DNA of 61,058 bases from Candidatus Anderseniibacteriota bacterium (GCA_052034485.1 JBPOIM010000020.1:1-61058), one strand, 5' to 3'. Positions 1 to 61,058 are shown, counted from the first letter of the stretch. Numbers and translations: made by a program. Notes: generated from the letters alone by a model not told the origin.

Positions 1-1179
1 ATATATATCATCAGCTATACATTTCTTGCCTGGGCAGCACTCATTGTTTTAAGTAGAGCAAAGAAACAGGCTCTTTGGGTATCTACTCAAGCCGCACTTT
101 GGATGGTTGCCCTCGGAAGCTTTCAGCTTATTCCTTCTGTGCTATGGCTTCAGGAATTCCCCGATCAAGCATTTGTTGGATCAACGTTTACTTATAATGC
201 GCTGCCGGAAATTTTATTTGGCAGGCATGCCCAAGGTGAGTTTATCCTTCGAGACCAATTAAGTCAGTGGCATGAGTATGGAGCATATATCGGGTACGGA
301 ACGCTTATATTAGCTATTATTGGAGCATCATTTTTAAAGTCTCATAAAGTTGTTCGAGTTCTTGTAACAGGAGTTCTTCTAACCTTGCTTGTATCTTCTA
401 TAGGGCCTTTATTACAACCAATCCTTCAAATAATCCCCTTCATTCCTCGTTCAAATATTTCACGTCTTACTATTTTTTCAGTGCTTTGTTTTGGGCTACT
501 GGCAGGCTTTGGCCTAAAGAGGCTTATGCAGATTCTCCCAAAGCAGTACAAGATTATACCCATTGTAATAGCAGGGTGTGTCGCAATAGATATGCTAAGC
601 CTTGCCTACCCTATTGCGCAGCAAGCATTTGTCGTACCTCCTCTCCGGCAAAAAATTCCGCATGCGGCATATCCTATTGCACACACAACAGAAACATATC
701 CATTTAATAATAAAAAGATAGAAGTGCCACGTTCATATGAACTTTTACTTCAAGGGTATGGAACCTCTTCTTTCTGCTCTGTGCTAGGGCCAAACGAATC
801 GGTGTATGCAGCAACCCCAGGAGATACATTCGCGCCTTTCTTGGAATCAGAAAATCCAGCTGAGCTACATCTTACATATTGGTCGCCTAACTATATATCA
901 TTCAAATACAAGACCGACCAAAGCACTGCCGTTCGCCTACAAACAAACTACGCGAAAGGCTGGAGATCAAGCGGGGCTCCGATAATTCCCACAAAAAGTA
1001 CCCTGATGGTTCAAATACCTTCAGGAAGCGGGAGCGTGACACTTACCTATCGTCCACGAGGAATGATTACAGGAATTATAATCACAATACTCTCGCTATG
1101 TGCTGCAATAGTTCTACTTCTGCAAAAGCGACCGGTATACAGCAACCATACTATCGGCAGCAGCATCCCAGGAAAATAG
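1..1179 (+). CDS. YfhO-like polytopic membrane protein, putative GT-C glycosyltransferase (C-terminal part; 5' end outside window)
   Basis: Frame 1 is open from nt 1 to the stop at 1177-1179 (ORF track starts at ATG 103). Collinear by eye with the C-terminal half of ORF 42893..44725: IPFIPRSNISRLTIFSVLCFGLLAGFG vs LSFIPRSNISRVILLAVIPISLLAGFG, NYAKGW vs NYAIGW, YRPRGM vs YIPRGM, and a final TM helix. Confidence 0.7.
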   Translation: MYIISYTFLAWAALIVLSRAKKQALWVSTQAALWMVALGSFQLIPSVLWLQEFPDQAFVGSTFTYNALPEILFGRHAQGEFILRDQLSQWHEYGAYIGYGTLILAIIGASFLKSHKVVRVLVTGVLLTLLVSSIGPLLQPILQIIPFIPRSNISRLTIFSVLCFGLLAGFGLKRLMQILPKQYKIIPIVIAGCVAIDMLSLAYPIAQQAFVVPPLRQKIPHAAYPIAHTTETYPFNNKKIEVPRSYELLLQGYGTSSFCSVLGPNESVYAATPGDTFAPFLESENPAELHLTYWSPNYISFKYKTDQSTAVRLQTNYAKGWRSSGAPIIPTKSTLMVQIPSGSGSVTLTYRPRGMITGIIITILSLCAAIVLLLQKRPVYSNHTIGSSIPGK

Positions 1180-2241
1180 CGTTGCTCTTTGTTTACCCTG
1201 TTCAATCATGGTTTGACGAAGATCTGTATCACCCATAAGGCTCTCTATACTATTTGCGAAACCTTCTATGTCGGAAGGATTATGGAGCATTGCCGCCCCC
1301 CCTACTACTTCAGGAATAGATGTTGCATTTGAACACACAACTGGGCATCCGGCAGCCATTGCTTCCAGCGGCGTCATTCCGAATCCTTCATAATGAGAGG
1401 GGAACAATAATGCGTCCGCAATATTATACAATTCATTTATTTGCTCTACCGAAATTCTGCCTACAAGATGAACATGCTTTGCAAGCTCAAGCTTATCAAT
1501 AGTCTCAAGTGTTTGTTTTCTTCCTATGTGAAGCCCCGCGTCTCCGACTTTTACTAAAAGAATATCTGGAAATTTTTCCTTTAAGCGATGCACAACTTTT
1601 AGTACAGTTGTAAAATTTTTTCTCGGATGCTCAGAGCCAACGTATACAAGAATTGGCTTCCTTCCTAAAACAGGAAGCCTTTGGGCAAGTTGCTTGTAAG
1701 CTATTGTCGAGTGGAACTTGGGAATGACATGATACGAATCACTAACTCCATTTGGAATAACCTCGATATGCTTTTCAGGAATATGAAAGTGACGGGCTGC
1801 TACGCGCTTTGTATACTCAGATACTGCAATAAGCCTTGTCGCTTTCATGATTCCGCTCATGAGATATTTATTTATAAAATATGCCCGGTAATCCTGCGGA
1901 TCTGTAAGCTCAATAATATCGTGAATAGTAACAATGGATGGTTTTCGTTTTTTTGCGATAAAGGAAAGGGTTTGGTTTGTAAGGTCATATACATCAAATT
2001 CAGGAATTTTTGATGCAAGACGAATCCATGAAATACTCTTTGTACCCAATGGCCCAGGAATTGCGGGGATTGTTTGTGTTGTATGCTCACCTATTCGTAA
2101 TGTATTTGTACTACCATTTATCAAGACTGGAGTTGCAGCTATATCCGTATTTTTTGCAATTCTCTTTCCTATTTCATATGCACGAGCACCTACCCCAGAA
2201 TCTGGTAGCGCATTCGTTATAAGGGCAACGTGCTGCTTCAT
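1114..2241 (-). CDS. glycosyltransferase, GT4 family (GT-B fold)
   Basis: 375 aa. C-terminal GT4 signature HYEGFGMTPLEAMAAGCPVVCSNATSIPEVVGGAA. ATG at 2241. The 3' end overlaps convergent ORF 1..1179 by 66 nt. Confidence 0.85.
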   Translation of the reverse strand: MKQHVALITNALPDSGVGARAYEIGKRIAKNTDIAATPVLINGSTNTLRIGEHTTQTIPAIPGPLGTKSISWIRLASKIPEFDVYDLTNQTLSFIAKKRKPSIVTIHDIIELTDPQDYRAYFINKYLMSGIMKATRLIAVSEYTKRVAARHFHIPEKHIEVIPNGVSDSYHVIPKFHSTIAYKQLAQRLPVLGRKPILVYVGSEHPRKNFTTVLKVVHRLKEKFPDILLVKVGDAGLHIGRKQTLETIDKLELAKHVHLVGRISVEQINELYNIADALLFPSHYEGFGMTPLEAMAAGCPVVCSNATSIPEVVGGAAMLHNPSDIEGFANSIESLMGDTDLRQTMIEQGKQRATLFSWDAAADSMVAVYRSLLQK

Positions 2242-2243
2242 AC

Positions 2244-3356
2244 CTATACCGCAATACGCTTATATACATTCCAAGTATCCTCGGCGACTTTCTGCCAAGA
2301 AAACTTTTTTGCTTGCTCAATGCCTTTTGCAATCATGTCTTTACGAAGCGATTCATCAGCAAGTATGTGCCGCATTTGATCCGCAAGGCGCTCGATAAAA
2401 GCCTCGTCACGCATCCTGTCTTGTATACTTCCGAAAGAAAATGGAACAATACGGCCGGCATCACCCACAACCTCAGGAAGAGGGGCCCCGTTACTAACAA
2501 TTACGGGAGTTCCGCATGCCATTGCCTCTTGGGGAGGAAAGCCCCACCCTTCATAAGCAGAAGGCCATACGAATAGATCTGCCTGAGAATATATTTCTGG
2601 GAGCTCCTCGTAAGAAACATCTTCCCGAAACTCTATTCTATTCTCTAGCCCCATTTGCTTAGCGAGCACTTGTGATGAGTCTTGTTTTTTTGCTGGTCGA
2701 CCGACGATAAGAAGTTTGTGCGGAATATCTTTTGCGATTCGCGCAAAAGCATATATAAGAGACGAAACATTCTTTCTCTGATCTTTCGTACCTACAAATA
2801 AAATATAAGGTGTCTCCTGGTGTTTCTTTTCTCGCGGGTAAAAATGCTCAGAATTAATTGCCAATGGGGTAACTGTAATTTTTTCTTCTGAAATACCAAA
2901 GTGATTCATAATATCGACCTTACTTTGGTGAGAGATAGTAATAATATGATCGGCATGTGTAGCTGCATGTTTCAGTGCCCAAGACCAGTACATCCTACGA
3001 GAAATAGATTGAGTTTCCGGAAGAAGGATTGGAATAATGTCGTATATAGTCACAATGGTTGGAGCAATTTTTACAAGCGGAATAGCTGCTTTTGTATAAT
3101 GAACAACAGAAGGATGCTGTGTACGAATATACGATGCAACAGGCCCAGACAACCAATATGGCACGAAAAGTTCAGATGCCATGGGAATCGTTTTTGTTTC
3201 TACCGATGAAAACAGAGGCTTTTCAACTTCTGGATATACTATTTGAAACTTTTCATCTTGATGTGCAATTAGTAAGTTCCGTATTAATTCATACGTATAC
3301 GTTTTTATCCCACCACCTTTTGCAGCAAGCGCACGAGCCTCAATAATAATATTCAT
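2244..3356 (-). CDS. glycosyltransferase, GT4 family
   Basis: 370 aa. AYEGWGFPPQEAMACGTPVIVSNGAPLPEVVGDAG signature. Only 2 nt separate it from the next gene downstream. Confidence 0.85.
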   Translation of the reverse strand: MNIIIEARALAAKGGGIKTYTYELIRNLLIAHQDEKFQIVYPEVEKPLFSSVETKTIPMASELFVPYWLSGPVASYIRTQHPSVVHYTKAAIPLVKIAPTIVTIYDIIPILLPETQSISRRMYWSWALKHAATHADHIITISHQSKVDIMNHFGISEEKITVTPLAINSEHFYPREKKHQETPYILFVGTKDQRKNVSSLIYAFARIAKDIPHKLLIVGRPAKKQDSSQVLAKQMGLENRIEFREDVSYEELPEIYSQADLFVWPSAYEGWGFPPQEAMACGTPVIVSNGAPLPEVVGDAGRIVPFSFGSIQDRMRDEAFIERLADQMRHILADESLRKDMIAKGIEQAKKFSWQKVAEDTWNVYKRIAV

Positions 3357-4504
3357 AGCCCCAATGTGCTACTACGTATAAGAATATCCTCAATACGCTT
3401 TGCGGTATGCTCAATATAATAACGCGCTACGTCCTCTTTATTCCTTCTTCCCATAGTTTGTCGCAGTACGGGGTTCTCAAGAAGCTTTACTATAGCCTCC
3501 TGAAGCCCTTTCTGGTCATGCGGAGCTACAAGAAGTGCATTTTCCCCAGAGACCAAAAAGTCTCGTTGTCCGCCATCGTTTGCCGCAATTATTGGAAGGC
3601 CTGCCTGCATCGCCTCCAGAAATACAATCCCAAACCCTTCATGCTGGGCCGCCGAAACATACATATCAGCAAGAGAAAGAAGTTGATTCTTTTGAATCTC
3701 CCCAACTTGACCCATAAGGTGAACGCGTCCCTGAAGATTATAATCACGAATCTTCTGCTGCAGCCCTTCTTTCATTGGTCCATCCCCAATAATCACAAGA
3801 GTCGCTTCTGGAACCTTCCTCCACGCAGAAAGGAGAACATCATACCCCTTTCTTGGAACAAGTCGACCAATAGAAACAGCAACAATAGCTTGCACTGGAA
3901 TGTCAAAATCCTTTCGAGAAGCACTAGGAATACCTTCACGAACACGTAGCCCGATAGGAACAACGGTAATTGGCTGCCTTACCCCGTGAAGCTCGATTGT
4001 TCGAGTCTTTGTATCGTGCGATATGGCTGTTCTTGCAGAAGCAGCTTTTGCGATCCATCGAATAATAATTCTGAAAAATATATTTCTATGAGGCGATATG
4101 CCTTTTGAGGGGTCGTACACATCTCCGCCGATAAATGTCACCACAAAAGGAATTCGAAACAACTTCGAGAGAAGTGTGGCGGGCAGCCCGGAGGGCACAA
4201 CGAATGGAGCATAGAGTACATGAAACGAGATACTTCTCATCAGAGAAATGCCTGCAAAAAATGCAGCCGGGGCAAACGTAAACAAAGAGCGAAGAGTAGC
4301 CGTAGGAAGAGAAGTTCTCCCCCATACTGGTACACGATGAATATGGATATTTTCTATAACTTCATTTTTGGGTAATCCGTGAAATGCTGTAGTCAAAACA
4401 TGCACCGTATGCCTTTTTGCAAGTTCACGAGCAATATCTGCCGTAGCAACACCTCCTCCTCCACCCAGGGGCGGGTATTCAAAGTTTATAATGAGGATAT
4501 TCAT
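3353..4504 (-). CDS. glycosyltransferase, GT4 family
   Basis: 383 aa. N-terminal NFEYPPLGGGGGVAT glycine loop and C-terminal QHEGFGIVFLEAMQAGLPIIAANDGGQRDFL. 4-nt overlap with the downstream GT4 gene. Confidence 0.85.
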   Translation of the reverse strand: MNILIINFEYPPLGGGGGVATADIARELAKRHTVHVLTTAFHGLPKNEVIENIHIHRVPVWGRTSLPTATLRSLFTFAPAAFFAGISLMRSISFHVLYAPFVVPSGLPATLLSKLFRIPFVVTFIGGDVYDPSKGISPHRNIFFRIIIRWIAKAASARTAISHDTKTRTIELHGVRQPITVVPIGLRVREGIPSASRKDFDIPVQAIVAVSIGRLVPRKGYDVLLSAWRKVPEATLVIIGDGPMKEGLQQKIRDYNLQGRVHLMGQVGEIQKNQLLSLADMYVSAAQHEGFGIVFLEAMQAGLPIIAANDGGQRDFLVSGENALLVAPHDQKGLQEAIVKLLENPVLRQTMGRRNKEDVARYYIEHTAKRIEDILIRSSTLGL

Positions 4505-4507
4505 GGA

Positions 4508-6538
4508 TCATTGAGCGGTAAAGAGTGGATTCTGAATGGTTAATGTATCAGACCCGGTATGAGAAAAAGAAAATGTAGTTACACCCGGTGGTACGGATTG
4601 AGTATACACGACACGATTGCCTTCTTTTTTTTCAGAAAGAATGTTTCCTGCCGCATCTTTCATAATTAATCGTGAACTCTCTGGAGGAAGCGTCACTGCG
4701 AAAGAAACAGTTTTTTGAGAGCTGGTAATATTTACAACATCAACAGAAGCAACAGATGGAATTTCTGCAAAAGTTTCACCCTCTTTATCTCGTCGCACTC
4801 CTTCCCAGCCATCCCTTCTAATAAGAAACAGCCCGTCGGTTTGAGGTTTTTTCCCGTTCCATGTATACAACATCGCGTCCCCAAAAGAACTAGAGCTAAA
4901 GACCCCTGGCGAGCTCAAGAACGAACTAATTGCATCGTTTTGCGATGCATTAAGAGAATCGTTGTGAACAATAATTGCCCCAACGTGCATCCAGGCGAGT
5001 ACATCAGGCAGCGTTTCTGACAAATCTTGCCCAAAAAATTCGCTTCTTCGGTCAGCAAGATCCGTTGTTCGTACGTATAGTAACTGTCGAAGCGCTGGAG
5101 CAGATCGCTCTAAGTCAAAAATATCAGGAGCTTCTCCTCTTTCAAGAGCTATATTGCCTAGCACTTCTTTTTTATGAAAAGCGCTTGCATACAATGCGCG
5201 AGATGCGGCCGTATAGTTTGTTGCAGCTGGGATTTCGATAATGCGCGGCTCCTGAACTGTTTGCAGCCCCTGGTATACGGGCGAAAGGACAGCAGACTGA
5301 GTCGGAAATGGGAAGAACGCGAATTCAACAAGGATCGCACATGCAATAAGCACAGAAATACGAATACTATGCTTATTCGTTGCAAGAACCCAGCCAAATA
5401 ATACCACCACGGAAAAACCAACAATTACCCCCGCTCGAGATACCACGCGAATCGCAGAGAATACTGGCAAATGTGCCAGAAACGCGTATGGAAGCGGTAT
5501 GGACGTTTCATTCCCAAAGAGATGCAAAACCGGACCAAGAGCAATGAGTCCAAAAATAATAATGGAAGATATCCAAAGTCGTTTTTGTTTTACGGGAATA
5601 TGACGATGAAAAAATAAAATACCCAGAATAATAGTTATGCCCAAATACTGAACCGACTCCGGAATATTTCCGGTAAAATACTGTCCAAATAATCCATGAG
5701 AAATATCTCCCCACAAAGGGTGAAATGGCGGTGGCGTAATAAACGCAAAAAGATCTGCAGAAAATCGGATCGTTTGCTGAATACCAAGATCAAGCGCTCC
5801 TGTCTCCCCCGAGGCTAGCTTAAGGGTCGGAATAAATGGAACAACGATACCAAGAAATGCAATTCCTATAAGAAGTATAGTAATTGGTAAATGTTTTTTC
5901 ACCGAAGCAATGACTTCTTTTCTGTAAAAGAAAAAAGCAACGCAACAAAAAATTCCAAGCCATAAAATATAATGATGTTCCATCCAAGCCTGAATAATAA
6001 GCAACACTCCAAGAATTATGGCGTACATTGCCTTACGAGAACGTGCGAGCGCCAGAAATGCTGTACAGATAAAAGGAATCCATGCTATTTGCATTGCCCC
6101 GAAGTGCCCAAGAGAATGCGCAATGTGATATGGCAAGAACATATATGCGATTCCAGAGAGCATCGGTGCGGAGGAAAATAGTTTTTCAGTATTTGTAAGA
6201 GCCTGAATAAACAGCGCCATCGCATACCCAGCAAGAACAAACTGAATAAGCCAAACAATATTATATGCGACTGGTTCACCAAATAGAACATGAAACCCTA
6301 TCCACGGCCATACAGAAAGGTTGGCAAGTCGAGGCTCTCCGGAGCCGGTTACATCCTGAAGAAACGCCTGCATTCCACCATCAGCCTTCACCTGCATTCT
6401 CCACATGGTTTGCCACGGATCACCACCAGTGCCAGCTATCGTAGTATGTAAATGAAAAACAAGAAAAAGGTTAGCAACAATAACTAAAAACGCAAAAACT
6501 CCAATGGCTTTACTATGTTGCAATACAACCTCATTCAT
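4508..6538 (-). CDS. large polytopic membrane protein, GT-C-like (family unassigned)
   Basis: 676 aa. Many hydrophobic helices in the first ~420 aa, GGDPWQTMW right after TM1, and a soluble C-terminal ~230 aa. Start overlaps the stop of the upstream GT-C gene by 8 nt (ATGAATGA). Confidence 0.5.
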   Translation of the reverse strand: MNEVVLQHSKAIGVFAFLVIVANLFLVFHLHTTIAGTGGDPWQTMWRMQVKADGGMQAFLQDVTGSGEPRLANLSVWPWIGFHVLFGEPVAYNIVWLIQFVLAGYAMALFIQALTNTEKLFSSAPMLSGIAYMFLPYHIAHSLGHFGAMQIAWIPFICTAFLALARSRKAMYAIILGVLLIIQAWMEHHYILWLGIFCCVAFFFYRKEVIASVKKHLPITILLIGIAFLGIVVPFIPTLKLASGETGALDLGIQQTIRFSADLFAFITPPPFHPLWGDISHGLFGQYFTGNIPESVQYLGITIILGILFFHRHIPVKQKRLWISSIIIFGLIALGPVLHLFGNETSIPLPYAFLAHLPVFSAIRVVSRAGVIVGFSVVVLFGWVLATNKHSIRISVLIACAILVEFAFFPFPTQSAVLSPVYQGLQTVQEPRIIEIPAATNYTAASRALYASAFHKKEVLGNIALERGEAPDIFDLERSAPALRQLLYVRTTDLADRRSEFFGQDLSETLPDVLAWMHVGAIIVHNDSLNASQNDAISSFLSSPGVFSSSSFGDAMLYTWNGKKPQTDGLFLIRRDGWEGVRRDKEGETFAEIPSVASVDVVNITSSQKTVSFAVTLPPESSRLIMKDAAGNILSEKKEGNRVVYTQSVPPGVTTFSFSHTGSDTLTIQNPLFTAQ

Positions 6539-8063
6539 GGTTTATACTATATACCAAAAACATAGGAACATCCCGTACAGATAAAATGGTTTTTGGCGTT
6601 TCTCCATGAAGTTGTTCTAGCAATAGCCTGGCCGCACTATCAAACCCGGTTCGAGCAGGAAGACTTTCAGGAATAATAAGCTCAGTCACTTCAGGATCAA
6701 GATTTTTTATACTCCCTTCGTTTGGAAGTCCTCGTATATTGCCACGCTTTGTTGCGTCGACATACGGAGCGACTAAGCTGTCCATTGGTATGGAAAAGAC
6801 TGCTTCTGGATCCGAATTATTAATATATTCAGAAATAAGTCGCGAACCATTCCCGACATCTACAAGCAACCTTTTTCCATCGGAAGATGGAAAAAGAATA
6901 TTGTATGAACTAATAACGTGCGGAAAGTATGGCCAAATAAATATTCCCTGTAAGACAATAAGCCCTCCAATCATTATCATCTTATCAACCTTATGCCTCA
7001 TAAGTAAGGTAAGCCAACCGATAATTCCAATGCACGCAAGCATTGCGATTGCGGGCAGATTCTTTCGAGCATGATCGCCGTTAAGATAGATTAGTAGTAA
7101 CCCATGCCAAAGTCCCGCAAGCAAGAGAACATCAAGAGGCGCAAATTGAAATCCATTTTTTCTTATTTCGACAAATCTATGCCAGCAATATAGTAGGCAT
7201 CCCACAAAAGCGAAAGATGAAAGCGTAAATACAAAAAGAGGAGGGTGGTAGCCAGGCCAATAATATATTTCCTGAACCGTTGAATGCAGTTCAGCACGAG
7301 AAAGAACATCAAGGATTCTACGAATTGGATGAAGAATAAAAGGTGGCCAAATGACACACATGAAAACATACGCCGTGCCGAAAAAAACACTCGCCCTTTT
7401 GGCAATTTCTTTATAGGAAGCGCGAGGAATGTAGCTTGCGAGAATAAAAGCAATTGGAGCTGTTATAAGTGCAGGGGATTTTGAAGTAAATGCCAATGCG
7501 AACCAAGCCCCTGCGGCTCCAGTCCAAATAATTGATCGCTTCTCGTATGCCACAACGGCCGAAAGAAGCATTCCAACAACCGAAATCGCCATAAGGACAT
7601 CCACGCTAACAGAGCGAGAGATCCCCCAAATCCACGGCTCAAGCCCAAACAATACAACAAATAACGCTGCCTCAACTTCCCTCTTCTTAAACAGTGCGAC
7701 ATTGGTAATTGTTCCGTATAACAACATCAGAGCAACACTGCATGCAATACCCCAAATATAGCGAGCCCATACTGCTGCCTCCCTCTTATCGTCAAATGAC
7801 CACGCTTCGTATGTGTTCTTCAGTCCATGGCTCCATTGATAGATATTTACAACTGGCCCAACCACAGTCATAAGTGGAATCGCCGGATGATTAGATAGTG
7901 GAAACCGAACAGCGCCGGCAAAATCGCCTGCAAACAAAGAATTCACATATACCTGAGATCGATCAACCCATGGCTGCTCATCCTGAATAAAAAAATTATC
8001 AGGAATAATTAATCGTGGCAGAAAAACTGCGACAATGAATAAAATTTTCCAAATTACTTTCAT
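6531..8063 (-). CDS. GT-C glycosyltransferase, PMT/ArnT-like (GT39/GT83 type)
   Basis: 510 aa, polytopic. TM1 is followed by LPRLIIPDNFFIQDEQPW (acidic DE loop-1 motif). ATGA-type 4-nt overlap with the upstream methyltransferase gene. Confidence 0.7.
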   Translation of the reverse strand: MKVIWKILFIVAVFLPRLIIPDNFFIQDEQPWVDRSQVYVNSLFAGDFAGAVRFPLSNHPAIPLMTVVGPVVNIYQWSHGLKNTYEAWSFDDKREAAVWARYIWGIACSVALMLLYGTITNVALFKKREVEAALFVVLFGLEPWIWGISRSVSVDVLMAISVVGMLLSAVVAYEKRSIIWTGAAGAWFALAFTSKSPALITAPIAFILASYIPRASYKEIAKRASVFFGTAYVFMCVIWPPFILHPIRRILDVLSRAELHSTVQEIYYWPGYHPPLFVFTLSSFAFVGCLLYCWHRFVEIRKNGFQFAPLDVLLLAGLWHGLLLIYLNGDHARKNLPAIAMLACIGIIGWLTLLMRHKVDKMIMIGGLIVLQGIFIWPYFPHVISSYNILFPSSDGKRLLVDVGNGSRLISEYINNSDPEAVFSIPMDSLVAPYVDATKRGNIRGLPNEGSIKNLDPEVTELIIPESLPARTGFDSAARLLLEQLHGETPKTILSVRDVPMFLVYSINHE

Positions 8064-8851
8064 GCAACGTGAGCTACTGCAATAAAGTCGAGAGAATTTT
8101 GAACATTGTCACTTCCAACGGTAAAGTTTTTTGATGTTATATCGGATACTTCTTTTGCGTGCTTGCGAAAACTTGCTTTTTTAATCAAGAAATATGACAC
8201 AAACGCATATACATCAAGAAGAATTGGACGTGGCAGCCACTCTCGGGCTTTCAGGAAATCTAACTTTAAAATTTTATCTCCTATTTTCTGCTTACTGGTT
8301 CGATAGTCAATAACCTTCTTATCACCAAAAACTCCTAAAATTTCTGAATTAGAAAAATGCCGTGAAAATAAACTCCGTATTTCTTCATAGCCCACCTCAT
8401 GAACATGGTAAGGATTAAAACTATGAAACACGTCTGTATTTGGAGTACTAACGATAATTACCCCACCAGGCTTAGTAACGCTCTCCAGCGCCTTAAGGAA
8501 TGCATCGTGATCCTGAACGTGTTCAATGGTCTGAAAACAGCAAACCACATCAAATTTCTCACCATGAAAAATTTCAGGAGCTTGAAACAAATTTCCCTGT
8601 ACATAAGAAACGTTCGCGTTTCCGTATTGCTCCCCCGCCAGAGAAACAGCCTGCGCATTATAATCAAGCCCAACAGCTTTGGTCGCCACCTTCCCAAGCA
8701 CAGAAGTGCCGTACCCCTCACCCGAAGCTACGTCTAAGACGGTTTTTCCTTCTGCGTACCTCGCAGCAAATTCATACGCAACCAAGCTTTGTTGATACGT
8801 AACGTTAAACATCTTTTCCGGTAAAATGCGTTCCCCACTATATGTAGACAT
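8060..8851 (-). CDS. class I SAM-dependent methyltransferase
   Basis: 263 aa. Motif I VLDVASGEGYGTSVLG, then GLDYN, FDVVCCFQTIEHV and KPGGVIIVSTPN. Hydrophobic segment PILLDVYAFVSYFLI near the C-terminus. Confidence 0.85.
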   Translation of the reverse strand: MSTYSGERILPEKMFNVTYQQSLVAYEFAARYAEGKTVLDVASGEGYGTSVLGKVATKAVGLDYNAQAVSLAGEQYGNANVSYVQGNLFQAPEIFHGEKFDVVCCFQTIEHVQDHDAFLKALESVTKPGGVIIVSTPNTDVFHSFNPYHVHEVGYEEIRSLFSRHFSNSEILGVFGDKKVIDYRTSKQKIGDKILKLDFLKAREWLPRPILLDVYAFVSYFLIKKASFRKHAKEVSDITSKNFTVGSDNVQNSLDFIAVAHVA

Positions 8852-8934
8852 ATATCAAGATCAAAAAATAAAACCCCAATAATCTTAACAATAATCCATG
8901 AATTACACGCTTGCCAGCAATTCCATTGGTAGAA

Positions 8935-8940
8935 TAGGAT
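8935..8940 (+). promoter_or_regulatory. -10-like hexamer TAGGAT at -12..-7 of ATG 8947 (TAGAAT also at -17..-12)
   Basis: Read directly: ggTAGAATAGGATacataaATG. Weakest member of the recurrent geometry. Confidence 0.3.
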
Positions 8941-8946
8941 ACATAA

Positions 8947-10134
8947 ATGAGACATGTAGGAATTGGACACCTGAAAATATCAAGAAAGGGTAAAAAATAT
9001 GTCAATGAAGCCATGAAAAATAACAGGCTTTCATACGGACCTTTCACAGAGCGGTTTGAATCTACTTTTGCCTCACTACATGGATCAAAATATGCAATCG
9101 CCTCAAGCAGTGGTACTGCTGCCCTCCAAATAGCCCTCGCAGCACTCAAGGAACGCTACAAATGGCCTGACGGTTCAGAGGTCATTGTCCCAGCAACAAC
9201 ATTTATAGCTACATCAAATGTGGTTTTATATAATAACCTTGTTCCGGTTTTTGTAGATATTGAGCCAAATTATTACGAAATAGACCCTTCTCTCATTGAG
9301 AAGCATATTACGAAGAAAACAAAAGCTATCATTCCGGTACATTTATTTGGCCAGCCAGCAGACATGGGGCCAATTATGAAGATTGCGAAGAAGCATAAAC
9401 TTCGCGTCGTCGAAGATTCTTGCGAAACAATGCTTGCCTCGTATAACGGGAAATCTGTTGGATCCTTTGGGGATATTGGCTGCTTTTCTACATACGTAGC
9501 GCACCTCCTTACAACTGGAGTTGGAGGACTAAATACTACAAATGACCCAAAACTGGCAATTATATTGCGATCACTAGCAAACCATGGCAGAGATTCGATT
9601 TATCTCAATATAGATGACGATGACAATGTAGGAAAACAAAAATTTCATATGATCCTCAAAAAGCGCTTTTCTTTTGTGCGACTAGGACAAAGCGCTCGGA
9701 TAACGGAGCTTGAAAGCGCACTTGGGCTTGCGCAATTGGAGGACGAGTTTAAGGATCAAATTAAAAAAAGAAGAAGCAATGCAAAAATACTAAACAACCT
9801 GCTTGAACCGCTATCTGACATAATTCAGCTACCAAAAATTCGCCCAGGAAATCAACATTCATTTATGATGTACCCCCTAGTTCTTAAGAACGAGAGAAAG
9901 GAAAGGCTTGTTGAGTACCTTGAAGACCGTGGTGTTGAGACAAGGGATCTGCTCCCGCTCATTAATCAGCCAGTCTATAAATCACTCTTTAAATTACGTG
10001 AAAAAGACTATCCTGTGTCCCAATGGCTCATTCGGTCTGGTTTTTATATCGGGTGCCACCACGGACTCACAAAAAAAGACTTAGCCTATGTAGCCTCCCT
10101 TCTTTATTCATTCTTTGGTAGAAAGAATGTATGA
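8947..10134 (+). CDS. DegT/DnrJ/EryC1-fold PLP/PMP enzyme; Lys->His variant, so a nucleotide-sugar 3-dehydratase (ColD/E1-like) is more likely than an aminotransferase
   Basis: 395 aa. SSSGTAALQIALAAL and VIVPATTFIATSNVVLYNNLVPVFVDIEP are typical of the family. At the position of the Schiff-base lysine (consensus SF..xK....GEGG) the protein reads FSTYVAHLLTTGVGG, with His186 (codon 9502-9504) 7 residues before the GG pair. Confidence 0.6.
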   Translation: MRHVGIGHLKISRKGKKYVNEAMKNNRLSYGPFTERFESTFASLHGSKYAIASSSGTAALQIALAALKERYKWPDGSEVIVPATTFIATSNVVLYNNLVPVFVDIEPNYYEIDPSLIEKHITKKTKAIIPVHLFGQPADMGPIMKIAKKHKLRVVEDSCETMLASYNGKSVGSFGDIGCFSTYVAHLLTTGVGGLNTTNDPKLAIILRSLANHGRDSIYLNIDDDDNVGKQKFHMILKKRFSFVRLGQSARITELESALGLAQLEDEFKDQIKKRRSNAKILNNLLEPLSDIIQLPKIRPGNQHSFMMYPLVLKNERKERLVEYLEDRGVETRDLLPLINQPVYKSLFKLREKDYPVSQWLIRSGFYIGCHHGLTKKDLAYVASLLYSFFGRKNV

Positions 10135-10874
10135 AGGAGCTATCGATAGTCATTCCCACATATAACGAAAAAGACAATATAGCTATTCTTATTCGTGACA
10201 TTGAACAGGCTCTTGATGGAATCGATTTTGAAATCGTTGTTGTGGACGACAACTCACCAGATGGAACAGGCAAAATTGTACAGGAGTTATCAAGCCAAAA
10301 TCATCCCGTTAGACTTCTCACAAAAATGAAGAAAGAAGGTATTGGGGCAGCGTTACGAGAAGGATATCGTTCATGCACAACCCCAATTATCGCCTCCACC
10401 GATGCAGACTTATCCTTTAATCCTCAAGACTTAAAAAAACTCTACAACGCAATAAAGGGCGGACTAGATCTTGTTGTGGGAACGCGACACTCAAAAGGAA
10501 GTTATTACGAAACCCCGAACAGGCAAATATGGATAAAGCACATGGTAAGTCTTTTGGGCAATAGGACGTTAAAGCTACTCACGGGAATACCACTAGAAGA
10601 CTTTAGCGGTAATTTTCGGGCATTCACAAAGCAAACTTGGCAAAAAATAAACACACAAGAAAATACAAACACGCTCTTATTTGAGATGATCCTGAAGGCA
10701 TACGTTACGGGTTGCACCGTAGGGCAAATACCGGTCACATTTCATGATCGTAAATTTGGATCCTCAAAACTCAAGCTCTCACTAGAAGCTCCTAAGTTTT
10801 TTCTCAAACTGTTACGCTATCTCTTTATTTATAGAAAACAGCTTATAAAACGAAGAAGATATCGTATACTATAG
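10131..10874 (+). CDS. polyprenyl-phosphate sugar synthase, DPM1-like GT2
   Basis: 247 aa. LSIVIPTYNEKDNI, EIVVVDDNSPDGTG and STDADLSFNPQDL (DPM1-type DAD..S..P). ATGA overlap with the upstream gene. Confidence 0.8.
   Translation: MKELSIVIPTYNEKDNIAILIRDIEQALDGIDFEIVVVDDNSPDGTGKIVQELSSQNHPVRLLTKMKKEGIGAALREGYRSCTTPIIASTDADLSFNPQDLKKLYNAIKGGLDLVVGTRHSKGSYYETPNRQIWIKHMVSLLGNRTLKLLTGIPLEDFSGNFRAFTKQTWQKINTQENTNTLLFEMILKAYVTGCTVGQIPVTFHDRKFGSSKLKLSLEAPKFFLKLLRYLFIYRKQLIKRRRYRIL
10865..10870 (+). promoter_or_regulatory. -10-like hexamer TATACT at -12..-7 of ATG 10877 (internal leaderless-type promoter candidate)
   Basis: cgTATACTatagcaATG. Lies in the last codons of the upstream gene. Confidence 0.35.
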
Positions 10875-10876
10875 CA

Positions 10877-12571
10877 ATGACCATTCAGAAGAAGCTTCTT
10901 ATTCTTCTTATAGTAACAAGCTTTGCATTGACGACAATTGGAATTGTTCGCTGGAACGCAGGGGCCCCTTACGATACCGCCCATAAAGGAATAGAGACCA
11001 TAGAAGAGGTTCTACAGGGCAATATTCAGCCTTTTTATAGGCACTACAATGGGCAGCCCCCATTTATGGACTGGCTGCTTGCACCAATATTTATAGTATT
11101 TGGCATCAGCCCGTACAGCCTACATTCAGTAGGAATACTGTCTGGAGTACTAACGACTATTCTCCTTTATGTCGTTGGAAAAGAACTGTGGTCAGCGCGT
11201 GCAGGATTGTATGCAAGCCTCTTTGGCACAACGTCGCACTGGTTTCTTCTTGAAACAAGGGAGGGTACCCACAACATCCCTCTTGTTCCAATGCTCCTAT
11301 TTATATTTTGGTGCATTATAAAAATCTACAAAAGCAAAAAGACCACTCAGCGCTATATACTTGCAATTGCGGGAGGAGTAACAGCCGGCTTATTCGGATA
11401 TGTATATTCAGCTGGATGGATTTTTTCTATTTTATTTATTTTTGTATTTCCAGCCCTCCTCCTCATCTCGCTTATAACTTCAAAATTATCAAAACAACGA
11501 TGGCCCCTATTGATTCTTACTACTGCCATGTTTTTAGTGCTATTGCCGTTCATGCAGTTTGTTCTTAAGGATCCCGGATCCGTCACGCTTCATGCAGACG
11601 ATGAAATACGAACAAGAAATTCTGACTATCTCGTTCAAAGGATAATAAAAAATACTGTACCGGTTGTAGGGGCTTTTCTTTATATTCCCATTGGCCCCTT
11701 TTCAAACTGGGAAACTAATAGCCAGGCAAACATAGGCCCCTTTCATATCCCCTTCCCTGTGCCATTTGTCTCGCCAGGGGAAGGCATTCTTCTGTGTATC
11801 GCTTTTTTCTATGTATTTAAAAGCTTGTATACAAAACATCCATTATGGATGCCCCTCTTGCTTACAATTGTCCTAATCCTTGCATTTTCTCCCAATTTAT
11901 TAACAGAAGGAGCTCAGCCACACTACAGAAGGACAGCGGCCTCTATGGCGCCATTATTTTTACTGCTCGGGTACTCAGCATCAACAATTCATCAAAAAAT
12001 TTCCCTAGTATCCAATAAATATAAATGGATGTGGACAACGTTCATCGTGGCCTCAGTTTTATATGGTCCATTCTTATATTTCTTCTACATAATTCCAAGC
12101 CAATGGTTTGCGGATACGTATTTTACAAAGCACGATAAAGTGGCGCCATATCTGTTTGCCCGAGTCGCAGCAGGGCAGAGGGTAACTCTCGCTGGGAACA
12201 CCGCCCACATGAAACCATTTCAATTTTACGCACTTGCAACGCCCCAAGGTCGCCAAGCGTTTCATCTTTTAAATCTCCACACCGAGACACCATTCCCCCA
12301 AGATATTATTAATAAAACAGACGTACTTTTCTACGTATCCCCCAAATGCCAAGAGGCGTCCTTACCAGATTTTCTTCCCAGTCCAATAATTTTAGAAGAC
12401 TCATTTGGCATAAACGCATGCATATTCGATAGGCCAGGCAATCCTCAAGCGTTATTTCATAGTCAGGTACCACTACCGTCTTCAGGCAGCTTAATGAAAA
12501 AATTCCTCAGCTCCCAGAAACCCCTCAAAAAAGCCCCTTCATTCCAGGGACCGATTTTTGGGACAAATTAG
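10877..12571 (+). CDS. GT-C glycosyltransferase, ArnT/PMT_2-like
   Basis: 564 aa, polytopic. QPPFMDWLLAPIFIVFGISPYSLHSVGILSGVLTTILLYVVGKELW resembles the ArnT/PMT_2 N-terminal core. Soluble C-terminal ~150 aa. Confidence 0.65.
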   Translation: MTIQKKLLILLIVTSFALTTIGIVRWNAGAPYDTAHKGIETIEEVLQGNIQPFYRHYNGQPPFMDWLLAPIFIVFGISPYSLHSVGILSGVLTTILLYVVGKELWSARAGLYASLFGTTSHWFLLETREGTHNIPLVPMLLFIFWCIIKIYKSKKTTQRYILAIAGGVTAGLFGYVYSAGWIFSILFIFVFPALLLISLITSKLSKQRWPLLILTTAMFLVLLPFMQFVLKDPGSVTLHADDEIRTRNSDYLVQRIIKNTVPVVGAFLYIPIGPFSNWETNSQANIGPFHIPFPVPFVSPGEGILLCIAFFYVFKSLYTKHPLWMPLLLTIVLILAFSPNLLTEGAQPHYRRTAASMAPLFLLLGYSASTIHQKISLVSNKYKWMWTTFIVASVLYGPFLYFFYIIPSQWFADTYFTKHDKVAPYLFARVAAGQRVTLAGNTAHMKPFQFYALATPQGRQAFHLLNLHTETPFPQDIINKTDVLFYVSPKCQEASLPDFLPSPIILEDSFGINACIFDRPGNPQALFHSQVPLPSSGSLMKKFLSSQKPLKKAPSFQGPIFGTN

Positions 12572-12578
12572 GACTCGC

Positions 12579-13250
12579 CTAGTCTTCCGTTTTGCGAATT
12601 TCTATAACAATAATGCCGAGAATAAGCCCTATAAGCCACGGTCTCAAGAAATACACCTTGTACGGCAAGCCTATTTTTTCTCCTAATTGTACTAACGCTT
12701 TGCGTGAGTAAAATTTTTGGAAATTACGCTCCTGAGACCAAGGCCACAGCGGGCGCATGATGGGTTCGCGAGTAAGAGCGTAATGCAAACTATGCAAGGA
12801 GTAGGCATACGGAACACTCATTACCACTACACCTCCCGGCTTAGTAGCTTTAATATGCTGCTGAACAATATCAATATCACGATCAAAAAAGTGTTCTATT
12901 AAACCCGCACTCCAAACTACATCAAATTCATCCTGAAATGGCACGGAGTTTACATCATCCTTCACAAAGCGTGCGTTCGTAACACCAAGACGCTCCTGCT
13001 CACGACTGGCAATAGCTAGACCTTCCGAGGAAATATCTAATCCGACAGCCTCTTTTATATGAGGTGCGACCATCAATGTAAGTTGCGCTGTGCCACACCC
13101 TAGCTCCAAAGAGCGCCCATTCCTATCAACATGAGGCAAAATCAATCTCCCAAGCATCTTATTGTAGAAAAGTCGGAGACGCGTAATAAAGCTTCCGGCT
13201 GCTGCCGTTTGCCAAACATCGTCCCAAATTTGCTCAGTTTCAATATTCAT
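12579..13250 (-). CDS. class I SAM-dependent methyltransferase
   Basis: The ORF track extends to 13292 from a TTG; the first ATG is at 13250 (MNIETEQ...). LELGCGTAQLT, GLDIS, FDVVWSAGLIEHF and KPGGVVVMSVP. C-terminal hydrophobic tail LRPWLIGLILGIIVIEI. Confidence 0.8.
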   Translation of the reverse strand: MNIETEQIWDDVWQTAAAGSFITRLRLFYNKMLGRLILPHVDRNGRSLELGCGTAQLTLMVAPHIKEAVGLDISSEGLAIASREQERLGVTNARFVKDDVNSVPFQDEFDVVWSAGLIEHFFDRDIDIVQQHIKATKPGGVVVMSVPYAYSLHSLHYALTREPIMRPLWPWSQERNFQKFYSRKALVQLGEKIGLPYKVYFLRPWLIGLILGIIVIEIRKTED

Positions 13251-14577
13251 GAAATACTTAAAACAATATACAATGCCTACCGAAAAGAACAATACGGAGG
13301 TGCAATCCTCCGCTAAGACCCAAGAAGCCCGCGCAGTAACTCAATGTCGCGTATGCAAAAGCAGCGCGTTAAGCCCCGTTTTATCTTTAGGAAAACAATA
13401 TATTTCAGACTTTGTCGACGCAATGGAGGAAAACGCCAGCGCACCCTTAGAGCTGATCATTTGCAACGTAGCTGAAGGTGGCTGTGGATTGCTGCAGCTC
13501 AAGCACACGGCGGATCAACCAGCTCTTTACAGAAACTACTGGTACAGATCCGGAATAAACAAAACAATGAGAGACGCTCTTGCCGACATCACAGCAAAAG
13601 CTTCGCAGATAGCAAACTTAAAAGAGGGTGATTATGTTATCGATACTGGCAGCAACGACAATACTCTCTTAAAGTCATATAACAGGTCCGATATCCACCG
13701 TTTTGGATTTGAACCCGCAACAAATCTTATGCCTTATGCAGAAGATCCAAACATTACAGTCATAAACGACTTTTTCTCCGCGGAACCTTTTCTAAAGCAA
13801 TCAAACGGTAAACAAGCAAAAATTATTACAAGCATTGCAATGTTTTATGACTTGGAAGATCCAAATGCGTTTGTTGCAAATATTGCAAAATGCTTAGCAC
13901 AAGACGGCCTATGGATTATTCAAATGGCTTACCTGCCAAGCATGCTCATTGATAATATTTTTGATAATATTTGCCATGAACACTTGGAATACTACTCACT
14001 CCTCTCCCTAGAAAACCTTCTTTCTCGTCATGGATTAAAGGTTATCGACGTTGAGCTAAATGATGTAAATGGAGGAAGCTATCGAACCTATATAACACAT
14101 GAAGAAAATACCAGCATACACCCAATTACTGGAGCGGAGGATCGCGTAGAAGCACTTAGAAATCAGGAAAGGACTATGCAGCTCGATACACTATCTCCGT
14201 ACATAGATTTTGCAAAAGAAGTTGAAACAATCAAAGAAAAGGTTACTTCTTTCATCAAGAACGAGGTAGAAAACGGAAAGACCGTATATGTATATGGTGC
14301 ATCAACCAAAGGAAATACCTTATTGCAATATTTTGACCTTGATTTTCACACAATCACTGCGGCTGCAGAGCGAAATCCTGATAAATGGGGAAAGAAAACA
14401 GTTGGAACACTCATTCCTATAGTATCCGAAGAAGAAGCTCGTGCAGCAAAGCCTGACTACTTCCTCATTCTACCCTGGCACTTCTTGCCTGAATTCAAAG
14501 AGAGGGAAGCAGCATATCTCAAAAATGGCGGGAAGTTTATTGTGCCCCTTCCCCACTTTCAAATCGTAGAGGCTTAG
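13249..14577 (+). CDS. nucleotide-sugar C-methyltransferase family protein (Cys4 zinc ribbon + SAM domain + C-MT C-terminal domain)
   Basis: 442 aa. CRVC ... CNVAEGGC four-Cys N-terminus, YWYRSGINKTM, IDTGSNDNTLL (GSNDG-type SAM motif) and VYVYGASTKGNTLLQY in the C-terminal domain. Alternative ATG at 13273. Confidence 0.7.
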   Translation: MKYLKQYTMPTEKNNTEVQSSAKTQEARAVTQCRVCKSSALSPVLSLGKQYISDFVDAMEENASAPLELIICNVAEGGCGLLQLKHTADQPALYRNYWYRSGINKTMRDALADITAKASQIANLKEGDYVIDTGSNDNTLLKSYNRSDIHRFGFEPATNLMPYAEDPNITVINDFFSAEPFLKQSNGKQAKIITSIAMFYDLEDPNAFVANIAKCLAQDGLWIIQMAYLPSMLIDNIFDNICHEHLEYYSLLSLENLLSRHGLKVIDVELNDVNGGSYRTYITHEENTSIHPITGAEDRVEALRNQERTMQLDTLSPYIDFAKEVETIKEKVTSFIKNEVENGKTVYVYGASTKGNTLLQYFDLDFHTITAAAERNPDKWGKKTVGTLIPIVSEEEARAAKPDYFLILPWHFLPEFKEREAAYLKNGGKFIVPLPHFQIVEA

Positions 14578-14580
14578 CTT

Positions 14581-15297
14581 CTACGATTTTAGTTTAATTT
14601 TCCACGGTAGAAGGAAAGACTCAAAAATGCGTCTTAAGTTCATTTTTGAACTCCCCTGATGCCTTTCCGGCCAAGCAACTGGATGCTCCGATATACGAAA
14701 ACCACTTCTGTACGCCCGGTACTTAATTTCAAACAAAAATCCATACCCTTCGGTGCGGACACCCTTCATATTTAATTTCCGAAGAGCATCGGTGCGTATT
14801 GCGATAAACCCAGCAGTACAATCAGTTATTGATAGTCCCAGCACGGTACGAACATAGAAATTCGCAAACTTACTCATAATCCTACGCCATAAAGAAATAT
14901 GGGGAAACGATTGCTTTCGAGCATATCGCGAACCAACAACAACATCCGCACCATCATTAAGGAGCCGCAACATGCTAGGCAGCTCTTTCGGTTCATGCGA
15001 AAAATCCGCATCCATAGTTATAACCGCATCATACTGCTCTCCAGAGCATACAAGATTAAACCCATCCATATAAGATTGAGCGAAACCCTTGTTTTTCGTT
15101 CGAACAAGAACGTCAATGCTAGGACTGTGTTCCCGTACGCTTCGCACAACCGTAGCGGTGCCATCCGGAGAATTATCATCAAGCACAAGTACATGAAAAC
15201 GAGAATCAACACCCATAATCCTTTCGAGCGTAATGCGAATATTTGCAGCCTCGTTGTACGTAGGAATTAAAATAATAGTTCTATCTGGAGTAATCAT
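14581..15297 (-). CDS. polyprenyl-phosphate sugar synthase, DPM1-like GT2
   Basis: 238 aa. IILIPTYNEAANI, VLVLDDNSPDGT and TMDADFSHEPKEL. Confidence 0.8.
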   Translation of the reverse strand: MITPDRTIILIPTYNEAANIRITLERIMGVDSRFHVLVLDDNSPDGTATVVRSVREHSPSIDVLVRTKNKGFAQSYMDGFNLVCSGEQYDAVITMDADFSHEPKELPSMLRLLNDGADVVVGSRYARKQSFPHISLWRRIMSKFANFYVRTVLGLSITDCTAGFIAIRTDALRKLNMKGVRTEGYGFLFEIKYRAYRSGFRISEHPVAWPERHQGSSKMNLRRIFESFLLPWKIKLKS

Positions 15298-15361
15298 AGT
15301 GAGGCTATTTCTTTATAAGTATGGCAGACCTAAAAGGGAAATACCACCGATCGCCAGTATT

Positions 15362-15370
15362 TGATAGTAT
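15362..15370 (+). promoter_or_regulatory. extended -10 TGaTAGTAT at -15..-7 of ATG 15377 (leaderless-type promoter)
   Basis: ttTGATAGTATaaaataATG. No SD in the remaining 6 nt. Lies in a 79-nt divergent spacer. Confidence 0.5.
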
Positions 15371-15376
15371 AAAATA

Positions 15377-16999
15377 ATGACACACAAATCCGTAAAATAT
15401 TATCCCATTTTAGCAATTTTGCTCATTGCGCTCGTAACACGCCTCTGGGGTATTAATCATCAAATATATACAGATGAAAATAAAGTAATCACACCATCCG
15501 TATTACTAGCCCAGGGAAAACAAACTCCGATATTGTATCCAAAGGGGTCGTACTATCCCCACTTGTATCATTACGTACTTGGAGCAGCTTTCTTGCCTGC
15601 CGCGCTTGTTGGAGCCACATACCCAAGTCCAGACACCTCGGCAGATACCTATACGCTTATTGCAAGAGTAGTAACAGCCCTGTTTGGTACTGCGACAATA
15701 TACGTTGTATATAGAATCGGAAAAGAGTTACGTAGCTCAAAGCTTGGTATTTTTGCAGCACTCTTTTTAGCCTTTTTACCACTCCATGTAAAATATTCCC
15801 ACTACGCTCATGTAGATATCCCACTCGCATTCTTTACAACGCTAGCAATTTGGTCAGGAATACGCCTCATAAGAACAGGCGAATTACGTTGGTATATTCT
15901 TACGGGAATCTTAACAGGCTTAAGCGGAGCAACTCATTATACGGGACTCACAATAGGCATAGTTCTTTTACTTGCTCACGCAGTAATCATTATACGTAAT
16001 AAAGAGTATTCACTATCAAAAATATTTTCCCGAAAGATAATTCTTGGATTACTAAGCATACCCTTAGCGTTTGTAGTAACAACCCCCTACACAGTAATTA
16101 AATGGAAAGAAAGCGCGAATATCTATCACCAGCTACAGCTTCGTGGAGCAGCTGGGGACTTAGGCTACACTCGCCCAGATTTTATTTGGCCGCTAACAAC
16201 ACTGTCTCCCGACTGGGGAATTCCCTTTACAGTATCTGGCGCTTGGTGGGAATTTAGTCCGTTTATTATGGCGCTCGCAGTCATAGGTGCGTGCATAGCA
16301 ATACTAAAACGCAATTGGTACTTTGCTACAATTATCGGGATCACGGCAATCGTTATGTATATTGCCATCATCGGAAGACTACCGCTTTATGCAATTAAAC
16401 GCTTACTTCCCCTCACTCCCCTCATTTCACTCCTTGCCGCATGGGCGATCTTCCATTTCTCTGAATGGAAAAAACCAAACAATCTCGTAATTCATTCTTT
16501 ATTAGTTGCCGGGGTTTCCGCAATTGTGTTACAAAACCTTGTTTTAGCTATAGGCTTTGATGTTGCATATGCCGGAGGATCCACGCATAGCAATGCAGTA
16601 TCCTTCGCCAAAGAACACATTCCCCATGGAAGTACCATTCTCCAACATACTCCAATCAAGCTAATCGACTGGAATGACCCCAACTACACAACCGTGCGCT
16701 TGGATGAAATATACGCAAATTTTAATGCATTAGACCCCGAAGTTTCCCATGATAGAGCAAAAGATATAACGTATTGGACCCAAGAAAAGAAAGTCCAGTA
16801 CATCGCGATGGATAGCCGCATTGTTGATCGTTACTTTGATGCAACTTCCTCCCGCCTATACCCGGAAACAACCGCTTCCTATAGAGCGTTTTACGAGAAA
16901 ATAAGAAGCCAAGGGAAGCTTGTATATAAAATTGAACCAGAGCTTTGGAAAATCGCGGGGCCTCGTGTAGAAATATATGATATCCGAGACATTAAGTGA
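15377..16999 (+). CDS. GT-C glycosyltransferase, PMT/ArnT-like
   Basis: 540 aa, polytopic. TM1 then RLWGINHQIYTDENKV (DE motif). ARVVTALFGTATIYVVYRIGKEL. Soluble C-terminal ~130 aa. Confidence 0.7.
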   Translation: MTHKSVKYYPILAILLIALVTRLWGINHQIYTDENKVITPSVLLAQGKQTPILYPKGSYYPHLYHYVLGAAFLPAALVGATYPSPDTSADTYTLIARVVTALFGTATIYVVYRIGKELRSSKLGIFAALFLAFLPLHVKYSHYAHVDIPLAFFTTLAIWSGIRLIRTGELRWYILTGILTGLSGATHYTGLTIGIVLLLAHAVIIIRNKEYSLSKIFSRKIILGLLSIPLAFVVTTPYTVIKWKESANIYHQLQLRGAAGDLGYTRPDFIWPLTTLSPDWGIPFTVSGAWWEFSPFIMALAVIGACIAILKRNWYFATIIGITAIVMYIAIIGRLPLYAIKRLLPLTPLISLLAAWAIFHFSEWKKPNNLVIHSLLVAGVSAIVLQNLVLAIGFDVAYAGGSTHSNAVSFAKEHIPHGSTILQHTPIKLIDWNDPNYTTVRLDEIYANFNALDPEVSHDRAKDITYWTQEKKVQYIAMDSRIVDRYFDATSSRLYPETTASYRAFYEKIRSQGKLVYKIEPELWKIAGPRVEIYDIRDIK

Positions 17000-17045
17000 C
17001 ACTTATGGGAATGTATGAATATACTTATACAAACAGTAAAAACTC

Positions 17046-18233
17046 ATGAAATCTAAGCCAAAACGAATTCTAATCCTTGCCCCAACCCCATTCTTTGCCG
17101 ATCGGGGGTGCCATATGCACATTGCAGAGCAAGCATATGCGCTTCAGCGACAAGGATATACTGTTCGTATCGTAACGTATCATTTGGGACGGAATTTGCC
17201 TGATTTAGATATTGCTCGAAGCGTAAAGGCCCCTTGGTATAAAAAACTCGGGCCAGGACCTTCTTGGCACAAGTTTTATGTAGATCCACTATTATTCTTT
17301 ACCGCCTGGAAAAACGCCAAAGAATTCAAACCAGACGTTATTCATGCGCATCTCCACGAAGGCGCAATTCTTGGCTGGGGATTAAAGAAAATTCTCAACG
17401 TGCCACTTATTTTTGATATGCAAGGAAGCCTAACGGGTGAACTTATTGCCCATAACTTCCCTCTTATTAAACCAACCTGGCTCAAAAATTTATGGTATAA
17501 ACTTGAAGAAATTATTGACAACGCAGCAGATGCGGTGCTCGTTCAATCAACGGAAATGAAAGAAGAGTCAGAAACGCGCTTTCACGTTCCTTCATCAAAA
17601 GTCTTCATGGCGTACGATGGAGTAAGCACGCAAGTATTCACCCCAGGGGGACGGGATCCTGAACTCATGGAAAGACTATCTATTCCATCTGACAAAAAAA
17701 TTATTGCCTACTTGGGAGGCTTATCCCCTCATAAAGGAGTAGACATTCTTCTTGAGTCATTTCCCCTTGTGCTTAAAGACGTTCCCAACGCCTTCCTTCT
17801 ACTAATGGGCTACCCAAACGAAGAGCATTACAAGCAAAAAGTAAAAGAAATGGGCCTAGAAGCAAGTGTTCGGGTAACAGGAAAGGTTCTGTACGAAGAC
17901 GCTCCCCGCTATCTGCGCTTAGGAGATATCGCAGTAGCCCCTAAACGCTCCCAGACCGAAGCAAACGGTAAGATATATAACTATATGGCAACCGGACTCC
18001 CCACGATAGCATTCGATACGATTATGAACAGAGAAATACTCGGGAGTCTAGGGATTTATGTTCACGACCTCAGCAATCCCGAAGGATTAGCACATGCAAT
18101 GACAGAACTCCTTAAAGACGATCAAAAGAGAAAAGACTTAGCAAATAGCGTTCGAGACAAAGCCGTAAAAGACTACTCATGGGATGCGGTAGCGTCCCGA
18201 ATTGCCCAGGCATACGCCGCAGCAACAAAATAG
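17046..18233 (+). CDS. glycosyltransferase, GT4-like (GT-B fold)
   Basis: 395 aa. N-terminal ILILAPTPFFADRGCHMHI..., central YLGGLSPHKGVDILL, C-terminal VAPKRSQTEANGKIYNYMATGLPTIAFD. Confidence 0.75.
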   Translation: MKSKPKRILILAPTPFFADRGCHMHIAEQAYALQRQGYTVRIVTYHLGRNLPDLDIARSVKAPWYKKLGPGPSWHKFYVDPLLFFTAWKNAKEFKPDVIHAHLHEGAILGWGLKKILNVPLIFDMQGSLTGELIAHNFPLIKPTWLKNLWYKLEEIIDNAADAVLVQSTEMKEESETRFHVPSSKVFMAYDGVSTQVFTPGGRDPELMERLSIPSDKKIIAYLGGLSPHKGVDILLESFPLVLKDVPNAFLLLMGYPNEEHYKQKVKEMGLEASVRVTGKVLYEDAPRYLRLGDIAVAPKRSQTEANGKIYNYMATGLPTIAFDTIMNREILGSLGIYVHDLSNPEGLAHAMTELLKDDQKRKDLANSVRDKAVKDYSWDAVASRIAQAYAAATK

Positions 18234-18237
18234 CTAG

Positions 18238-19002
18238 TTATTTTTTCGCTATAGCCAGAATGTTTTTTCGAAATATCTTCGTTTCAGTTCGACCGTAAAA
18301 ACGAAAAATAACATAGAATATCGCATCCAAAATACCTGCAACAAACCGCGAAACTCCATTCACAATTGGATTCTTTGTAACGTAAATATCTGGCCCAATT
18401 ACATGCACCTTTGAGTACTTTGCCATAAACAGTGCTTGTCGAAGACTATTTTCATTAAAACCATTTTGGTGAGTAATGTCCAAATATCGACTGTCATTTC
18501 CAAGCAATGGGTTGCCCATGTTTGGCACTTTAATGAGCACCACTCCCCCTGGCTTTAGAGCATCTCGCATTGCCTCTAACATTGCCCACATTTCTGGCTT
18601 CGTCTGGTGCTCAAGCACATCGTTTAACACAAGCGCATCTGCGGAGTTTTGGTTCTGTTTTAACCACGTAACTATCTCTTCTTCTACAACCGGGAACTTA
18701 TGTTCTTTGCAAAATTCAATTACTTCATGACCAACGTCTACTCCAAGAATATTGTTGTACCCAGCACGCTTAAGGAAGAACAGTACGTGCCCCAAGCCAG
18801 TACCAAGATCTACAATCCTCGCGTTTTTATCTTTTGGTAAATAAGGAAGATAGTTCTTCCGGAAGTATCGCTCCTGAAATAAAAAATTCTCATCATCCTG
18901 GCGACCAGCTCTGCCAAAATGAGTAGAAAGGTAATGCGCGTATGCTTCTCTTACATCCATAAATTGCAGTATGCACAAAGAAGAATTACTTGTCGAGCCC
19001 AT
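18238..19002 (-). CDS. class I SAM-dependent methyltransferase
   Basis: 254 aa. IVDLGTGLGHVLFFL, GVDVG, ADALVLNDVLEH and KPGGVVLIKVPN. Hydrophobic C-terminal segment VSRFVAGILDAIFYVIFRFY. An alternative ATG exists at 18960. Confidence 0.8.
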   Translation of the reverse strand: MGSTSNSSLCILQFMDVREAYAHYLSTHFGRAGRQDDENFLFQERYFRKNYLPYLPKDKNARIVDLGTGLGHVLFFLKRAGYNNILGVDVGHEVIEFCKEHKFPVVEEEIVTWLKQNQNSADALVLNDVLEHQTKPEMWAMLEAMRDALKPGGVVLIKVPNMGNPLLGNDSRYLDITHQNGFNENSLRQALFMAKYSKVHVIGPDIYVTKNPIVNGVSRFVAGILDAIFYVIFRFYGRTETKIFRKNILAIAKK

Positions 19003-19010
19003 GCTATACT
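19002..19010 (+). promoter_or_regulatory. extended -10 TGcTATACT at -15..-7 of ATG 19017
   Basis: aTGCTATACTcattttATG. No SD. Confidence 0.5.
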
Positions 19011-19016
19011 CATTTT

Positions 19017-20462
19017 ATGAATCAGAAATACATCCCCTGGCTATATGCCCTTCTTGTGTTAGCGATATTTGCCCCTCGAGTAATTTCTCTTGATGCATTT
19101 ACATCCCCAGACGAACCTCAATGGGAGCGTAATACACAAAATTTTGCAAAAGCGTTAGAAAATTTTGATTTAAAAAACTTGTACCAGCAACCTCACCCAG
19201 GAATTACCACTCAATGGCTTGCGGCCGCTACAATCAACGACACAACATGGGGACAAAAACGAATGCCGCTTGCAGTATTTCTTAGTGTAGCTGTTTTATA
19301 TATTGCATACATCATAAAAAAAGAATGGGGAGATACCCCAGCGCTTATTGCCGGTTTTCTCCTTGCCTTAAACCCGCTACTAATTGCGCATTCCAGAGTC
19401 CTTGCTATGGATGCTCTCCTAGGAGTGTTTTGTATCGCGACGGTATTGCATCATATTGTATGGATTGAACACAAAAAACAAAAAGATATTATATTAGCAG
19501 GAGTATTTTCGGCATTGGCAATGCTTTCCAAGCTTTCGGCCTTTGGACTCATCATATACATCCTTCTCGGGAGCATCATTGCCTTCACGAGCAAAAAACT
19601 AACGTGGAAGGATTTACTGAATGGAGCGTGGATATACGCCGCTTCAATCATCGTAGCTTCAGTTATTGCGTTTCCGACACTTTTAACTAATTTCCCATAC
19701 GTCTTAGAAGGTAGCTCGCAATTTTTCCATACAGAGCATTTTCAGCAAAAAGTGCATGCGCTTGGGCCATGGTGGTATCCGCAAGCATTTTTACTTTGGA
19801 CAACCCCTCTTCAGCTACTTGGGATTCTGCTTATCCCCCTTGCAGTAGCAAAGCACTCCAAACACCGCCTGCCTATTCTTATGGCATTTCTATTTTGCAT
19901 TATATTCTTTCTAGAAATCCAATATTCCATTAAAAAGGGAGACCGCTACATGCTCCCCGTATTTATAGGTTTTGATATAATAACGGCCTTTGTATTTACT
20001 TTACAGTCTAAAAAATATGCAAAAATTGCATTGGCAGCATGCGCAGTAGGCATTATATGGCAAGGATATCAGGTATGGGACCTCCACCCATACGAACTTG
20101 CATACCGCAATCCGTTCTTTGCTTCTATTGCAAAGGGTCGCACCATGGGCTGGGGAGAGGGCCTAGATGTAGCGGCAGATTATCTTAATCAAAAAGAGCA
20201 CCCCGAAAACCTCCTTGTGGCGTCATACTATGAAAGCTCTTTCGCATATCACTTTAAAGGCAAATTTACCTCAGCAGAACGCCTCGGAAAAGAAACGGCC
20301 GAAGAAATAGGGGCAGATTATGTTGTGCTATACAGAACCATGGAAGGGCGAGCCGAAAACCGCTGGGAAACAAAAGTACTTGCTGCATACAAGGACAAAA
20401 CTCCAGAAAAAGTTATCACACTAAATAACGAAGAATACGTCTGGATATACAAAGTGAAATAG
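19017..20462 (+). CDS. GT-C glycosyltransferase, PMT/ArnT-like (WGEGL paralog family)
   Basis: The ORF-track start 18990 is a TTG; the first ATG is 19017, 6 nt downstream of TGcTATACT. APRVISLDAFTSPDEPQW, HPGITTQW, KKGDRYMLP and GWGEGLDVAADYL. Confidence 0.75.
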   Translation: MNQKYIPWLYALLVLAIFAPRVISLDAFTSPDEPQWERNTQNFAKALENFDLKNLYQQPHPGITTQWLAAATINDTTWGQKRMPLAVFLSVAVLYIAYIIKKEWGDTPALIAGFLLALNPLLIAHSRVLAMDALLGVFCIATVLHHIVWIEHKKQKDIILAGVFSALAMLSKLSAFGLIIYILLGSIIAFTSKKLTWKDLLNGAWIYAASIIVASVIAFPTLLTNFPYVLEGSSQFFHTEHFQQKVHALGPWWYPQAFLLWTTPLQLLGILLIPLAVAKHSKHRLPILMAFLFCIIFFLEIQYSIKKGDRYMLPVFIGFDIITAFVFTLQSKKYAKIALAACAVGIIWQGYQVWDLHPYELAYRNPFFASIAKGRTMGWGEGLDVAADYLNQKEHPENLLVASYYESSFAYHFKGKFTSAERLGKETAEEIGADYVVLYRTMEGRAENRWETKVLAAYKDKTPEKVITLNNEEYVWIYKVK

Positions 20463-20464
20463 TT

Positions 20465-22009
20465 CTATTTTCTCTTATAGATTACGATATCTCGAGAAGC
20501 TGGGTTTGGTATTGTTGCAATAGGACTAAAGTCCTCTTTTAAAACATTGCGAAGATCGGCCGTGGCTTCTGTGCCAGCGTTGAAATACACATCATTCGTG
20601 CGCCAATCAACAACAATCCAATTAACATCCCTCTGGACAAGTCCGGCAACCGTATCAAAATCCGGAAGAAATACTTTTCGAATTTCTGATGGCAAATATC
20701 CCGCCCTCTCCGAAAGGTACCATCCAGGATGCGTATACCCGCCATACAATGGAAGATACGATAAGTATGCGTAGGCTGGCTGAGCAGTAAATATAGCTTC
20801 TTTTGGCACAACATTTTCTTTCAAAATCTGCGCCACCTTAAGAGCAGCCTGCACCTCTACCGTGCCCCTATACTGAGCAATGGGTATGCGCTGGTATGTT
20901 GTTACCAAATCTATAGCAAAGAGAATTGCAAAAATACCAAAAATAACCACTTTCCCCTTTATTTTATTAGCCATACTACCAACAGAGCTAATAAAAAGAG
21001 CTGCTGCTAATGCGAGTGCCGGAGTTGATTCGAGAGGGTAAAATGGCGTAGGGCTCCTCCCCCATCCCTTATAAAAAACAATAAAGCTGCCAACCCAAAC
21101 ACAGACAACAAGCACAACGCTTTTGGGCCAGGCATTTTTTCGAATTGCACTATAAGCAACAAGCACTGGCAAAAGAAGTGCGGGTATTAAAATACTTAAT
21201 CCATCCAACCGGAGCGGAAGTGCCGCATTGTACAACCCATCAAAAAACGAAACCGGAGCGGAATTTGAATATACTTGTCGTTGCTTATTTGCTATTAAAG
21301 TAGCGTCAGCATTAAAGAAAAAGGCTGTTTTTGGCCAACCATACAGAGGATACACAACACTAAGTGTTACAAGAATCAACACGACTCCAGATATACAAAA
21401 TCTTGCAAGCGCCTTCCATCGATCGGCACGCATAAGAATAAGCAGAAGGAGCGTTGGCGCAAAAGCTACTGCACTGGCACGCATAAGCAACGCTGCCCAC
21501 AATAATGCTGCCGCAACAGGAATATAAACTATTTGCTTGCGTAAAAACAGGAAGGCAAGAAGGACGCAACAAAGCTCAAGCGGAATATGGGTAATATTTG
21601 ACGTAAGACTTACAACAACTCCAGATACCCCCCATAGGAGCGCAGCTATCATTGAGGCACGCTTCGATAAAGAAAACGATCGTGCCAAGTGCCAAATAAT
21701 AAAAATAGAAGCAATATGCGCAAATGAGGCAAAAAGACGCGTAACAAGTATCGATCGCCCAAACACTTGTTGCCAACCATGAAAGATAACCAACCAAAGA
21801 GGCCCCTTTGTACCACCAAATTCTCGAAATGGTAAAAAGTGAGGAGAAATTTGGGCAGCATCCTGCATATAGGCACTCTCATCTTCAATAATATTTAGTC
21901 GAGGAATCAAATAAAGATGAAGGCAGAACGAGATAAAGGCTATTCCCAATAGAGCCTGATACTCCCTTTTATGAAGAAAAGACGTAAGAAAGGTTATAAT
22001 TTTTTTCAT
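20465..22009 (-). CDS. GT-C glycosyltransferase-like polytopic membrane protein
   Basis: The ORF track extends to 22090; ATG 22009 (MKKIITFL...) avoids overlap with the divergent gene and sits 6 nt downstream of TGgTACGAT. IPRLNIIEDESAYMQDAAQISPHFLPFREF. C-terminal AIFTAQPAYAYLSYLPLYGGYTHPGWY is shared with ORF 27462..29840. Confidence 0.7.
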   Translation of the reverse strand: MKKIITFLTSFLHKREYQALLGIAFISFCLHLYLIPRLNIIEDESAYMQDAAQISPHFLPFREFGGTKGPLWLVIFHGWQQVFGRSILVTRLFASFAHIASIFIIWHLARSFSLSKRASMIAALLWGVSGVVVSLTSNITHIPLELCCVLLAFLFLRKQIVYIPVAAALLWAALLMRASAVAFAPTLLLLILMRADRWKALARFCISGVVLILVTLSVVYPLYGWPKTAFFFNADATLIANKQRQVYSNSAPVSFFDGLYNAALPLRLDGLSILIPALLLPVLVAYSAIRKNAWPKSVVLVVCVWVGSFIVFYKGWGRSPTPFYPLESTPALALAAALFISSVGSMANKIKGKVVIFGIFAILFAIDLVTTYQRIPIAQYRGTVEVQAALKVAQILKENVVPKEAIFTAQPAYAYLSYLPLYGGYTHPGWYLSERAGYLPSEIRKVFLPDFDTVAGLVQRDVNWIVVDWRTNDVYFNAGTEATADLRNVLKEDFSPIATIPNPASRDIVIYKRK

Positions 22010-22015
22010 GTTTTC

Positions 22016-22024
22016 ATCGTACCA
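22016..22024 (-). promoter_or_regulatory. extended -10 TGgTACGAT at -15..-7 of ATG 22009 (minus strand)
   Basis: Reverse complement reads TGGTACGATgaaaacATG. Confidence 0.45.
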
Positions 22025-22030
22025 CAAGCA

Positions 22031-22039
22031 TGATATGCT
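22031..22039 (+). promoter_or_regulatory. extended -10 TGaTATGCT at -15..-7 of ATG 22046
   Basis: caTGATATGCTgtgcccATG. Back-to-back with the minus-strand element at 22016-22024. Confidence 0.45.
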
Positions 22040-22045
22040 GTGCCC

Positions 22046-22753
22046 ATGTATGAGAAGATCAAACAGCAATGGAACAAATCTTCGGACCACCTCTCTGGAT
22101 CAGATGCCTTTTGGGAAAGAAGTGCGCTCGGTCTATCCCTTCTCGTAGACTTCAAGAAAGTTTTGACTAAAGAGAACATTCATGGCAAATTGCTCGACGC
22201 TGGTGCCGGCAAGCTTTCGTATAGACACCTCGTACGCCCCCTCTGCACCGAATACAAAAGCATGGATTTCCAAAAGACCCACCCAGAACTCGATTACCAA
22301 TCAGATATTCAAGACATGCCCCTTGAGAACGAATCTTTTGACACCGTGCTATCTGCGGAAGTATTAGAGCACGTACCCGACCCAGAGAAAGCTCTACGAG
22401 AAATATATCGAGTTTTAAAACCAGGAGGAAAGCTAGTTATGTCCATTCCTCACCTTATGTATCTCCATAATGAGCCATACGATTTTTATCGATATACCCA
22501 ATATGGATTGCGAACCCTACTGGAGCGCGTCGGCTTTACTGTTGAATACTTGAAACCATCTGGAAGCATCTTCTCTTTTCTACAAGGAATTATTGCAACA
22601 ACTTTTATAGGGCTAACATACAATATTCCAATCATTTGGGAGATTACTTTTCTTCTGAGCAAAAATACCAGCAAGATCGCCATCTGGCTAGACAATCACA
22701 CCGACAAAAAGAAGATTTTTGCGCTCCACTTTATTGCCGTTGCTCGCAAATAG
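22046..22753 (+). CDS. class I SAM-dependent methyltransferase
   Basis: The ORF-track start 22040 is a GTG; ATG at 22046. LLDAGAGKLSY, FDTVLSAEVLEHV and KPGGKLVMSIPH. Hydrophobic C-terminal segments IFSFLQGIIATTFIGLTY and IPIIWEITFLL. Confidence 0.8.
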   Translation: MYEKIKQQWNKSSDHLSGSDAFWERSALGLSLLVDFKKVLTKENIHGKLLDAGAGKLSYRHLVRPLCTEYKSMDFQKTHPELDYQSDIQDMPLENESFDTVLSAEVLEHVPDPEKALREIYRVLKPGGKLVMSIPHLMYLHNEPYDFYRYTQYGLRTLLERVGFTVEYLKPSGSIFSFLQGIIATTFIGLTYNIPIIWEITFLLSKNTSKIAIWLDNHTDKKKIFALHFIAVARK

Positions 22754-22762
22754 TACGCGCAT

Positions 22763-24355
22763 ATGAAATTGCTTGGCCTCCTCTCCAAAGAATATAAGCT
22801 CGACATCATTCTCATTGTAATCCTTGCGATACTGGCCCTTGCCGTAAGAATCCCAATAGCAGCAGAAAGAAAAATCATGCCCGCAGGCGATGCATTCAAT
22901 TTTCAGCATATCGCTAGCGCTATCCAGTACGGAAAGTACCCAATAAAAGAAAAACGACTCCCGAGCTACCCAGTATTTATTCTCATGGGAAGATCCATAG
23001 GGCTCGACCCCATCAGAACAAGCATTGGAATAAGCATTGTTGCATCGACTGGAACAATTCTCGCGCTTTACGGCCTGGGAAGAGTTTTTGGATTTAACCG
23101 AGCTGTCCTTGTTGGAGTTCTAGGTCTTGCTATTTTTGATGAACTCCTCGTAATTAACGGGATACGACCATTGGCAGACGGTTTATTTGTATTTTTTGTA
23201 GCAACAACATTCTACATGACCGCTCTTTTTCTTCGATACCCAGAATACGCATCGCCTCGCCTCAAGCTACTCTACAGCATTGTTATTACCTTTCTTATGT
23301 TTACTCGCTACGAAGGATTTCTTATTGCCGGACTCACAGCGCCTTTTCTTTTTATAAAACTCCCCTGGAAAGAAGTGGGGAAAATGGCACTCATTCCCAC
23401 AATCGCAATTATTCTTTGGATTCCTGCCTATAAGTCAATCCATGGATCCGTAGCAGGTCTTTCGTACATCACAGACGCAACAAGTTCAGATGGTGGGTTT
23501 GGAGAACTCAGCTTACTTCCAGACAATCTTAACAGACTACTCAATGGTGCGGGCTGGAGAGTTGCATGGAGCTACCCACAAGAGGTATTTGAAAAAGGAT
23601 TTTCAATAGATGCGACATACGAATTAATATCATCTCCTTTTTGGTGGATGGGAGTTCTATCAATTATTGGTCTATTGTACATACTCGCTATCGGCAGGTC
23701 TGCCGGACTCACAATTATTCTAGCTGGAATAGGGTACGCACTCCTCCTTTCCTGGTGGTGGGTATATAGCAGGTACGTAGCACCGTTATCAATATTATTT
23801 TACTTCGGAGCCGCTGGTGGATTAACTCTGGTAACACAAACAATCCAACTTCTATTGGAAAAATTTTCCAAAAAAGTGGCTGCAATAAGCTTTCTCGCAC
23901 CCCTCGTTCTTGTTCCAATACTTCTTACGGAAATCCCAACTATGCACAACCGAGCAATGGGGCGCGCATGGGAGTCCAACAGAAAAGGATATTCATTATA
24001 TGAAGCAATGGTTGCTACTGCGAAAAAAAGTGGCCCTATAGTATACCCAACGGAAGAACACGCAAATGCGACATTATTTTTTGGACAAATTGATAAACCA
24101 CGCTCCGCAGCAAATCCGGCAAAAGGAATGTATTTATCACGATTCCCAAAAGCAACACCAAACGAACTATTTGAAATACTTGCAGTCGAAAAACCGAGAT
24201 TCTTCATTGAAACAGATTACGACGAGAGGATTCCGAACCTTTTATTCCTCATGAAGAAACATAAGATTATTACAAAAGACAATGTATACCAAGAAACCCT
24301 ATGGGACACCCTTGATACAGAAACAACCCATGTATATGAACTCAATTGGCCCTAA
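22763..24355 (+). CDS. large polytopic membrane protein, GT-C-like
   Basis: 530 aa. TM1 then PAGDAFNFQHIASAIQYGKYPIKEKRLPSYP, paralogous to SGGDAYNYLFITKAI...KRLPGYP of ORF 40640..42889. Soluble C-terminal ~130 aa. Confidence 0.55.
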   Translation: MKLLGLLSKEYKLDIILIVILAILALAVRIPIAAERKIMPAGDAFNFQHIASAIQYGKYPIKEKRLPSYPVFILMGRSIGLDPIRTSIGISIVASTGTILALYGLGRVFGFNRAVLVGVLGLAIFDELLVINGIRPLADGLFVFFVATTFYMTALFLRYPEYASPRLKLLYSIVITFLMFTRYEGFLIAGLTAPFLFIKLPWKEVGKMALIPTIAIILWIPAYKSIHGSVAGLSYITDATSSDGGFGELSLLPDNLNRLLNGAGWRVAWSYPQEVFEKGFSIDATYELISSPFWWMGVLSIIGLLYILAIGRSAGLTIILAGIGYALLLSWWWVYSRYVAPLSILFYFGAAGGLTLVTQTIQLLLEKFSKKVAAISFLAPLVLVPILLTEIPTMHNRAMGRAWESNRKGYSLYEAMVATAKKSGPIVYPTEEHANATLFFGQIDKPRSAANPAKGMYLSRFPKATPNELFEILAVEKPRFFIETDYDERIPNLLFLMKKHKIITKDNVYQETLWDTLDTETTHVYELNWP

Positions 24356-25334
24356 AAATATTCTCGTAACTGGTGCGGCGGGTTTTGTTGGAAGCTATTT
24401 AATTGCGGAACTTTCCAGACAATACCCAAAAGCAAAAATTCACGGCACATTGCGCCCAAAAGAATCTACCGACAACCTAAAAGACATAGAAGCAACCTAC
24501 GAACTCCATGAGCTAGACATAACGGACGCCCCTTCCGTGTATTCCCTCATAGAGGCAATACATCCCGACAGTATCTTTCATCTTGCTGCCCAAAGCTATG
24601 TGAGAACATCTTGGGAATCTCCCCAAGCGACTATTACAACAAACATCTTGGGAGAAGCTAATCTTCTTGAAGCGGTTCGCCTGCTAAAAACAAAAAGGTA
24701 CAACCCGCCAATTGTCCTTGTGTGCTCTTCGGAAGAATACGGGATGGTTCCAAAGAAAAGCATACCGATTACAGAAGAAGCCCCACTATCCCCTCTCTCC
24801 CCTTATGCTGTGTCCAAAATAGGTCAGGACTTCTTAGGCTTTCAGTATTTTAAAACATATGGGCTCAATACGATCCGACTTAGGGTGTTTAACCACACTG
24901 GCCCAAAGCGCCCTACAGCTTTTGGAGATAGTCACGTTGCCCATGAAATAGCCCTCATAGAAGCGGGTTTACGAGATGCCATTATTACGTATCGAGACTT
25001 AACAGCTATTCGAGATTATTCAGACGTACGAGACATCGTGAAGGCGTACGTGGCTGCGGCAAAATATTGCAAACCAGGAGACGTATATAATGTATGCTCA
25101 GGCAAAGGAACTTCTATAAAACAAATCTACGAAACGCTTATATCCCTTTCTAATACAAAGAAAAAAATTCGCCTCAAAGCAGACCCCAGTGGCCCACGAC
25201 CAACAGACGGCGGAGTTATTATTGGAAGCAATAAAAAATTCACAAAGCGAACATCGTGGAATCCGGAAATAGATTTCTTAAAACAAACATTACCGGATAT
25301 CCTTGAATATTGGAGAAACCAAATAGCACTATGA
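24336..25334 (+). CDS. extended SDR of the GDP-mannose 4,6-dehydratase / GDP-4-keto-6-deoxymannose reductase (GMD/Rmd) type
   Basis: ILVTGAAGFVGSYL, CSSEEYG, SPYAVSK (YxxxK) and VFNHTGPKRP. The ORF track starts at 24282, inside the upstream gene; ATGs at 24330 and 24336 give a normal N-terminus. The stop overlaps the next start (ATGA at 25331-25334). Confidence 0.7.
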   Translation: MNSIGPKNILVTGAAGFVGSYLIAELSRQYPKAKIHGTLRPKESTDNLKDIEATYELHELDITDAPSVYSLIEAIHPDSIFHLAAQSYVRTSWESPQATITTNILGEANLLEAVRLLKTKRYNPPIVLVCSSEEYGMVPKKSIPITEEAPLSPLSPYAVSKIGQDFLGFQYFKTYGLNTIRLRVFNHTGPKRPTAFGDSHVAHEIALIEAGLRDAIITYRDLTAIRDYSDVRDIVKAYVAAAKYCKPGDVYNVCSGKGTSIKQIYETLISLSNTKKKIRLKADPSGPRPTDGGVIIGSNKKFTKRTSWNPEIDFLKQTLPDILEYWRNQIAL

Positions 25335-27454
25335 AGCTTTCAATACTCGTCCCCGTATATAACGATAAAGACTATATTCAGCAGACCATAAATCAGATTA
25401 AGGCTGTTACATTTCCTGTTCCCTACGAAATTATTGCTGTGGACGATGCCTCTACGGATGGAAGTAAAGAAATACTAGAGTCAATCTCCGGAATTACGAA
25501 AATCTTTCATAAAAAAAATACGGGGAAAGGAGGCGCGATAGCAACTGGGTTGAAACATGTAACCGGTGACATTGTGGCTATTCAAGATGATGACTGCGAA
25601 TATGACCCCGCTGTTCTTCCGTCGTTAATCCAACCCATACTTAGGAATGAGGCCGATGTTGTATATGGATCTAGATTCCTCCAAAAAAACTCAATGTTTT
25701 TTATTCAAAAACTAGAAAATATCGCCATTACAACACTCGCAAACATATTAATTGGGCAAAAATTAACAGATATAGAAACTGGCCATAAGGTATTTACTCG
25801 CAATATCGCAAATAAAATCACCCTTATTAAAAAGGGATTTGAGTTTGATATGGAAATAACACTTCAATTCTTACGCAATAATGCAAAAATTAAAGAACTT
25901 CCAACAAAATATACTGCCAGAACACACGCTCAGGGTAAAAAAATCACATATAAAGATGGCATACGTTCCATATTTACCCTATTTCGCCTCGTGCCAGCGC
26001 AGCGTATTAAGGCACTTGCAATTTGGATAACATTTTTATGCATGGTTTTCATTCCTCGACTATGGGGGCTAGGCCACATCCTCACGATAGACGAACCACT
26101 CTGGTTATCTCGGGGCGCAACATTCATTAATGCTTTTTCTACAGGGAATTTCGCAAGAACCCTAGTTGCGGGTCAGCCCGGAGTTACAACTGCGTGGCTT
26201 TCTGGCCTATCGTCTCCATGGCACTCTCTTGCAGCAGGGCAAGCTTCCATAGGCATAGCAACGGGAATATTAATTCTTCTGAATACATATTTTTTGCGAC
26301 GCGTAATTGGCAACACTTGGGGGCTAGTAACTGGAATGCTTCTTGCGCTTGACCCGTTCCTCCTAGCGCATAGCAGAATTGTTCACACAGACGCACTTCT
26401 TGCATTGTTTTACTTAGCATCCATTACGGGAATTTTTGCGGCATTCGCAAAAAAGAATCCGATAAAGCGATATATCATAGCAAGCGGCGCACTTGGGGCT
26501 GGTGCGATCCTCACGAAAGTTTTTGGAATTCTTCTTATTCCAACGGTAATAGGCATCATCTTCTTCTATACTTGGAAGAAGCGCCTGGGGATTCAAACCG
26601 TAGTTCAATATACCGGTATTTGGCTTTCTACATTTGCACTGATTACTTTTCTTGCTTGGCCCGCACTTTGGGTTAGCGCAAACAATGTATATGAACTCTT
26701 ATTCTCTCGAGCATCTCTTCATGCAGGAGGAACAAGAACAGAAGAAACAACCGCTACAGATTGGTACTATGCAAGAGAAGCGCTGTTTAGACTATCCGTA
26801 CCCACTACAATCTTACTTCCATTCGGGTTATGGCAAATACTAAAAAATAGAAAGCAGTCGAAACAACACATCACTCTTCTTCTTGCTGGATTATTTTTCT
26901 TCGCCATATTAAGCACTGGTTCCGACAAAAGCGATCGCTATCTTTTATTCTTTCATCTAACGCTAATTTGTATAGCTCCGCTAGGTATGCAAAAAATTAT
27001 ACAAATATTACAACAAAAAAACCTTGGTCAGTGGGCACCACTTATAATCATTCTCCCAATCCTCTATCTCGCAGTAGACAACGTAAGACTGTATCCATAC
27101 TATCTTGCACACTACAACAGGCTATACCCCATTGAAAAAACCCATAAGCTTGGTTGGGGAGAGGGGCTTGAACAAGCTGGGCTTTGGATGAGCACGCACC
27201 ACCCAAAGGCAAAAGTTCTCTCCTATTACCCAAGAGTATTTAGCTACTTCTTTCCAGGGGACGTTGAAACAATTACCCATATCGATGACGCAAACGGAAA
27301 CTATGCAATTCTATACCGATCAATGTTTGAGCGAGGAGAGGACTCCGGAGAAACAGATATTTTGAATGAGTATCTAAACTCTTCAAAATACAAACCAGAA
27401 CACACGATCTACATCAATGGACTCCCGTACGCCTGGATTATTCCGCTTACGTAA
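25331..27454 (+). CDS. in-frame fusion: DPM1/GtrB-like GT2 (polyprenyl-phosphate sugar synthase type) + PMT/ArnT-like GT-C domain
   Basis: N-terminal ~220 aa: LSILVPVYNDKDY, IIAVDDASTDGS and IQDDDCEYDP. From about nt 26000 the protein is polytopic, with IPRLWGLGHILTIDEPLW (D-E at 26090-26095), QPGVTTAW, DKSDRYLL and GWGEGLEQAGLWM, as in stand-alone paralogs. One continuous frame. Confidence 0.8.
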   Translation: MKLSILVPVYNDKDYIQQTINQIKAVTFPVPYEIIAVDDASTDGSKEILESISGITKIFHKKNTGKGGAIATGLKHVTGDIVAIQDDDCEYDPAVLPSLIQPILRNEADVVYGSRFLQKNSMFFIQKLENIAITTLANILIGQKLTDIETGHKVFTRNIANKITLIKKGFEFDMEITLQFLRNNAKIKELPTKYTARTHAQGKKITYKDGIRSIFTLFRLVPAQRIKALAIWITFLCMVFIPRLWGLGHILTIDEPLWLSRGATFINAFSTGNFARTLVAGQPGVTTAWLSGLSSPWHSLAAGQASIGIATGILILLNTYFLRRVIGNTWGLVTGMLLALDPFLLAHSRIVHTDALLALFYLASITGIFAAFAKKNPIKRYIIASGALGAGAILTKVFGILLIPTVIGIIFFYTWKKRLGIQTVVQYTGIWLSTFALITFLAWPALWVSANNVYELLFSRASLHAGGTRTEETTATDWYYAREALFRLSVPTTILLPFGLWQILKNRKQSKQHITLLLAGLFFFAILSTGSDKSDRYLLFFHLTLICIAPLGMQKIIQILQQKNLGQWAPLIIILPILYLAVDNVRLYPYYLAHYNRLYPIEKTHKLGWGEGLEQAGLWMSTHHPKAKVLSYYPRVFSYFFPGDVETITHIDDANGNYAILYRSMFERGEDSGETDILNEYLNSSKYKPEHTIYINGLPYAWIIPLT

Positions 27455-27461
27455 AACCAGC

Positions 27462-29840
27462 CTATCTTCTCCTGTACAAAGTATATGTATCTCCGGCTTC
27501 GGAGTTACTCACTGACCCTATTTCCTCAAAGTCGGTATTGAGAATGTTTCTTCGATCTGGGTAACCATCAAAATATATCTCATTTGTCCTACTTTCCATG
27601 AGAATAAAGTTGACTTTCGTTCGCAGATATTCAGTCAAATCTTCTGGAGTAATAAATAAAAGGTCGCGTAATTCTTCCGATATAGTATGAAATCGCGCCT
27701 CCCTATACCAACCAGGATGAGAATATCCAAATATAATACTCCTATGGGAGAAACTTGTTGCAACTGGTTGAGCAGTAAATATTGCCTCATTATGAGGAAC
27801 ATTCTTTTCAATAAGACGCACAATATCAACAAGACTTTCCTGGGATACGGTTCCCGTATGAGGATAGATTAATGCCATTGCATATCCCTGGTATATAAGA
27901 GCACCTCCCACAAATACCGTAACTGCTCGTAAAGCCCAAGACATCCACTTCGGTTTAATCTTACCCCACACATCAAAGAGGAATTGATACCCAACACCAA
28001 ACAATAAGGCCAATTGTGGAATAAATTCCGTAAGATAACTTTGTCTAAATCTCCCCCAATGAGCATACGCCATAGTAGTAATGCCAAGCCATAACAGGGT
28101 AAGAAAAGGAACTTTCCATGATGGAAGATATTCTTTAGCAACCGATTTCTTTGCATATAAAATGGTTGCCATTGCGGTCATCAGAGGTAGCCCAATAACC
28201 AGATACGCAATGAAAAATGTAGTTGAAGTAAACCCTTTCGGAAGCAGGAAATTAGTATCGTATAAATGCACAAGCACTTCCCTATTAATAAGAAAGAGAA
28301 CGAAAAGTATACTAAATATAGACAACACTCTTCGGGGGTTGATATACATGATCGGAACGATAAAAAGTGGAACAAGTAATAATGCCCCCGATCTCCATAA
28401 AACCCGAGACTCTATTGTAAGCGAACGTATAATTGACTCATTTTGCGCATCCCGAGTCTCAGATATATCCTGGCGGTTTTGAGATATAAGAAAAGCTTCC
28501 ATATTCATAGTAACCGCAGCCTTTGGTAGACCTATAGCGCCAATAAGAAGCAAAAACGTAACAATAAATGCTGAAATACCTGTGCCAACATATACAAGAG
28601 CAAGGCGAAAACGTTCTTTTTTTGAGGCATACAATAATAGTGCAAGCACTCCAATTATTGCTGGTAGGGCGGAAGTAATGCGAATAAGAAACCCTGCCGT
28701 AAACACAAGCGCAGCACTCACAGCAAGCTGACAAGACGCCCTCTTAGCGGCACGGGTAGCGAGCAAGAGTCCAAATATTGAAACCGCTATGCTCGTCGAT
28801 CCTAGCAGGAGAGGCGTTGTAAGGGCGACAGATGCCGGAATCAATGTAAATGCAAAGAGCGATAGAACTCTGACCTTCGGACTAATATTAAACTCTTTAA
28901 GAAGCCCCCAAAACCACCAAGCCCCCAACGCCCAACTTAACGCAGGGAATAGCCTCCAAGTAACTACTGCATGGGGCACAACAAAGCTCCAAAGCCAAAG
29001 TAGACCAAGATACAGCGGGCCTTTTGTAAGAAAATCTCGAAAGGGCATCAACTGCGAGGAAGTTTGCAAAGCGTCCTGAATATATGCCCCCTCATCGATA
29101 ATTAATGGAGTAAAAACAGAGAGCAAAATATGCAACATCACCCCAAATACAATAAAAATAGAAACAAGAACCTTTTCCGAAACAGAAAATTTCCGCAGCA
29201 GTACATACCCAAACACAGCAATAACCCCCATCCACATGCTTTGATACTCCCAAGAGGCAAGCCCACCAAAATATCTGCCAATGTCTGAATTTTTATTAAA
29301 AAGTCGAGAACCAGCCCAAACTTCAGAAAACGCTAGGTTACCCTTCAATACGCGACTGTTAGCATATGCGGCCCCCTCCGTGTATGCCTGAGCATCCTGC
29401 TCCCGATATACCCAAAAGGATTTCGAAGAAGCATGAGGAGCTTCCAGCACCCATAATAATTTTTCAGGCACTGACCATAAAGGAGAAAAGGTAAACGTCG
29501 CTTTTTCATCTTGAAACGTAAAAGCCGGCTTTGCGATAAGATCTGGCCCATTTAGGGACTTTTTTATATGCAAAACAAGCGGAGTGGGAGCGTCCGCAGA
29601 ACTCCCAATAGAAACAGTAACCCCCTTCAGGCCAGAATGGGGTATAAACTCCTGAGCAACGACCGTTTTATCGCCAAAATATACTCTATCCCCCTCTCCA
29701 GGGGGCGCAAGAATATTTCTATGAAAATCTATAGGAATGAGAAAGTATCCCAGGCCCCACAATACCCCCAGCGCAACAATAAAGAGGATAGGATATTTTT
29801 GAATCAAGCGGGTCAATCTGGAAAAAAGGAGGAATTTCAT
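27462..29840 (-). CDS. GT-C-like polytopic membrane protein with N-terminal extracytoplasmic module
   Basis: 792 aa. TM1, then a ~140-aa soluble module (VVAQEFIPHSGLKGVTVSIG...LVLHIKKS...TFTFSPL...LLWVLEAP), then a polytopic core with PLIIDEGAYIQDALQTSSQLMPFRDF. C-terminal AIFTAQPVATSFSHRSIIFGYSHPGWY. Confidence 0.7.
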   Translation of the reverse strand: MKFLLFSRLTRLIQKYPILFIVALGVLWGLGYFLIPIDFHRNILAPPGEGDRVYFGDKTVVAQEFIPHSGLKGVTVSIGSSADAPTPLVLHIKKSLNGPDLIAKPAFTFQDEKATFTFSPLWSVPEKLLWVLEAPHASSKSFWVYREQDAQAYTEGAAYANSRVLKGNLAFSEVWAGSRLFNKNSDIGRYFGGLASWEYQSMWMGVIAVFGYVLLRKFSVSEKVLVSIFIVFGVMLHILLSVFTPLIIDEGAYIQDALQTSSQLMPFRDFLTKGPLYLGLLWLWSFVVPHAVVTWRLFPALSWALGAWWFWGLLKEFNISPKVRVLSLFAFTLIPASVALTTPLLLGSTSIAVSIFGLLLATRAAKRASCQLAVSAALVFTAGFLIRITSALPAIIGVLALLLYASKKERFRLALVYVGTGISAFIVTFLLLIGAIGLPKAAVTMNMEAFLISQNRQDISETRDAQNESIIRSLTIESRVLWRSGALLLVPLFIVPIMYINPRRVLSIFSILFVLFLINREVLVHLYDTNFLLPKGFTSTTFFIAYLVIGLPLMTAMATILYAKKSVAKEYLPSWKVPFLTLLWLGITTMAYAHWGRFRQSYLTEFIPQLALLFGVGYQFLFDVWGKIKPKWMSWALRAVTVFVGGALIYQGYAMALIYPHTGTVSQESLVDIVRLIEKNVPHNEAIFTAQPVATSFSHRSIIFGYSHPGWYREARFHTISEELRDLLFITPEDLTEYLRTKVNFILMESRTNEIYFDGYPDRRNILNTDFEEIGSVSNSEAGDTYTLYRRR

Positions 29841-29889
29841 AGCCTATCTACCTTGTAACATAAGCTTTACCTCAATACAAAAACCCGTT

Positions 29890-29895
29890 TATACT
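29890..29895 (+). promoter_or_regulatory. -10 hexamer TATACT at -12..-7 of ATG 29902
   Basis: cgttTATACTacgcctATG. Lies in a 61-nt divergent spacer. Confidence 0.45.
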
Positions 29896-29901
29896 ACGCC
29901 T

Positions 29902-30417
29902 ATGCAAGCAAGGACAAAAAAGGAATTTATCGTCGTTGCACTTGGAGGAATAATATTGTGTTCTATTGGATTATATAGTTCTCTTTATGCTCGATCCGTC
30001 GTACGTGACGATATTCGAAAACAAGATATAACAAACCTTAAGCGAGCAATAGAACAATATAATAATGCCCACGCTTTTTATCCCACCCCCCCTTCGGGTT
30101 CGTCGGAATGCTCAAAAAGTTCCCCTCAAGACTGGCTTTTAGGAGAAGACTCTTCTCTTCTAAAAGAGCATTTTATTGATGCTATTCCTCACGATACTCG
30201 GGAATCAAAAGGATTTGCATATATGTACTGTCCCACAGTAATAAGCAAAGGGCATACGACCGGCTTTTATTTACAGGCGCAGTTCGAATCAGATCAGGCG
30301 GAGGGAGTGTTTTTTGACGACGACGAACATAGAAAGTTTGGCTATCGAATACTTAATAACAATGATACAAAACTCTACCGTGTTTGCGGCGGAGACGATC
30401 ATCAATGTAATAAATAA
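29902..30417 (+). CDS. small membrane-anchored protein with type IV pilin / pseudopilin-like domain (degenerate signal)
   Basis: 171 aa. N-terminal hydrophobic helix FIVVALGGIILCSIGLY followed by ARSVVRDDIRKQDITNLKRAIEQYNN (pilin-like AR..RD..R..D...L..A.E.Y pattern). Four Cys in the C-terminal half. Lacks the G/FTLIE prepilin cleavage motif. Confidence 0.45.
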   Translation: MQARTKKEFIVVALGGIILCSIGLYSSLYARSVVRDDIRKQDITNLKRAIEQYNNAHAFYPTPPSGSSECSKSSPQDWLLGEDSSLLKEHFIDAIPHDTRESKGFAYMYCPTVISKGHTTGFYLQAQFESDQAEGVFFDDDEHRKFGYRILNNNDTKLYRVCGGDDHQCNK

Positions 30418-30423
30418 TATTCT

Positions 30424-31461
30424 ATGAAAAAAGTTCTTATAACAGGCGGAGCAGGATTTTTAGGAATTAACCTTGTTCGACATCTCTTATCTCGTGGATA
30501 CGAAGTTATATCATACGACTTCGCCCCATTCGACTACCCAGAAAAAGATTCGATTACCGTTATAACAAAAGATATTCGAAATAAAAAAGATCTAGATGCC
30601 GCAATGGAGGGTGTAGATTTTGTCGTGCATTGTGCCGCTGCCCTTCCCCTATACTCAAAAGAGGATATATATACCACTGACGTAGACGGTACTCGAAACG
30701 TACTAACTTCAGCATTTGAGCATGGCGTACAGCGGATTGTACATATTTCCTCAACTGCAGTATACGGAATTCCAGACCACCACCCACTATATGAAAACGA
30801 TAAACTTATCGGCGTGGGTGCGTATGGAGAAGCAAAAATTTTAGCCGAAGAAGTGTGCGAAGATTTTAGAAAAAACGGTAAATGGGTTTCCGTATTACGA
30901 CCTAAGTCATTCGTGGGCCCAGAACGTCTCGGAGTTTTTGCACTCCTCTATGACTGGGCATACACAGGGCATAACTTTCCTATGATTGGAATGGGGCATA
31001 ATCGCTACCAACTTCTCGACGTAGAGGACTTATGTGAAGCAATTTATATCTGCCTTACAACACAAGAAGATACCGCAAACGACACCTTCAATATTGGAGC
31101 AAAAGAATACACAACAATGAAAGAAGACTATCAGGCCGTACTCGACGAAGCTGGATATAAAAAACATATTATTGGATTCCCGGCAGCTCCAATGATATGG
31201 GCACTTCGCTTGCTAGAAATGCTTCATATATCCCCACTATATAAATGGGTCTACGAAACTGCTGCGGTTGATTCGTTTGTATCAATAGAAAAGGCAGAGA
31301 AAGTTCTTGGATATAAACCAAAATACTCTAACAAGCAGGCACTCGTAAGAAACTACAAGTGGTACATTGCGAACCTGCAGTCATTCCAAAGCGCAAGTGG
31401 AGTAAGCCATCGAGTGCCTTGGAAGCAAGGGGCATTAGGAATCGTGAAGCATTTATTTTAA
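30424..31461 (+). CDS. NAD-dependent epimerase/dehydratase-family SDR
   Basis: 345 aa. VLITGGAGFLGINLVRHLL, HISSTAVYG and YGEAK (YxxxK). No TDE dehydratase triad. Confidence 0.75.
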   Translation: MKKVLITGGAGFLGINLVRHLLSRGYEVISYDFAPFDYPEKDSITVITKDIRNKKDLDAAMEGVDFVVHCAAALPLYSKEDIYTTDVDGTRNVLTSAFEHGVQRIVHISSTAVYGIPDHHPLYENDKLIGVGAYGEAKILAEEVCEDFRKNGKWVSVLRPKSFVGPERLGVFALLYDWAYTGHNFPMIGMGHNRYQLLDVEDLCEAIYICLTTQEDTANDTFNIGAKEYTTMKEDYQAVLDEAGYKKHIIGFPAAPMIWALRLLEMLHISPLYKWVYETAAVDSFVSIEKAEKVLGYKPKYSNKQALVRNYKWYIANLQSFQSASGVSHRVPWKQGALGIVKHLF

Positions 31462-31464
31462 TAT
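31459..31464 (+). promoter_or_regulatory. -10-like hexamer TAATAT at -12..-7 of ATG 31471
   Basis: tttTAATATttagatATG. Overlaps the stop codon of the upstream gene. Confidence 0.3.
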
Positions 31465-31470
31465 TTAGAT

Positions 31471-32436
31471 ATGAGCATACTCATCACAGGTGGAGCCGGT
31501 TTTATTGGATCGCATGTAGCACACCACCTTCTCTCGAGGGGCGAAGATGTTGTTATTATCGATGACTTTAATGACCGCTATGACCCTCGGCTCAAAGAGG
31601 CACGTATTGCTCATATGTTTACCGATCTTCCCAAGCAGCCCGTGCTCGTTCGAGGAGATATAACAAACGAAGATATTCTTAGTGATATTATGCAAAAGCA
31701 TACTGTCACCTCCGTCATACACCTTGCCGCGTGGGCAGCCATTCCTCGAAGCATCGAATCTCCGCTCATATATACCCACGCAAACGTAACAGGGACTGCG
31801 GCTGTATTAGAAGCCGCAAGAAAGCACAATATTCAAAAAATTGTTATCGCATCGAGTTCGTCAGTATATGGAGGCATTACAGAACTCCCTTTTCGAGAAG
31901 ACATGAACATCATGCACCCAATCGCTCCCTATGCTGCTACAAAGGTTGCAACAGAGGCATTAGCGTATACCTGGCATCACTTATATAAGATTCCGACAAC
32001 ATGTTTGAGATTTTTTACCGTATATGGCCCGTGGGGTAGGCCAGAAATGGCTCCCTTTGCCTTCACTCGAGCAATAGACTCTGGCACAGAAATTGAATTG
32101 CGAGGAGAAACTACCTCTCGAGACTTTACATATATCGATGACATTGTCCAAGGAGTTGTTAGTTCAATGGATAATGCAAACGAATACCATGTATATAACC
32201 TTGGAGAATCAGACGGCGTACCTCTGCCAAGACTTATTGCAGCCTTTGAGCAAGCAATTGGAAAAAAGGCGAATGTAAAAATAGTCCCATTACAACCCGG
32301 CGAACTCCCTAAAACCCTCGCAGACATCTCCCTAGCAAAAAAAGATCTTAACTATAACCCAACCACTTCAATAGAAGACGGCGCCAAGAACTTCGTTGCA
32401 TGGTATCGAGAATGGCATGAAACTATTTTCAACTGA
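31471..32436 (+). CDS. UDP-glucuronate 4-epimerase-like SDR
   Basis: 321 aa. ILITGGAGFIGSHVAHHLL, IIDDFNDRYDPRLKEARI, SSSSVYG, YAATK and the hallmark RFFTVYGPWGRPEMAPF. Confidence 0.75.
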   Translation: MSILITGGAGFIGSHVAHHLLSRGEDVVIIDDFNDRYDPRLKEARIAHMFTDLPKQPVLVRGDITNEDILSDIMQKHTVTSVIHLAAWAAIPRSIESPLIYTHANVTGTAAVLEAARKHNIQKIVIASSSSVYGGITELPFREDMNIMHPIAPYAATKVATEALAYTWHHLYKIPTTCLRFFTVYGPWGRPEMAPFAFTRAIDSGTEIELRGETTSRDFTYIDDIVQGVVSSMDNANEYHVYNLGESDGVPLPRLIAAFEQAIGKKANVKIVPLQPGELPKTLADISLAKKDLNYNPTTSIEDGAKNFVAWYREWHETIFN

Positions 32437-35239
32437 TAAAACAAGGGAACACCTCATTCCTGTAGGCATTGTAGTTATTACATGGCTAATTTTCTTTTTG
32501 CCCATCCTCTTAGGAATACGAGCGTATTTTTTAGATGATCTAAAAATTATCTACTACCCATTAGAGGTCATATACGCACAGGCCCAGCATTCTTGGCAGC
32601 TTCCTATGTGGTCAAACGAATTTGGTTTTGGACAGCCAATCATCGCTTGGGGCCAACTTGGGTTTTTTACACCACTACATCTTATTCTTAGGGCCTTATA
32701 CATACCCCCTATTGCGCTTCTGCAAATCTCCGTTGCTGCATACTTCCTATTTGGAAGTATTGGAATGTACTTATTTTTAATACGAAGGAAGATACATCCC
32801 GCAGCTGCCACACTGGGAGCCATATTATTTTCATATTGCGGGTTTCATATAGGGCACTTAAACCATGTAAATTTCTACACAAGCACAATGCTATTGCCAT
32901 GGCTGCTCATCGTTATCGACTCCATACTAAAGAAAAGTTCCCTTTCTACCGCCACAACACTAGCAATCATTGCTGCAGCAATCACTGTAAGCGGACAGCC
33001 TCAAATTATCTTTTATACATTCTGTATCGCAGCAATAATTGGAATTGCGCTATATACAGAACGCCCCCGAATAAAGCCCCTTCTTTGGATACTGTATGCT
33101 GGGATTGTCTCTTTTCTACTTTCCTCATTTGCATTACTACCCTTTAAAGAGTTTCTTCCCTCAACAGAACGGGGGAGTTCACTCCCAATGCAGGAACTAT
33201 TTGAGTTCAGCTACCCTCCATACGATACTATCACTTTGATTTTTCCGTACTTCTTTGGGGACCACGCGAACTATTCTGGGCCAAAAGGATTCCAAGAGCT
33301 TGCTGCATATGTCGGCATTATTCCTCTTATGCTAGCGGGAGTTTCGCTCATTCGATGGAAATCTCACACAAGAGAAAAAATAGCAGGCATTACACTAGCC
33401 CTCATTGGCGGAGCATTATCGCTAGGAAAATACTCTACCATCTATACCTACCTCGTAGACCAACATATCGTAACGAGCATTGGCGTTGTAGGGAGATTTG
33501 TATTCTTTTTTGATATCGGAATACTCCTGCTTGCCGCTATTGGACTTCACGAGCTGTATACCGCAACAAAAGTATCCATCAAGCAAAAAATAGCGTCTAT
33601 AGGCGCTTCACTACTTCTTCCAATTTGCCTTATTGGTATTCCATTCGGAATATATGCATCGTATACCCCTGAGGCATGGCGAAGATTCCAAGAACTTTTT
33701 TCAGTACACGCAGTATCGTTTTGGATTATCGTAATCGGCATTATTGGCGTTTTGACCTACATTATATGTAAAAATATAAAAGGAAAATATGCCACAGTAC
33801 TTCCGTGGGTACTTCCTGTACTCTCGTCTATCACCCTATTACTGTATGGCTGGAACTACAATCCAACAGCATCTGCGTCAGAAGCATACGCGCCCTCTCC
33901 ATTTACAACAAACCTTCTACAATACAGAGAAGAAACAGGGCTGCCAGCACGATTATACTCAGCAACACATCTCCCTGTTACAGGCAACCCGCACGTAGAA
34001 GTATTCCTTTCCGATAAAATATCCCCTTCGTTTACTGTATTTCAGCCGTTAAATATTGAGAAAAATAATCTTCGCTGCCTTACAATCCCCATTCAATCAA
34101 GCACGCTAGACGATACAAAAATGCTGATCACAATTCGAACTGGATTCACTGGTAAGATATGGCACACCCAAACAGTTTCCTCCGAGGACGCATTTAAGCA
34201 TACAGAGCAGCGTATTTGCTTCCCAGAAATACCAGAAAGTGACCGAGACGATCTCATGCTATCGTTTTCAAGCAACGAAGAAACGAGCATGCAAGTATTT
34301 GTAACTGCAAATAAAAGCGATAGTACTCGAGTATATTTCGTTCGAGTAAAAAATCCGAATACAGAACAACTCGCACGGTCACTAAAGCCTCTCTCGGTGC
34401 AATATACTCCGGAATTCCCAATCGTAAGCGACGTCGAAGCTTCTCTTATGATGCGTCATATTCAAGCTGTTGCAGGATCCTCAAGCGCTCGCTGGATTGG
34501 AGCATTATCTATTAAGCCATACAGAGAATTTGTTGATTCATTTTTTGCTAATGACTCTGACCCATTTGACGGAGACGGTATCCATGCACTTACAAGAAAT
34601 AAAAAGCTTGTAGATATGGTTGGGATTACCCATTTTGCACAATCGCTAGAGTACGGCCAAACCAACGACCCTATGCTTACTGCAGGATACACACTTCTCA
34701 ATGAAGCAGATACGGGGGATTCCATTATTCGACTATACAAAAACCCAAAAGCATACCCAAAAGCATTTATGGTACCCAATGCAGAATTTGTAGCAGCAGA
34801 TGATGAGGTGCGCTTTAAACTACGAGACCCAAATTTCGACCCAAAGACACTTGCCTATATATCCGGACCAATCCCCCCATCAACACCGCCCAAGACATCA
34901 TTGGCAGGCTTTTCTGGATCCGCAACAATAAAAACATACACCAATACAAAAGTGGAAGTTGAAACCACCGCAAATAAAGAATCGTTTCTTATCGTAAACG
35001 ACAGCACCACACCACAGTGGCAAACCTTCATTGACGGAGCTCCTGCGCTTCAACTAAAAGCAAATTCTATCTTTAAGGCCGCCCAAGTGCCTGCAGGAAC
35101 CCATACGGTAACTTTTCAGTACATCTCTCCAGCAATACAACAGTCAGAATTGCTCACAGCAATTGGAATACTCCTTAGCATTGGAGGCTATACGTACGCC
35201 CCCGTTGCGCGAAAGATGAAGCAGAAATTATCGAAGTAA
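32417..35239 (+). CDS. YfhO-family polytopic membrane protein (GT-C-like) with large C-terminal soluble region
   Basis: The ORF-track start 32396 is a TTG; first ATG at 32417. IIYYPLEVIYAQAQHSWQLPMWSNEFGFGQPIIAWGQLGFFTPLH. C-terminal FLIVNDSTTPQWQTFIDGAP...VPAGTHTVTFQYISP plus a terminal TM helix, typical YfhO layout. Confidence 0.7.
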   Translation: MKLFSTDKTREHLIPVGIVVITWLIFFLPILLGIRAYFLDDLKIIYYPLEVIYAQAQHSWQLPMWSNEFGFGQPIIAWGQLGFFTPLHLILRALYIPPIALLQISVAAYFLFGSIGMYLFLIRRKIHPAAATLGAILFSYCGFHIGHLNHVNFYTSTMLLPWLLIVIDSILKKSSLSTATTLAIIAAAITVSGQPQIIFYTFCIAAIIGIALYTERPRIKPLLWILYAGIVSFLLSSFALLPFKEFLPSTERGSSLPMQELFEFSYPPYDTITLIFPYFFGDHANYSGPKGFQELAAYVGIIPLMLAGVSLIRWKSHTREKIAGITLALIGGALSLGKYSTIYTYLVDQHIVTSIGVVGRFVFFFDIGILLLAAIGLHELYTATKVSIKQKIASIGASLLLPICLIGIPFGIYASYTPEAWRRFQELFSVHAVSFWIIVIGIIGVLTYIICKNIKGKYATVLPWVLPVLSSITLLLYGWNYNPTASASEAYAPSPFTTNLLQYREETGLPARLYSATHLPVTGNPHVEVFLSDKISPSFTVFQPLNIEKNNLRCLTIPIQSSTLDDTKMLITIRTGFTGKIWHTQTVSSEDAFKHTEQRICFPEIPESDRDDLMLSFSSNEETSMQVFVTANKSDSTRVYFVRVKNPNTEQLARSLKPLSVQYTPEFPIVSDVEASLMMRHIQAVAGSSSARWIGALSIKPYREFVDSFFANDSDPFDGDGIHALTRNKKLVDMVGITHFAQSLEYGQTNDPMLTAGYTLLNEADTGDSIIRLYKNPKAYPKAFMVPNAEFVAADDEVRFKLRDPNFDPKTLAYISGPIPPSTPPKTSLAGFSGSATIKTYTNTKVEVETTANKESFLIVNDSTTPQWQTFIDGAPALQLKANSIFKAAQVPAGTHTVTFQYISPAIQQSELLTAIGILLSIGGYTYAPVARKMKQKLSK

Positions 35240-37243
35240 TCTTGTTTCTAGTTCCGTTGCAAGCTTTCCGTCAGTTCCAATATATTGTAGCTGTATTGCC
35301 AAAGAGCCCAGCTTCTGAGTTGCGTCCGCAATAGATCCTGTTCTTGATATATATATTGGAGTCGATCTCTCAACCGTTGAACTATACCTAATAGAAGCGT
35401 ACGGATCAGTAGCTCCTTGTACTCTCATGCGAATAAAGAGATGATCCCCCTTATTCACTGAAATATTCGATGGCAATCCAATCGGCTCCCAAATCTTATC
35501 TTTAAGCATCGCAAGCGGTATATTTTGAGAAAATATTGGCGTACCCGTAAGACTCCTCGCAACATCGATAATCATCGTGCCCGTACCAGCCTTTCCAAAA
35601 CGAGTAGCAGGAAGAAATTCAAACCCTGCGAAATTTTCATGGTCCGCAACTACTTCCTGTGCAACAACGAGACTGTTATCCATATCCCCTACCGTTTTTG
35701 CATAACTTGGCTTTTCGTATATCCAGGCAAACTCTTTCCCGGCAATGTATACAACATGCACTGGCTCTCTCTTCTTGTAGTACTCATCAATGAAGTCATT
35801 TGCATAATGAGAAGGCTCCCGTCCAAACATATTTCTATACAACACAATAAACTGCACCTGGTTCTGCTCATGAGCATTAATATGAAGAACCTGAGCCGTG
35901 GTAAATGCCTGTAACTCTCCCGGATACCAAGAAGCTGCTGTTGCATGAGGATAATTCGTATTCAACCAGGCCGCCACCTGATCCAGCCCCTCTCCCCATC
36001 CCAGCTCCTGGCTCAAATTATCCGGAAAAAATGGATTGCTATAGGAGATTTCATATGGATGATAAAACGCTACAACCGAAGCGAGGTACAACAAACTTGC
36101 ACTAGTCCCAACAAGCGCCACGTTTCGATAACGCTTAATAAGCGAAAGCGCCCACAATATTCCATATGCCGCAATAATATCGAGGGCAAAGAACGAAGGA
36201 ATAATATATCGATCCCCTTTCTTTGCTCCAAAGGTCATCATTGCGATAAATCCAACAAAGTAAAAAATAACCAACCCCATTTCCTTTGCAGATTTCTTCT
36301 TATACATCGCATATACAAAAGCAATGACCCCCAAAGCACCACCGATCAGCGTTACGGGATTTGATCGAGTCAAAAGGGCCGCAGGATAATGAAACGGATT
36401 AATAGTATACTCTTCATTCATGTCATGAGGAGTGCTCGCGGCGATAGAAACATCTCTCTGCACAACCAATGCATTACCAAGAGGGTTTGGAACCCAAACA
36501 AGAGCGGGCCAAATAATAACGATCATCAACCCAACAATAAGCACCCAGACAATAGCGTCACGTACCCTGCCTACAAGAAAGCTTTTTTGCAAACTCTTTT
36601 TACCGTAATAGATCGCGAGAGTAACAATAATAAAAGGAAAGATAAACACCGCCGGAATTTTAGTAAGAAGCGCGAGTCCTGCAAGAGCAGCAGAAGCAAT
36701 AAGCCAGCCACGCTGCAACGATCTTACGTATACAATCGTGGCAAGCACTGCAAGCGTCAAAAACCCACCCAATAACGCATCAACATGAACAACGCGAGAA
36801 TACCCTATAAGAAAAGGATCTAGAGCAAGAAGAAGAACGGCAAATAATGGAATATCTCTCCGTTTTAAAACAATACGAAGAAGCACGTATAGTGCTGGAA
36901 TAATAAGCGTATTGAGTGCCGCAATAGAAAATTGAGACGCCTTAACAAAATGAAAGAGCGTACTTACCTCAAATGGAATATGAGACGTAAGCATTTTTGT
37001 TGTAATAGCAGCTCCAGCTACCCATAGCGTAGTAACTCCAGGATGCGTTGTTTGTAACATGTCATTAAACCGAAGGTCGTGGAATGCGCGGACAAAATCG
37101 TATGATCTTGCCATCCAGGTCTTCTCATCTGTAGTTAGAAAAGTCCCCAAATTTAAAATCCGAGGAACAAGGGCAACGAAAAGAAGGAGCGCGCAAACCA
37201 TGGTATCAAGACGGTGCGCAAGAAAGATTTTTTTAGCAAACAT
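35228..37243 (-). CDS. GT-C glycosyltransferase, PMT/ArnT-like (WGEGL family) with C-terminal soluble module
   Basis: 671 aa. VPRILNLGTFLTTDEKTW, HPGVTTLW, KKGDRYIIP and GWGEGLDQVAAWL. C-terminal 146 aa: VVAQEVVADHENFAGFEFLP...MIIDVARS...HLFIRMRV. The 3' end overlaps convergent ORF 32417..35239 by 12 nt. Confidence 0.75.
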   Translation of the reverse strand: MFAKKIFLAHRLDTMVCALLLFVALVPRILNLGTFLTTDEKTWMARSYDFVRAFHDLRFNDMLQTTHPGVTTLWVAGAAITTKMLTSHIPFEVSTLFHFVKASQFSIAALNTLIIPALYVLLRIVLKRRDIPLFAVLLLALDPFLIGYSRVVHVDALLGGFLTLAVLATIVYVRSLQRGWLIASAALAGLALLTKIPAVFIFPFIIVTLAIYYGKKSLQKSFLVGRVRDAIVWVLIVGLMIVIIWPALVWVPNPLGNALVVQRDVSIAASTPHDMNEEYTINPFHYPAALLTRSNPVTLIGGALGVIAFVYAMYKKKSAKEMGLVIFYFVGFIAMMTFGAKKGDRYIIPSFFALDIIAAYGILWALSLIKRYRNVALVGTSASLLYLASVVAFYHPYEISYSNPFFPDNLSQELGWGEGLDQVAAWLNTNYPHATAASWYPGELQAFTTAQVLHINAHEQNQVQFIVLYRNMFGREPSHYANDFIDEYYKKREPVHVVYIAGKEFAWIYEKPSYAKTVGDMDNSLVVAQEVVADHENFAGFEFLPATRFGKAGTGTMIIDVARSLTGTPIFSQNIPLAMLKDKIWEPIGLPSNISVNKGDHLFIRMRVQGATDPYASIRYSSTVERSTPIYISRTGSIADATQKLGSLAIQLQYIGTDGKLATELETRLLR

Positions 37244-37288
37244 ATTGTTTGTAATGGTACTAGTAAATCAACGAACAGGTAAACATAA

Positions 37289-38719
37289 TTACCTCTTGAC
37301 AATTCTAAAAAATGGGATATCGGGACATATAGAAGATTCGTCTTTACTATGAGCATCTTCGGGTTTCTTATAAGAAATCGCGAAAGCTGCTTCCGACTTA
37401 TGCTCCCCGTCAACAATTTGAATATCAGGATACTGGTGGCTTAGGTACTGCAAACGGTCAAATATATCTTGAGTTGCAGCAACCATAACCCCCTTCCCGC
37501 GAACGCAGGAAACGAGTGGGCGAATATCAACCAATGCAGAAGCCTTATCATTCCTATTTCCTAAAGAAAACTGATGTAAGCTTCCCCCAGTATACAAAAA
37601 GGGCACGAGCGCAATAGTAGCAGTCCATACCATCAAAAGAATTGCGAGAAGATAAGGAGCCATACGTAAAACTTTTTGTGGAAATACCTTTTCCAACAAA
37701 TCCCCTAATCCAGCACCAGCAAGCAACCATACCCCTAACGAAACTACCGTAAAATACCGTAATGTATAGCGATCAACCATGTAGAGCAATACATATGTAT
37801 GAATCGCAAGGCCAGCGCTAAACACTATATATACAATTCGCTTCCTAAAGAGAACCCCAAGAACTCCACAGCCGATCAAAATGCCAGTAATCCACATAAT
37901 AGCGTCATGGGGAAACTCGACCCCCGTATACCGAGCAACATATGATGAGCCAGATAGGTATAAGGGAATCGCTTCCCAAAAATCTCGTAGCCTACCACTA
38001 AACGTAGCTATTGTTGCAGATCTACTCCCCTGGTCATCTGTTTGAAGCAAAATAACTGTCAGCTGGGTCCCAAAGCCTGCCATAAACCCAATAATAGAAA
38101 GCCACCCAGACGTAAGAACTTCTCGCATGTTTTCCCTCCGAGACGAAGATAAGAAAAGCATCACCGTGGCGCATACAAAAATCGCAATCAGAGTTGGAAG
38201 AAAAATAATATCATTAGATAAGCCCAACCCCGCAACCAAGCCGACCAGTAACCATTTATGCTTCCAAGAACTCATTAGGGAATACATAAGGAGCGCAGCA
38301 AAAAATACATTGAGCGTTATAGCCCACCCAATTCTTTGCTGAAGAAGAAAAATAGGTGAGAACGACAAAGCTACTAAGGCCAATATGCCGACATCTTTTC
38401 CAAATAATTTTCTTAATACCGTGCCCAAAAGAAGAAATGCCGCGACATTAGCAGTAAGCACAACTGCGCGCAATGCAAGTGGCGTATACCCAAATACAGC
38501 CACATAGGGAACGCGAATATAGTCAATGAGCGGTCCAATATAGGACCTTTCCCCTACGATAGTAATGCCATCATGACTCAATAGCTCATACACATTCTCT
38601 CCCTCTGACCCTTCGTCGCCTAGGAGCCCTGGCACTCGGTGTATATACAGTAGATTTGCAATCAAAAAGAGACCCAAAAGAATTCCATACGGAAGCTGAA
38701 AAAACCATGGCCGCTTCAT
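37289..38719 (-). CDS. GT-C glycosyltransferase, ArnT/PMT_2-like
   Basis: 476 aa, polytopic. IHRVPGLLGDEGSEGENVYEL and YVAVFGYTPLALRAVVLTANVAAFLLLGTVLRKLFG. Confidence 0.65.
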   Translation of the reverse strand: MKRPWFFQLPYGILLGLFLIANLLYIHRVPGLLGDEGSEGENVYELLSHDGITIVGERSYIGPLIDYIRVPYVAVFGYTPLALRAVVLTANVAAFLLLGTVLRKLFGKDVGILALVALSFSPIFLLQQRIGWAITLNVFFAALLMYSLMSSWKHKWLLVGLVAGLGLSNDIIFLPTLIAIFVCATVMLFLSSSRRENMREVLTSGWLSIIGFMAGFGTQLTVILLQTDDQGSRSATIATFSGRLRDFWEAIPLYLSGSSYVARYTGVEFPHDAIMWITGILIGCGVLGVLFRKRIVYIVFSAGLAIHTYVLLYMVDRYTLRYFTVVSLGVWLLAGAGLGDLLEKVFPQKVLRMAPYLLAILLMVWTATIALVPFLYTGGSLHQFSLGNRNDKASALVDIRPLVSCVRGKGVMVAATQDIFDRLQYLSHQYPDIQIVDGEHKSEAAFAISYKKPEDAHSKDESSICPDIPFFRIVKR

Positions 38720-38723
38720 ATTG

Positions 38724-40604
38724 CTACAGTATATCTCTTTTCCCTAGAATCCAGTACTCGTACCACAACTGAAAAGATATAAGCGTCCATATCTTTTTTC
38801 GGTGGTCATATGTTTTATCCCTATGCTCGCGCAGCAACCGTTCAACATATGCATATGTAAATACGCCAACAGCTTCGATACGATCCCGAGATAAAATAGT
38901 ATATACAAAAGAGAGAAGTTCTTTTGAAAACCAAGATCCGCTCGGAATACCAAACCCTTGTTTTTTTCGCAAGATAACATCCTCAGAGATTCTTCCCTTC
39001 ATAAGCTCCCGCAATATTCTCTTATTTCTCTTATAGGAATCGGGCAGTCGCAAAACAAACTCAGCAAAATCACTATCCAAAAAAGGAGTTCTTGCCTCTA
39101 GCCCTACCGACATAGTGGCGCGATCAATTTTAACCAAAATATCTCGATTCATGTATGTAGCAACATGATACAAGGACGCTCTATCAAATGAATTTTGAAC
39201 ATGCGGAGAAACAGCAAAATCAACGGACTCAAATAGCTCTCGTATCGATGACTGTTTTTCTGATTTTAATAATTGCAATTGCTCCTGTTCCGTAAAAGCT
39301 CCAAGCCAAACTTGCATATTACGCTCAGAAGGATATGAAGCACCTCTTAAAAAAGACTTCAGTTTAAAATCAAAAGAAAAATATGAATGAGATACTGGTA
39401 TAGAGCGCACCATAGCCTCCGCCGCACTCCATACCCAAGAAGGAATAGCCGCCCCACGCCGAGAGAGCTCATAGGCAGAAAATGTGCCATACCCCCCTAA
39501 AAGCTCATCGCTTCCGTCCCCATCAAGAACCACCTTCATGTGCTCTCGAGCTGTTTTACTTATCATATACGTAGGAAGAAGGGAGATATCGGCAAAAGGC
39601 ACATCCATGTATGGAATAATTTCTTGCAAGGTACTAATGAATTCTTTCGCGCTAAAATTCTTTGCGTGATGAGTAAGAGATAAATCAGATGCAACAATAG
39701 AAGCAATAGGCTCTTCATTAAAACTCTGATCATCAAAAGAAACCGAACAAGAATGAATTTCCCCCTCTTTTCGTATATGACGCATGTACCACGCAATAGT
39801 GCTAGAATCTAACCCCCCACTCAAAAAAAGTCCGACGGGCACATCTGCAACCATTCGCCTTTCAACTGCAACCCCAAGCAACTGATCAAACCTTTTCATA
39901 GCATCTTTAAACGAAAGCGATACCTTGGGCGCAACTTGTGGAGCGGTCCACTTTGCAATACGCCTCTGGGTAGCCCCAATCTCGAATACTTCTCCTGGAC
40001 CAAGGGAAAACACCCCAGAAAATCCCGCGTACGGAGTAGGAACATATTCATGAAGCAAGTATTGAGAAATTTCCTTATTTGAAATTTCAGGATGAATATA
40101 TCCAGAGGCAATTAGAGCCTTAGGTTCAGAGGCAAACAAAAAATTCTCACCAGCCCAAGCGTAAAACAGAGGCTTTTTACCAAACATGTCTGTTGCTAGA
40201 AGAAGCTTCTGGTCTTGGGTATCAAAAAAGGCAAATGCAAACATCCCGCGAAGAAGCGACAACGCATCTCCATGAAATCTCATAAGCATTTTCATGAGCA
40301 CTTCCGTATCCGAATTTGAAACAAAGGTATCTTCGGAAAAATACTTTGATCGCAGCTCGCGATAATTATAAATCTCCCCATTAAAGGTGAGCATGTATCT
40401 CCCATCTTCCGATATAAATGGCTGAGCTCCAGCGGAAGTTACATCAATAATAGAAAGTCTCCTGTGGACAAATCCAATTGATCCCGAAACATAGCTCCCT
40501 TTTCCGTCTGGGCCCCGATGTGCAATGGCCTCCCCCATGCGTTCAAGCGATTGCTTCTCACACAGACCACCTTTCGTATCCCAAATTCCAGCAATTCCAC
40601 ACAT
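38724..40604 (-). CDS. asnB: asparagine synthase (glutamine-hydrolysing)-family amidotransferase
   Basis: Start set at ATG 40604 so that the protein begins MCGIAGIWD (Ntn Cys2 nucleophile); the ORF track adds 20 aa. PP-loop LFLSGGLDSS. About 626 aa. Confidence 0.85.
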   Translation of the reverse strand: MCGIAGIWDTKGGLCEKQSLERMGEAIAHRGPDGKGSYVSGSIGFVHRRLSIIDVTSAGAQPFISEDGRYMLTFNGEIYNYRELRSKYFSEDTFVSNSDTEVLMKMLMRFHGDALSLLRGMFAFAFFDTQDQKLLLATDMFGKKPLFYAWAGENFLFASEPKALIASGYIHPEISNKEISQYLLHEYVPTPYAGFSGVFSLGPGEVFEIGATQRRIAKWTAPQVAPKVSLSFKDAMKRFDQLLGVAVERRMVADVPVGLFLSGGLDSSTIAWYMRHIRKEGEIHSCSVSFDDQSFNEEPIASIVASDLSLTHHAKNFSAKEFISTLQEIIPYMDVPFADISLLPTYMISKTAREHMKVVLDGDGSDELLGGYGTFSAYELSRRGAAIPSWVWSAAEAMVRSIPVSHSYFSFDFKLKSFLRGASYPSERNMQVWLGAFTEQEQLQLLKSEKQSSIRELFESVDFAVSPHVQNSFDRASLYHVATYMNRDILVKIDRATMSVGLEARTPFLDSDFAEFVLRLPDSYKRNKRILRELMKGRISEDVILRKKQGFGIPSGSWFSKELLSFVYTILSRDRIEAVGVFTYAYVERLLREHRDKTYDHRKKIWTLISFQLWYEYWILGKRDIL

Positions 40605-40610
40605 ACTGCA

Positions 40611-40619
40611 ACCATACCA
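40611..40619 (-). promoter_or_regulatory. extended -10 TGgTATGGT at -15..-7 of asnB ATG 40604 (minus strand)
   Basis: Reverse complement reads tttTGGTATGGTtgcagtATG. Confidence 0.45.
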
Positions 40620-40624
40620 AAAAC

Positions 40625-40633
40625 TGGTATACT
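40625..40633 (+). promoter_or_regulatory. extended -10 TGgTATACT at -15..-7 of ATG 40640
   Basis: aacTGGTATACTcgggaaATG. Back-to-back with 40611-40619 inside a 35-nt divergent spacer. Confidence 0.5.
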
Positions 40634-40639
40634 CGGGAA

Positions 40640-42889
40640 ATGGACCCAAAACCTTATATTCCACATATTATTATCGGAAGCATTATCCTTATTGCTATTG
40701 CAGCGTTCCTCCCAGCATCCCAAAACCATATCGTCTCGTATGGGGAAGATACGTACTCCACCCATAAACCCCTCTTTTCATCCCATACAGCAGAAGAGAC
40801 TATTACCACAACAAAAGAGACGGTTGGCTTAGGAGCAATTCTTGTCGACCTTCGCCGAACAAAGGATCTAAAAGATACTCGCGTAGAAATTTTTGACCAA
40901 GAAAGCGGTACCTTATTGCTATCACAATTAATATCTGCAAACTCAATAAAAGACGATGAGTTTGCGTATACTATATTTTCAAACAACCCTATCAGTAAAA
41001 ACAAAAAAATACGTATCGTATTTTCAAGCCCAGACTCTACAATAAAAAATCCAACTGGACTACGCTTTGATCCCGCAAAGAGCATTTTGGCAATCTCGCT
41101 CAAAGAGCGCATACCTCTTTGGCAAGCAGTACAAACAACCATAGCAAACAATATTCAAACGTGGGGATACATCATGCTTGCTGGCGCATTCTCTCTTATC
41201 TGCGCAGCCACAATATTTACTACTTCAAAATACAAAAAAGCATGGGTCGTAATCCTCGGAATATTTCTCGTATTCTCGTTTACGGCTCGGGCTCTTATTA
41301 TTCCAAAATTTGAAGGAGTAAGCGGAGGGGATGCGTACAACTACCTATTTATCACTAAAGCGATAACAAAACTACAAAATCCATTTGCAAACACCAAGCG
41401 CCTCCCAGGATATCCGGCGACACTCGTACCATTTTTTGCATCGGGAGCCTTTAATGAACAAAATATTATGCGATACTCTCAATCGCTTTGGAGTATTGTC
41501 GGGATCGGTCTTATTGTGACAATCGCACGAACAATTGGACTATCTTGGCCTGTTGCACTGCTGGCAGGAACCATTCTCGCCTTTCAAAAAGATTATTACA
41601 TAACCTCTGTACGACCTGAGCCATATTCAATGTATACAGCGCTCTTACTTGCGTCTGTTCTCATGTTCTTATCCTCATATAAAAATCCTCAAAAATGGAA
41701 ATTTGTCTTGTTTGGAATTTTTCTCGGGTACAGCGCACTAACACGACAAGAAGGTTTTGTGCTTGCCGTACTCTTAGGAACATCTTCCTTGATTTATGAA
41801 GGCTATACGCTATACAAGACAAACTGGAAAGGCTCAATTTGGGATTCAGGAAAGCGATTCCTATATATGTATGGTCCGGCATTCATTGTCATCCTTCCAT
41901 TTTTCATTAATAGCGCAATTGCATACGGAAACCCTCTCTACACAAAGTACCTAGAAGGAGAGCGCCTGCAAATCGTGCATTCATATTCAGACTTCGAAGA
42001 TGCTGCCGGAGCATCGTGGGGTGTTATCGATTCAATGTGGAAATCCTCATGGGATCGCCTCGCTCGAATCCCGCTCTCAACACCGGCCTTTCTCTCGTCG
42101 ATAGTTCTATTATGGGCCTGGTATGCAGCATCACAGCATTCATCAAAAAAAGATGTTGCCCGCTTTATTGCAATCATCGCAACACTTGCATGGATCACCA
42201 TTATATACCTGGCGGGAGCGAATAAAGGGCTTGTCACCGAATATATTCCGATCGTTACATCAGCATGGATATTCGCAAGTATTCCGATTTTTATTTGGAA
42301 AACAAAAGTGCCAGGAATATTTCTTACCATCGTACTTATCTCTCAAGCAGGGATTGCATTATGGTTTCACCCATTTGCAAAACATTTCCAGCAATCATAT
42401 CCGTTTATTGTCCTAATGATTGCAACCGCTCTCGTATCAGGTATCGATACAAAAAAGAAGTACATGACAGCAAGCCTTCTTGCCGTATTCTCTCTTCCCT
42501 TTTTTCTTACAGCTTCTTTTCTCCTAAAAAATGTGAACGCTGAAATAGACCAGTACAACGAAGGGGTTGCGGAGGATTCTGTTGTATACCGAGCAACACG
42601 TGCAGTACGCTCGATGCCAGGACCTATTGGATTTGACCAGGCCTACCTTCCAGCGCTTCTCTATTTTGACAACGGGGAAAAGGAAGCGAAGTTTTTCCCA
42701 GGAGAAGAGCACCCTACTCTAGAATTCGAAAAAGCCTGGCTGAAAGACAATAGAATCAAAACTCTCGTAACAATGAGCGGAGATGATATATTTTCAAACC
42801 CAGACCCGTCATGGAAAAAAATAAAGGCATTTAAAGCTGCGGGAAAGCACGAAAAGATTTTTGAAAGTGTTATATACTCAATTCCGTAA
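40640..42889 (+). CDS. large polytopic membrane protein, GT-C-like, with N-terminal extracytoplasmic module
   Basis: The ORF track starts at 40478, antisense inside asnB; ATG 40640 (MDPKPYIPHIIIGSIILIAI...) lies 6 nt downstream of TGgTATACT. TM1, a ~140-aa soluble module, then SGGDAYNYLFITKAI...KRLPGYP and many TM helices. Confidence 0.55.
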   Translation: MDPKPYIPHIIIGSIILIAIAAFLPASQNHIVSYGEDTYSTHKPLFSSHTAEETITTTKETVGLGAILVDLRRTKDLKDTRVEIFDQESGTLLLSQLISANSIKDDEFAYTIFSNNPISKNKKIRIVFSSPDSTIKNPTGLRFDPAKSILAISLKERIPLWQAVQTTIANNIQTWGYIMLAGAFSLICAATIFTTSKYKKAWVVILGIFLVFSFTARALIIPKFEGVSGGDAYNYLFITKAITKLQNPFANTKRLPGYPATLVPFFASGAFNEQNIMRYSQSLWSIVGIGLIVTIARTIGLSWPVALLAGTILAFQKDYYITSVRPEPYSMYTALLLASVLMFLSSYKNPQKWKFVLFGIFLGYSALTRQEGFVLAVLLGTSSLIYEGYTLYKTNWKGSIWDSGKRFLYMYGPAFIVILPFFINSAIAYGNPLYTKYLEGERLQIVHSYSDFEDAAGASWGVIDSMWKSSWDRLARIPLSTPAFLSSIVLLWAWYAASQHSSKKDVARFIAIIATLAWITIIYLAGANKGLVTEYIPIVTSAWIFASIPIFIWKTKVPGIFLTIVLISQAGIALWFHPFAKHFQQSYPFIVLMIATALVSGIDTKKKYMTASLLAVFSLPFFLTASFLLKNVNAEIDQYNEGVAEDSVVYRATRAVRSMPGPIGFDQAYLPALLYFDNGEKEAKFFPGEEHPTLEFEKAWLKDNRIKTLVTMSGDDIFSNPDPSWKKIKAFKAAGKHEKIFESVIYSIP

Positions 42890-42892
42890 TAC

Positions 42893-44725
42893 ATGTTTTC
42901 ATCATTTGCATTTTACGCCGCAGAAGGAGCGCTGACTGGAATTATATTTGGCCTCGGAGCACTACTTATATACATTCTTCCAAAATATAAATGGCTTGGA
43001 GCATCCGTTCTTATAACACTCATAACTCCGCTCGCTCTGTTACCATTTTGGAATTCTTATGGGAACCTTGGAATTTCCGACTGGGACTACTATCTTTCCA
43101 TGCATACAAATTTGCGAAACGCGATTATTCAACATCATCAATTCCCCCTTTGGAATCCATATACTTGCGGAGGCACATCGGCATTAGGAGACCCTGAATT
43201 CCCCGTTTTAAGCCCCTTATTTCTTTTTGAGCTAGCGTTTGGCACACCGCTTGGGCTTATACTTTCAATTTATGCTTCTACAGCCATTGGAGGTCTCGGA
43301 ATGCTTCACCTATCACGAAAACTTGGGATTGGGCCCATTGCTGGTCTTGCATCGAGTCTTGCAATGGCATTTGGAACCGTAAACCTCCTTGAAATAGTGG
43401 AGGGGCATCAAAATATACTAGCTGCCATGTATATACCTTGGGTATTGTATTTTTGGTATCAGGCATACACATCCCAAAAACGAGCACGTTGGCTATCTAT
43501 TATTGGTGCTGCGAGCTGTATGTCTCTTATGTTTTTCCAAGGAGGGATTTACTTGCTCATGTATATGACTGGAACATTTTTGTTTATGCTGCTTGTTGCA
43601 AAACGAAAAACCCAAGCACTTGCGATCACAGCGAGCGCTGGCGTACTTGCTCTCGGGCTCGCCGCAGTAAAAGTTATTCCAGTTGCATACTGGCTGAGCG
43701 AATTTTCCGATAAGGTATATGCAAGCTCTACGTATACAATCTTTTCTCTCGATAAAATATTACTCGGAAGAATCTTGTATGGAGCAGAAAACGTTATTCC
43801 TAACCAAGGAGGTGGTTGGCACGAATACGCTGCATATATTGGCCCGGTTATCCTGACACTTTCTATTTGCGGAGTAATGTTTTACTGGAAGCATCGAATC
43901 GTACGGCTACTTCTGATATCGGCCTGTATTGCAACTCTCATTTCATCTACAGGCCCACTTTTAAAACCAGCGTTTGATCATCTTTCTTTTATTCCACGCT
44001 CAAATATTTCTCGCGTTATTCTACTCGCAGTAATTCCTATTTCTCTTCTTGCTGGATTTGGAACGCAAGGAATAGAAAAACGATCAAAAAAGATGGGTAT
44101 ATTGGCAATCGTATTAGTAACTCTTGCAGCCATAGATTTAATGAGTCTTTCATACCCTATATCGTCACAAGCATTCGTCCTGCCTCACGTAAACCAAGAT
44201 ATACCTCCTGCTCCGTTTCCTATCGCATACAGCCCATACGACTATAAAACACGCTACAACGGAGTGGACTACACCAGAGCATACGACGCCACGCTTCAGG
44301 GATACGGAAACATGACGTACTGCTCCGTTCTTGGGCCGGACCCTTCTGTTGATGTAATTACTGACGAAGGCAGAGGAGGCATACTCTCACTCTCTGGAGA
44401 CAAAGAAGGAACTTTTACAATAAAGTCCTGGACGCCAAACGGAGCAGTCTTTTTAGTACATGCGACAAAACAAACATCCGCAATTCTCAACGCGAATTAT
44501 GCAATCGGCTGGTTTGTTAACGGATCACCCGCAAAAGAAATGCGAAACCGCCCAGGAATCAACATTCCCGCAGGAGACACAACATTACGCTTCTCATATA
44601 TTCCGCGCGGAATGATGTTTGGTATTGGAATCTCTATCGTAACACTGCTTGGGGTGCTTCTGTCGCTATTTAGTAAGGAGAATACTTCTCTTATAGGCAT
44701 CAATATTTTCAAGCGCCGCTCCTGA
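42893..44725 (+). CDS. YfhO-like polytopic membrane protein (GT-C-like)
   Basis: 610 aa. NAIIQHHQFPLWNPYTCGGTSALGDPEFPVLSP. The C-terminal half is paralogous to ORF 1..1179. The 3' end overlaps convergent mreB by 60 nt. Confidence 0.65.
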   Translation: MFSSFAFYAAEGALTGIIFGLGALLIYILPKYKWLGASVLITLITPLALLPFWNSYGNLGISDWDYYLSMHTNLRNAIIQHHQFPLWNPYTCGGTSALGDPEFPVLSPLFLFELAFGTPLGLILSIYASTAIGGLGMLHLSRKLGIGPIAGLASSLAMAFGTVNLLEIVEGHQNILAAMYIPWVLYFWYQAYTSQKRARWLSIIGAASCMSLMFFQGGIYLLMYMTGTFLFMLLVAKRKTQALAITASAGVLALGLAAVKVIPVAYWLSEFSDKVYASSTYTIFSLDKILLGRILYGAENVIPNQGGGWHEYAAYIGPVILTLSICGVMFYWKHRIVRLLLISACIATLISSTGPLLKPAFDHLSFIPRSNISRVILLAVIPISLLAGFGTQGIEKRSKKMGILAIVLVTLAAIDLMSLSYPISSQAFVLPHVNQDIPPAPFPIAYSPYDYKTRYNGVDYTRAYDATLQGYGNMTYCSVLGPDPSVDVITDEGRGGILSLSGDKEGTFTIKSWTPNGAVFLVHATKQTSAILNANYAIGWFVNGSPAKEMRNRPGINIPAGDTTLRFSYIPRGMMFGIGISIVTLLGVLLSLFSKENTSLIGINIFKRRS

Positions 44726-45676
44726 TCCTTTCGCAACACAGACCAATGGGTCGTCTGCAATGTAACAAGGCACTTGAGTTGCCTGAGAGATTAATTCATC
44801 AATATTAGCAAGCATTGCCCCTCCACCACTCACTACAATACCTTTGTCGATAATATCTGCAGCAAGCTCTGGAGGAGTATCCTGAAGAACATATTTAATA
44901 GCCTGAATCACCTCAAGAAGCGGGTCACGAAGCGCTTCGGTAACTTCAAATGAAGAAATAATTGTTTCTTTTGGAAGCCCCGTTGCCAAATCACGACCAC
45001 GGATACTCATAGAATCTGGAGACTCTTCTATCACCGCAGATCCTATTTGCTTTTTAATCTCCTCCGCAGTCATCTCTCCAATTACAACTCCGTATCGCTT
45101 TTTAATATGTTCAGCAATTGCATGGTCAAATACATTACCTCCCACCCGAGCAGAGTGAGCCACAACAATTCCGCCCAATGAGATAACAGCCACTTCGGTT
45201 GTACCTCCCCCAATATCAACAATCATGTGGCCAGAGCTCTCTCCGATAGGGATACTTGCACCAATAGCAGCTGCAACAGGTTCTTTAATTAAATATGCAG
45301 CTTTTGCGCCAGCAGAAAGCGTTGCGTCTACCACAGCCCTTCGCTCAGTGCTCGTAATCCCAGCCGGAACAGAAACAAGGACTTCAGGGCGAAGAAACCG
45401 AACGGATGCCCCCGTTTTCTTCAAAAGATACCGCAGCATTGCTTCCGTGACACGATAATCAGCAATAACACCATCTCGAAGAGGGCGATGCACTACGATG
45501 CTTTCTGGAGTTCTTCCAATCATCGCATATGCGTCATCACCTACCGCTAAAACCGCGTTATCAATTTGAGAAACGGCAACAATAGAAGGTTCATTCAATA
45601 CAATACCCTTCCCAGGCACATACATAATTGTGCTCGTTGTTCCTAAATCAATTGCTATCTTGCGTGTGAGCGCCAC
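44666..45676 (-). CDS. mreB: rod shape-determining actin homolog MreB
   Basis: 336 aa. IAIDLGTTSTIMYVPGKGIVLNEPSIVAV, MIVDIGGGTTEVAVISLGG and VVSGGGAML. GTG start at 45676 preceded by GAAGGAGGAG (45679-45688). Overlaps the murA stop (TAGTG). Confidence 0.9.
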   Translation of the reverse strand: MALTRKIAIDLGTTSTIMYVPGKGIVLNEPSIVAVSQIDNAVLAVGDDAYAMIGRTPESIVVHRPLRDGVIADYRVTEAMLRYLLKKTGASVRFLRPEVLVSVPAGITSTERRAVVDATLSAGAKAAYLIKEPVAAAIGASIPIGESSGHMIVDIGGGTTEVAVISLGGIVVAHSARVGGNVFDHAIAEHIKKRYGVVIGEMTAEEIKKQIGSAVIEESPDSMSIRGRDLATGLPKETIISSFEVTEALRDPLLEVIQAIKYVLQDTPPELAADIIDKGIVVSGGGAMLANIDELISQATQVPCYIADDPLVCVAKGSGAALENIDAYKRSILLTK

Positions 45677-46923
45677 TACTCCTCCTTCGTTACAGATGCC
45701 CCCACCGCTTGCAGGCGATCAACAATATGAGCATATCCTCGCTCAATGATCTCTGCTTGGTCAATAATTGTCGTACCTTTTGCAATAAGTCCAGCAATAA
45801 GCAAGCATGCTCCTGAGCGAATATCGAGACTTGGAATTTGCCTTCCAACAAGAGGCGTTGGTCCATTAATAATCACACGATGCGGATCGCACACAACTGC
45901 CTTTGCGCCCATCTTTTCTAATTCAAATATATGCTTAAACCTTCCCTCATACATAGGGTCATGAATCAAACTACTTCCGGAAGCTTGTGTTGCAATAATT
46001 GCAAACGGAGCTTGAAGGTCGCTCGGCATACCAGGATACGGAAGTACCTGCACGCGAAATGGTTTAAACGTGCTCGGAGAAACGGTAACTGTTGAGCCGT
46101 CTATCTTGTATGCAATACCAATCTCCGTACACTTTTTGAAAAATAGTAAAAGTTGATCCACTGGAACATTAAGAACAGAAATAGTTGACTGCGTTGCCGC
46201 TGCAAGAAGAATAAAAGAAGCAGCCTCAAGCATATCTGGAATATTTGTTACCTCTGCGCCAGAAAGCTTTTCTTTTCCTTTTACAATAATTGTATGGGTA
46301 CCATCTCCGGTTATTTCTGCTCCCATTGCACGCAGCAAATCACAAAGCACCACCACATGAGGCTCTGCTGCCGCAATATGAATTGTTGTAGTACCTGGGA
46401 GCGTTGCCGCTGCAAGAAGAATATTCTCTGTTGCAGTAACTGAGAACTCCTTCAACACCACCACTCCCGCTTTCATACTCTTCCCATCCATTTTCACAAC
46501 ATCCCCTGCAATATCAACAGACACGCCAAGCTGCTCAAATGCATCCACATGCACATCTATAGGACGAGCACCAATAATATCACCACCGGGCAATGGAAGC
46601 GTCGCCGTACGATTGCGCCCAAGAAGCGCCCCAAGAAGTAAAATTGATCCTCGTAATTTTCCAACCGCCTGTGCTGATATTTCGGAAGTACCAACCTCTT
46701 GAGCCGTTACATGAACAGTATCTCCGTCTTGCTCAACTTTTACACCCAGTGAAGTCATAATGTCCTTCATAACAAACAAGTCTCGGATAGGAGGAATATT
46801 ATGAAGAGTGATCGTATCTTCACTTAAGAGCGTAGCTGCCAAAAGAGGTAATGATGCGTTTTTTGACCCATATACCGGTATCTCCCCTGAAAGCCCTCGA
46901 GATTCTTGTATCACCAGTCGCAT
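45676..46923 (-). CDS. murA: UDP-N-acetylglucosamine 1-carboxyvinyltransferase MurA (Asp115 variant)
   Basis: 415 aa. VYGSKNASLPLLAATLL and LPLPGGDIIGARPIDVH (E. coli has PGGCxIGARPVDLH). Asp at residue 115, codon 46579-46581 (gat on the minus strand). Confidence 0.9.
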   Translation of the reverse strand: MRLVIQESRGLSGEIPVYGSKNASLPLLAATLLSEDTITLHNIPPIRDLFVMKDIMTSLGVKVEQDGDTVHVTAQEVGTSEISAQAVGKLRGSILLLGALLGRNRTATLPLPGGDIIGARPIDVHVDAFEQLGVSVDIAGDVVKMDGKSMKAGVVVLKEFSVTATENILLAAATLPGTTTIHIAAAEPHVVVLCDLLRAMGAEITGDGTHTIIVKGKEKLSGAEVTNIPDMLEAASFILLAAATQSTISVLNVPVDQLLLFFKKCTEIGIAYKIDGSTVTVSPSTFKPFRVQVLPYPGMPSDLQAPFAIIATQASGSSLIHDPMYEGRFKHIFELEKMGAKAVVCDPHRVIINGPTPLVGRQIPSLDIRSGACLLIAGLIAKGTTIIDQAEIIERGYAHIVDRLQAVGASVTKEE

Positions 46924-46966
46924 ATCAATTAAGCCTAGCTGATCTAGTAAGAACTTTCAATTGGAG

Positions 46967-46972
46967 TATTAT
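46967..46972 (+). promoter_or_regulatory. -10 hexamer TATTAT at -12..-7 of ATG 46979
   Basis: ggagTATTATgcctatATG. Confidence 0.4.
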
Positions 46973-46978
46973 GCCTAT

Positions 46979-48325
46979 ATGCATCTCTATATTCGAAGGA
47001 CATTACTCGGTATTTCATATACTGCGTTTGTTATTATTGCGCCAATCGTCATTTTATACGCGGTAGGATATCGCCCACAAATATCCTCTCCAATTCCTCG
47101 GGCCGTAGGAGTAATCCTTGCAGACTCCAATCCCCCAAAAGCATCAATTATTATTAACGGAATTGACAAAGGCACTCTTCCGCGAGCAGTACCGAATATT
47201 GAACCAGGAATAACTTCTATTCAAGTAACAAAAGATGGGTATACGTCCTGGCAGAAATCTCTTGAAATCAAATCCGCAGAGGCAACAGATGTTCGATCCA
47301 TCGTTCTTCTTCCATCCTCATTCGACGAAACGAATGTAGTCGCGAACGCGCGAGCATTCTCCCTTTCTCCAAGCGGACTATTTATTGCAACAGCAAACAC
47401 TGACGGCAAACTTCACATTCAAGACATCGAGGGAGCCCCTATCAGCGCAAGCGGACAACTTTCAGGAAGTGCGAATCGAATTGAGTGGTCTCCAGACGGT
47501 ACGTACATCATCGTAGAGTCTGGAAAGCGAGTATATGACCTATTCCACTTCGACCACAACACGCTAGAAAAGGTATCAAGCAAAGCACTCGTGGGAGCAT
47601 CACACATAAGCTGGAGCCCAAGCACAGTTGGTAGCCTATACGGCCAAACACCCGAAGGAGATGTATTCCTTTACTCTATCACCACCGGAGCAAAGGAAGT
47701 AATTGTTAAGAAAGTGAACACATACGAAATAGCGAACAGAATGATCTACTACCAGACATTCCAAAATACTCTCTATGGGTCACCATTGCGCTCCATTGAA
47801 CCAAAAGTTCTCTCTCGGGATACCGGGAAACCACTTGAAAAGATTTCGCTTGGAAACAATGGCAATCTCATCCTGATAGCACACGATGGTCAACTACAAC
47901 TCTTGAAAAACCATGGGGAATTTAAAACCCTCTCCCCCTCCGTAATACATGCATCATGGTCTCCAGATGGCGAACTTATTCTCATTCAAACAGCACCAAC
48001 AGAACTGTATGTATACAATGTTGAAAACGAACGTTTTTTTGCAATTCCTCAAGGAGAGCTTCATTTAGTAACACGCCTATCGCAATCGATTACCAATCCA
48101 CAATGGTTTTCAGATAGTGAACATATTTTCTACCAACTAAATGGCTCGCTCATGTTCTCAGAAGTAGATACCAGAGACCACGCAATTGCGACGCCAATAA
48201 AATCTCTCCCAATACTTGGAAATGTTGCAATCGGAGGAAGCGCAAAAAGTATCTTCTCCATACAGCAAGAAGGAAAGACATCAAATCTCATTCAAACATT
48301 CCTCCAGACAAAAGAGGATAGATAA
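46979..48325 (+). CDS. membrane-anchored PEGA-domain / beta-propeller (TolB-like WD40) protein
   Basis: The ORF-track start 46961 is a TTG; ATG 46979 lies 6 nt downstream of TATTAT. N-terminal TM helix. PEGA-like ASIIINGIDKGTLPRAVPNIEPGITSIQVTKDGYTSW. Repeated WSPDG-type blades (EWSPDGTYI, SWSPSTVG, SWSPDGELI). Confidence 0.6.
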   Translation: MHLYIRRTLLGISYTAFVIIAPIVILYAVGYRPQISSPIPRAVGVILADSNPPKASIIINGIDKGTLPRAVPNIEPGITSIQVTKDGYTSWQKSLEIKSAEATDVRSIVLLPSSFDETNVVANARAFSLSPSGLFIATANTDGKLHIQDIEGAPISASGQLSGSANRIEWSPDGTYIIVESGKRVYDLFHFDHNTLEKVSSKALVGASHISWSPSTVGSLYGQTPEGDVFLYSITTGAKEVIVKKVNTYEIANRMIYYQTFQNTLYGSPLRSIEPKVLSRDTGKPLEKISLGNNGNLILIAHDGQLQLLKNHGEFKTLSPSVIHASWSPDGELILIQTAPTELYVYNVENERFFAIPQGELHLVTRLSQSITNPQWFSDSEHIFYQLNGSLMFSEVDTRDHAIATPIKSLPILGNVAIGGSAKSIFSIQQEGKTSNLIQTFLQTKEDR

Positions 48326-48326
48326 T

Positions 48327-48374
48327 AAAAAAGCCGAGTGAAGTTAGATACTAAGAGTATCAACAACACTCGGC
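48327..48374 (-). terminator. rho-independent terminator downstream of csrA
   Basis: On the minus strand: GCCGAGUG-uuguu-GAUAC-ucuua-GUAUC-uaacuu-CACUCGGC followed by UUUUUU (A-run 48327-48332 on plus). Starts 22 nt after the csrA stop. Confidence 0.6.
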
Positions 48375-48396
48375 ACAACCTCTTCCCCAGGAACGT

Positions 48397-48639
48397 TCAG
48401 GGCTGCTTCTCCGGGGGAAATAATGGCGCATCAACATTTTGAACCTGTTCAGCCTGGTCCTGCCGGATCTGAGCCTGGTCCCGTTGAATCGCATCATAGA
48501 CTTCCTGCCTATGCACAGGAATCTCTCTGGGAGCATTAATTCCGAGACGCACTTTGTAGCCCCGGATATCGACAACGGTGATAACAATATTATCCCCGAT
48601 GACGATACTTTCATCTCTCTGCCGCGACAGCACTAACAT
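48397..48639 (-). CDS. csrA: carbon storage regulator CsrA
   Basis: 80 aa. MLVLSRQRDESIVIGDNIVITVVDIRGYKVRLGINAPREIPVHRQEVY. GGAGGG SD (48647-52) 7 nt from the ATG. Confidence 0.9.
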   Translation of the reverse strand: MLVLSRQRDESIVIGDNIVITVVDIRGYKVRLGINAPREIPVHRQEVYDAIQRDQAQIRQDQAEQVQNVDAPLFPPEKQP

Positions 48640-48721
48640 GGTGATTCCCTCCTGGAAAAATGGGGGGTGAAGAGAGCGAGCCTCGATTGCTCACTCGGAG
48701 GATTGGAAAGAACGTGCGTCA

Positions 48722-48751
48722 AAAATAACACACGTACTTATAAATTGTCAA
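48722..48751 (-). promoter_or_regulatory. candidate sigma70-type promoter of csrA: TTGACA - 18 nt - TATTTT
   Basis: Reverse complement of 48722-48751 reads TTGACAatttataagtacgtgtgtTATTTT. Starts 2 nt after the stop of the upstream SDR gene. Predicts a ~75-nt leader. Confidence 0.35.
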
Positions 48752-48753
48752 TA

Positions 48754-49749
48754 CTACCAGTACTTTTCCTTGTTTTCCTTATAGTACGCGACCATCCTCT
48801 TAATGCCCTCCTGGAGAGGCACAGAGGGCTTCCAGGACGTTATACTCTGAATTTTCGTAGTATCCGCAACATAGTTGCCGGTCTCATTTTTTTCATAATC
48901 CTCTGGCCAAGGAATGTGAGCCTTTGTACCAGATCCAACTTCCTTCAAAATGGCATCTACCATGGACACGAACGTAATCCGTTCGTGTGTCCCAATGTTA
49001 TATACTTCACCCTTTTCTCCATGAAGCGTTAGCTCGATAAAAGCATCAACAATATCATCGATGTATAAATAATCACGCTCTTGCTCCCCATCCCCAAACA
49101 CCGTGATAGTTTTGTTTTCCATTGCCTGACGAATAAACCAGCCAACTATAGAATACTTTCCGTGCTTCATTTGCTGCCCAGGTCCATATGGATTTGGAAT
49201 ACGAATAGAAATCGTATCAATACCAAACGTGTGCGTATAGTACTTGTAATACTTTTCTGCGAGTAACTTATGAATGCCGTACAGCGATAGGGGTTCAGTT
49301 GGATGACTTTCCGAAACAGGAACTGTGAGAATTTTCCCATATACCATACGAGATGAGGAAAAGAGTATCTTTGCAGCAGGTGCATGCTTTCGAACTGCCT
49401 CAAGTACCGTAAGGTGCCCCTTCCCGTTAAACTCCAGGTCCAAGAAAGGATCGTCTTTAGAATCAAGGTAGCTTACCTGCGCCGCAAAGTTATAAATAAT
49501 ATCCTTGCCTGCAACAATCGTATCCATAAGCTCCTGATCCCGAATATCCCCTTCAATAAACTGAATCTTGTCTCGTATTGGCTCAAGATTAAATGCATTC
49601 CCTCCATACAATACAAACATAGCATCAAGAACCGTTACCTCCGCACCAAGCTCGACAAGCTTTCGGGCAAGATTACTCCCAAGGAACCCTGCTCCTCCGG
49701 TAATCAGAACCTTCTTCCCTGCAAAAAATGTTTTGCTATCTTTTTTCAT
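48754..49749 (-). CDS. NAD-dependent epimerase/dehydratase-family SDR
   Basis: 331 aa. VLITGGAGFLGSNLARKLV, SSSRMVYG and YGIHK (YxxxK). No TDE triad, so not called rmlB. Confidence 0.75.
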   Translation of the reverse strand: MKKDSKTFFAGKKVLITGGAGFLGSNLARKLVELGAEVTVLDAMFVLYGGNAFNLEPIRDKIQFIEGDIRDQELMDTIVAGKDIIYNFAAQVSYLDSKDDPFLDLEFNGKGHLTVLEAVRKHAPAAKILFSSSRMVYGKILTVPVSESHPTEPLSLYGIHKLLAEKYYKYYTHTFGIDTISIRIPNPYGPGQQMKHGKYSIVGWFIRQAMENKTITVFGDGEQERDYLYIDDIVDAFIELTLHGEKGEVYNIGTHERITFVSMVDAILKEVGSGTKAHIPWPEDYEKNETGNYVADTTKIQSITSWKPSVPLQEGIKRMVAYYKENKEKYW

Positions 49750-50878
49750 GAGCTTTTATGAGCTTATCATATCGATCCATAATATTCTTCCAGTCGTACT
49801 CCAACGCGTATTCACGGCTCTTGTGCCCCATAGAAGTTCTCAACGCTTCATCATTAATAAGTTTCACCATTCGGTCAGCAAGAATATTTACGTCATCACC
49901 CAAAATCAAATATCCGTTTTCTCCTTCATGCACAATTTCATTATTTCCACCCACGTTGCTCGCAATAATAGGAAGCCCAGCACCCATTGCTTCCAAAATA
50001 ACAGAGGGCATACCTTCCGAAAGCGAAGTGAGTACAAAAATATCTGCGTACTGGTACGACTTTTCTAGCTGATCATACGGGACCATTCCAACATACGATA
50101 TTAAATCACTCACATGAAGCTCTTCGGCAAGCGCATCAAGTTCAGCGCGGTGTGCCCCCGTGCCAACAACCTCAACTTCAAACGGAACTTGTACCTTTTC
50201 TCGAACCAATGGCAACGCGCGAACCACACGATGGAATCCTTTTCGAGGAATAAGTCTTCCAATAAAGAGAATTTTCACTTTTGGATTCTTCGGTCGGTCA
50301 ATGGGGCGAAATCGATCCGTCTCTACACCATTCGGAATAGTATAGAACTCTGAATGCGGATCTGCCTGCATTGCAAGCCTCTGAAGATCATCTGAACAGA
50401 CAGATCGGAATGACGCTTTTCTCCAAATAGCTTTGAGCAACGGTGTAATAAATGGGTAAATTTTCGTAAAACGTGAAGGATTTGCATTTGGAATATCCGA
50501 CCCACCAAAATACACTCCGTAAGGAATTCCTTTTATAAAATAGAGAATCCATGCAACCCACCCTGCCGGTACCGCAAAAAACGCAAAGGTAAAATCAACC
50601 TTGTTCTTCAACGTAAAGAATAACGCGTACACAAGAGCTGAGACTCCAAAACTAATCAATTCAATAACAGAGCTATAGTCTTTGTATTTTCGAAGTGCAG
50701 GAATACGAATAACAGTAGCTCCATCAATCACTTCACGATGTGGCAGTTTTTTATATCGCGATGTAATAAGCGTTACCTTGTGCCCGGCTCGTACTAAGTA
50801 TCGAATTGCATATTTCGTAACGGTAGAACCGCCACCACCGATAGGGGGAAATTCATTGTTGATAAAGAGAAGGTTCAT
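49736..50878 (-). CDS. glycosyltransferase, GT4 family
   Basis: 380 aa. N-terminal NNEFPPIGGGGSTVT loop (as in ORF 3353..4504) and C-terminal LTSLSEGMPSVILEAMGAGLPIIASNVGGNNEIV. Confidence 0.85.
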   Translation of the reverse strand: MNLLFINNEFPPIGGGGSTVTKYAIRYLVRAGHKVTLITSRYKKLPHREVIDGATVIRIPALRKYKDYSSVIELISFGVSALVYALFFTLKNKVDFTFAFFAVPAGWVAWILYFIKGIPYGVYFGGSDIPNANPSRFTKIYPFITPLLKAIWRKASFRSVCSDDLQRLAMQADPHSEFYTIPNGVETDRFRPIDRPKNPKVKILFIGRLIPRKGFHRVVRALPLVREKVQVPFEVEVVGTGAHRAELDALAEELHVSDLISYVGMVPYDQLEKSYQYADIFVLTSLSEGMPSVILEAMGAGLPIIASNVGGNNEIVHEGENGYLILGDDVNILADRMVKLINDEALRTSMGHKSREYALEYDWKNIMDRYDKLIKAHEKR

Positions 50879-50887
50879 AGACCCTTT

Positions 50888-51823
50888 TTAAAAGCCCTTG
50901 GTATCTTTGATAGAGTAGGGTTTCTTTTCTGCGTAATACGTATGCGCCACAATGTCGGCAAGCACCCCAGAAAGCAGGAATTGGAACCCAAGCAATACAA
51001 GCAATACCGCAAGGAGAGGAGAGGACCTTCCCGACAATGCAATCAATCGGAACAGCCAGAGAATCCCGAGCGTTCCTCCGAGCAAAAACCCTGTGAGGAT
51101 AAATACCGCCCCAATAGCTCCGAAGAAATGCATCGGTCGTGCAGAATACTGAATCCAAAACTTTACAATCAATAAATCTAAAAATCCTTTCAGCTTTTTT
51201 CGAACATTATATTTTGTTGTACCAGTCGTACGAGGATGATGGCGAACAACCATCTCCCCAACGCGAAAACCTTTCCAAGAAAGTAGTGCGGTAATATATC
51301 GGTGCATTTCACCATACAGCTCTAGGTCTTCGAGTGCTTCTTTGCGATAAACCTTCAAACTGCACCCCTGATCATGAATCTTTTCACCTGTAACCTTTTT
51401 GCGAATCCAGTTTCCGATTTTACTTCCCAGCTTTAGCACGCTTTTATCCTGACGTTCTTTTCTCCAGCCAGATACAACATCAAGATCCTCGTCTCGTAAC
51501 TTTTGGATCATCGCAGGAATATCCTCTGGGTCATTTTGCAAATCAGCATCCATTACGATAACAACGTCTCCCGTTGCCGCAGAAAAACCTGCAGACCACC
51601 CCGCAGTTTGGCCAAAGCTCCTTCTAAATCGAATAACTTTTACATGGCTATCCGCCGAAGATAGTTCGGATAAAATACTATATGTAGAATCCGTACTACC
51701 ATCATCAACAACAATAAGCTCCCATGCTCCGTCCATTTTCTCAAAAACTCGCTTCGTAGCCTCGTAGAGAGCCTTAATTGACCCCTCTTCGTTGTGTGCT
51801 GGTACGACAATGCTATAGTCCAT
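50888..51823 (-). CDS. polyprenyl-phosphate glycosyltransferase, GtrB/ArnC-like GT2 with two C-terminal TM helices
   Basis: 311 aa. YSIVVPAHNEEGSI, LIVVDDGSTDST, RFRRSFGQTAG and VMDADLQNDPEDI. C-terminal helices FFGAIGAVFILTGFLLGGTLGILWL and LLAVLLVLLGFQFLLSGVLA. Confidence 0.8.
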   Translation of the reverse strand: MDYSIVVPAHNEEGSIKALYEATKRVFEKMDGAWELIVVDDGSTDSTYSILSELSSADSHVKVIRFRRSFGQTAGWSAGFSAATGDVVIVMDADLQNDPEDIPAMIQKLRDEDLDVVSGWRKERQDKSVLKLGSKIGNWIRKKVTGEKIHDQGCSLKVYRKEALEDLELYGEMHRYITALLSWKGFRVGEMVVRHHPRTTGTTKYNVRKKLKGFLDLLIVKFWIQYSARPMHFFGAIGAVFILTGFLLGGTLGILWLFRLIALSGRSSPLLAVLLVLLGFQFLLSGVLADIVAHTYYAEKKPYSIKDTKGF

Positions 51824-51829
51824 AGAGAA

Positions 51830-51858
51830 AAACTACACTAATATGTATAATTTGTCAA
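51830..51858 (-). promoter_or_regulatory. candidate promoter TTGACA - 17 nt - TAGTTT, with the -10 at -12..-7 of ATG 51823
   Basis: Reverse complement reads TTGACAaattatacatattagtgTAGTTTttctctATG. Lies in the 57-nt spacer between rmlA and the GtrB-like gene. Confidence 0.45.
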
Positions 51859-51880
51859 ATACCCTGAGCATGTCGAAGGG

Positions 51881-52759
51881 TCAATTCTCTTCAGCAACCT
51901 CAAGAAGGTACGATCCATACCCGCTTTTAAGGAGCCCTTGGGCAATTTCAACAAGCTGTTCCTTGGTAATATATCCCATCCTATACGCAACTTCCTCAAT
52001 ACAGCCGATCTTTAATCCCTGGCGCTGCTCCACAATCTGCACAAAGTTACTTGCCTGCAATAACGACGAGTGCAACCCCGCATCAAGCCAAGCAACTCCG
52101 CGAGGAAGCGCCGTAGCATACAAATTTCCCGCTTTCAGATAGGCATTGTGCAAATCAACCATTTCGAGCTCTCCTCGAGCAGACGGAGTGAGCTGTTTTG
52201 CGTACTCTACAACTTTGTTATCAAAAAAGTACAACCCCAAAATAGCATAAGGAGACTTTGGATGCTCTGGCTTCTCTTCAATCGAAATCACTTTTCCGTT
52301 TGCATCAAATTCAATAACCCCGGAACGCTCAGGGTCAGGAACATGGTATCCAAAAATCATATGTCCACCATCTGTTTCAATCTTCTTTCGTGCATCCTGT
52401 ACGATTCCAGAAAGGCCGCTTCCATATAGAATATTGTCACCTAACATCATGGCAACACTATCGTCTCCGATAAAATCTGCGCCAAGAATAAATGCTTCCG
52501 GTAATCCATTCGGCTTTTCTTGAACCTTGTATGTAAATTTCAGTCCTATACTCGAACCGTCCCCAAACAACGATTCAAATATCGGCAAATCTTTTGGAGT
52601 AGAGATAATCAAAAACTCACGGATACCCGAAAGCATCAGTGTAGAAATTGGGTAATAAATCATCGGCTTGTCATACACCGGAAGGAGCTGTTTGCTTACT
52701 GCTCGAGTAAGAGGGTAGAGCCTTGTACCCGAACCGCCTGCTAAAATAATGCCTTTCAT
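51881..52759 (-). CDS. rmlA: glucose-1-phosphate thymidylyltransferase
   Basis: 292 aa. [54 protein letters not shown], near-collinear with E. coli RmlA as I remember it. Confidence 0.9.
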
Positions 52760-52780
52760 AGATAGAAAAAGTATAATCCG

Positions 52781-53767
52781 TTATGCCGATTCCCCCAAAT
52801 GAATATGAGGTGCCAAATAGTCCTGCACATATTCTCGTATCGCATCATCAAGAGAGTAATTTTTGGAAATATCAAAGCCAGCAGAAACCAACTTTGACAC
52901 ATTTGCCTGCGTAAAGTACTGATACTGCTCCTTAAGCCCATCAGGCATATCGATAAATTCAATTTTTTCTGGCTTATCGGCGGCAGCAAACAATGCCCGA
53001 GCAACATCAAGCCAACTTCGCGCAATACCCGTACCAACGTTATATATTCCATTTGCTTCCGGAGTATCCAGAAAAAAGAGTGTGGCTCGAACGGCATCCT
53101 TCACGTAAATGAAGTCGCGCTGCTGTTCTCCGTCACCATATTTATCTTTATATGATTTAAATAATGTAATTGGCTTTCCCTCTGCAACGTCAGGATATTT
53201 AAGCGCTATCACACTCTTCATTGTTCCTTTATGCCATTCGTTTGGACCAAATACGTTAAAATAGCGAAGCCCCACAACAGAATCAAGATACCCACCATCG
53301 CGCGCCCATATGTCTACATCCAGCTTAGATTTTCCGTATAGGTTTAATGGCTCAAGGTCGTTAAAGAGTGCATGATCGTCTTTGTACCCATTACTACCGT
53401 CACCATACGTTGCAGCACTCGATGCGTATACGCAGCGTACACCCCTGTCTGCACACCAACGAATAATATCTTTGCTATATTCAACGTTATTATCGAGTAA
53501 GTAATCCCAGTTTTTTTCTGTCGTTGAGCTACATGCCCCCAAGTGAATAATCGCCTCTATACCCTCGCCATCAAGCTCACCTGCAAGTAATTGTTCTCGA
53601 AAATCAGCAATACCAATAAGTTGATCATGGCGCAAATGGCCAACATTGTGTTCCTTCTCGTCATCGTCTATCTCATCAACAATAATAATATCTTCCCTTC
53701 CTCGCGCATTGAGCGCCCACACTACCGCGCTTCCAATAAATCCTGCTCCACCCGTTACAACAATCAT
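52781..53767 (-). CDS. hldD: ADP-L-glycero-D-manno-heptose 6-epimerase
   Basis: 328 aa. MIVVTGGAGFIGSAVVWALN and IIHLGACSSTTEKNWDYLLDNNVEYSKDIIRWC...VYASSAATYG, matching the RfaD/HldD pattern. Confidence 0.85.
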   Translation of the reverse strand: MIVVTGGAGFIGSAVVWALNARGREDIIIVDEIDDDEKEHNVGHLRHDQLIGIADFREQLLAGELDGEGIEAIIHLGACSSTTEKNWDYLLDNNVEYSKDIIRWCADRGVRCVYASSAATYGDGSNGYKDDHALFNDLEPLNLYGKSKLDVDIWARDGGYLDSVVGLRYFNVFGPNEWHKGTMKSVIALKYPDVAEGKPITLFKSYKDKYGDGEQQRDFIYVKDAVRATLFFLDTPEANGIYNVGTGIARSWLDVARALFAAADKPEKIEFIDMPDGLKEQYQYFTQANVSKLVSAGFDISKNYSLDDAIREYVQDYLAPHIHLGESA

Positions 53768-54267
53768 AATGATTTAATTTTTTCAATAATTTCACTGGTT
53801 GATAAATTAGGACGCCGCGCAACGGTATATCCCACAACTCCTAGTTGCTGCATCATCGGATACTCTACCCACGATTCTTCAGAACCATGGTCTGAACCAT
53901 TTACATGAACATTCGGACGTATTGCAGGAAGAAACGACCCATGCGGTTCTTCGGAATACATCCCCTCGATAATTACCACATAATCCACGCACACAAGCGC
54001 AGCCAAAAGAGCCGCACGCTCCGCCTGAGGAATGATTGGCCGAGTTGGACCCTTACCAGAACGCACAGACTCATCGGAATTAAGTCCTATAAATAACACG
54101 TCGCCTTGCTTTTTTGCTTCTTCTAGAAAATCCAAATGCCCAGCCTGTAGCAAGTCAAACGAGCCATTTGCAGTAACAATTTTCTTCCCCTGAGAGCGAA
54201 GCTCTTCCGCCTTTTGAGAAGCTTGTTCTAGCGTCAATATTTTTTCAGTTCGCCACAGGTGTTCCAT
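53764..54267 (-). CDS. hldC: D-beta-D-heptose 1-phosphate adenylyltransferase (RfaE domain II type, stand-alone)
   Basis: 167 aa. VTANGSFDLLQAGHLDFLEEAKKQGDVLFIGLNSDESVRSGKGPTRPI (cytidylyltransferase-fold HxGH-like motif). 4-nt overlap with hldD. Confidence 0.8.
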   Translation of the reverse strand: MEHLWRTEKILTLEQASQKAEELRSQGKKIVTANGSFDLLQAGHLDFLEEAKKQGDVLFIGLNSDESVRSGKGPTRPIIPQAERAALLAALVCVDYVVIIEGMYSEEPHGSFLPAIRPNVHVNGSDHGSEESWVEYPMMQQLGVVGYTVARRPNLSTSEIIEKIKSL

Positions 54268-54307
54268 ATTATGTATGTGTACTATATACCGTACAACAAA
54301 AAAAGGG

Positions 54308-56563
54308 CTACCTTCCAGGAAGGCCCCTCATGTCTACTACGATATCATTGCCAGACACCTTGGGTTCCTCCTCCACAAAATAGAGCTTCTGAAAGGAAAC
54401 AGGAGTAAACAAATGAAATAAGTTTGTTGTAACCGTCCCTCGTATATCGTGAGGAACTCCAACAATATATACATCACCAACAGATGTTTTCCCGTGCGCC
54501 GCTTCTTGAAAACGTATTACGGCTGTTTGAGTAACATTGCTTACATCACGATACGCCTGAGAAAAGTCTGGGAGCCTCGTTACCCATAGCGCGTAACACA
54601 ATCCAACTGCTACAATCGTATACTCGAATATTTGTCGCGCCTTCGGAGATTGCGCAACAAGATGCACGAACGACATACTAGTAAAGCCCACAAGCATAGC
54701 AGGCCCCCATACAGACAAGCTAAGCCAACGCAAATTCCATACATCGGGTATCAACAGTACTGGCATAAGCATAAGTACCCACCATGACCCCGCAAACAAC
54801 GTAATGGTACGGGCATGTACATTCTTTCTCCACAGCACCAACAGACCTATGTATATCGCAATGCATATAACCCCTGGGTAATATGGTCCCTCATCAACTT
54901 TTGCAAAAAATGACGCATATGCCCCTTCAATACCAGAAAAAATTGACTGAAGAGTACTATTTTTTACCCATAGCCACTTTTCTGCAGACCATGCGCTATA
55001 CACAATCGTATTTCTCGCAATAACATCAGGAGACACCCGAATAGAATATGAACTATCCTCAATGGGGTAATGCGGCAACGTTGGGTCATACACCGCTACG
55101 GTTCGAATAACAAAATATACCCCTACGCATACCGTCAGTATTGCAAAGGGAACTATGCGCGACATAATAAATTTCTTTTGGAATAATCGCTTTCGCGTAA
55201 ACAGTGCGTCCAAAAGAACTATCATCGGAAGAAGAAACACTGCGTTTTCTTTTGAGAATAGCGCGAGCACATATGCAATACCCACAGCCCAAAACCAAGT
55301 CTTTTTCGCAGTTGCAAGGTACACCGTATAGAACAAAATTGTTGCCAATATAAAGAATGCAGCAATAGTGTCTTCTGTTGTGCTCCACCAAAATGCACTA
55401 CTTACATGACTAGAATGAGCCACCCATAACACTGCAGCCAAAAAGCTCATTGCGTAGTTTCGGAGAAACAGCCAAGACAACAAGAATAACAAACTTGCGG
55501 TTGCGGCCAATACAAGAAGGGCAAAAAAGTGATACCAAAATGCCTGTATGCCAAATAGCATCCATATAGCCCACGGGAACATCGAAAATGATATTGGCCG
55601 ATAAAATATAATCGGAGTTACGTTTAAATTATATGGGTCCCTATATGCATGGTTTGTAAACCATAGCTGCAGAGGGTTGGAAGCGAGCGCTTCAATGCGC
55701 ATCAATTTAAAATGATCATCTTGCCAATGAAATAGCTGCGTTGCCGACGAATAAAACGCTGGCACAATACATAACAGCACAACAATCCATAAAGCACCCT
55801 GCTTCCAAGAAAACTGATCCCAAGTTTCTTTCCAAAACCTTTCACTATCAAGCTTCTCAGAAAATCGCCATCCAATGCCAAGGACAAGGGTCGCACATAC
55901 TGCAAGAATTATCCCAACCCATACGAGCGTATGCTGTGGATGATTCATCCATTGCCACACGAGCGCAAGTATCGTTGGCCGCTCATACACAACAACCCCT
56001 AAGTCCCCCGGCCGTTCTTTGTTATTTATAACTAACGACCCCTCTTCTAAGTTTGTGCTATCGAGTTGGTATGAAAGATGAAGTGCCCTAGCAGAAGAAA
56101 GCCCTGGTGCCTCAAGCAAGAAATCAAGCTGCTTGCCCATTTTCTTAATAACTTCAAATTCAAAATACAATGTATCGTGATCAGGAAGCCCCTTAAGAAG
56201 TCTCGGATCGTATACATGGCTTGGCGCTTGCCCCCGTGCCAGATGCACACTTGAAGCGACTGTTCGTATATCACTGTCGCTTCCCGCTTCGCGAACATGC
56301 AGGATAAGCTCTTGATCAGGAGCAATACCCTTCGCCGTATCGTATGCAAACGCAATACCCGCAACATCCCCTCGGACAAGAAGACGCTGTCCAGCGACAG
56401 TACTACCAAATGTTTTTGTAAGATGTGTTCCGTCGGGAGAATTTACAGTAAGCGGCACCAAAAATGGCCGCTTATACCCTCCAGCAAAAAAAGATACTAC
56501 AAGCGCAAGCAGACAGATGGCAACACATACCGTGATAATCGTACTGCGTGCCCCCAACTTCAT
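54308..56563 (-). CDS. GT-C-like polytopic membrane protein with N-terminal extracytoplasmic module, embedded in the heptose operon
   Basis: 751 aa. TM1, a ~170-aa soluble module (VAGQRLLVRGDVAGIAFAYD...LILHVREAGS...LYFEFEVI...DFLLEAPG), then a polytopic core with FHWQDDHFKLMRIEALASN and ALFSKENAVFLLP. Confidence 0.6.
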   Translation of the reverse strand: MKLGARSTIITVCVAICLLALVVSFFAGGYKRPFLVPLTVNSPDGTHLTKTFGSTVAGQRLLVRGDVAGIAFAYDTAKGIAPDQELILHVREAGSDSDIRTVASSVHLARGQAPSHVYDPRLLKGLPDHDTLYFEFEVIKKMGKQLDFLLEAPGLSSARALHLSYQLDSTNLEEGSLVINNKERPGDLGVVVYERPTILALVWQWMNHPQHTLVWVGIILAVCATLVLGIGWRFSEKLDSERFWKETWDQFSWKQGALWIVVLLCIVPAFYSSATQLFHWQDDHFKLMRIEALASNPLQLWFTNHAYRDPYNLNVTPIIFYRPISFSMFPWAIWMLFGIQAFWYHFFALLVLAATASLLFLLSWLFLRNYAMSFLAAVLWVAHSSHVSSAFWWSTTEDTIAAFFILATILFYTVYLATAKKTWFWAVGIAYVLALFSKENAVFLLPMIVLLDALFTRKRLFQKKFIMSRIVPFAILTVCVGVYFVIRTVAVYDPTLPHYPIEDSSYSIRVSPDVIARNTIVYSAWSAEKWLWVKNSTLQSIFSGIEGAYASFFAKVDEGPYYPGVICIAIYIGLLVLWRKNVHARTITLFAGSWWVLMLMPVLLIPDVWNLRWLSLSVWGPAMLVGFTSMSFVHLVAQSPKARQIFEYTIVAVGLCYALWVTRLPDFSQAYRDVSNVTQTAVIRFQEAAHGKTSVGDVYIVGVPHDIRGTVTTNLFHLFTPVSFQKLYFVEEEPKVSGNDIVVDMRGLPGR

Positions 56564-56575
56564 ATCAAAATATCG

Positions 56576-57109
56576 TTATGGAACTATAATGCGAGCCGCC
56601 TCAAGTAAGGAACCGACTATAGCATCTGGCTGCTCAGAAAGATCTTCTTGTTTCCAATATTCACTTCGAATAAGCGCTGTTTTTGTACCGAGGTTTTTCC
56701 CAAATGCCATGTCAGCTTCTTTATCACCAACGGTCCAGCTATGCACATAATCAATTTCACCTAAGGTTTTTTCTATTTGTTTTGCCATTCCGATATCGGG
56801 CTTCCTACAATCACACGTATGCTGATCTCGCCCATGCGGACAAAACGCAATTGCATCAATATGGATACCCCTTTTCCATAATTCCTCATTCATAAACTGA
56901 TGCAGCGTATGCATTTGCTCCTCCGTATACAACCCGTGTGCAATACCGGACTGATTTGTCACAACAGCGAGCGCGTAACCTTCGCGCTGCAGAAGCTCAA
57001 GCGCATCTACTGCACCCTCTACCCACTCCCACGCATCAGCCTTATGCACGTACCCACGATCCACATTCAACGTGCCATCGCGATCTAAAAATACGACTCG
57101 CCTAGACAT
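56576..57109 (-). CDS. gmhB: D-glycero-D-manno-heptose 1,7-bisphosphate 7-phosphatase (HAD-IIIA)
   Basis: 177 aa. VVFLDRDGTLN (DxDGT nucleophile motif), VVTNQSGI, and CPHGRDQHTCDCRKP (zinc-binding Cys/His cluster typical of GmhB). Confidence 0.8.
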   Translation of the reverse strand: MSRRVVFLDRDGTLNVDRGYVHKADAWEWVEGAVDALELLQREGYALAVVTNQSGIAHGLYTEEQMHTLHQFMNEELWKRGIHIDAIAFCPHGRDQHTCDCRKPDIGMAKQIEKTLGEIDYVHSWTVGDKEADMAFGKNLGTKTALIRSEYWKQEDLSEQPDAIVGSLLEAARIIVP

Positions 57110-58103
57110 GATGCTCTTCTATGGTGTGCAGCAGCTCTTCTTGAGTAATGCCAACAGCACCTGTTTTTCGCGCTACGGTTGCCCCTGCAGCATTTCCAAT
57201 TTCCGCAGCCTCGGAAAGCGTCGCACCAGAGAGCATAGAAAGTAAAATAGCCACCGCAGCAGTATCTCCGCAGCCAGACGTATCAATCACCTCGTTATCT
57301 TTTATATACACAGTCGGAATATAATCTCCAGCTCCATTTTTATCTTGAACATACATACCTTCCCCGCCAAGCGTTAAGAAGGCGGTTGTATCAAAAGAGG
57401 TTGCAACCATAGCCGCTAACTCGTGCGCTTTCTTCCCACCGTTTTCATGCTGATTAATCCCAAGATATTCGTGTGCCTCTTTTCTATTCGGAGACATGTA
57501 CGTTGCTCCAGTAAAATATCCAACGCGAGAAGGTTTCGCATCTACCATCATTGGAATCTTTTTTTCTTTCATTGCCTCCATGAGCGCATGAGCAATAGCT
57601 TCAGAAACAGTTCCCTTCGCGTAGTCAGATACAATAATCGCATCTACAGAAGATGCTTGCTCTTTTAATTGTTCTAAGAGTTTTTCTTCCGCTTCATCCT
57701 GAATTTCCATTACATCCTCATAATCAACTCGCAAAAGTTGCTGACTTCCCACAATGTATCGCTTCTTAATAATGCTTCGCACGTGCTTATCGCGAATAAG
57801 CGTAGCGCTATATCCCTCTTTTTCTGCCGCACCCCCAATTGCATCCGCAATAGCATCATTTCCAACCAACCCAATACAAGAAGCCTGCGCACCTAACATA
57901 CTCGCGTTCTTTGCAGAGTTTCCAGCGCCACCCGTTGCGTCCTCTTCGCGCTTTGCATGCAAAATAGGCACCGGAGCTTCCGGATTTAATCGCTCAACAT
58001 TTCCGTATATATATCGATCTAAAAATATATCGCCAACAACGAGAATTTTTTTCTCACTAAACTGTTCCAATATTTCTTTTGCGCGCTGTGTTGAAATGCT
58101 CAT
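57102..58103 (-). CDS. hldA: D-beta-D-heptose 7-phosphate kinase (RfaE domain I type, PfkB fold, stand-alone)
   Basis: 333 aa. KILVVGDIFLDRYIYGNVERLNPEAPVPIL, ATGGAGNSAKN, and C-terminal DTSGCGDTA (PfkB motif). Confidence 0.8.
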   Translation of the reverse strand: MSISTQRAKEILEQFSEKKILVVGDIFLDRYIYGNVERLNPEAPVPILHAKREEDATGGAGNSAKNASMLGAQASCIGLVGNDAIADAIGGAAEKEGYSATLIRDKHVRSIIKKRYIVGSQQLLRVDYEDVMEIQDEAEEKLLEQLKEQASSVDAIIVSDYAKGTVSEAIAHALMEAMKEKKIPMMVDAKPSRVGYFTGATYMSPNRKEAHEYLGINQHENGGKKAHELAAMVATSFDTTAFLTLGGEGMYVQDKNGAGDYIPTVYIKDNEVIDTSGCGDTAAVAILLSMLSGATLSEAAEIGNAAGATVARKTGAVGITQEELLHTIEEHHV

Positions 58104-58675
58104 AGGGATGGTGTTCGTATTTCATCTTCAAACGATTCGCAAATTACATGAATAGCATGCAAATGCACTTCTTGCATTCGCTCGTTCTTATCAATTGGTA
58201 CTTCAATTGCAATATCTGCCAGCTCTCGAAGCTTTCCTGTTGTACCGGTAAGCGCAATCACCGTCATTCCATTTGCACGAGCAGCCTCAACAGCCTTTAA
58301 GATATTTTCAGAATTCCCACTTGTCGAAAGAGCAACAAATACATCCCCTGCTTTCCCAAGCCCTTCAACCTGCCGAGAAAACACTTCAGAAAATCCAAAA
58401 TCGTTTCCAATGCACGTAAGCGCCGTACCATCTGCCGTAAGCGCCAACATTGGGTATGGCTTTCGATTTTTTCGATACCGCCCAACAAGCTCTTCAGCAA
58501 AATGCTGTGCCTGGGAAGCACTTCCGCCATTCCCGGCAGTATACGCGCTGTAGCCTTTTCCAAATGCTTCATGCAAATGGTCTGCGGCTCTTGCTACTTG
58601 CTCATGAAACGTTGAGTCAAGCGAATCAAGAAGAGCTATAAGCTCTTTTGTATGTTTCTCGAATAATTGTTGCAT
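58100..58675 (-). CDS. gmhA: phosphoheptose (sedoheptulose-7-phosphate) isomerase
   Basis: 191 aa SIS domain. TAGNGGSASQAQHFAEELVGRY, TCIGNDFGFSEVFSRQV and ALSTSGNSENIL. Confidence 0.85.
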   Translation of the reverse strand: MQQLFEKHTKELIALLDSLDSTFHEQVARAADHLHEAFGKGYSAYTAGNGGSASQAQHFAEELVGRYRKNRKPYPMLALTADGTALTCIGNDFGFSEVFSRQVEGLGKAGDVFVALSTSGNSENILKAVEAARANGMTVIALTGTTGKLRELADIAIEVPIDKNERMQEVHLHAIHVICESFEDEIRTPSL

Positions 58676-58684
58676 ATGGGAACA

Positions 58685-59512
58685 TTATACACCTCTTACA
58701 AACGAAGCAAGCGCATCCTGCCATGGCCGCATCTTTGGCCCCTTGGTGTTTAACAAAATGCTATAGGTTGGCCGTTTTGCTGGGCGAGGAAATTCTTCCG
58801 ATGTAACCGGCTTCACACTTACCGCAAGGTTTGGAGTGTGTTCAAAAATCTTTTCCGCAAATTCAAACCAAGAAGCACTTCCGCTATTGGTACCGTGGTA
58901 AATTCCAAATGGATACTTCTCCTCAATAAGCTGCCGAACAAATAGGGAAAGGTCTTTCGTATACGTAGGGGAACCGTACTGGTCTTCAACCACTTGTAAG
59001 TTGCTATTCTTCTGCGCCAAGTCGAGCATGGTAGTAACAAAATTTCTTCCATTTGGGCCATACAGCCACGCAGTGCGTACCAGATAAAAGTTACATCCAC
59101 TCTCTTTCAGTGCGCGCTCTCCGGCTAATTTTGAAGCTCCGTAGGCATTTACGGCAGGGCCAGGAGAGTCTGCTTCTTTGTAGCCCTCTTTTTGCGTGCC
59201 AGGGAATACATAGTCAGTACTAAAATGCACAAGCGTTGCACCCAATTCATGCGCAACCGTTGCGAGGTTTTTGACTCCCGTTTCATTTACTAAGTACGCA
59301 TCTTCTGCATGCTCTTCTGCGCCATCCACATTTGTATACGCAGCAGCATTTATAACCAAGTCCGCAGCGGCTTCCCGAAGTACGGTGCGCACACTCTCGA
59401 TGTTTGTAATATCAATCTCCTCTTTGTCGATTGTAAGAGGATGGTAATCAGCAAATACTTGCGAAAGCATACTCCCCAACATGCCCTTCGCACCAACGAT
59501 CACAAGCTTCAT
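58685..59512 (-). CDS. rmlD: dTDP-4-dehydrorhamnose reductase
   Basis: 275 aa. MKLVIVGAKGMLGSML, INAAAYTNVDGAE, HFSTDYVF and NAYGASKLAGE. Confidence 0.85.
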   Translation of the reverse strand: MKLVIVGAKGMLGSMLSQVFADYHPLTIDKEEIDITNIESVRTVLREAAADLVINAAAYTNVDGAEEHAEDAYLVNETGVKNLATVAHELGATLVHFSTDYVFPGTQKEGYKEADSPGPAVNAYGASKLAGERALKESGCNFYLVRTAWLYGPNGRNFVTTMLDLAQKNSNLQVVEDQYGSPTYTKDLSLFVRQLIEEKYPFGIYHGTNSGSASWFEFAEKIFEHTPNLAVSVKPVTSEEFPRPAKRPTYSILLNTKGPKMRPWQDALASFVRGV

Positions 59513-59530
59513 ATGTATAAAAATAGTAGC

Positions 59531-59586
59531 ATAAAAAACAAAACAAAAAAAGAAAACCGACGAAGAATATTACTTCTTCGTCGGTT
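59531..59586 (-). terminator. rho-independent terminator downstream of the Nudix gene
   Basis: Perfect 13-bp stem AACCGACGAAGAA / TTCTTCGTCGGTT (59555-59567 / 59574-59586) with a 6-nt loop, followed on the minus strand by UUCUUUUUUUGUUUUGUUUUUU. Starts 23 nt after the stop. Confidence 0.8.
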
Positions 59587-59609
59587 CATAAAAGATCAAC
59601 TAACGCATC

Positions 59610-60461
59610 TCACCGAATCTCGTTCTGCTCGCAAAATCGTAGAAACTTTAGGAAAGCGTGTTCCGCTTTCCCGCTCGGATAATTACAATCCGAGTCAAAC
59701 GGATCAAGCGAATGTTCGCGATCATACCAACTTTCCACTTCCCCCAACGGCACACACGTGTAGTCAGTGATGCCCTCCTCAGAAGAACCTTCTTTTGGAA
59801 CTGGCTCACCAACACACAGCACTGCTGTCGCAGAGTGAAATTCCGGAATATTCCCTCCTTGGTATTCTCTGTTTTTTAGAATAGCCATGCGAGAAATTTC
59901 TCGCAATCCGCCAACCTCTTCATACAGCTCTCGCACACCGGCGATTTCCGCACTTTCTTCTCTTTCTCGAATTCCTCCAGCTGTCGTCCAATGAAAACAG
60001 TTGGGGACTCCGGGCCGATACATTTTCTGCATCACCAACTCAAGGTCACAGACCGAGACGCCTGCTTGGTTTAGACTTCGAAGATTCTTCAAAAAGTCTC
60101 CCCCAAGTCGAAGGTCGGCACACTTACTAAGATCTGCTTCAGCAATCCGAATGGGCAACGTAATTGAAGAAAATACCCCACTCGCCCGTACGAAGAAGTC
60201 CACCGGGTGCGGACAGTAAGAATCATCCCCTTGGATATGGCACTGATAGCCCGCGCTGACGATGCGCAAGCCACCGGGAGTCCTTCCTCGAAGCGCACCA
60301 ATCTGAGGCAAAAGCCCCAACAGAGTCTCCATATCTTGTTCATCCAGCCGCATGAGTAATGCGGGGGAGAGAAGCTTCGCGAGCTCCGCCCCATTTTCTG
60401 GCCGAGACAGTTCCTCCCAACGATCAACAACTTCCTGAACATTCGTCGTTACAGTGGGCAT
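59610..60461 (-). CDS. Nudix-box hydrolase with an unassigned ~150-aa N-terminal region
   Basis: 283 aa. Residues 163-185, GIREREESAEIAGVRELYEEVGG, fit Gx5Ex7REUxEExGU in 8 of 9 fixed positions (nt 59907-59975). GGAGG SD at 60471-60475, 9 nt from the ATG. Confidence 0.6.
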   Translation of the reverse strand: MPTVTTNVQEVVDRWEELSRPENGAELAKLLSPALLMRLDEQDMETLLGLLPQIGALRGRTPGGLRIVSAGYQCHIQGDDSYCPHPVDFFVRASGVFSSITLPIRIAEADLSKCADLRLGGDFLKNLRSLNQAGVSVCDLELVMQKMYRPGVPNCFHWTTAGGIREREESAEIAGVRELYEEVGGLREISRMAILKNREYQGGNIPEFHSATAVLCVGEPVPKEGSSEEGITDYTCVPLGEVESWYDREHSLDPFDSDCNYPSGKAEHAFLKFLRFCEQNEIR

Positions 60462-60518
60462 ATATATACGCCTCCTTTCAAATTTTCAAAACAACACGAA
60501 AAACCAGACTAACTACTA

Positions 60519-60548
60519 ATTATAGCACTAAAATGTGCTATTTGTCAA
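60519..60548 (-). promoter_or_regulatory. near-consensus sigma70 promoter of the Nudix gene: TTGACA - 18 nt - TATAAT
   Basis: Reverse complement reads TTGACAaatagcacattttagtgcTATAAT. The -35 lies in the last codons of rmlC. Followed by a ~50-nt leader with AAAGGAGGCG. Confidence 0.55.
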
Positions 60549-61058
60549 ATGTATTTGTTGCCTGTTCGAGTGTTGGGCTTGCAGCGTCTTTATCGGAAAG
60601 AATCGGGGTATTTGTTGGCCAGGTAATGCCAATGGTCGAATCGTTCCAAATAATTCCCCCTTCATGTTCTTTTGAGTACTCATCGCTGCAGTAGTACACA
60701 AATTCAGTATCGTCTTCTAATGCACAAAAGCCATGCGCAAATCCTTTTGGAATATACAACATGTTTTTCTGGTCTGCCGTAAGGGTTGCAGAAACCCACT
60801 TGCCATATGTTGGAGAATTTTTTCGAATATCTACCGCAACATCAAACGCACTTCCGCGAGTAACCTGTACCAACTTTGCCTGCGCCTTGGGAGGAAGCTG
60901 GTAGTGAAGTGCGCGGATCACATCTTTCTTACTTCGGGAATAATTAATCTGCACAAATTGTTCACCAATTCCCGCTGCAGCAAAATCAGAATACTTAAAC
61001 ACTTCTGCAAATGCGCCGCGGTCATCAGGAAACACGCTCGGTTGTACAAGAATTACTT
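60538..61058 (-). CDS. rmlC: dTDP-4-dehydrorhamnose 3,5-epimerase (N-terminus outside window)
   Basis: The frame stays open upstream of the ORF-track GTG at 61035 up to the window edge (..VILVQPSVFPDDRGAFAEVF, the RmlC N-terminal pattern). RALHYQ, RGSAFDVAVDIR, YIPKGFAHGF. Confidence 0.85.
   Translation of the reverse strand, partial: VILVQPSVFPDDRGAFAEVFKYSDFAAAGIGEQFVQINYSRSKKDVIRALHYQLPPKAQAKLVQVTRGSAFDVAVDIRKNSPTYGKWVSATLTADQKNMLYIPKGFAHGFCALEDDTEFVYYCSDEYSKEHEGGIIWNDSTIGITWPTNTPILSDKDAASPTLEQATNTFDK

Follow-up and report, generated by a model that had tools for sequence, protein, structure and literature searches.

An 11-gene string that interleaves ADP-heptose and dTDP-rhamnose genes with glycosyltransferases raises the question of where activated heptose goes in an organism from a phylum in which LPS is reportedly missing. 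The string sits on the margin of a glycosylation island occupying most of the window, the 61,058-nt stretch of DNA analysed here. MreB encoded in the window was 84-90% identical to that of Andersenbacteria-like MAGs, indicating that the source is an Andersenbacteria-like bacterium of the Patescibacteria/CPR. Lipid A/LPS genes were reported absent from one Parcubacterium genome, which does encode rmlA-D (PMC5220378). Patescibacteria are predicted to be Gram-positive, and ADP-heptose biosynthesis has already been noted, at the pathway level, in CPR Paceibacteria (PMC9166423). Enzymes for NDP-heptose are not confined to LPS producers but widespread, and many organisms without LPS have them (PMC11461863; PMC11573728).

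Gene calls and recomputed coordinates confirmed the 11 genes of the first-pass annotation, with their order, strand and junctions. On the minus strand these are rmlD (dTDP-4-dehydrorhamnose reductase, 58685..59512), gmhA (sedoheptulose-7-phosphate isomerase, 58100..58675), hldA (57102..58103), gmhB (heptose 1,7-bisphosphate 7-phosphatase, 56576..57109), a GT-C-fold glycosyltransferase gene (54308..56563), hldC (stand-alone heptose-1-phosphate adenylyltransferase, 53764..54267), hldD (ADP-glyceromanno-heptose 6-epimerase, 52781..53767), rmlA (glucose-1-phosphate thymidylyltransferase, 51881..52759), a GT2 gene (50888..51823), a GT4 gene (49736..50878) and an extended-SDR gene (48754..49749). 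Read from rmlD, the junctions are a 9-nt gap, overlaps of 4 and 8 nt, gaps of 12 and 40 nt on either side of the GT-C gene, a 4-nt overlap, gaps of 21, 57 and 9 nt, and a 14-nt overlap. A Nudix hydrolase gene (283 aa, 59610..60461; PF00293, E=2e-6) and rmlC (dTDP-4-dehydrorhamnose 3,5-epimerase, 60538..61058) lie upstream on the same strand. The position and family earlier given for rmlC held, but its 5' end is cut off by the window end, with the ORF open at base 61056, so that the window alone is silent on what precedes it. A putative sigma-70-like promoter (TTGACA-18-TATAAT with TG; 60519..60548, minus strand), matching the consensus at 12/12 positions, precedes the Nudix gene. Since a strong intrinsic-terminator-like hairpin (14-bp stem and T-run; 59554..59587, minus strand) separates the Nudix gene from rmlD, a new transcription unit probably begins at rmlD. 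The Nudix protein carries the canonical Nudix box GGIREREESAEIAGVRELYEEVGG and found no match in PDB and NCBIfam searches; its gene has a GC content of 0.508, against approximately 0.44 in its neighbours, and homologs occur in the related loci L083 (44% identity) and L001 (48%, directly after hldC). We propose that it is a nucleotide-sugar pyrophosphatase.

The five heptose genes are predicted to encode the whole path from sedoheptulose-7-phosphate to ADP-L-glycero-beta-D-manno-heptose, by way of GmhA, a PfkB-type HldA, GmhB, a stand-alone HldC and HldD, and all five family assignments agree with the earlier claim of a complete pathway with hldA and hldC split. GmhB (NF006506, 180 bits, cutoff 178) and HldD (TIGR02197, 349 bits, cutoff 275) scored above their cutoffs. 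GmhA (TIGR00441, 190 bits, cutoff 209; SIS_2), HldA (rfaE_dom_I, 278 bits, cutoff 345; PfkB fold) and HldC (rfaE_dom_II, 134 bits, cutoff 181; CTP_transf_like) each had these as their best-scoring families while falling below the NCBIfam equivalog cutoffs, so their exact substrate and nucleotide are predicted. The HldC motif RRPNLSTS is without the arginine of STTR5. Orthologs of hldA at 70-72% identity were found in four Andersenbacteria-like MAGs. Homologs of hldC at 56% identity or more formed over 120 clusters among those listed, and the few organism-named clusters among the listed matches came from Andersenbacteria or Patescibacteria, apart from one with the label Binatia.

The arrangement rmlC-(Nudix)-rmlD-gmhA-hldA-gmhB-hldC-hldD-rmlA-GT2-GT4-SDR recurs, whole or in overlapping parts, on approximately 14 related contigs (among them L083-L086, L094, L095, L100, L174, L176, L178, L179 and L180), showing by gene order that it is conserved in the clade. 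Locus L180 also has split transketolase genes, which would provide sedoheptulose-7-phosphate. The enzyme families are those of the Gram-negative LPS inner-core pathway (GmhA, HldA/HldC or fused HldE, GmhB, HldD); shared with it are HldD and the PfkB-type kinase, by which the beta-anomer/ADP route is defined, and some proteobacteria are already known to have kinase and adenylyltransferase as separate proteins. Unlike that pathway, the genes here belong to a CPR host reported to lack an outer membrane and LPS, and are mixed with rml genes, the GT2, GT4 and epimerase genes coming after. Among the scanned ORFs of the window that are 150 aa or longer, none matched the Glyco_transf_9, Lpx or Kds families, in agreement with the absence of GT9, lpx and Kdo genes claimed before. 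Together with the patescibacterial source, this supports the view, also put forward in the first-pass annotation, that heptose goes into a non-LPS glycan.

Three of the four dTDP-L-rhamnose enzymes are encoded by the string, and the scores indicate that they are true dTDP-rhamnose orthologs: RmlA (TIGR01207, 432 bits, cutoff 361), RmlC (TIGR01221, 215 bits, cutoff 156) and RmlD (TIGR01214, 312 bits, cutoff 224). Against PDB structures, RmlD reached up to 235 bits with a true RmlD (3sc6), and RmlC scored 145-181 bits with true RmlC structures versus 61-74 bits with Campylobacter GDP-heptose epimerases. The RmlB-type motif [ST][TS]DE[VI][YF]G was found in no window ORF of 100 aa or longer, as had been claimed, and TDE-type rmlB was also absent from all 15 related operon loci. 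In relatives, LepA/MurJ rather than rmlB lies upstream of rmlC. The terminal SDR was considered as a 4,6-dehydratase and rejected, since its TIGR01181 score (187 bits) is far under the cutoff of 365 and its motifs are epimerase-type.

Two other fates of the heptose nucleotide were weighed. It had been suggested that the Rml-like enzymes modify it, yielding an epimerised or 6-deoxy heptose, a reading that would account for the clade-wide lack of TDE-type RmlB, and an Rmd/GDP-heptose-4,6-dehydratase-like SDR does lie at 24282..25334. However, all three Rml enzymes exceed their equivalog cutoffs, RmlC and RmlD are far nearer to true RmlC and RmlD structures than to the Campylobacter heptose enzymes, a heptose route has no use for dTDP-glucose, the RmlA product, and RmlB is common in Patescibacteria. 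Known 6-deoxyheptose pathways also use GDP-alpha-heptose, not ADP-beta-heptose. Because the three proteins appear to be true dTDP-rhamnose enzymes, heptose modification by them is unsupported, and we give it hardly any chance. It is also very improbable that the NDP-heptose serves no glycan at all, becoming instead a small molecule of the septacidin/hygromycin kind or a metabolite released to act on host or partner cells. An episymbiotic life is common among CPR bacteria, the recurrent Nudix gene could process a nucleotide sugar, and the roles of these enzymes in many LPS-less organisms are unknown (PMC11461863, PMC11573728). Natural-product-type genes are absent, however; HldD, the maker of the L-glycero donor form, is present and well conserved; and the pathway is set among rml genes, then GT2-GT4-epimerase, in a 60-kb glycosylation island.

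The GT-C-like gene between gmhB and hldC encodes a 751-aa protein with no Pfam or NCBIfam match, and its assignment was borne out by structure prediction and profile comparison. The AlphaFold (AF2) model had a pLDDT of 88.7, and its top Foldseek matches were all GT-C proteins (STT3/PglB, EmbB, DPY19, AftA, Pmt4, ArnT). In hhalign the family matched PMT_2/TPR (TMTC-like) proteins with a probability of 100% and E=7e-43 over 366 columns, sharing a (W/Q)DD motif in the first outer loop, YRP and LALLSKE; D282, D283, R289, R322, P323 and K438 are invariant in the family. The predicted structure and the sequence comparison show the protein to be a genuine GT-C with a fold like that of Pmt4, ArnT and STT3; it belongs to the PMT_2/TMTC-like branch, in which the characterised enzymes take polyprenyl-P-monosaccharides as donors. 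Unlike TMTC-like proteins, it falls under Pfam thresholds, has no C-terminal TPR domain and carries an additional N-terminal TM helix followed by an extracytoplasmic jelly-roll beta-sandwich (approximately residues 35-195). Searches recovered about 30 full-length homologs, every one on a short Logan contig, and none in GTDB species representatives or JGI metagenomes.

The GT2 protein aligned full-length with ArnC (9bhc, 161 bits), GtrB sll0501 (106 bits) and DPMS (69 bits), and has two C-terminal TM helices (hydrophobic stretch at residues 230-294), which makes it, on similarity, an ArnC/GtrB/PgfS-type polyprenyl-phosphate glycosyltransferase of a ubiquitous family. As it scored far below the ArnC (175 bits, cutoff 529) and PgfS (150 bits, cutoff 500) equivalog cutoffs, it represents a separate ortholog group. 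It is 82-84% identical in L086 and L094. The GT4 protein (GT-B, retaining family; Glycos_transf_1, 137 bits, plus Glyco_transf_4) is 69-80% identical in L086, L094, L095 and L100, and matched BshA, MshA, PimB and PglA-like structures at 55-69 bits. It is a candidate for the transfer of heptose or rhamnose in the cytoplasm; the GT4 family is retaining, and we know of no member that uses ADP-heptose. The terminal SDR (motifs SSSRMVYG and YGIHK) resembled UDP-glucose 4-epimerase (4zrm, 156 bits) and CDP-tyvelose 2-epimerase (146 bits) most closely, and SDR321-like epimerases often adjoin GT2 homologs. Elsewhere in the window are three additional GtrB-like GT2 domains and at least eight further GT-C genes (PMT_2/YfhO), showing that GT2-plus-GT-C glycosylation is, on gene content, a general strategy of the source organism; a GT-C gene in the string is therefore not unusual per se.

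What the GT-C gene does among heptose genes was approached by comparing 15 gmhB/hldC junctions. The gene is present in 3/15 (two lineages), 10/15 are empty, and in the remaining two (L176/L177) the site holds an unrelated 241-aa NTase-like ORF. On this distribution the GT-C is an accessory insert at a variable junction. It could be a mere passenger at a permissive site, with a function belonging to the glycosylation island and unrelated to heptose or rhamnose, a reading that we regard as unlikely yet deserving some weight. The abundance of GT-C genes in the island fits it, as do relatives at 32-34% identity that adjoin other GT-C genes rather than heptose genes, P0008-P0011 lying beside homologs of the window genes PMT476, YfhO947, GT2-PMT714 and SDR321. 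Yet the GC and GC3 of the gene are indistinguishable from those of its tightly spaced flanking genes, every copy of the subfamily that was encountered lay among heptose genes, and the gmhB-GT-C-hldC block occurs both in the window/L082 and, with a 52% identical GT-C and different neighbours, in L001. In trees of hldC and gmhB these lineages do not group as sisters, and the gene is missing from the junction in the closest non-identical relative of the window (L178, HldC 81% identical) and in L179, the closest relative of L001, which implies either repeated gain at one spot or retention. This recurrence hints at a closer tie to heptose than that of an accessory decorator.

Such a tie would be closest if the GT2 loaded polyprenyl phosphate with heptose taken from ADP-heptose or a different NDP-heptose and the 751-aa GT-C, or other GT-C enzymes in lineages without it, then passed the heptose to an acceptor outside the membrane; a route of this kind, for heptose or rhamnose, had been proposed in the first-pass annotation. 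The comparisons favour this only weakly. The GT2 is indeed of the polyprenyl-phosphate type and stands directly after the sugar-precursor genes wherever the locus is complete, orthologs of 70% identity or higher were found in the heptose-rml operon only, the GT-C belongs to a branch using polyprenyl-P-monosaccharides, and the window offers no GT9 gene. A GT2 homolog also lies 1-5 kb from gmhA-gmhB in five Bacteroidota loci, but these are without hldA, hldC and hldD. Against the proposal, GT2 homologs of 40-53% identity abound in phyla and archaea with no hld genes nearby, most junctions have no GT-C and its distant relatives lie away from heptose genes, the GT4 and epimerase genes after the GT2 could provide an ordinary UDP-sugar, and the STTR5 hallmark suggestive of UDP- or CDP-heptose is absent from HldC. 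A literature search gave no precedent for heptose with undecaprenyl phosphate and a GT-C, and structurally characterised GT2 relatives act on Ara4FN (ArnC) and mannose (DPMS). Enzymes of this type are known to use UDP- or GDP-sugars rather than ADP-sugars, which also counts against a lipid-linked heptose. We consider this route improbable; that the 751-aa GT-C would handle lipid-linked heptose is suggested solely by gene position.

Known systems offer partial likenesses. The string resembles the streptococcal rhamnose-rich polysaccharide clusters with GacI/GacJ/GacK/GacL in combining an rml gene, GT4, GtrB-type GT2 and GT-C in one monoderm envelope-glycan locus; in the streptococcal side-chain module a GtrB-type GT2 makes the polyprenyl-P-monosaccharide and a GT-C adds it outside the membrane (bioRxiv 10.1101/180810; PMC9574508; PMC8035078). 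Unlike those clusters, it contains heptose genes and a PMT_2/TMTC-like GT-C that is optional in the clade, and no ABC exporter, GacJ/GacK-like partners or polyrhamnose GT2 set were identified. The GT2 recalls ArnC/ArnT and GtrA/GtrB/GtrC, and with its adjoining epimerase and a GT-C in the string also PgfS-PgfM1-PgfE-PgfM2 of Streptococcus mutans, in which PgfE is the epimerase, but it lies far under the equivalog cutoffs noted above, and neither a GtrA- or Wzx-type flippase nor any Ara4N gene (ArnA/ArnB/ArnD) was found in the string. GDP-D-glycero-alpha-D-manno-heptose serves Gram-positive S-layer glycans and Campylobacter capsules. Other non-LPS uses of activated heptose are protein heptosylation by AAH/TibC and septacidin/hygromycin biosynthesis (PMC11461863). 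The string is like these systems in using heptose outside the LPS core, monoderms included, but they combine GT9-like enzymes with ADP-heptose, or take the GDP-alpha-heptose route (HddA/HddC), whereas the string has the ADP-beta route and no recognised heptosyltransferase.

We consider it slightly likelier than even that this Andersenbacteria-like Patescibacterium uses the string, a conserved operon, to make precursors for a cell-envelope glycan or glycoprotein, with the GT-C as an accessory. RmlB would then be encoded elsewhere in the genome, and the Nudix enzyme would probably trim the nucleotide-sugar pool. Heptose and rhamnose would be transferred to a lipid-linked or protein acceptor by cytoplasmic GT-B/GT-A enzymes, either the operon GT4 or GT4/GT2 enzymes of the island. 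To load polyprenyl phosphate, the GT2 may draw on a UDP-hexose or UDP-HexNAc, for which the adjacent epimerase would provide the epimer, and GT-C enzymes would consume the resulting lipid-linked monosaccharide outside the membrane. The 751-aa GT-C, presumably co-expressed with the heptose genes since it is inserted among them, would be a lineage-specific enzyme of this kind, most likely decorating either a surface protein or the product that contains heptose/rhamnose in a manner resembling GacI/GacL, Gtr or Pgf-type extracytoplasmic glycosylation. As a full ADP-heptose pathway is present in a CPR group reported to lack an outer membrane and LPS, its heptose would have a destination other than LPS, and its transfer would fall to a non-GT9 enzyme.

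The operon lies on the minus strand of the window, where rmlC (60538..>61058), a Nudix gene (59610..60461), rmlD (58685..59512), gmhA (58100..58675), hldA (57102..58103), gmhB (56576..57109), a gene for a 751-aa membrane protein (54308..56563), hldC (53764..54267), hldD (52781..53767), rmlA (51881..52759), a GT2 gene (50888..51823), a GT4 gene (49736..50878) and an extended SDR gene (48754..49749) follow one another in that order. Junctions recomputed from the coordinates comprised overlaps of 4, 8, 4 and 14 nt and gaps of 9, 12, 40, 21, 57 and 9 nt, exactly the values reported in the first-pass annotation, and the gene names proposed there agreed with Pfam and NCBIfam assignments. The products of hldD, gmhB, rmlA, rmlC and rmlD scored above curated NCBIfam equivalog cutoffs; those of gmhA, hldA and hldC fell somewhat below, each with a heptose family as its best match in an end-to-end alignment. 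The same annotation had placed rmlC upstream behind the Nudix cassette, and this position was upheld, with the rmlC gene itself cut by the window end. The SDR said to end the string is indeed an extended SDR, but of the epimerase rather than the dehydratase type (SSSRMVYG/YGIHK). The Nudix cassette (59554..60548, minus strand) has a perfect sigma-70-like promoter (TTGACA-18-TATAAT with TG) and a terminator with a 14-bp stem, its protein carries a canonical Nudix box, and the gene has a GC content of 0.508, compared to approximately 0.44 in its neighbours. Since the Nudix gene forms a self-contained cassette, the co-transcribed string probably starts at rmlD. Searches of PDB and NCBIfam gave no match for the Nudix protein, and an exact look-up of its sequence, made to follow the contig past the window end, found no record. 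A GtrA/GacK-type flippase was sought within the string, where every free-standing ORF of 80 aa or more already has an assignment. Rfam and tRNA scans of the whole window gave no matches.

MreB of the window was 84-90% identical to its counterparts in MAGs that carry the label Candidatus Andersenbacteria or, wrongly, 'Saccharibacteria', versus approximately 60% identity to that of other Patescibacteria, and the hldA, hldC and GT2 orthologs indicated the same taxon. Related loci were gathered using hldA, GT2 and HldC. The order rmlC-rmlD-gmhA-hldA-gmhB-hldC-hldD-rmlA-GT2-GT4-SDR was the same in L086 (in which gmhB was not detected) and L100, and overlapping parts of it were present in L083, L084, L085, L094, L095, L174, L176, L178, L179 and L180. 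Genes for a PEGA protein, murA and mreB follow the operon in L086 and L094, as they do in the window, while DUF4012, MurJ and LepA genes precede it in L084, L086, L174 and L176. The operon thus has defined housekeeping borders, and rmlB is found at neither. The PEGA-domain and beta-propeller (WD40-like) protein encoded between the operon and murA-mreB (window 46961..48325, plus strand), whose position is kept in L086 (38%) and L094 (47%), may reside at the surface or in the envelope, where it could be a target for glycosylation.

All five steps leading to ADP-L-glycero-beta-D-manno-heptose, as read from the sequence in the first pass, were recovered by family matches. The best family for GmhA was TIGR00441 (190 bits against a cutoff of 209, slightly sub-equivalog), with SIS_2 also matching. 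In HldA, rfaE_dom_I covers residues 12-328 of 333 with 278 bits (cutoff 345) and PfkB scores 114 bits; the protein is a PfkB-type (RfaE domain I) heptose-7-P kinase and not a GHMP-type HddA, a kinase type characteristic of the beta-anomer/ADP route. GmhB matched NF006506, the beta-anomer GmhB family (180 bits, cutoff 178), HldC had rfaE_dom_II as its best family (134 bits, cutoff 181), and HldD matched TIGR02197 (349 bits, cutoff 275). The hallmark of the NTP-promiscuous, STTR5-type heptose nucleotidyltransferase is, in the summary of Tang et al. 2024 given in PMC11573728, (F/L)XXGRSTT, whose fifth position is Arg. The corresponding stretch of HldC is RRPNLSTS, which has Leu at that position and diverges overall, so that the hallmark is absent. 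Despite the divergent motif, ADP-heptose is the default prediction for its product.

Several relatives of the operon carry additional genes. In L180, the operon includes split transketolase genes (N-terminal and C-terminal halves, 1490..3230), with an SDR gene on one side and rmlD-gmhA-hldA-gmhB-hldC on the other, and their product would feed sedoheptulose-7-phosphate directly into the heptose pathway. In one related MAG, the rmlC-rmlD interval (L083 4676..5988 and 6083..6961) contains both a gene of the inositol-monophosphatase family and two additional GmhB-like HAD phosphatase paralogs, which share 36-37% identity with gmhB. Nudix-box proteins were found in L083 (3093..3929, 44% identical to the window Nudix protein, and a second, divergent one at 7033..7776), in L174 (6150..6890), and in L001 directly after hldC (48% identical to the window protein). 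This recurrence in the same operon elsewhere suggests that the Nudix protein is a putative nucleotide-sugar pyrophosphatase linked to the heptose pathway.

RmlA is a full-score thymidylyltransferase (432 bits against a cutoff of 361), and RmlC (215 bits, cutoff 156) and RmlD (312 bits, cutoff 224) likewise scored well. RmlC gave 145-181 bits against solved RmlC enzymes, compared to 61-74 bits against Campylobacter GDP-heptose 3- and 3,5-epimerases; RmlD gave up to 235 bits against solved RmlD, and no heptose reductase was present among its PDB matches. These scores are closer to true RmlC and RmlD than to the Campylobacter-type DmhA/MlghB/MlghC enzymes, and so the first-pass suggestion that the Rml enzymes act on heptose was not supported. 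The annotation had also stated that the window lacks an rmlB-type 4,6-dehydratase, which held: the RmlB-type TDE motif was absent from every window ORF of at least 100 aa and from 15 related operon loci, and the four extended SDRs in the window, with motifs of the SSSR, SSEE or SSSS type, scored 70-187 bits on TIGR01181, far under the cutoff of 365. The absence of rmlB from the operon is real and clade-wide. Two SDRs located beside rmlC or rmlD in L179 and L180 (315 and 318 aa) were rejected as RmlB, as they are epimerases (motif GSSSVYN) resembling the window protein SDR321. A CPR RmlB from L066, used as a query, matched only Falkowbacteria-like proteins (75-80% identity) and was uninformative for Andersenbacteria. 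RmlB is abundant in Patescibacteria. Scattered rml genes are common. One Parcubacterium genome is reported to encode all of rmlA-D while being without lipid A/LPS genes (PMC5220378). Among the scanned window ORFs of at least 150 aa there was no Pfam match to GT9 (PF01075), Lpx or Kds, in keeping with the earlier claim that GT9, lpx and Kdo genes are missing from the window. As a Parcubacterium has been reported to be without lpxC and kdsA (PMC5220378), and Patescibacteria are predicted to be Gram-positive (PMC9166423), the absence of GT9/LPS genes is expected for this taxon.

The GT2 protein matched Glycos_transf_2 with 130 bits and aligned over its full length with ArnC (161 bits, residues 3-297), GtrB sll0501 (106 bits, residues 2-300) and archaeal DPMS (69 bits). 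With a GT-A domain that has a DAD motif within VMDADLQND, and hydrophobic stretches at residues 230-294 forming two C-terminal helices, it is a polyprenyl-phosphate glycosyltransferase, with equivalog scores far under the cutoffs for ArnC (175/529) and PgfS (150/500). The family is ubiquitous: homologs of 40-53% identity are found in Bacteroidota, Acidobacteriota, Chloroflexota, Thermoplasmatota and others, usually with no hld gene within 10 kb and often adjoining an SDR321-like epimerase or an AsnB-like gene. Orthologs of at least 70% identity were found in this operon only; as its genes are passed on together, this does not count as independent evidence. The GT4 protein resembles BshA, MshA, PimB and PglA-type enzymes at the family level only, and the terminal SDR is nearest to UDP-glucose 4-epimerases and CDP-tyvelose 2-epimerase. 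The GT2, GT4 and SDR genes are tightly packed, with a 9-nt gap and a 14-nt overlap, and conservation within the locus is highest in them (up to 84%). In five Bacteroidota loci (L132, L142, L154, L155 and L158), GT2 homologs (42-45%) are followed by gmhA and gmhB within 1-5 kb, in the order GT2-GT4-gmhA-gmhB in Chitinophaga; in the two loci scanned, L132 and L158, a DUF4199 gene precedes the GT2 homolog. This arrangement hints weakly at a second link of the GT2 family to heptose phosphates. It was given little weight as independent support for a link between GT2 and heptose, since these loci are without hldA, hldC and hldD and have unrelated neighbours (SSF transporter, DUF4831).

The 751-aa membrane protein had no Pfam or NCBIfam match. 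An exhaustive phmmer search yielded approximately 30 full-length relatives and thousands of weaker matches, the latter confined to residues 255-490 or so. Residues D282-D283 (29 aligned sequences), R289, R322-P323 and K438 were invariant; D282-D283 lies just after the helix at 253-270, as the acidic motif of the first extracytoplasmic loop, in a polytopic core of approximately 11-13 predicted helices. The 29-sequence alignment was too divergent for building search patterns. A confident AlphaFold model (pLDDT 88.7, pTM 0.87) shows an N-terminal TM helix, an outer beta-sandwich (approximately residues 35-195), a core of helices that is polytopic, and a small domain at the C-terminus. All significant Foldseek matches to the core were GT-C enzymes (STT3, PglB, EmbA/B/C, AftA, DPY19, Pmt4 and ArnT), with probability 1.0 and TM-scores of only 0.3-0.4. 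Among the weaker matches by sequence are TPR-containing PMT_2 proteins; of 30 members of that family, 11 match PMT_2. Against this family, hhalign gave a probability of 100% (E=7e-43) over 366 columns, in which the motifs also agree. When PDB sequences were searched with a profile of the GT-C family, nothing meaningful was returned, so that fold comparison and hhalign alone place the protein, as a divergent GT-C of the PMT_2/TMTC-like branch. Characterised members of this branch use polyprenyl-phosphate-monosaccharide donors. No relatives of the family were found in GTDB species representatives or JGI metagenome contigs.

A glycosylation island takes up most of the 61-kb window and is very dense in 1..44725. 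It contains at least eight further GT-C genes with PMT_2 or YfhO matches (10877, 15377, 18990, 25310, 32396, 35228, 37289, and a partial gene at 103) and three further GtrB-like GT2 domains (10131, 14581, and a GT2-PMT_2 fusion at 25310), the small GT2 genes being paired with PMT_2 genes (10131/10877 and 14581/15377). Four more GT4 genes, five SAM methyltransferase genes, a sugar C-methyltransferase gene (13249..14577), a DegT aminotransferase gene (8947..10134), an AsnB-like amidotransferase gene (38724..40664) and three more SDR genes are also present, and eight island ORFs of 171-803 aa, mostly large, had no Pfam match. In an island this rich in GT-C genes, a GT-C gene beside sugar-precursor genes is unremarkable in itself. 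One SDR gene (24282..25334, plus strand; motif SSEEYG) overlaps the start of the fusion gene (25310..27454), and among solved structures its product was closest to the GDP-6-deoxy-D-lyxo-4-hexulose reductase Rmd (2pk3, 227 bits) and the Campylobacter GDP-D-glycero-D-manno-heptose 4,6-dehydratase (7us5, 195 bits). A 6-deoxy-hexose or 6-deoxy-heptose could be made in the island; the gene is 24 kb away from the operon and no connection to the operon is drawn.

Fifteen gmhB/hldC junctions were sampled, including that of L086, which has no detectable gmhB there. The GT-C gene was present at three of them, in the window, L082 (98%) and L001 (52%), and nothing was present at ten, including those of L178, the nearest relative short of identity (HldC 81%), and of L179, whose HldC is nearest to that of L001. 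At the remaining two (L176 9198..9923 and L177 1488..2213) there was an unrelated NTase-like ORF of 241 aa, from which it follows that the junction acts as a recurrent insertion site. The product of this ORF is soluble and has no Pfam match, and its sequence (GGLAIRYH...NDIDIVV) resembles that of a minimal nucleotidyltransferase. In neighbour-joining trees of HldC and GmhB, the window grouped with L083-L086 and L001 with L100, and the GT-C gene has therefore been gained twice at one spot or lost many times. The genes for its distant relatives P0008-P0011 (32-34% identity) adjoin homologs of the window genes PMT476, YfhO947, GT2-PMT714 and SDR321, and not heptose genes.

Our preferred reading, which we hold to be somewhat better than even, is that the locus is a conserved operon with which an Andersenbacteria-like CPR bacterium makes precursors of an envelope glycan, with non-GT9 transfer, lipid loading by the GT2 and an accessory GT-C. 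With the enzyme identities, taxon and synteny in hand, we infer the donors, the acceptors and the identity of the heptosyltransferase as follows. The operon would make ADP-L,D-heptose, as well as dTDP-L-rhamnose with RmlB encoded elsewhere, and both sugars would most likely be transferred in the cytoplasm by non-GT9 enzymes, either the operon GT4 or the GT4 and GT2 enzymes of the island. The GT2 would load polyprenyl phosphate with a UDP-sugar, which the neighbouring epimerase would tune, and GT-C enzymes would finish glycosylation outside the membrane. The 751-aa GT-C would be a lineage-specific accessory, co-expressed with the heptose genes, and would probably decorate either a surface protein or the product that contains heptose and rhamnose. 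Among working systems, GacI/GacL, Gtr, ArnC/ArnT and Pgf come nearest to this scheme.

It is also conceivable that the GT2 moves nucleotide-heptose to polyprenyl phosphate and that the 751-aa GT-C transfers the heptose outside the membrane. The settling or retention of this GT-C subfamily on two occasions between gmhB and hldC and the lack of a GT9 in the window speak for such a route, but a literature search turned up no precedent for lipid-linked heptose, the GT2 family is generic, the GT-C is optional in the clade and other cargo (the 241-aa ORF) occupies the same junction; we consider it improbable. That the GT-C gene is purely a passenger inserted at this junction is unlikely, if less so; its GC and GC3 match those of its neighbours, and the composition check gave no sign of the gene being foreign. 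Modification of the heptose nucleotide by the Rml enzymes is the least credible alternative and very nearly dismissed, given that RmlC and RmlD rank nearer to dTDP-rhamnose enzymes than to heptose-nucleotide enzymes in the PDB, and a use of NDP-heptose outside glycans is scarcely more credible.

ADP-heptose biosynthesis in CPR bacteria (Paceibacteria) has already been reported at the pathway level (PMC9166423), and NDP-heptose enzymes are widespread beyond LPS producers (PMC11461863). What is new here is the conserved architecture, in which heptose genes are coupled both to rml genes and to a module of polyprenyl-phosphate GT2, GT4 and epimerase, together with the variable gmhB/hldC junction and the rare GT-C subfamily that occupies it. 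Were the lipid-linked route correct, it would offer the first example both of a lipid-phosphate-linked heptose donor and of a heptosyltransferase of the GT-C type, adding a new donor class to GT-C glycobiology; if it is false, the cluster is an ordinary one for envelope glycans, if unusual for its taxon. For a lineage that is reported to be without LPS, the operon supplies a short, concrete list of candidate heptosyltransferases outside GT9, and narrows the search for such an enzyme to a few genes, which is useful rather than startling. NDP-heptose is an innate-immune agonist, and it is predicted from these genes to be made by monoderm ultra-small bacteria.
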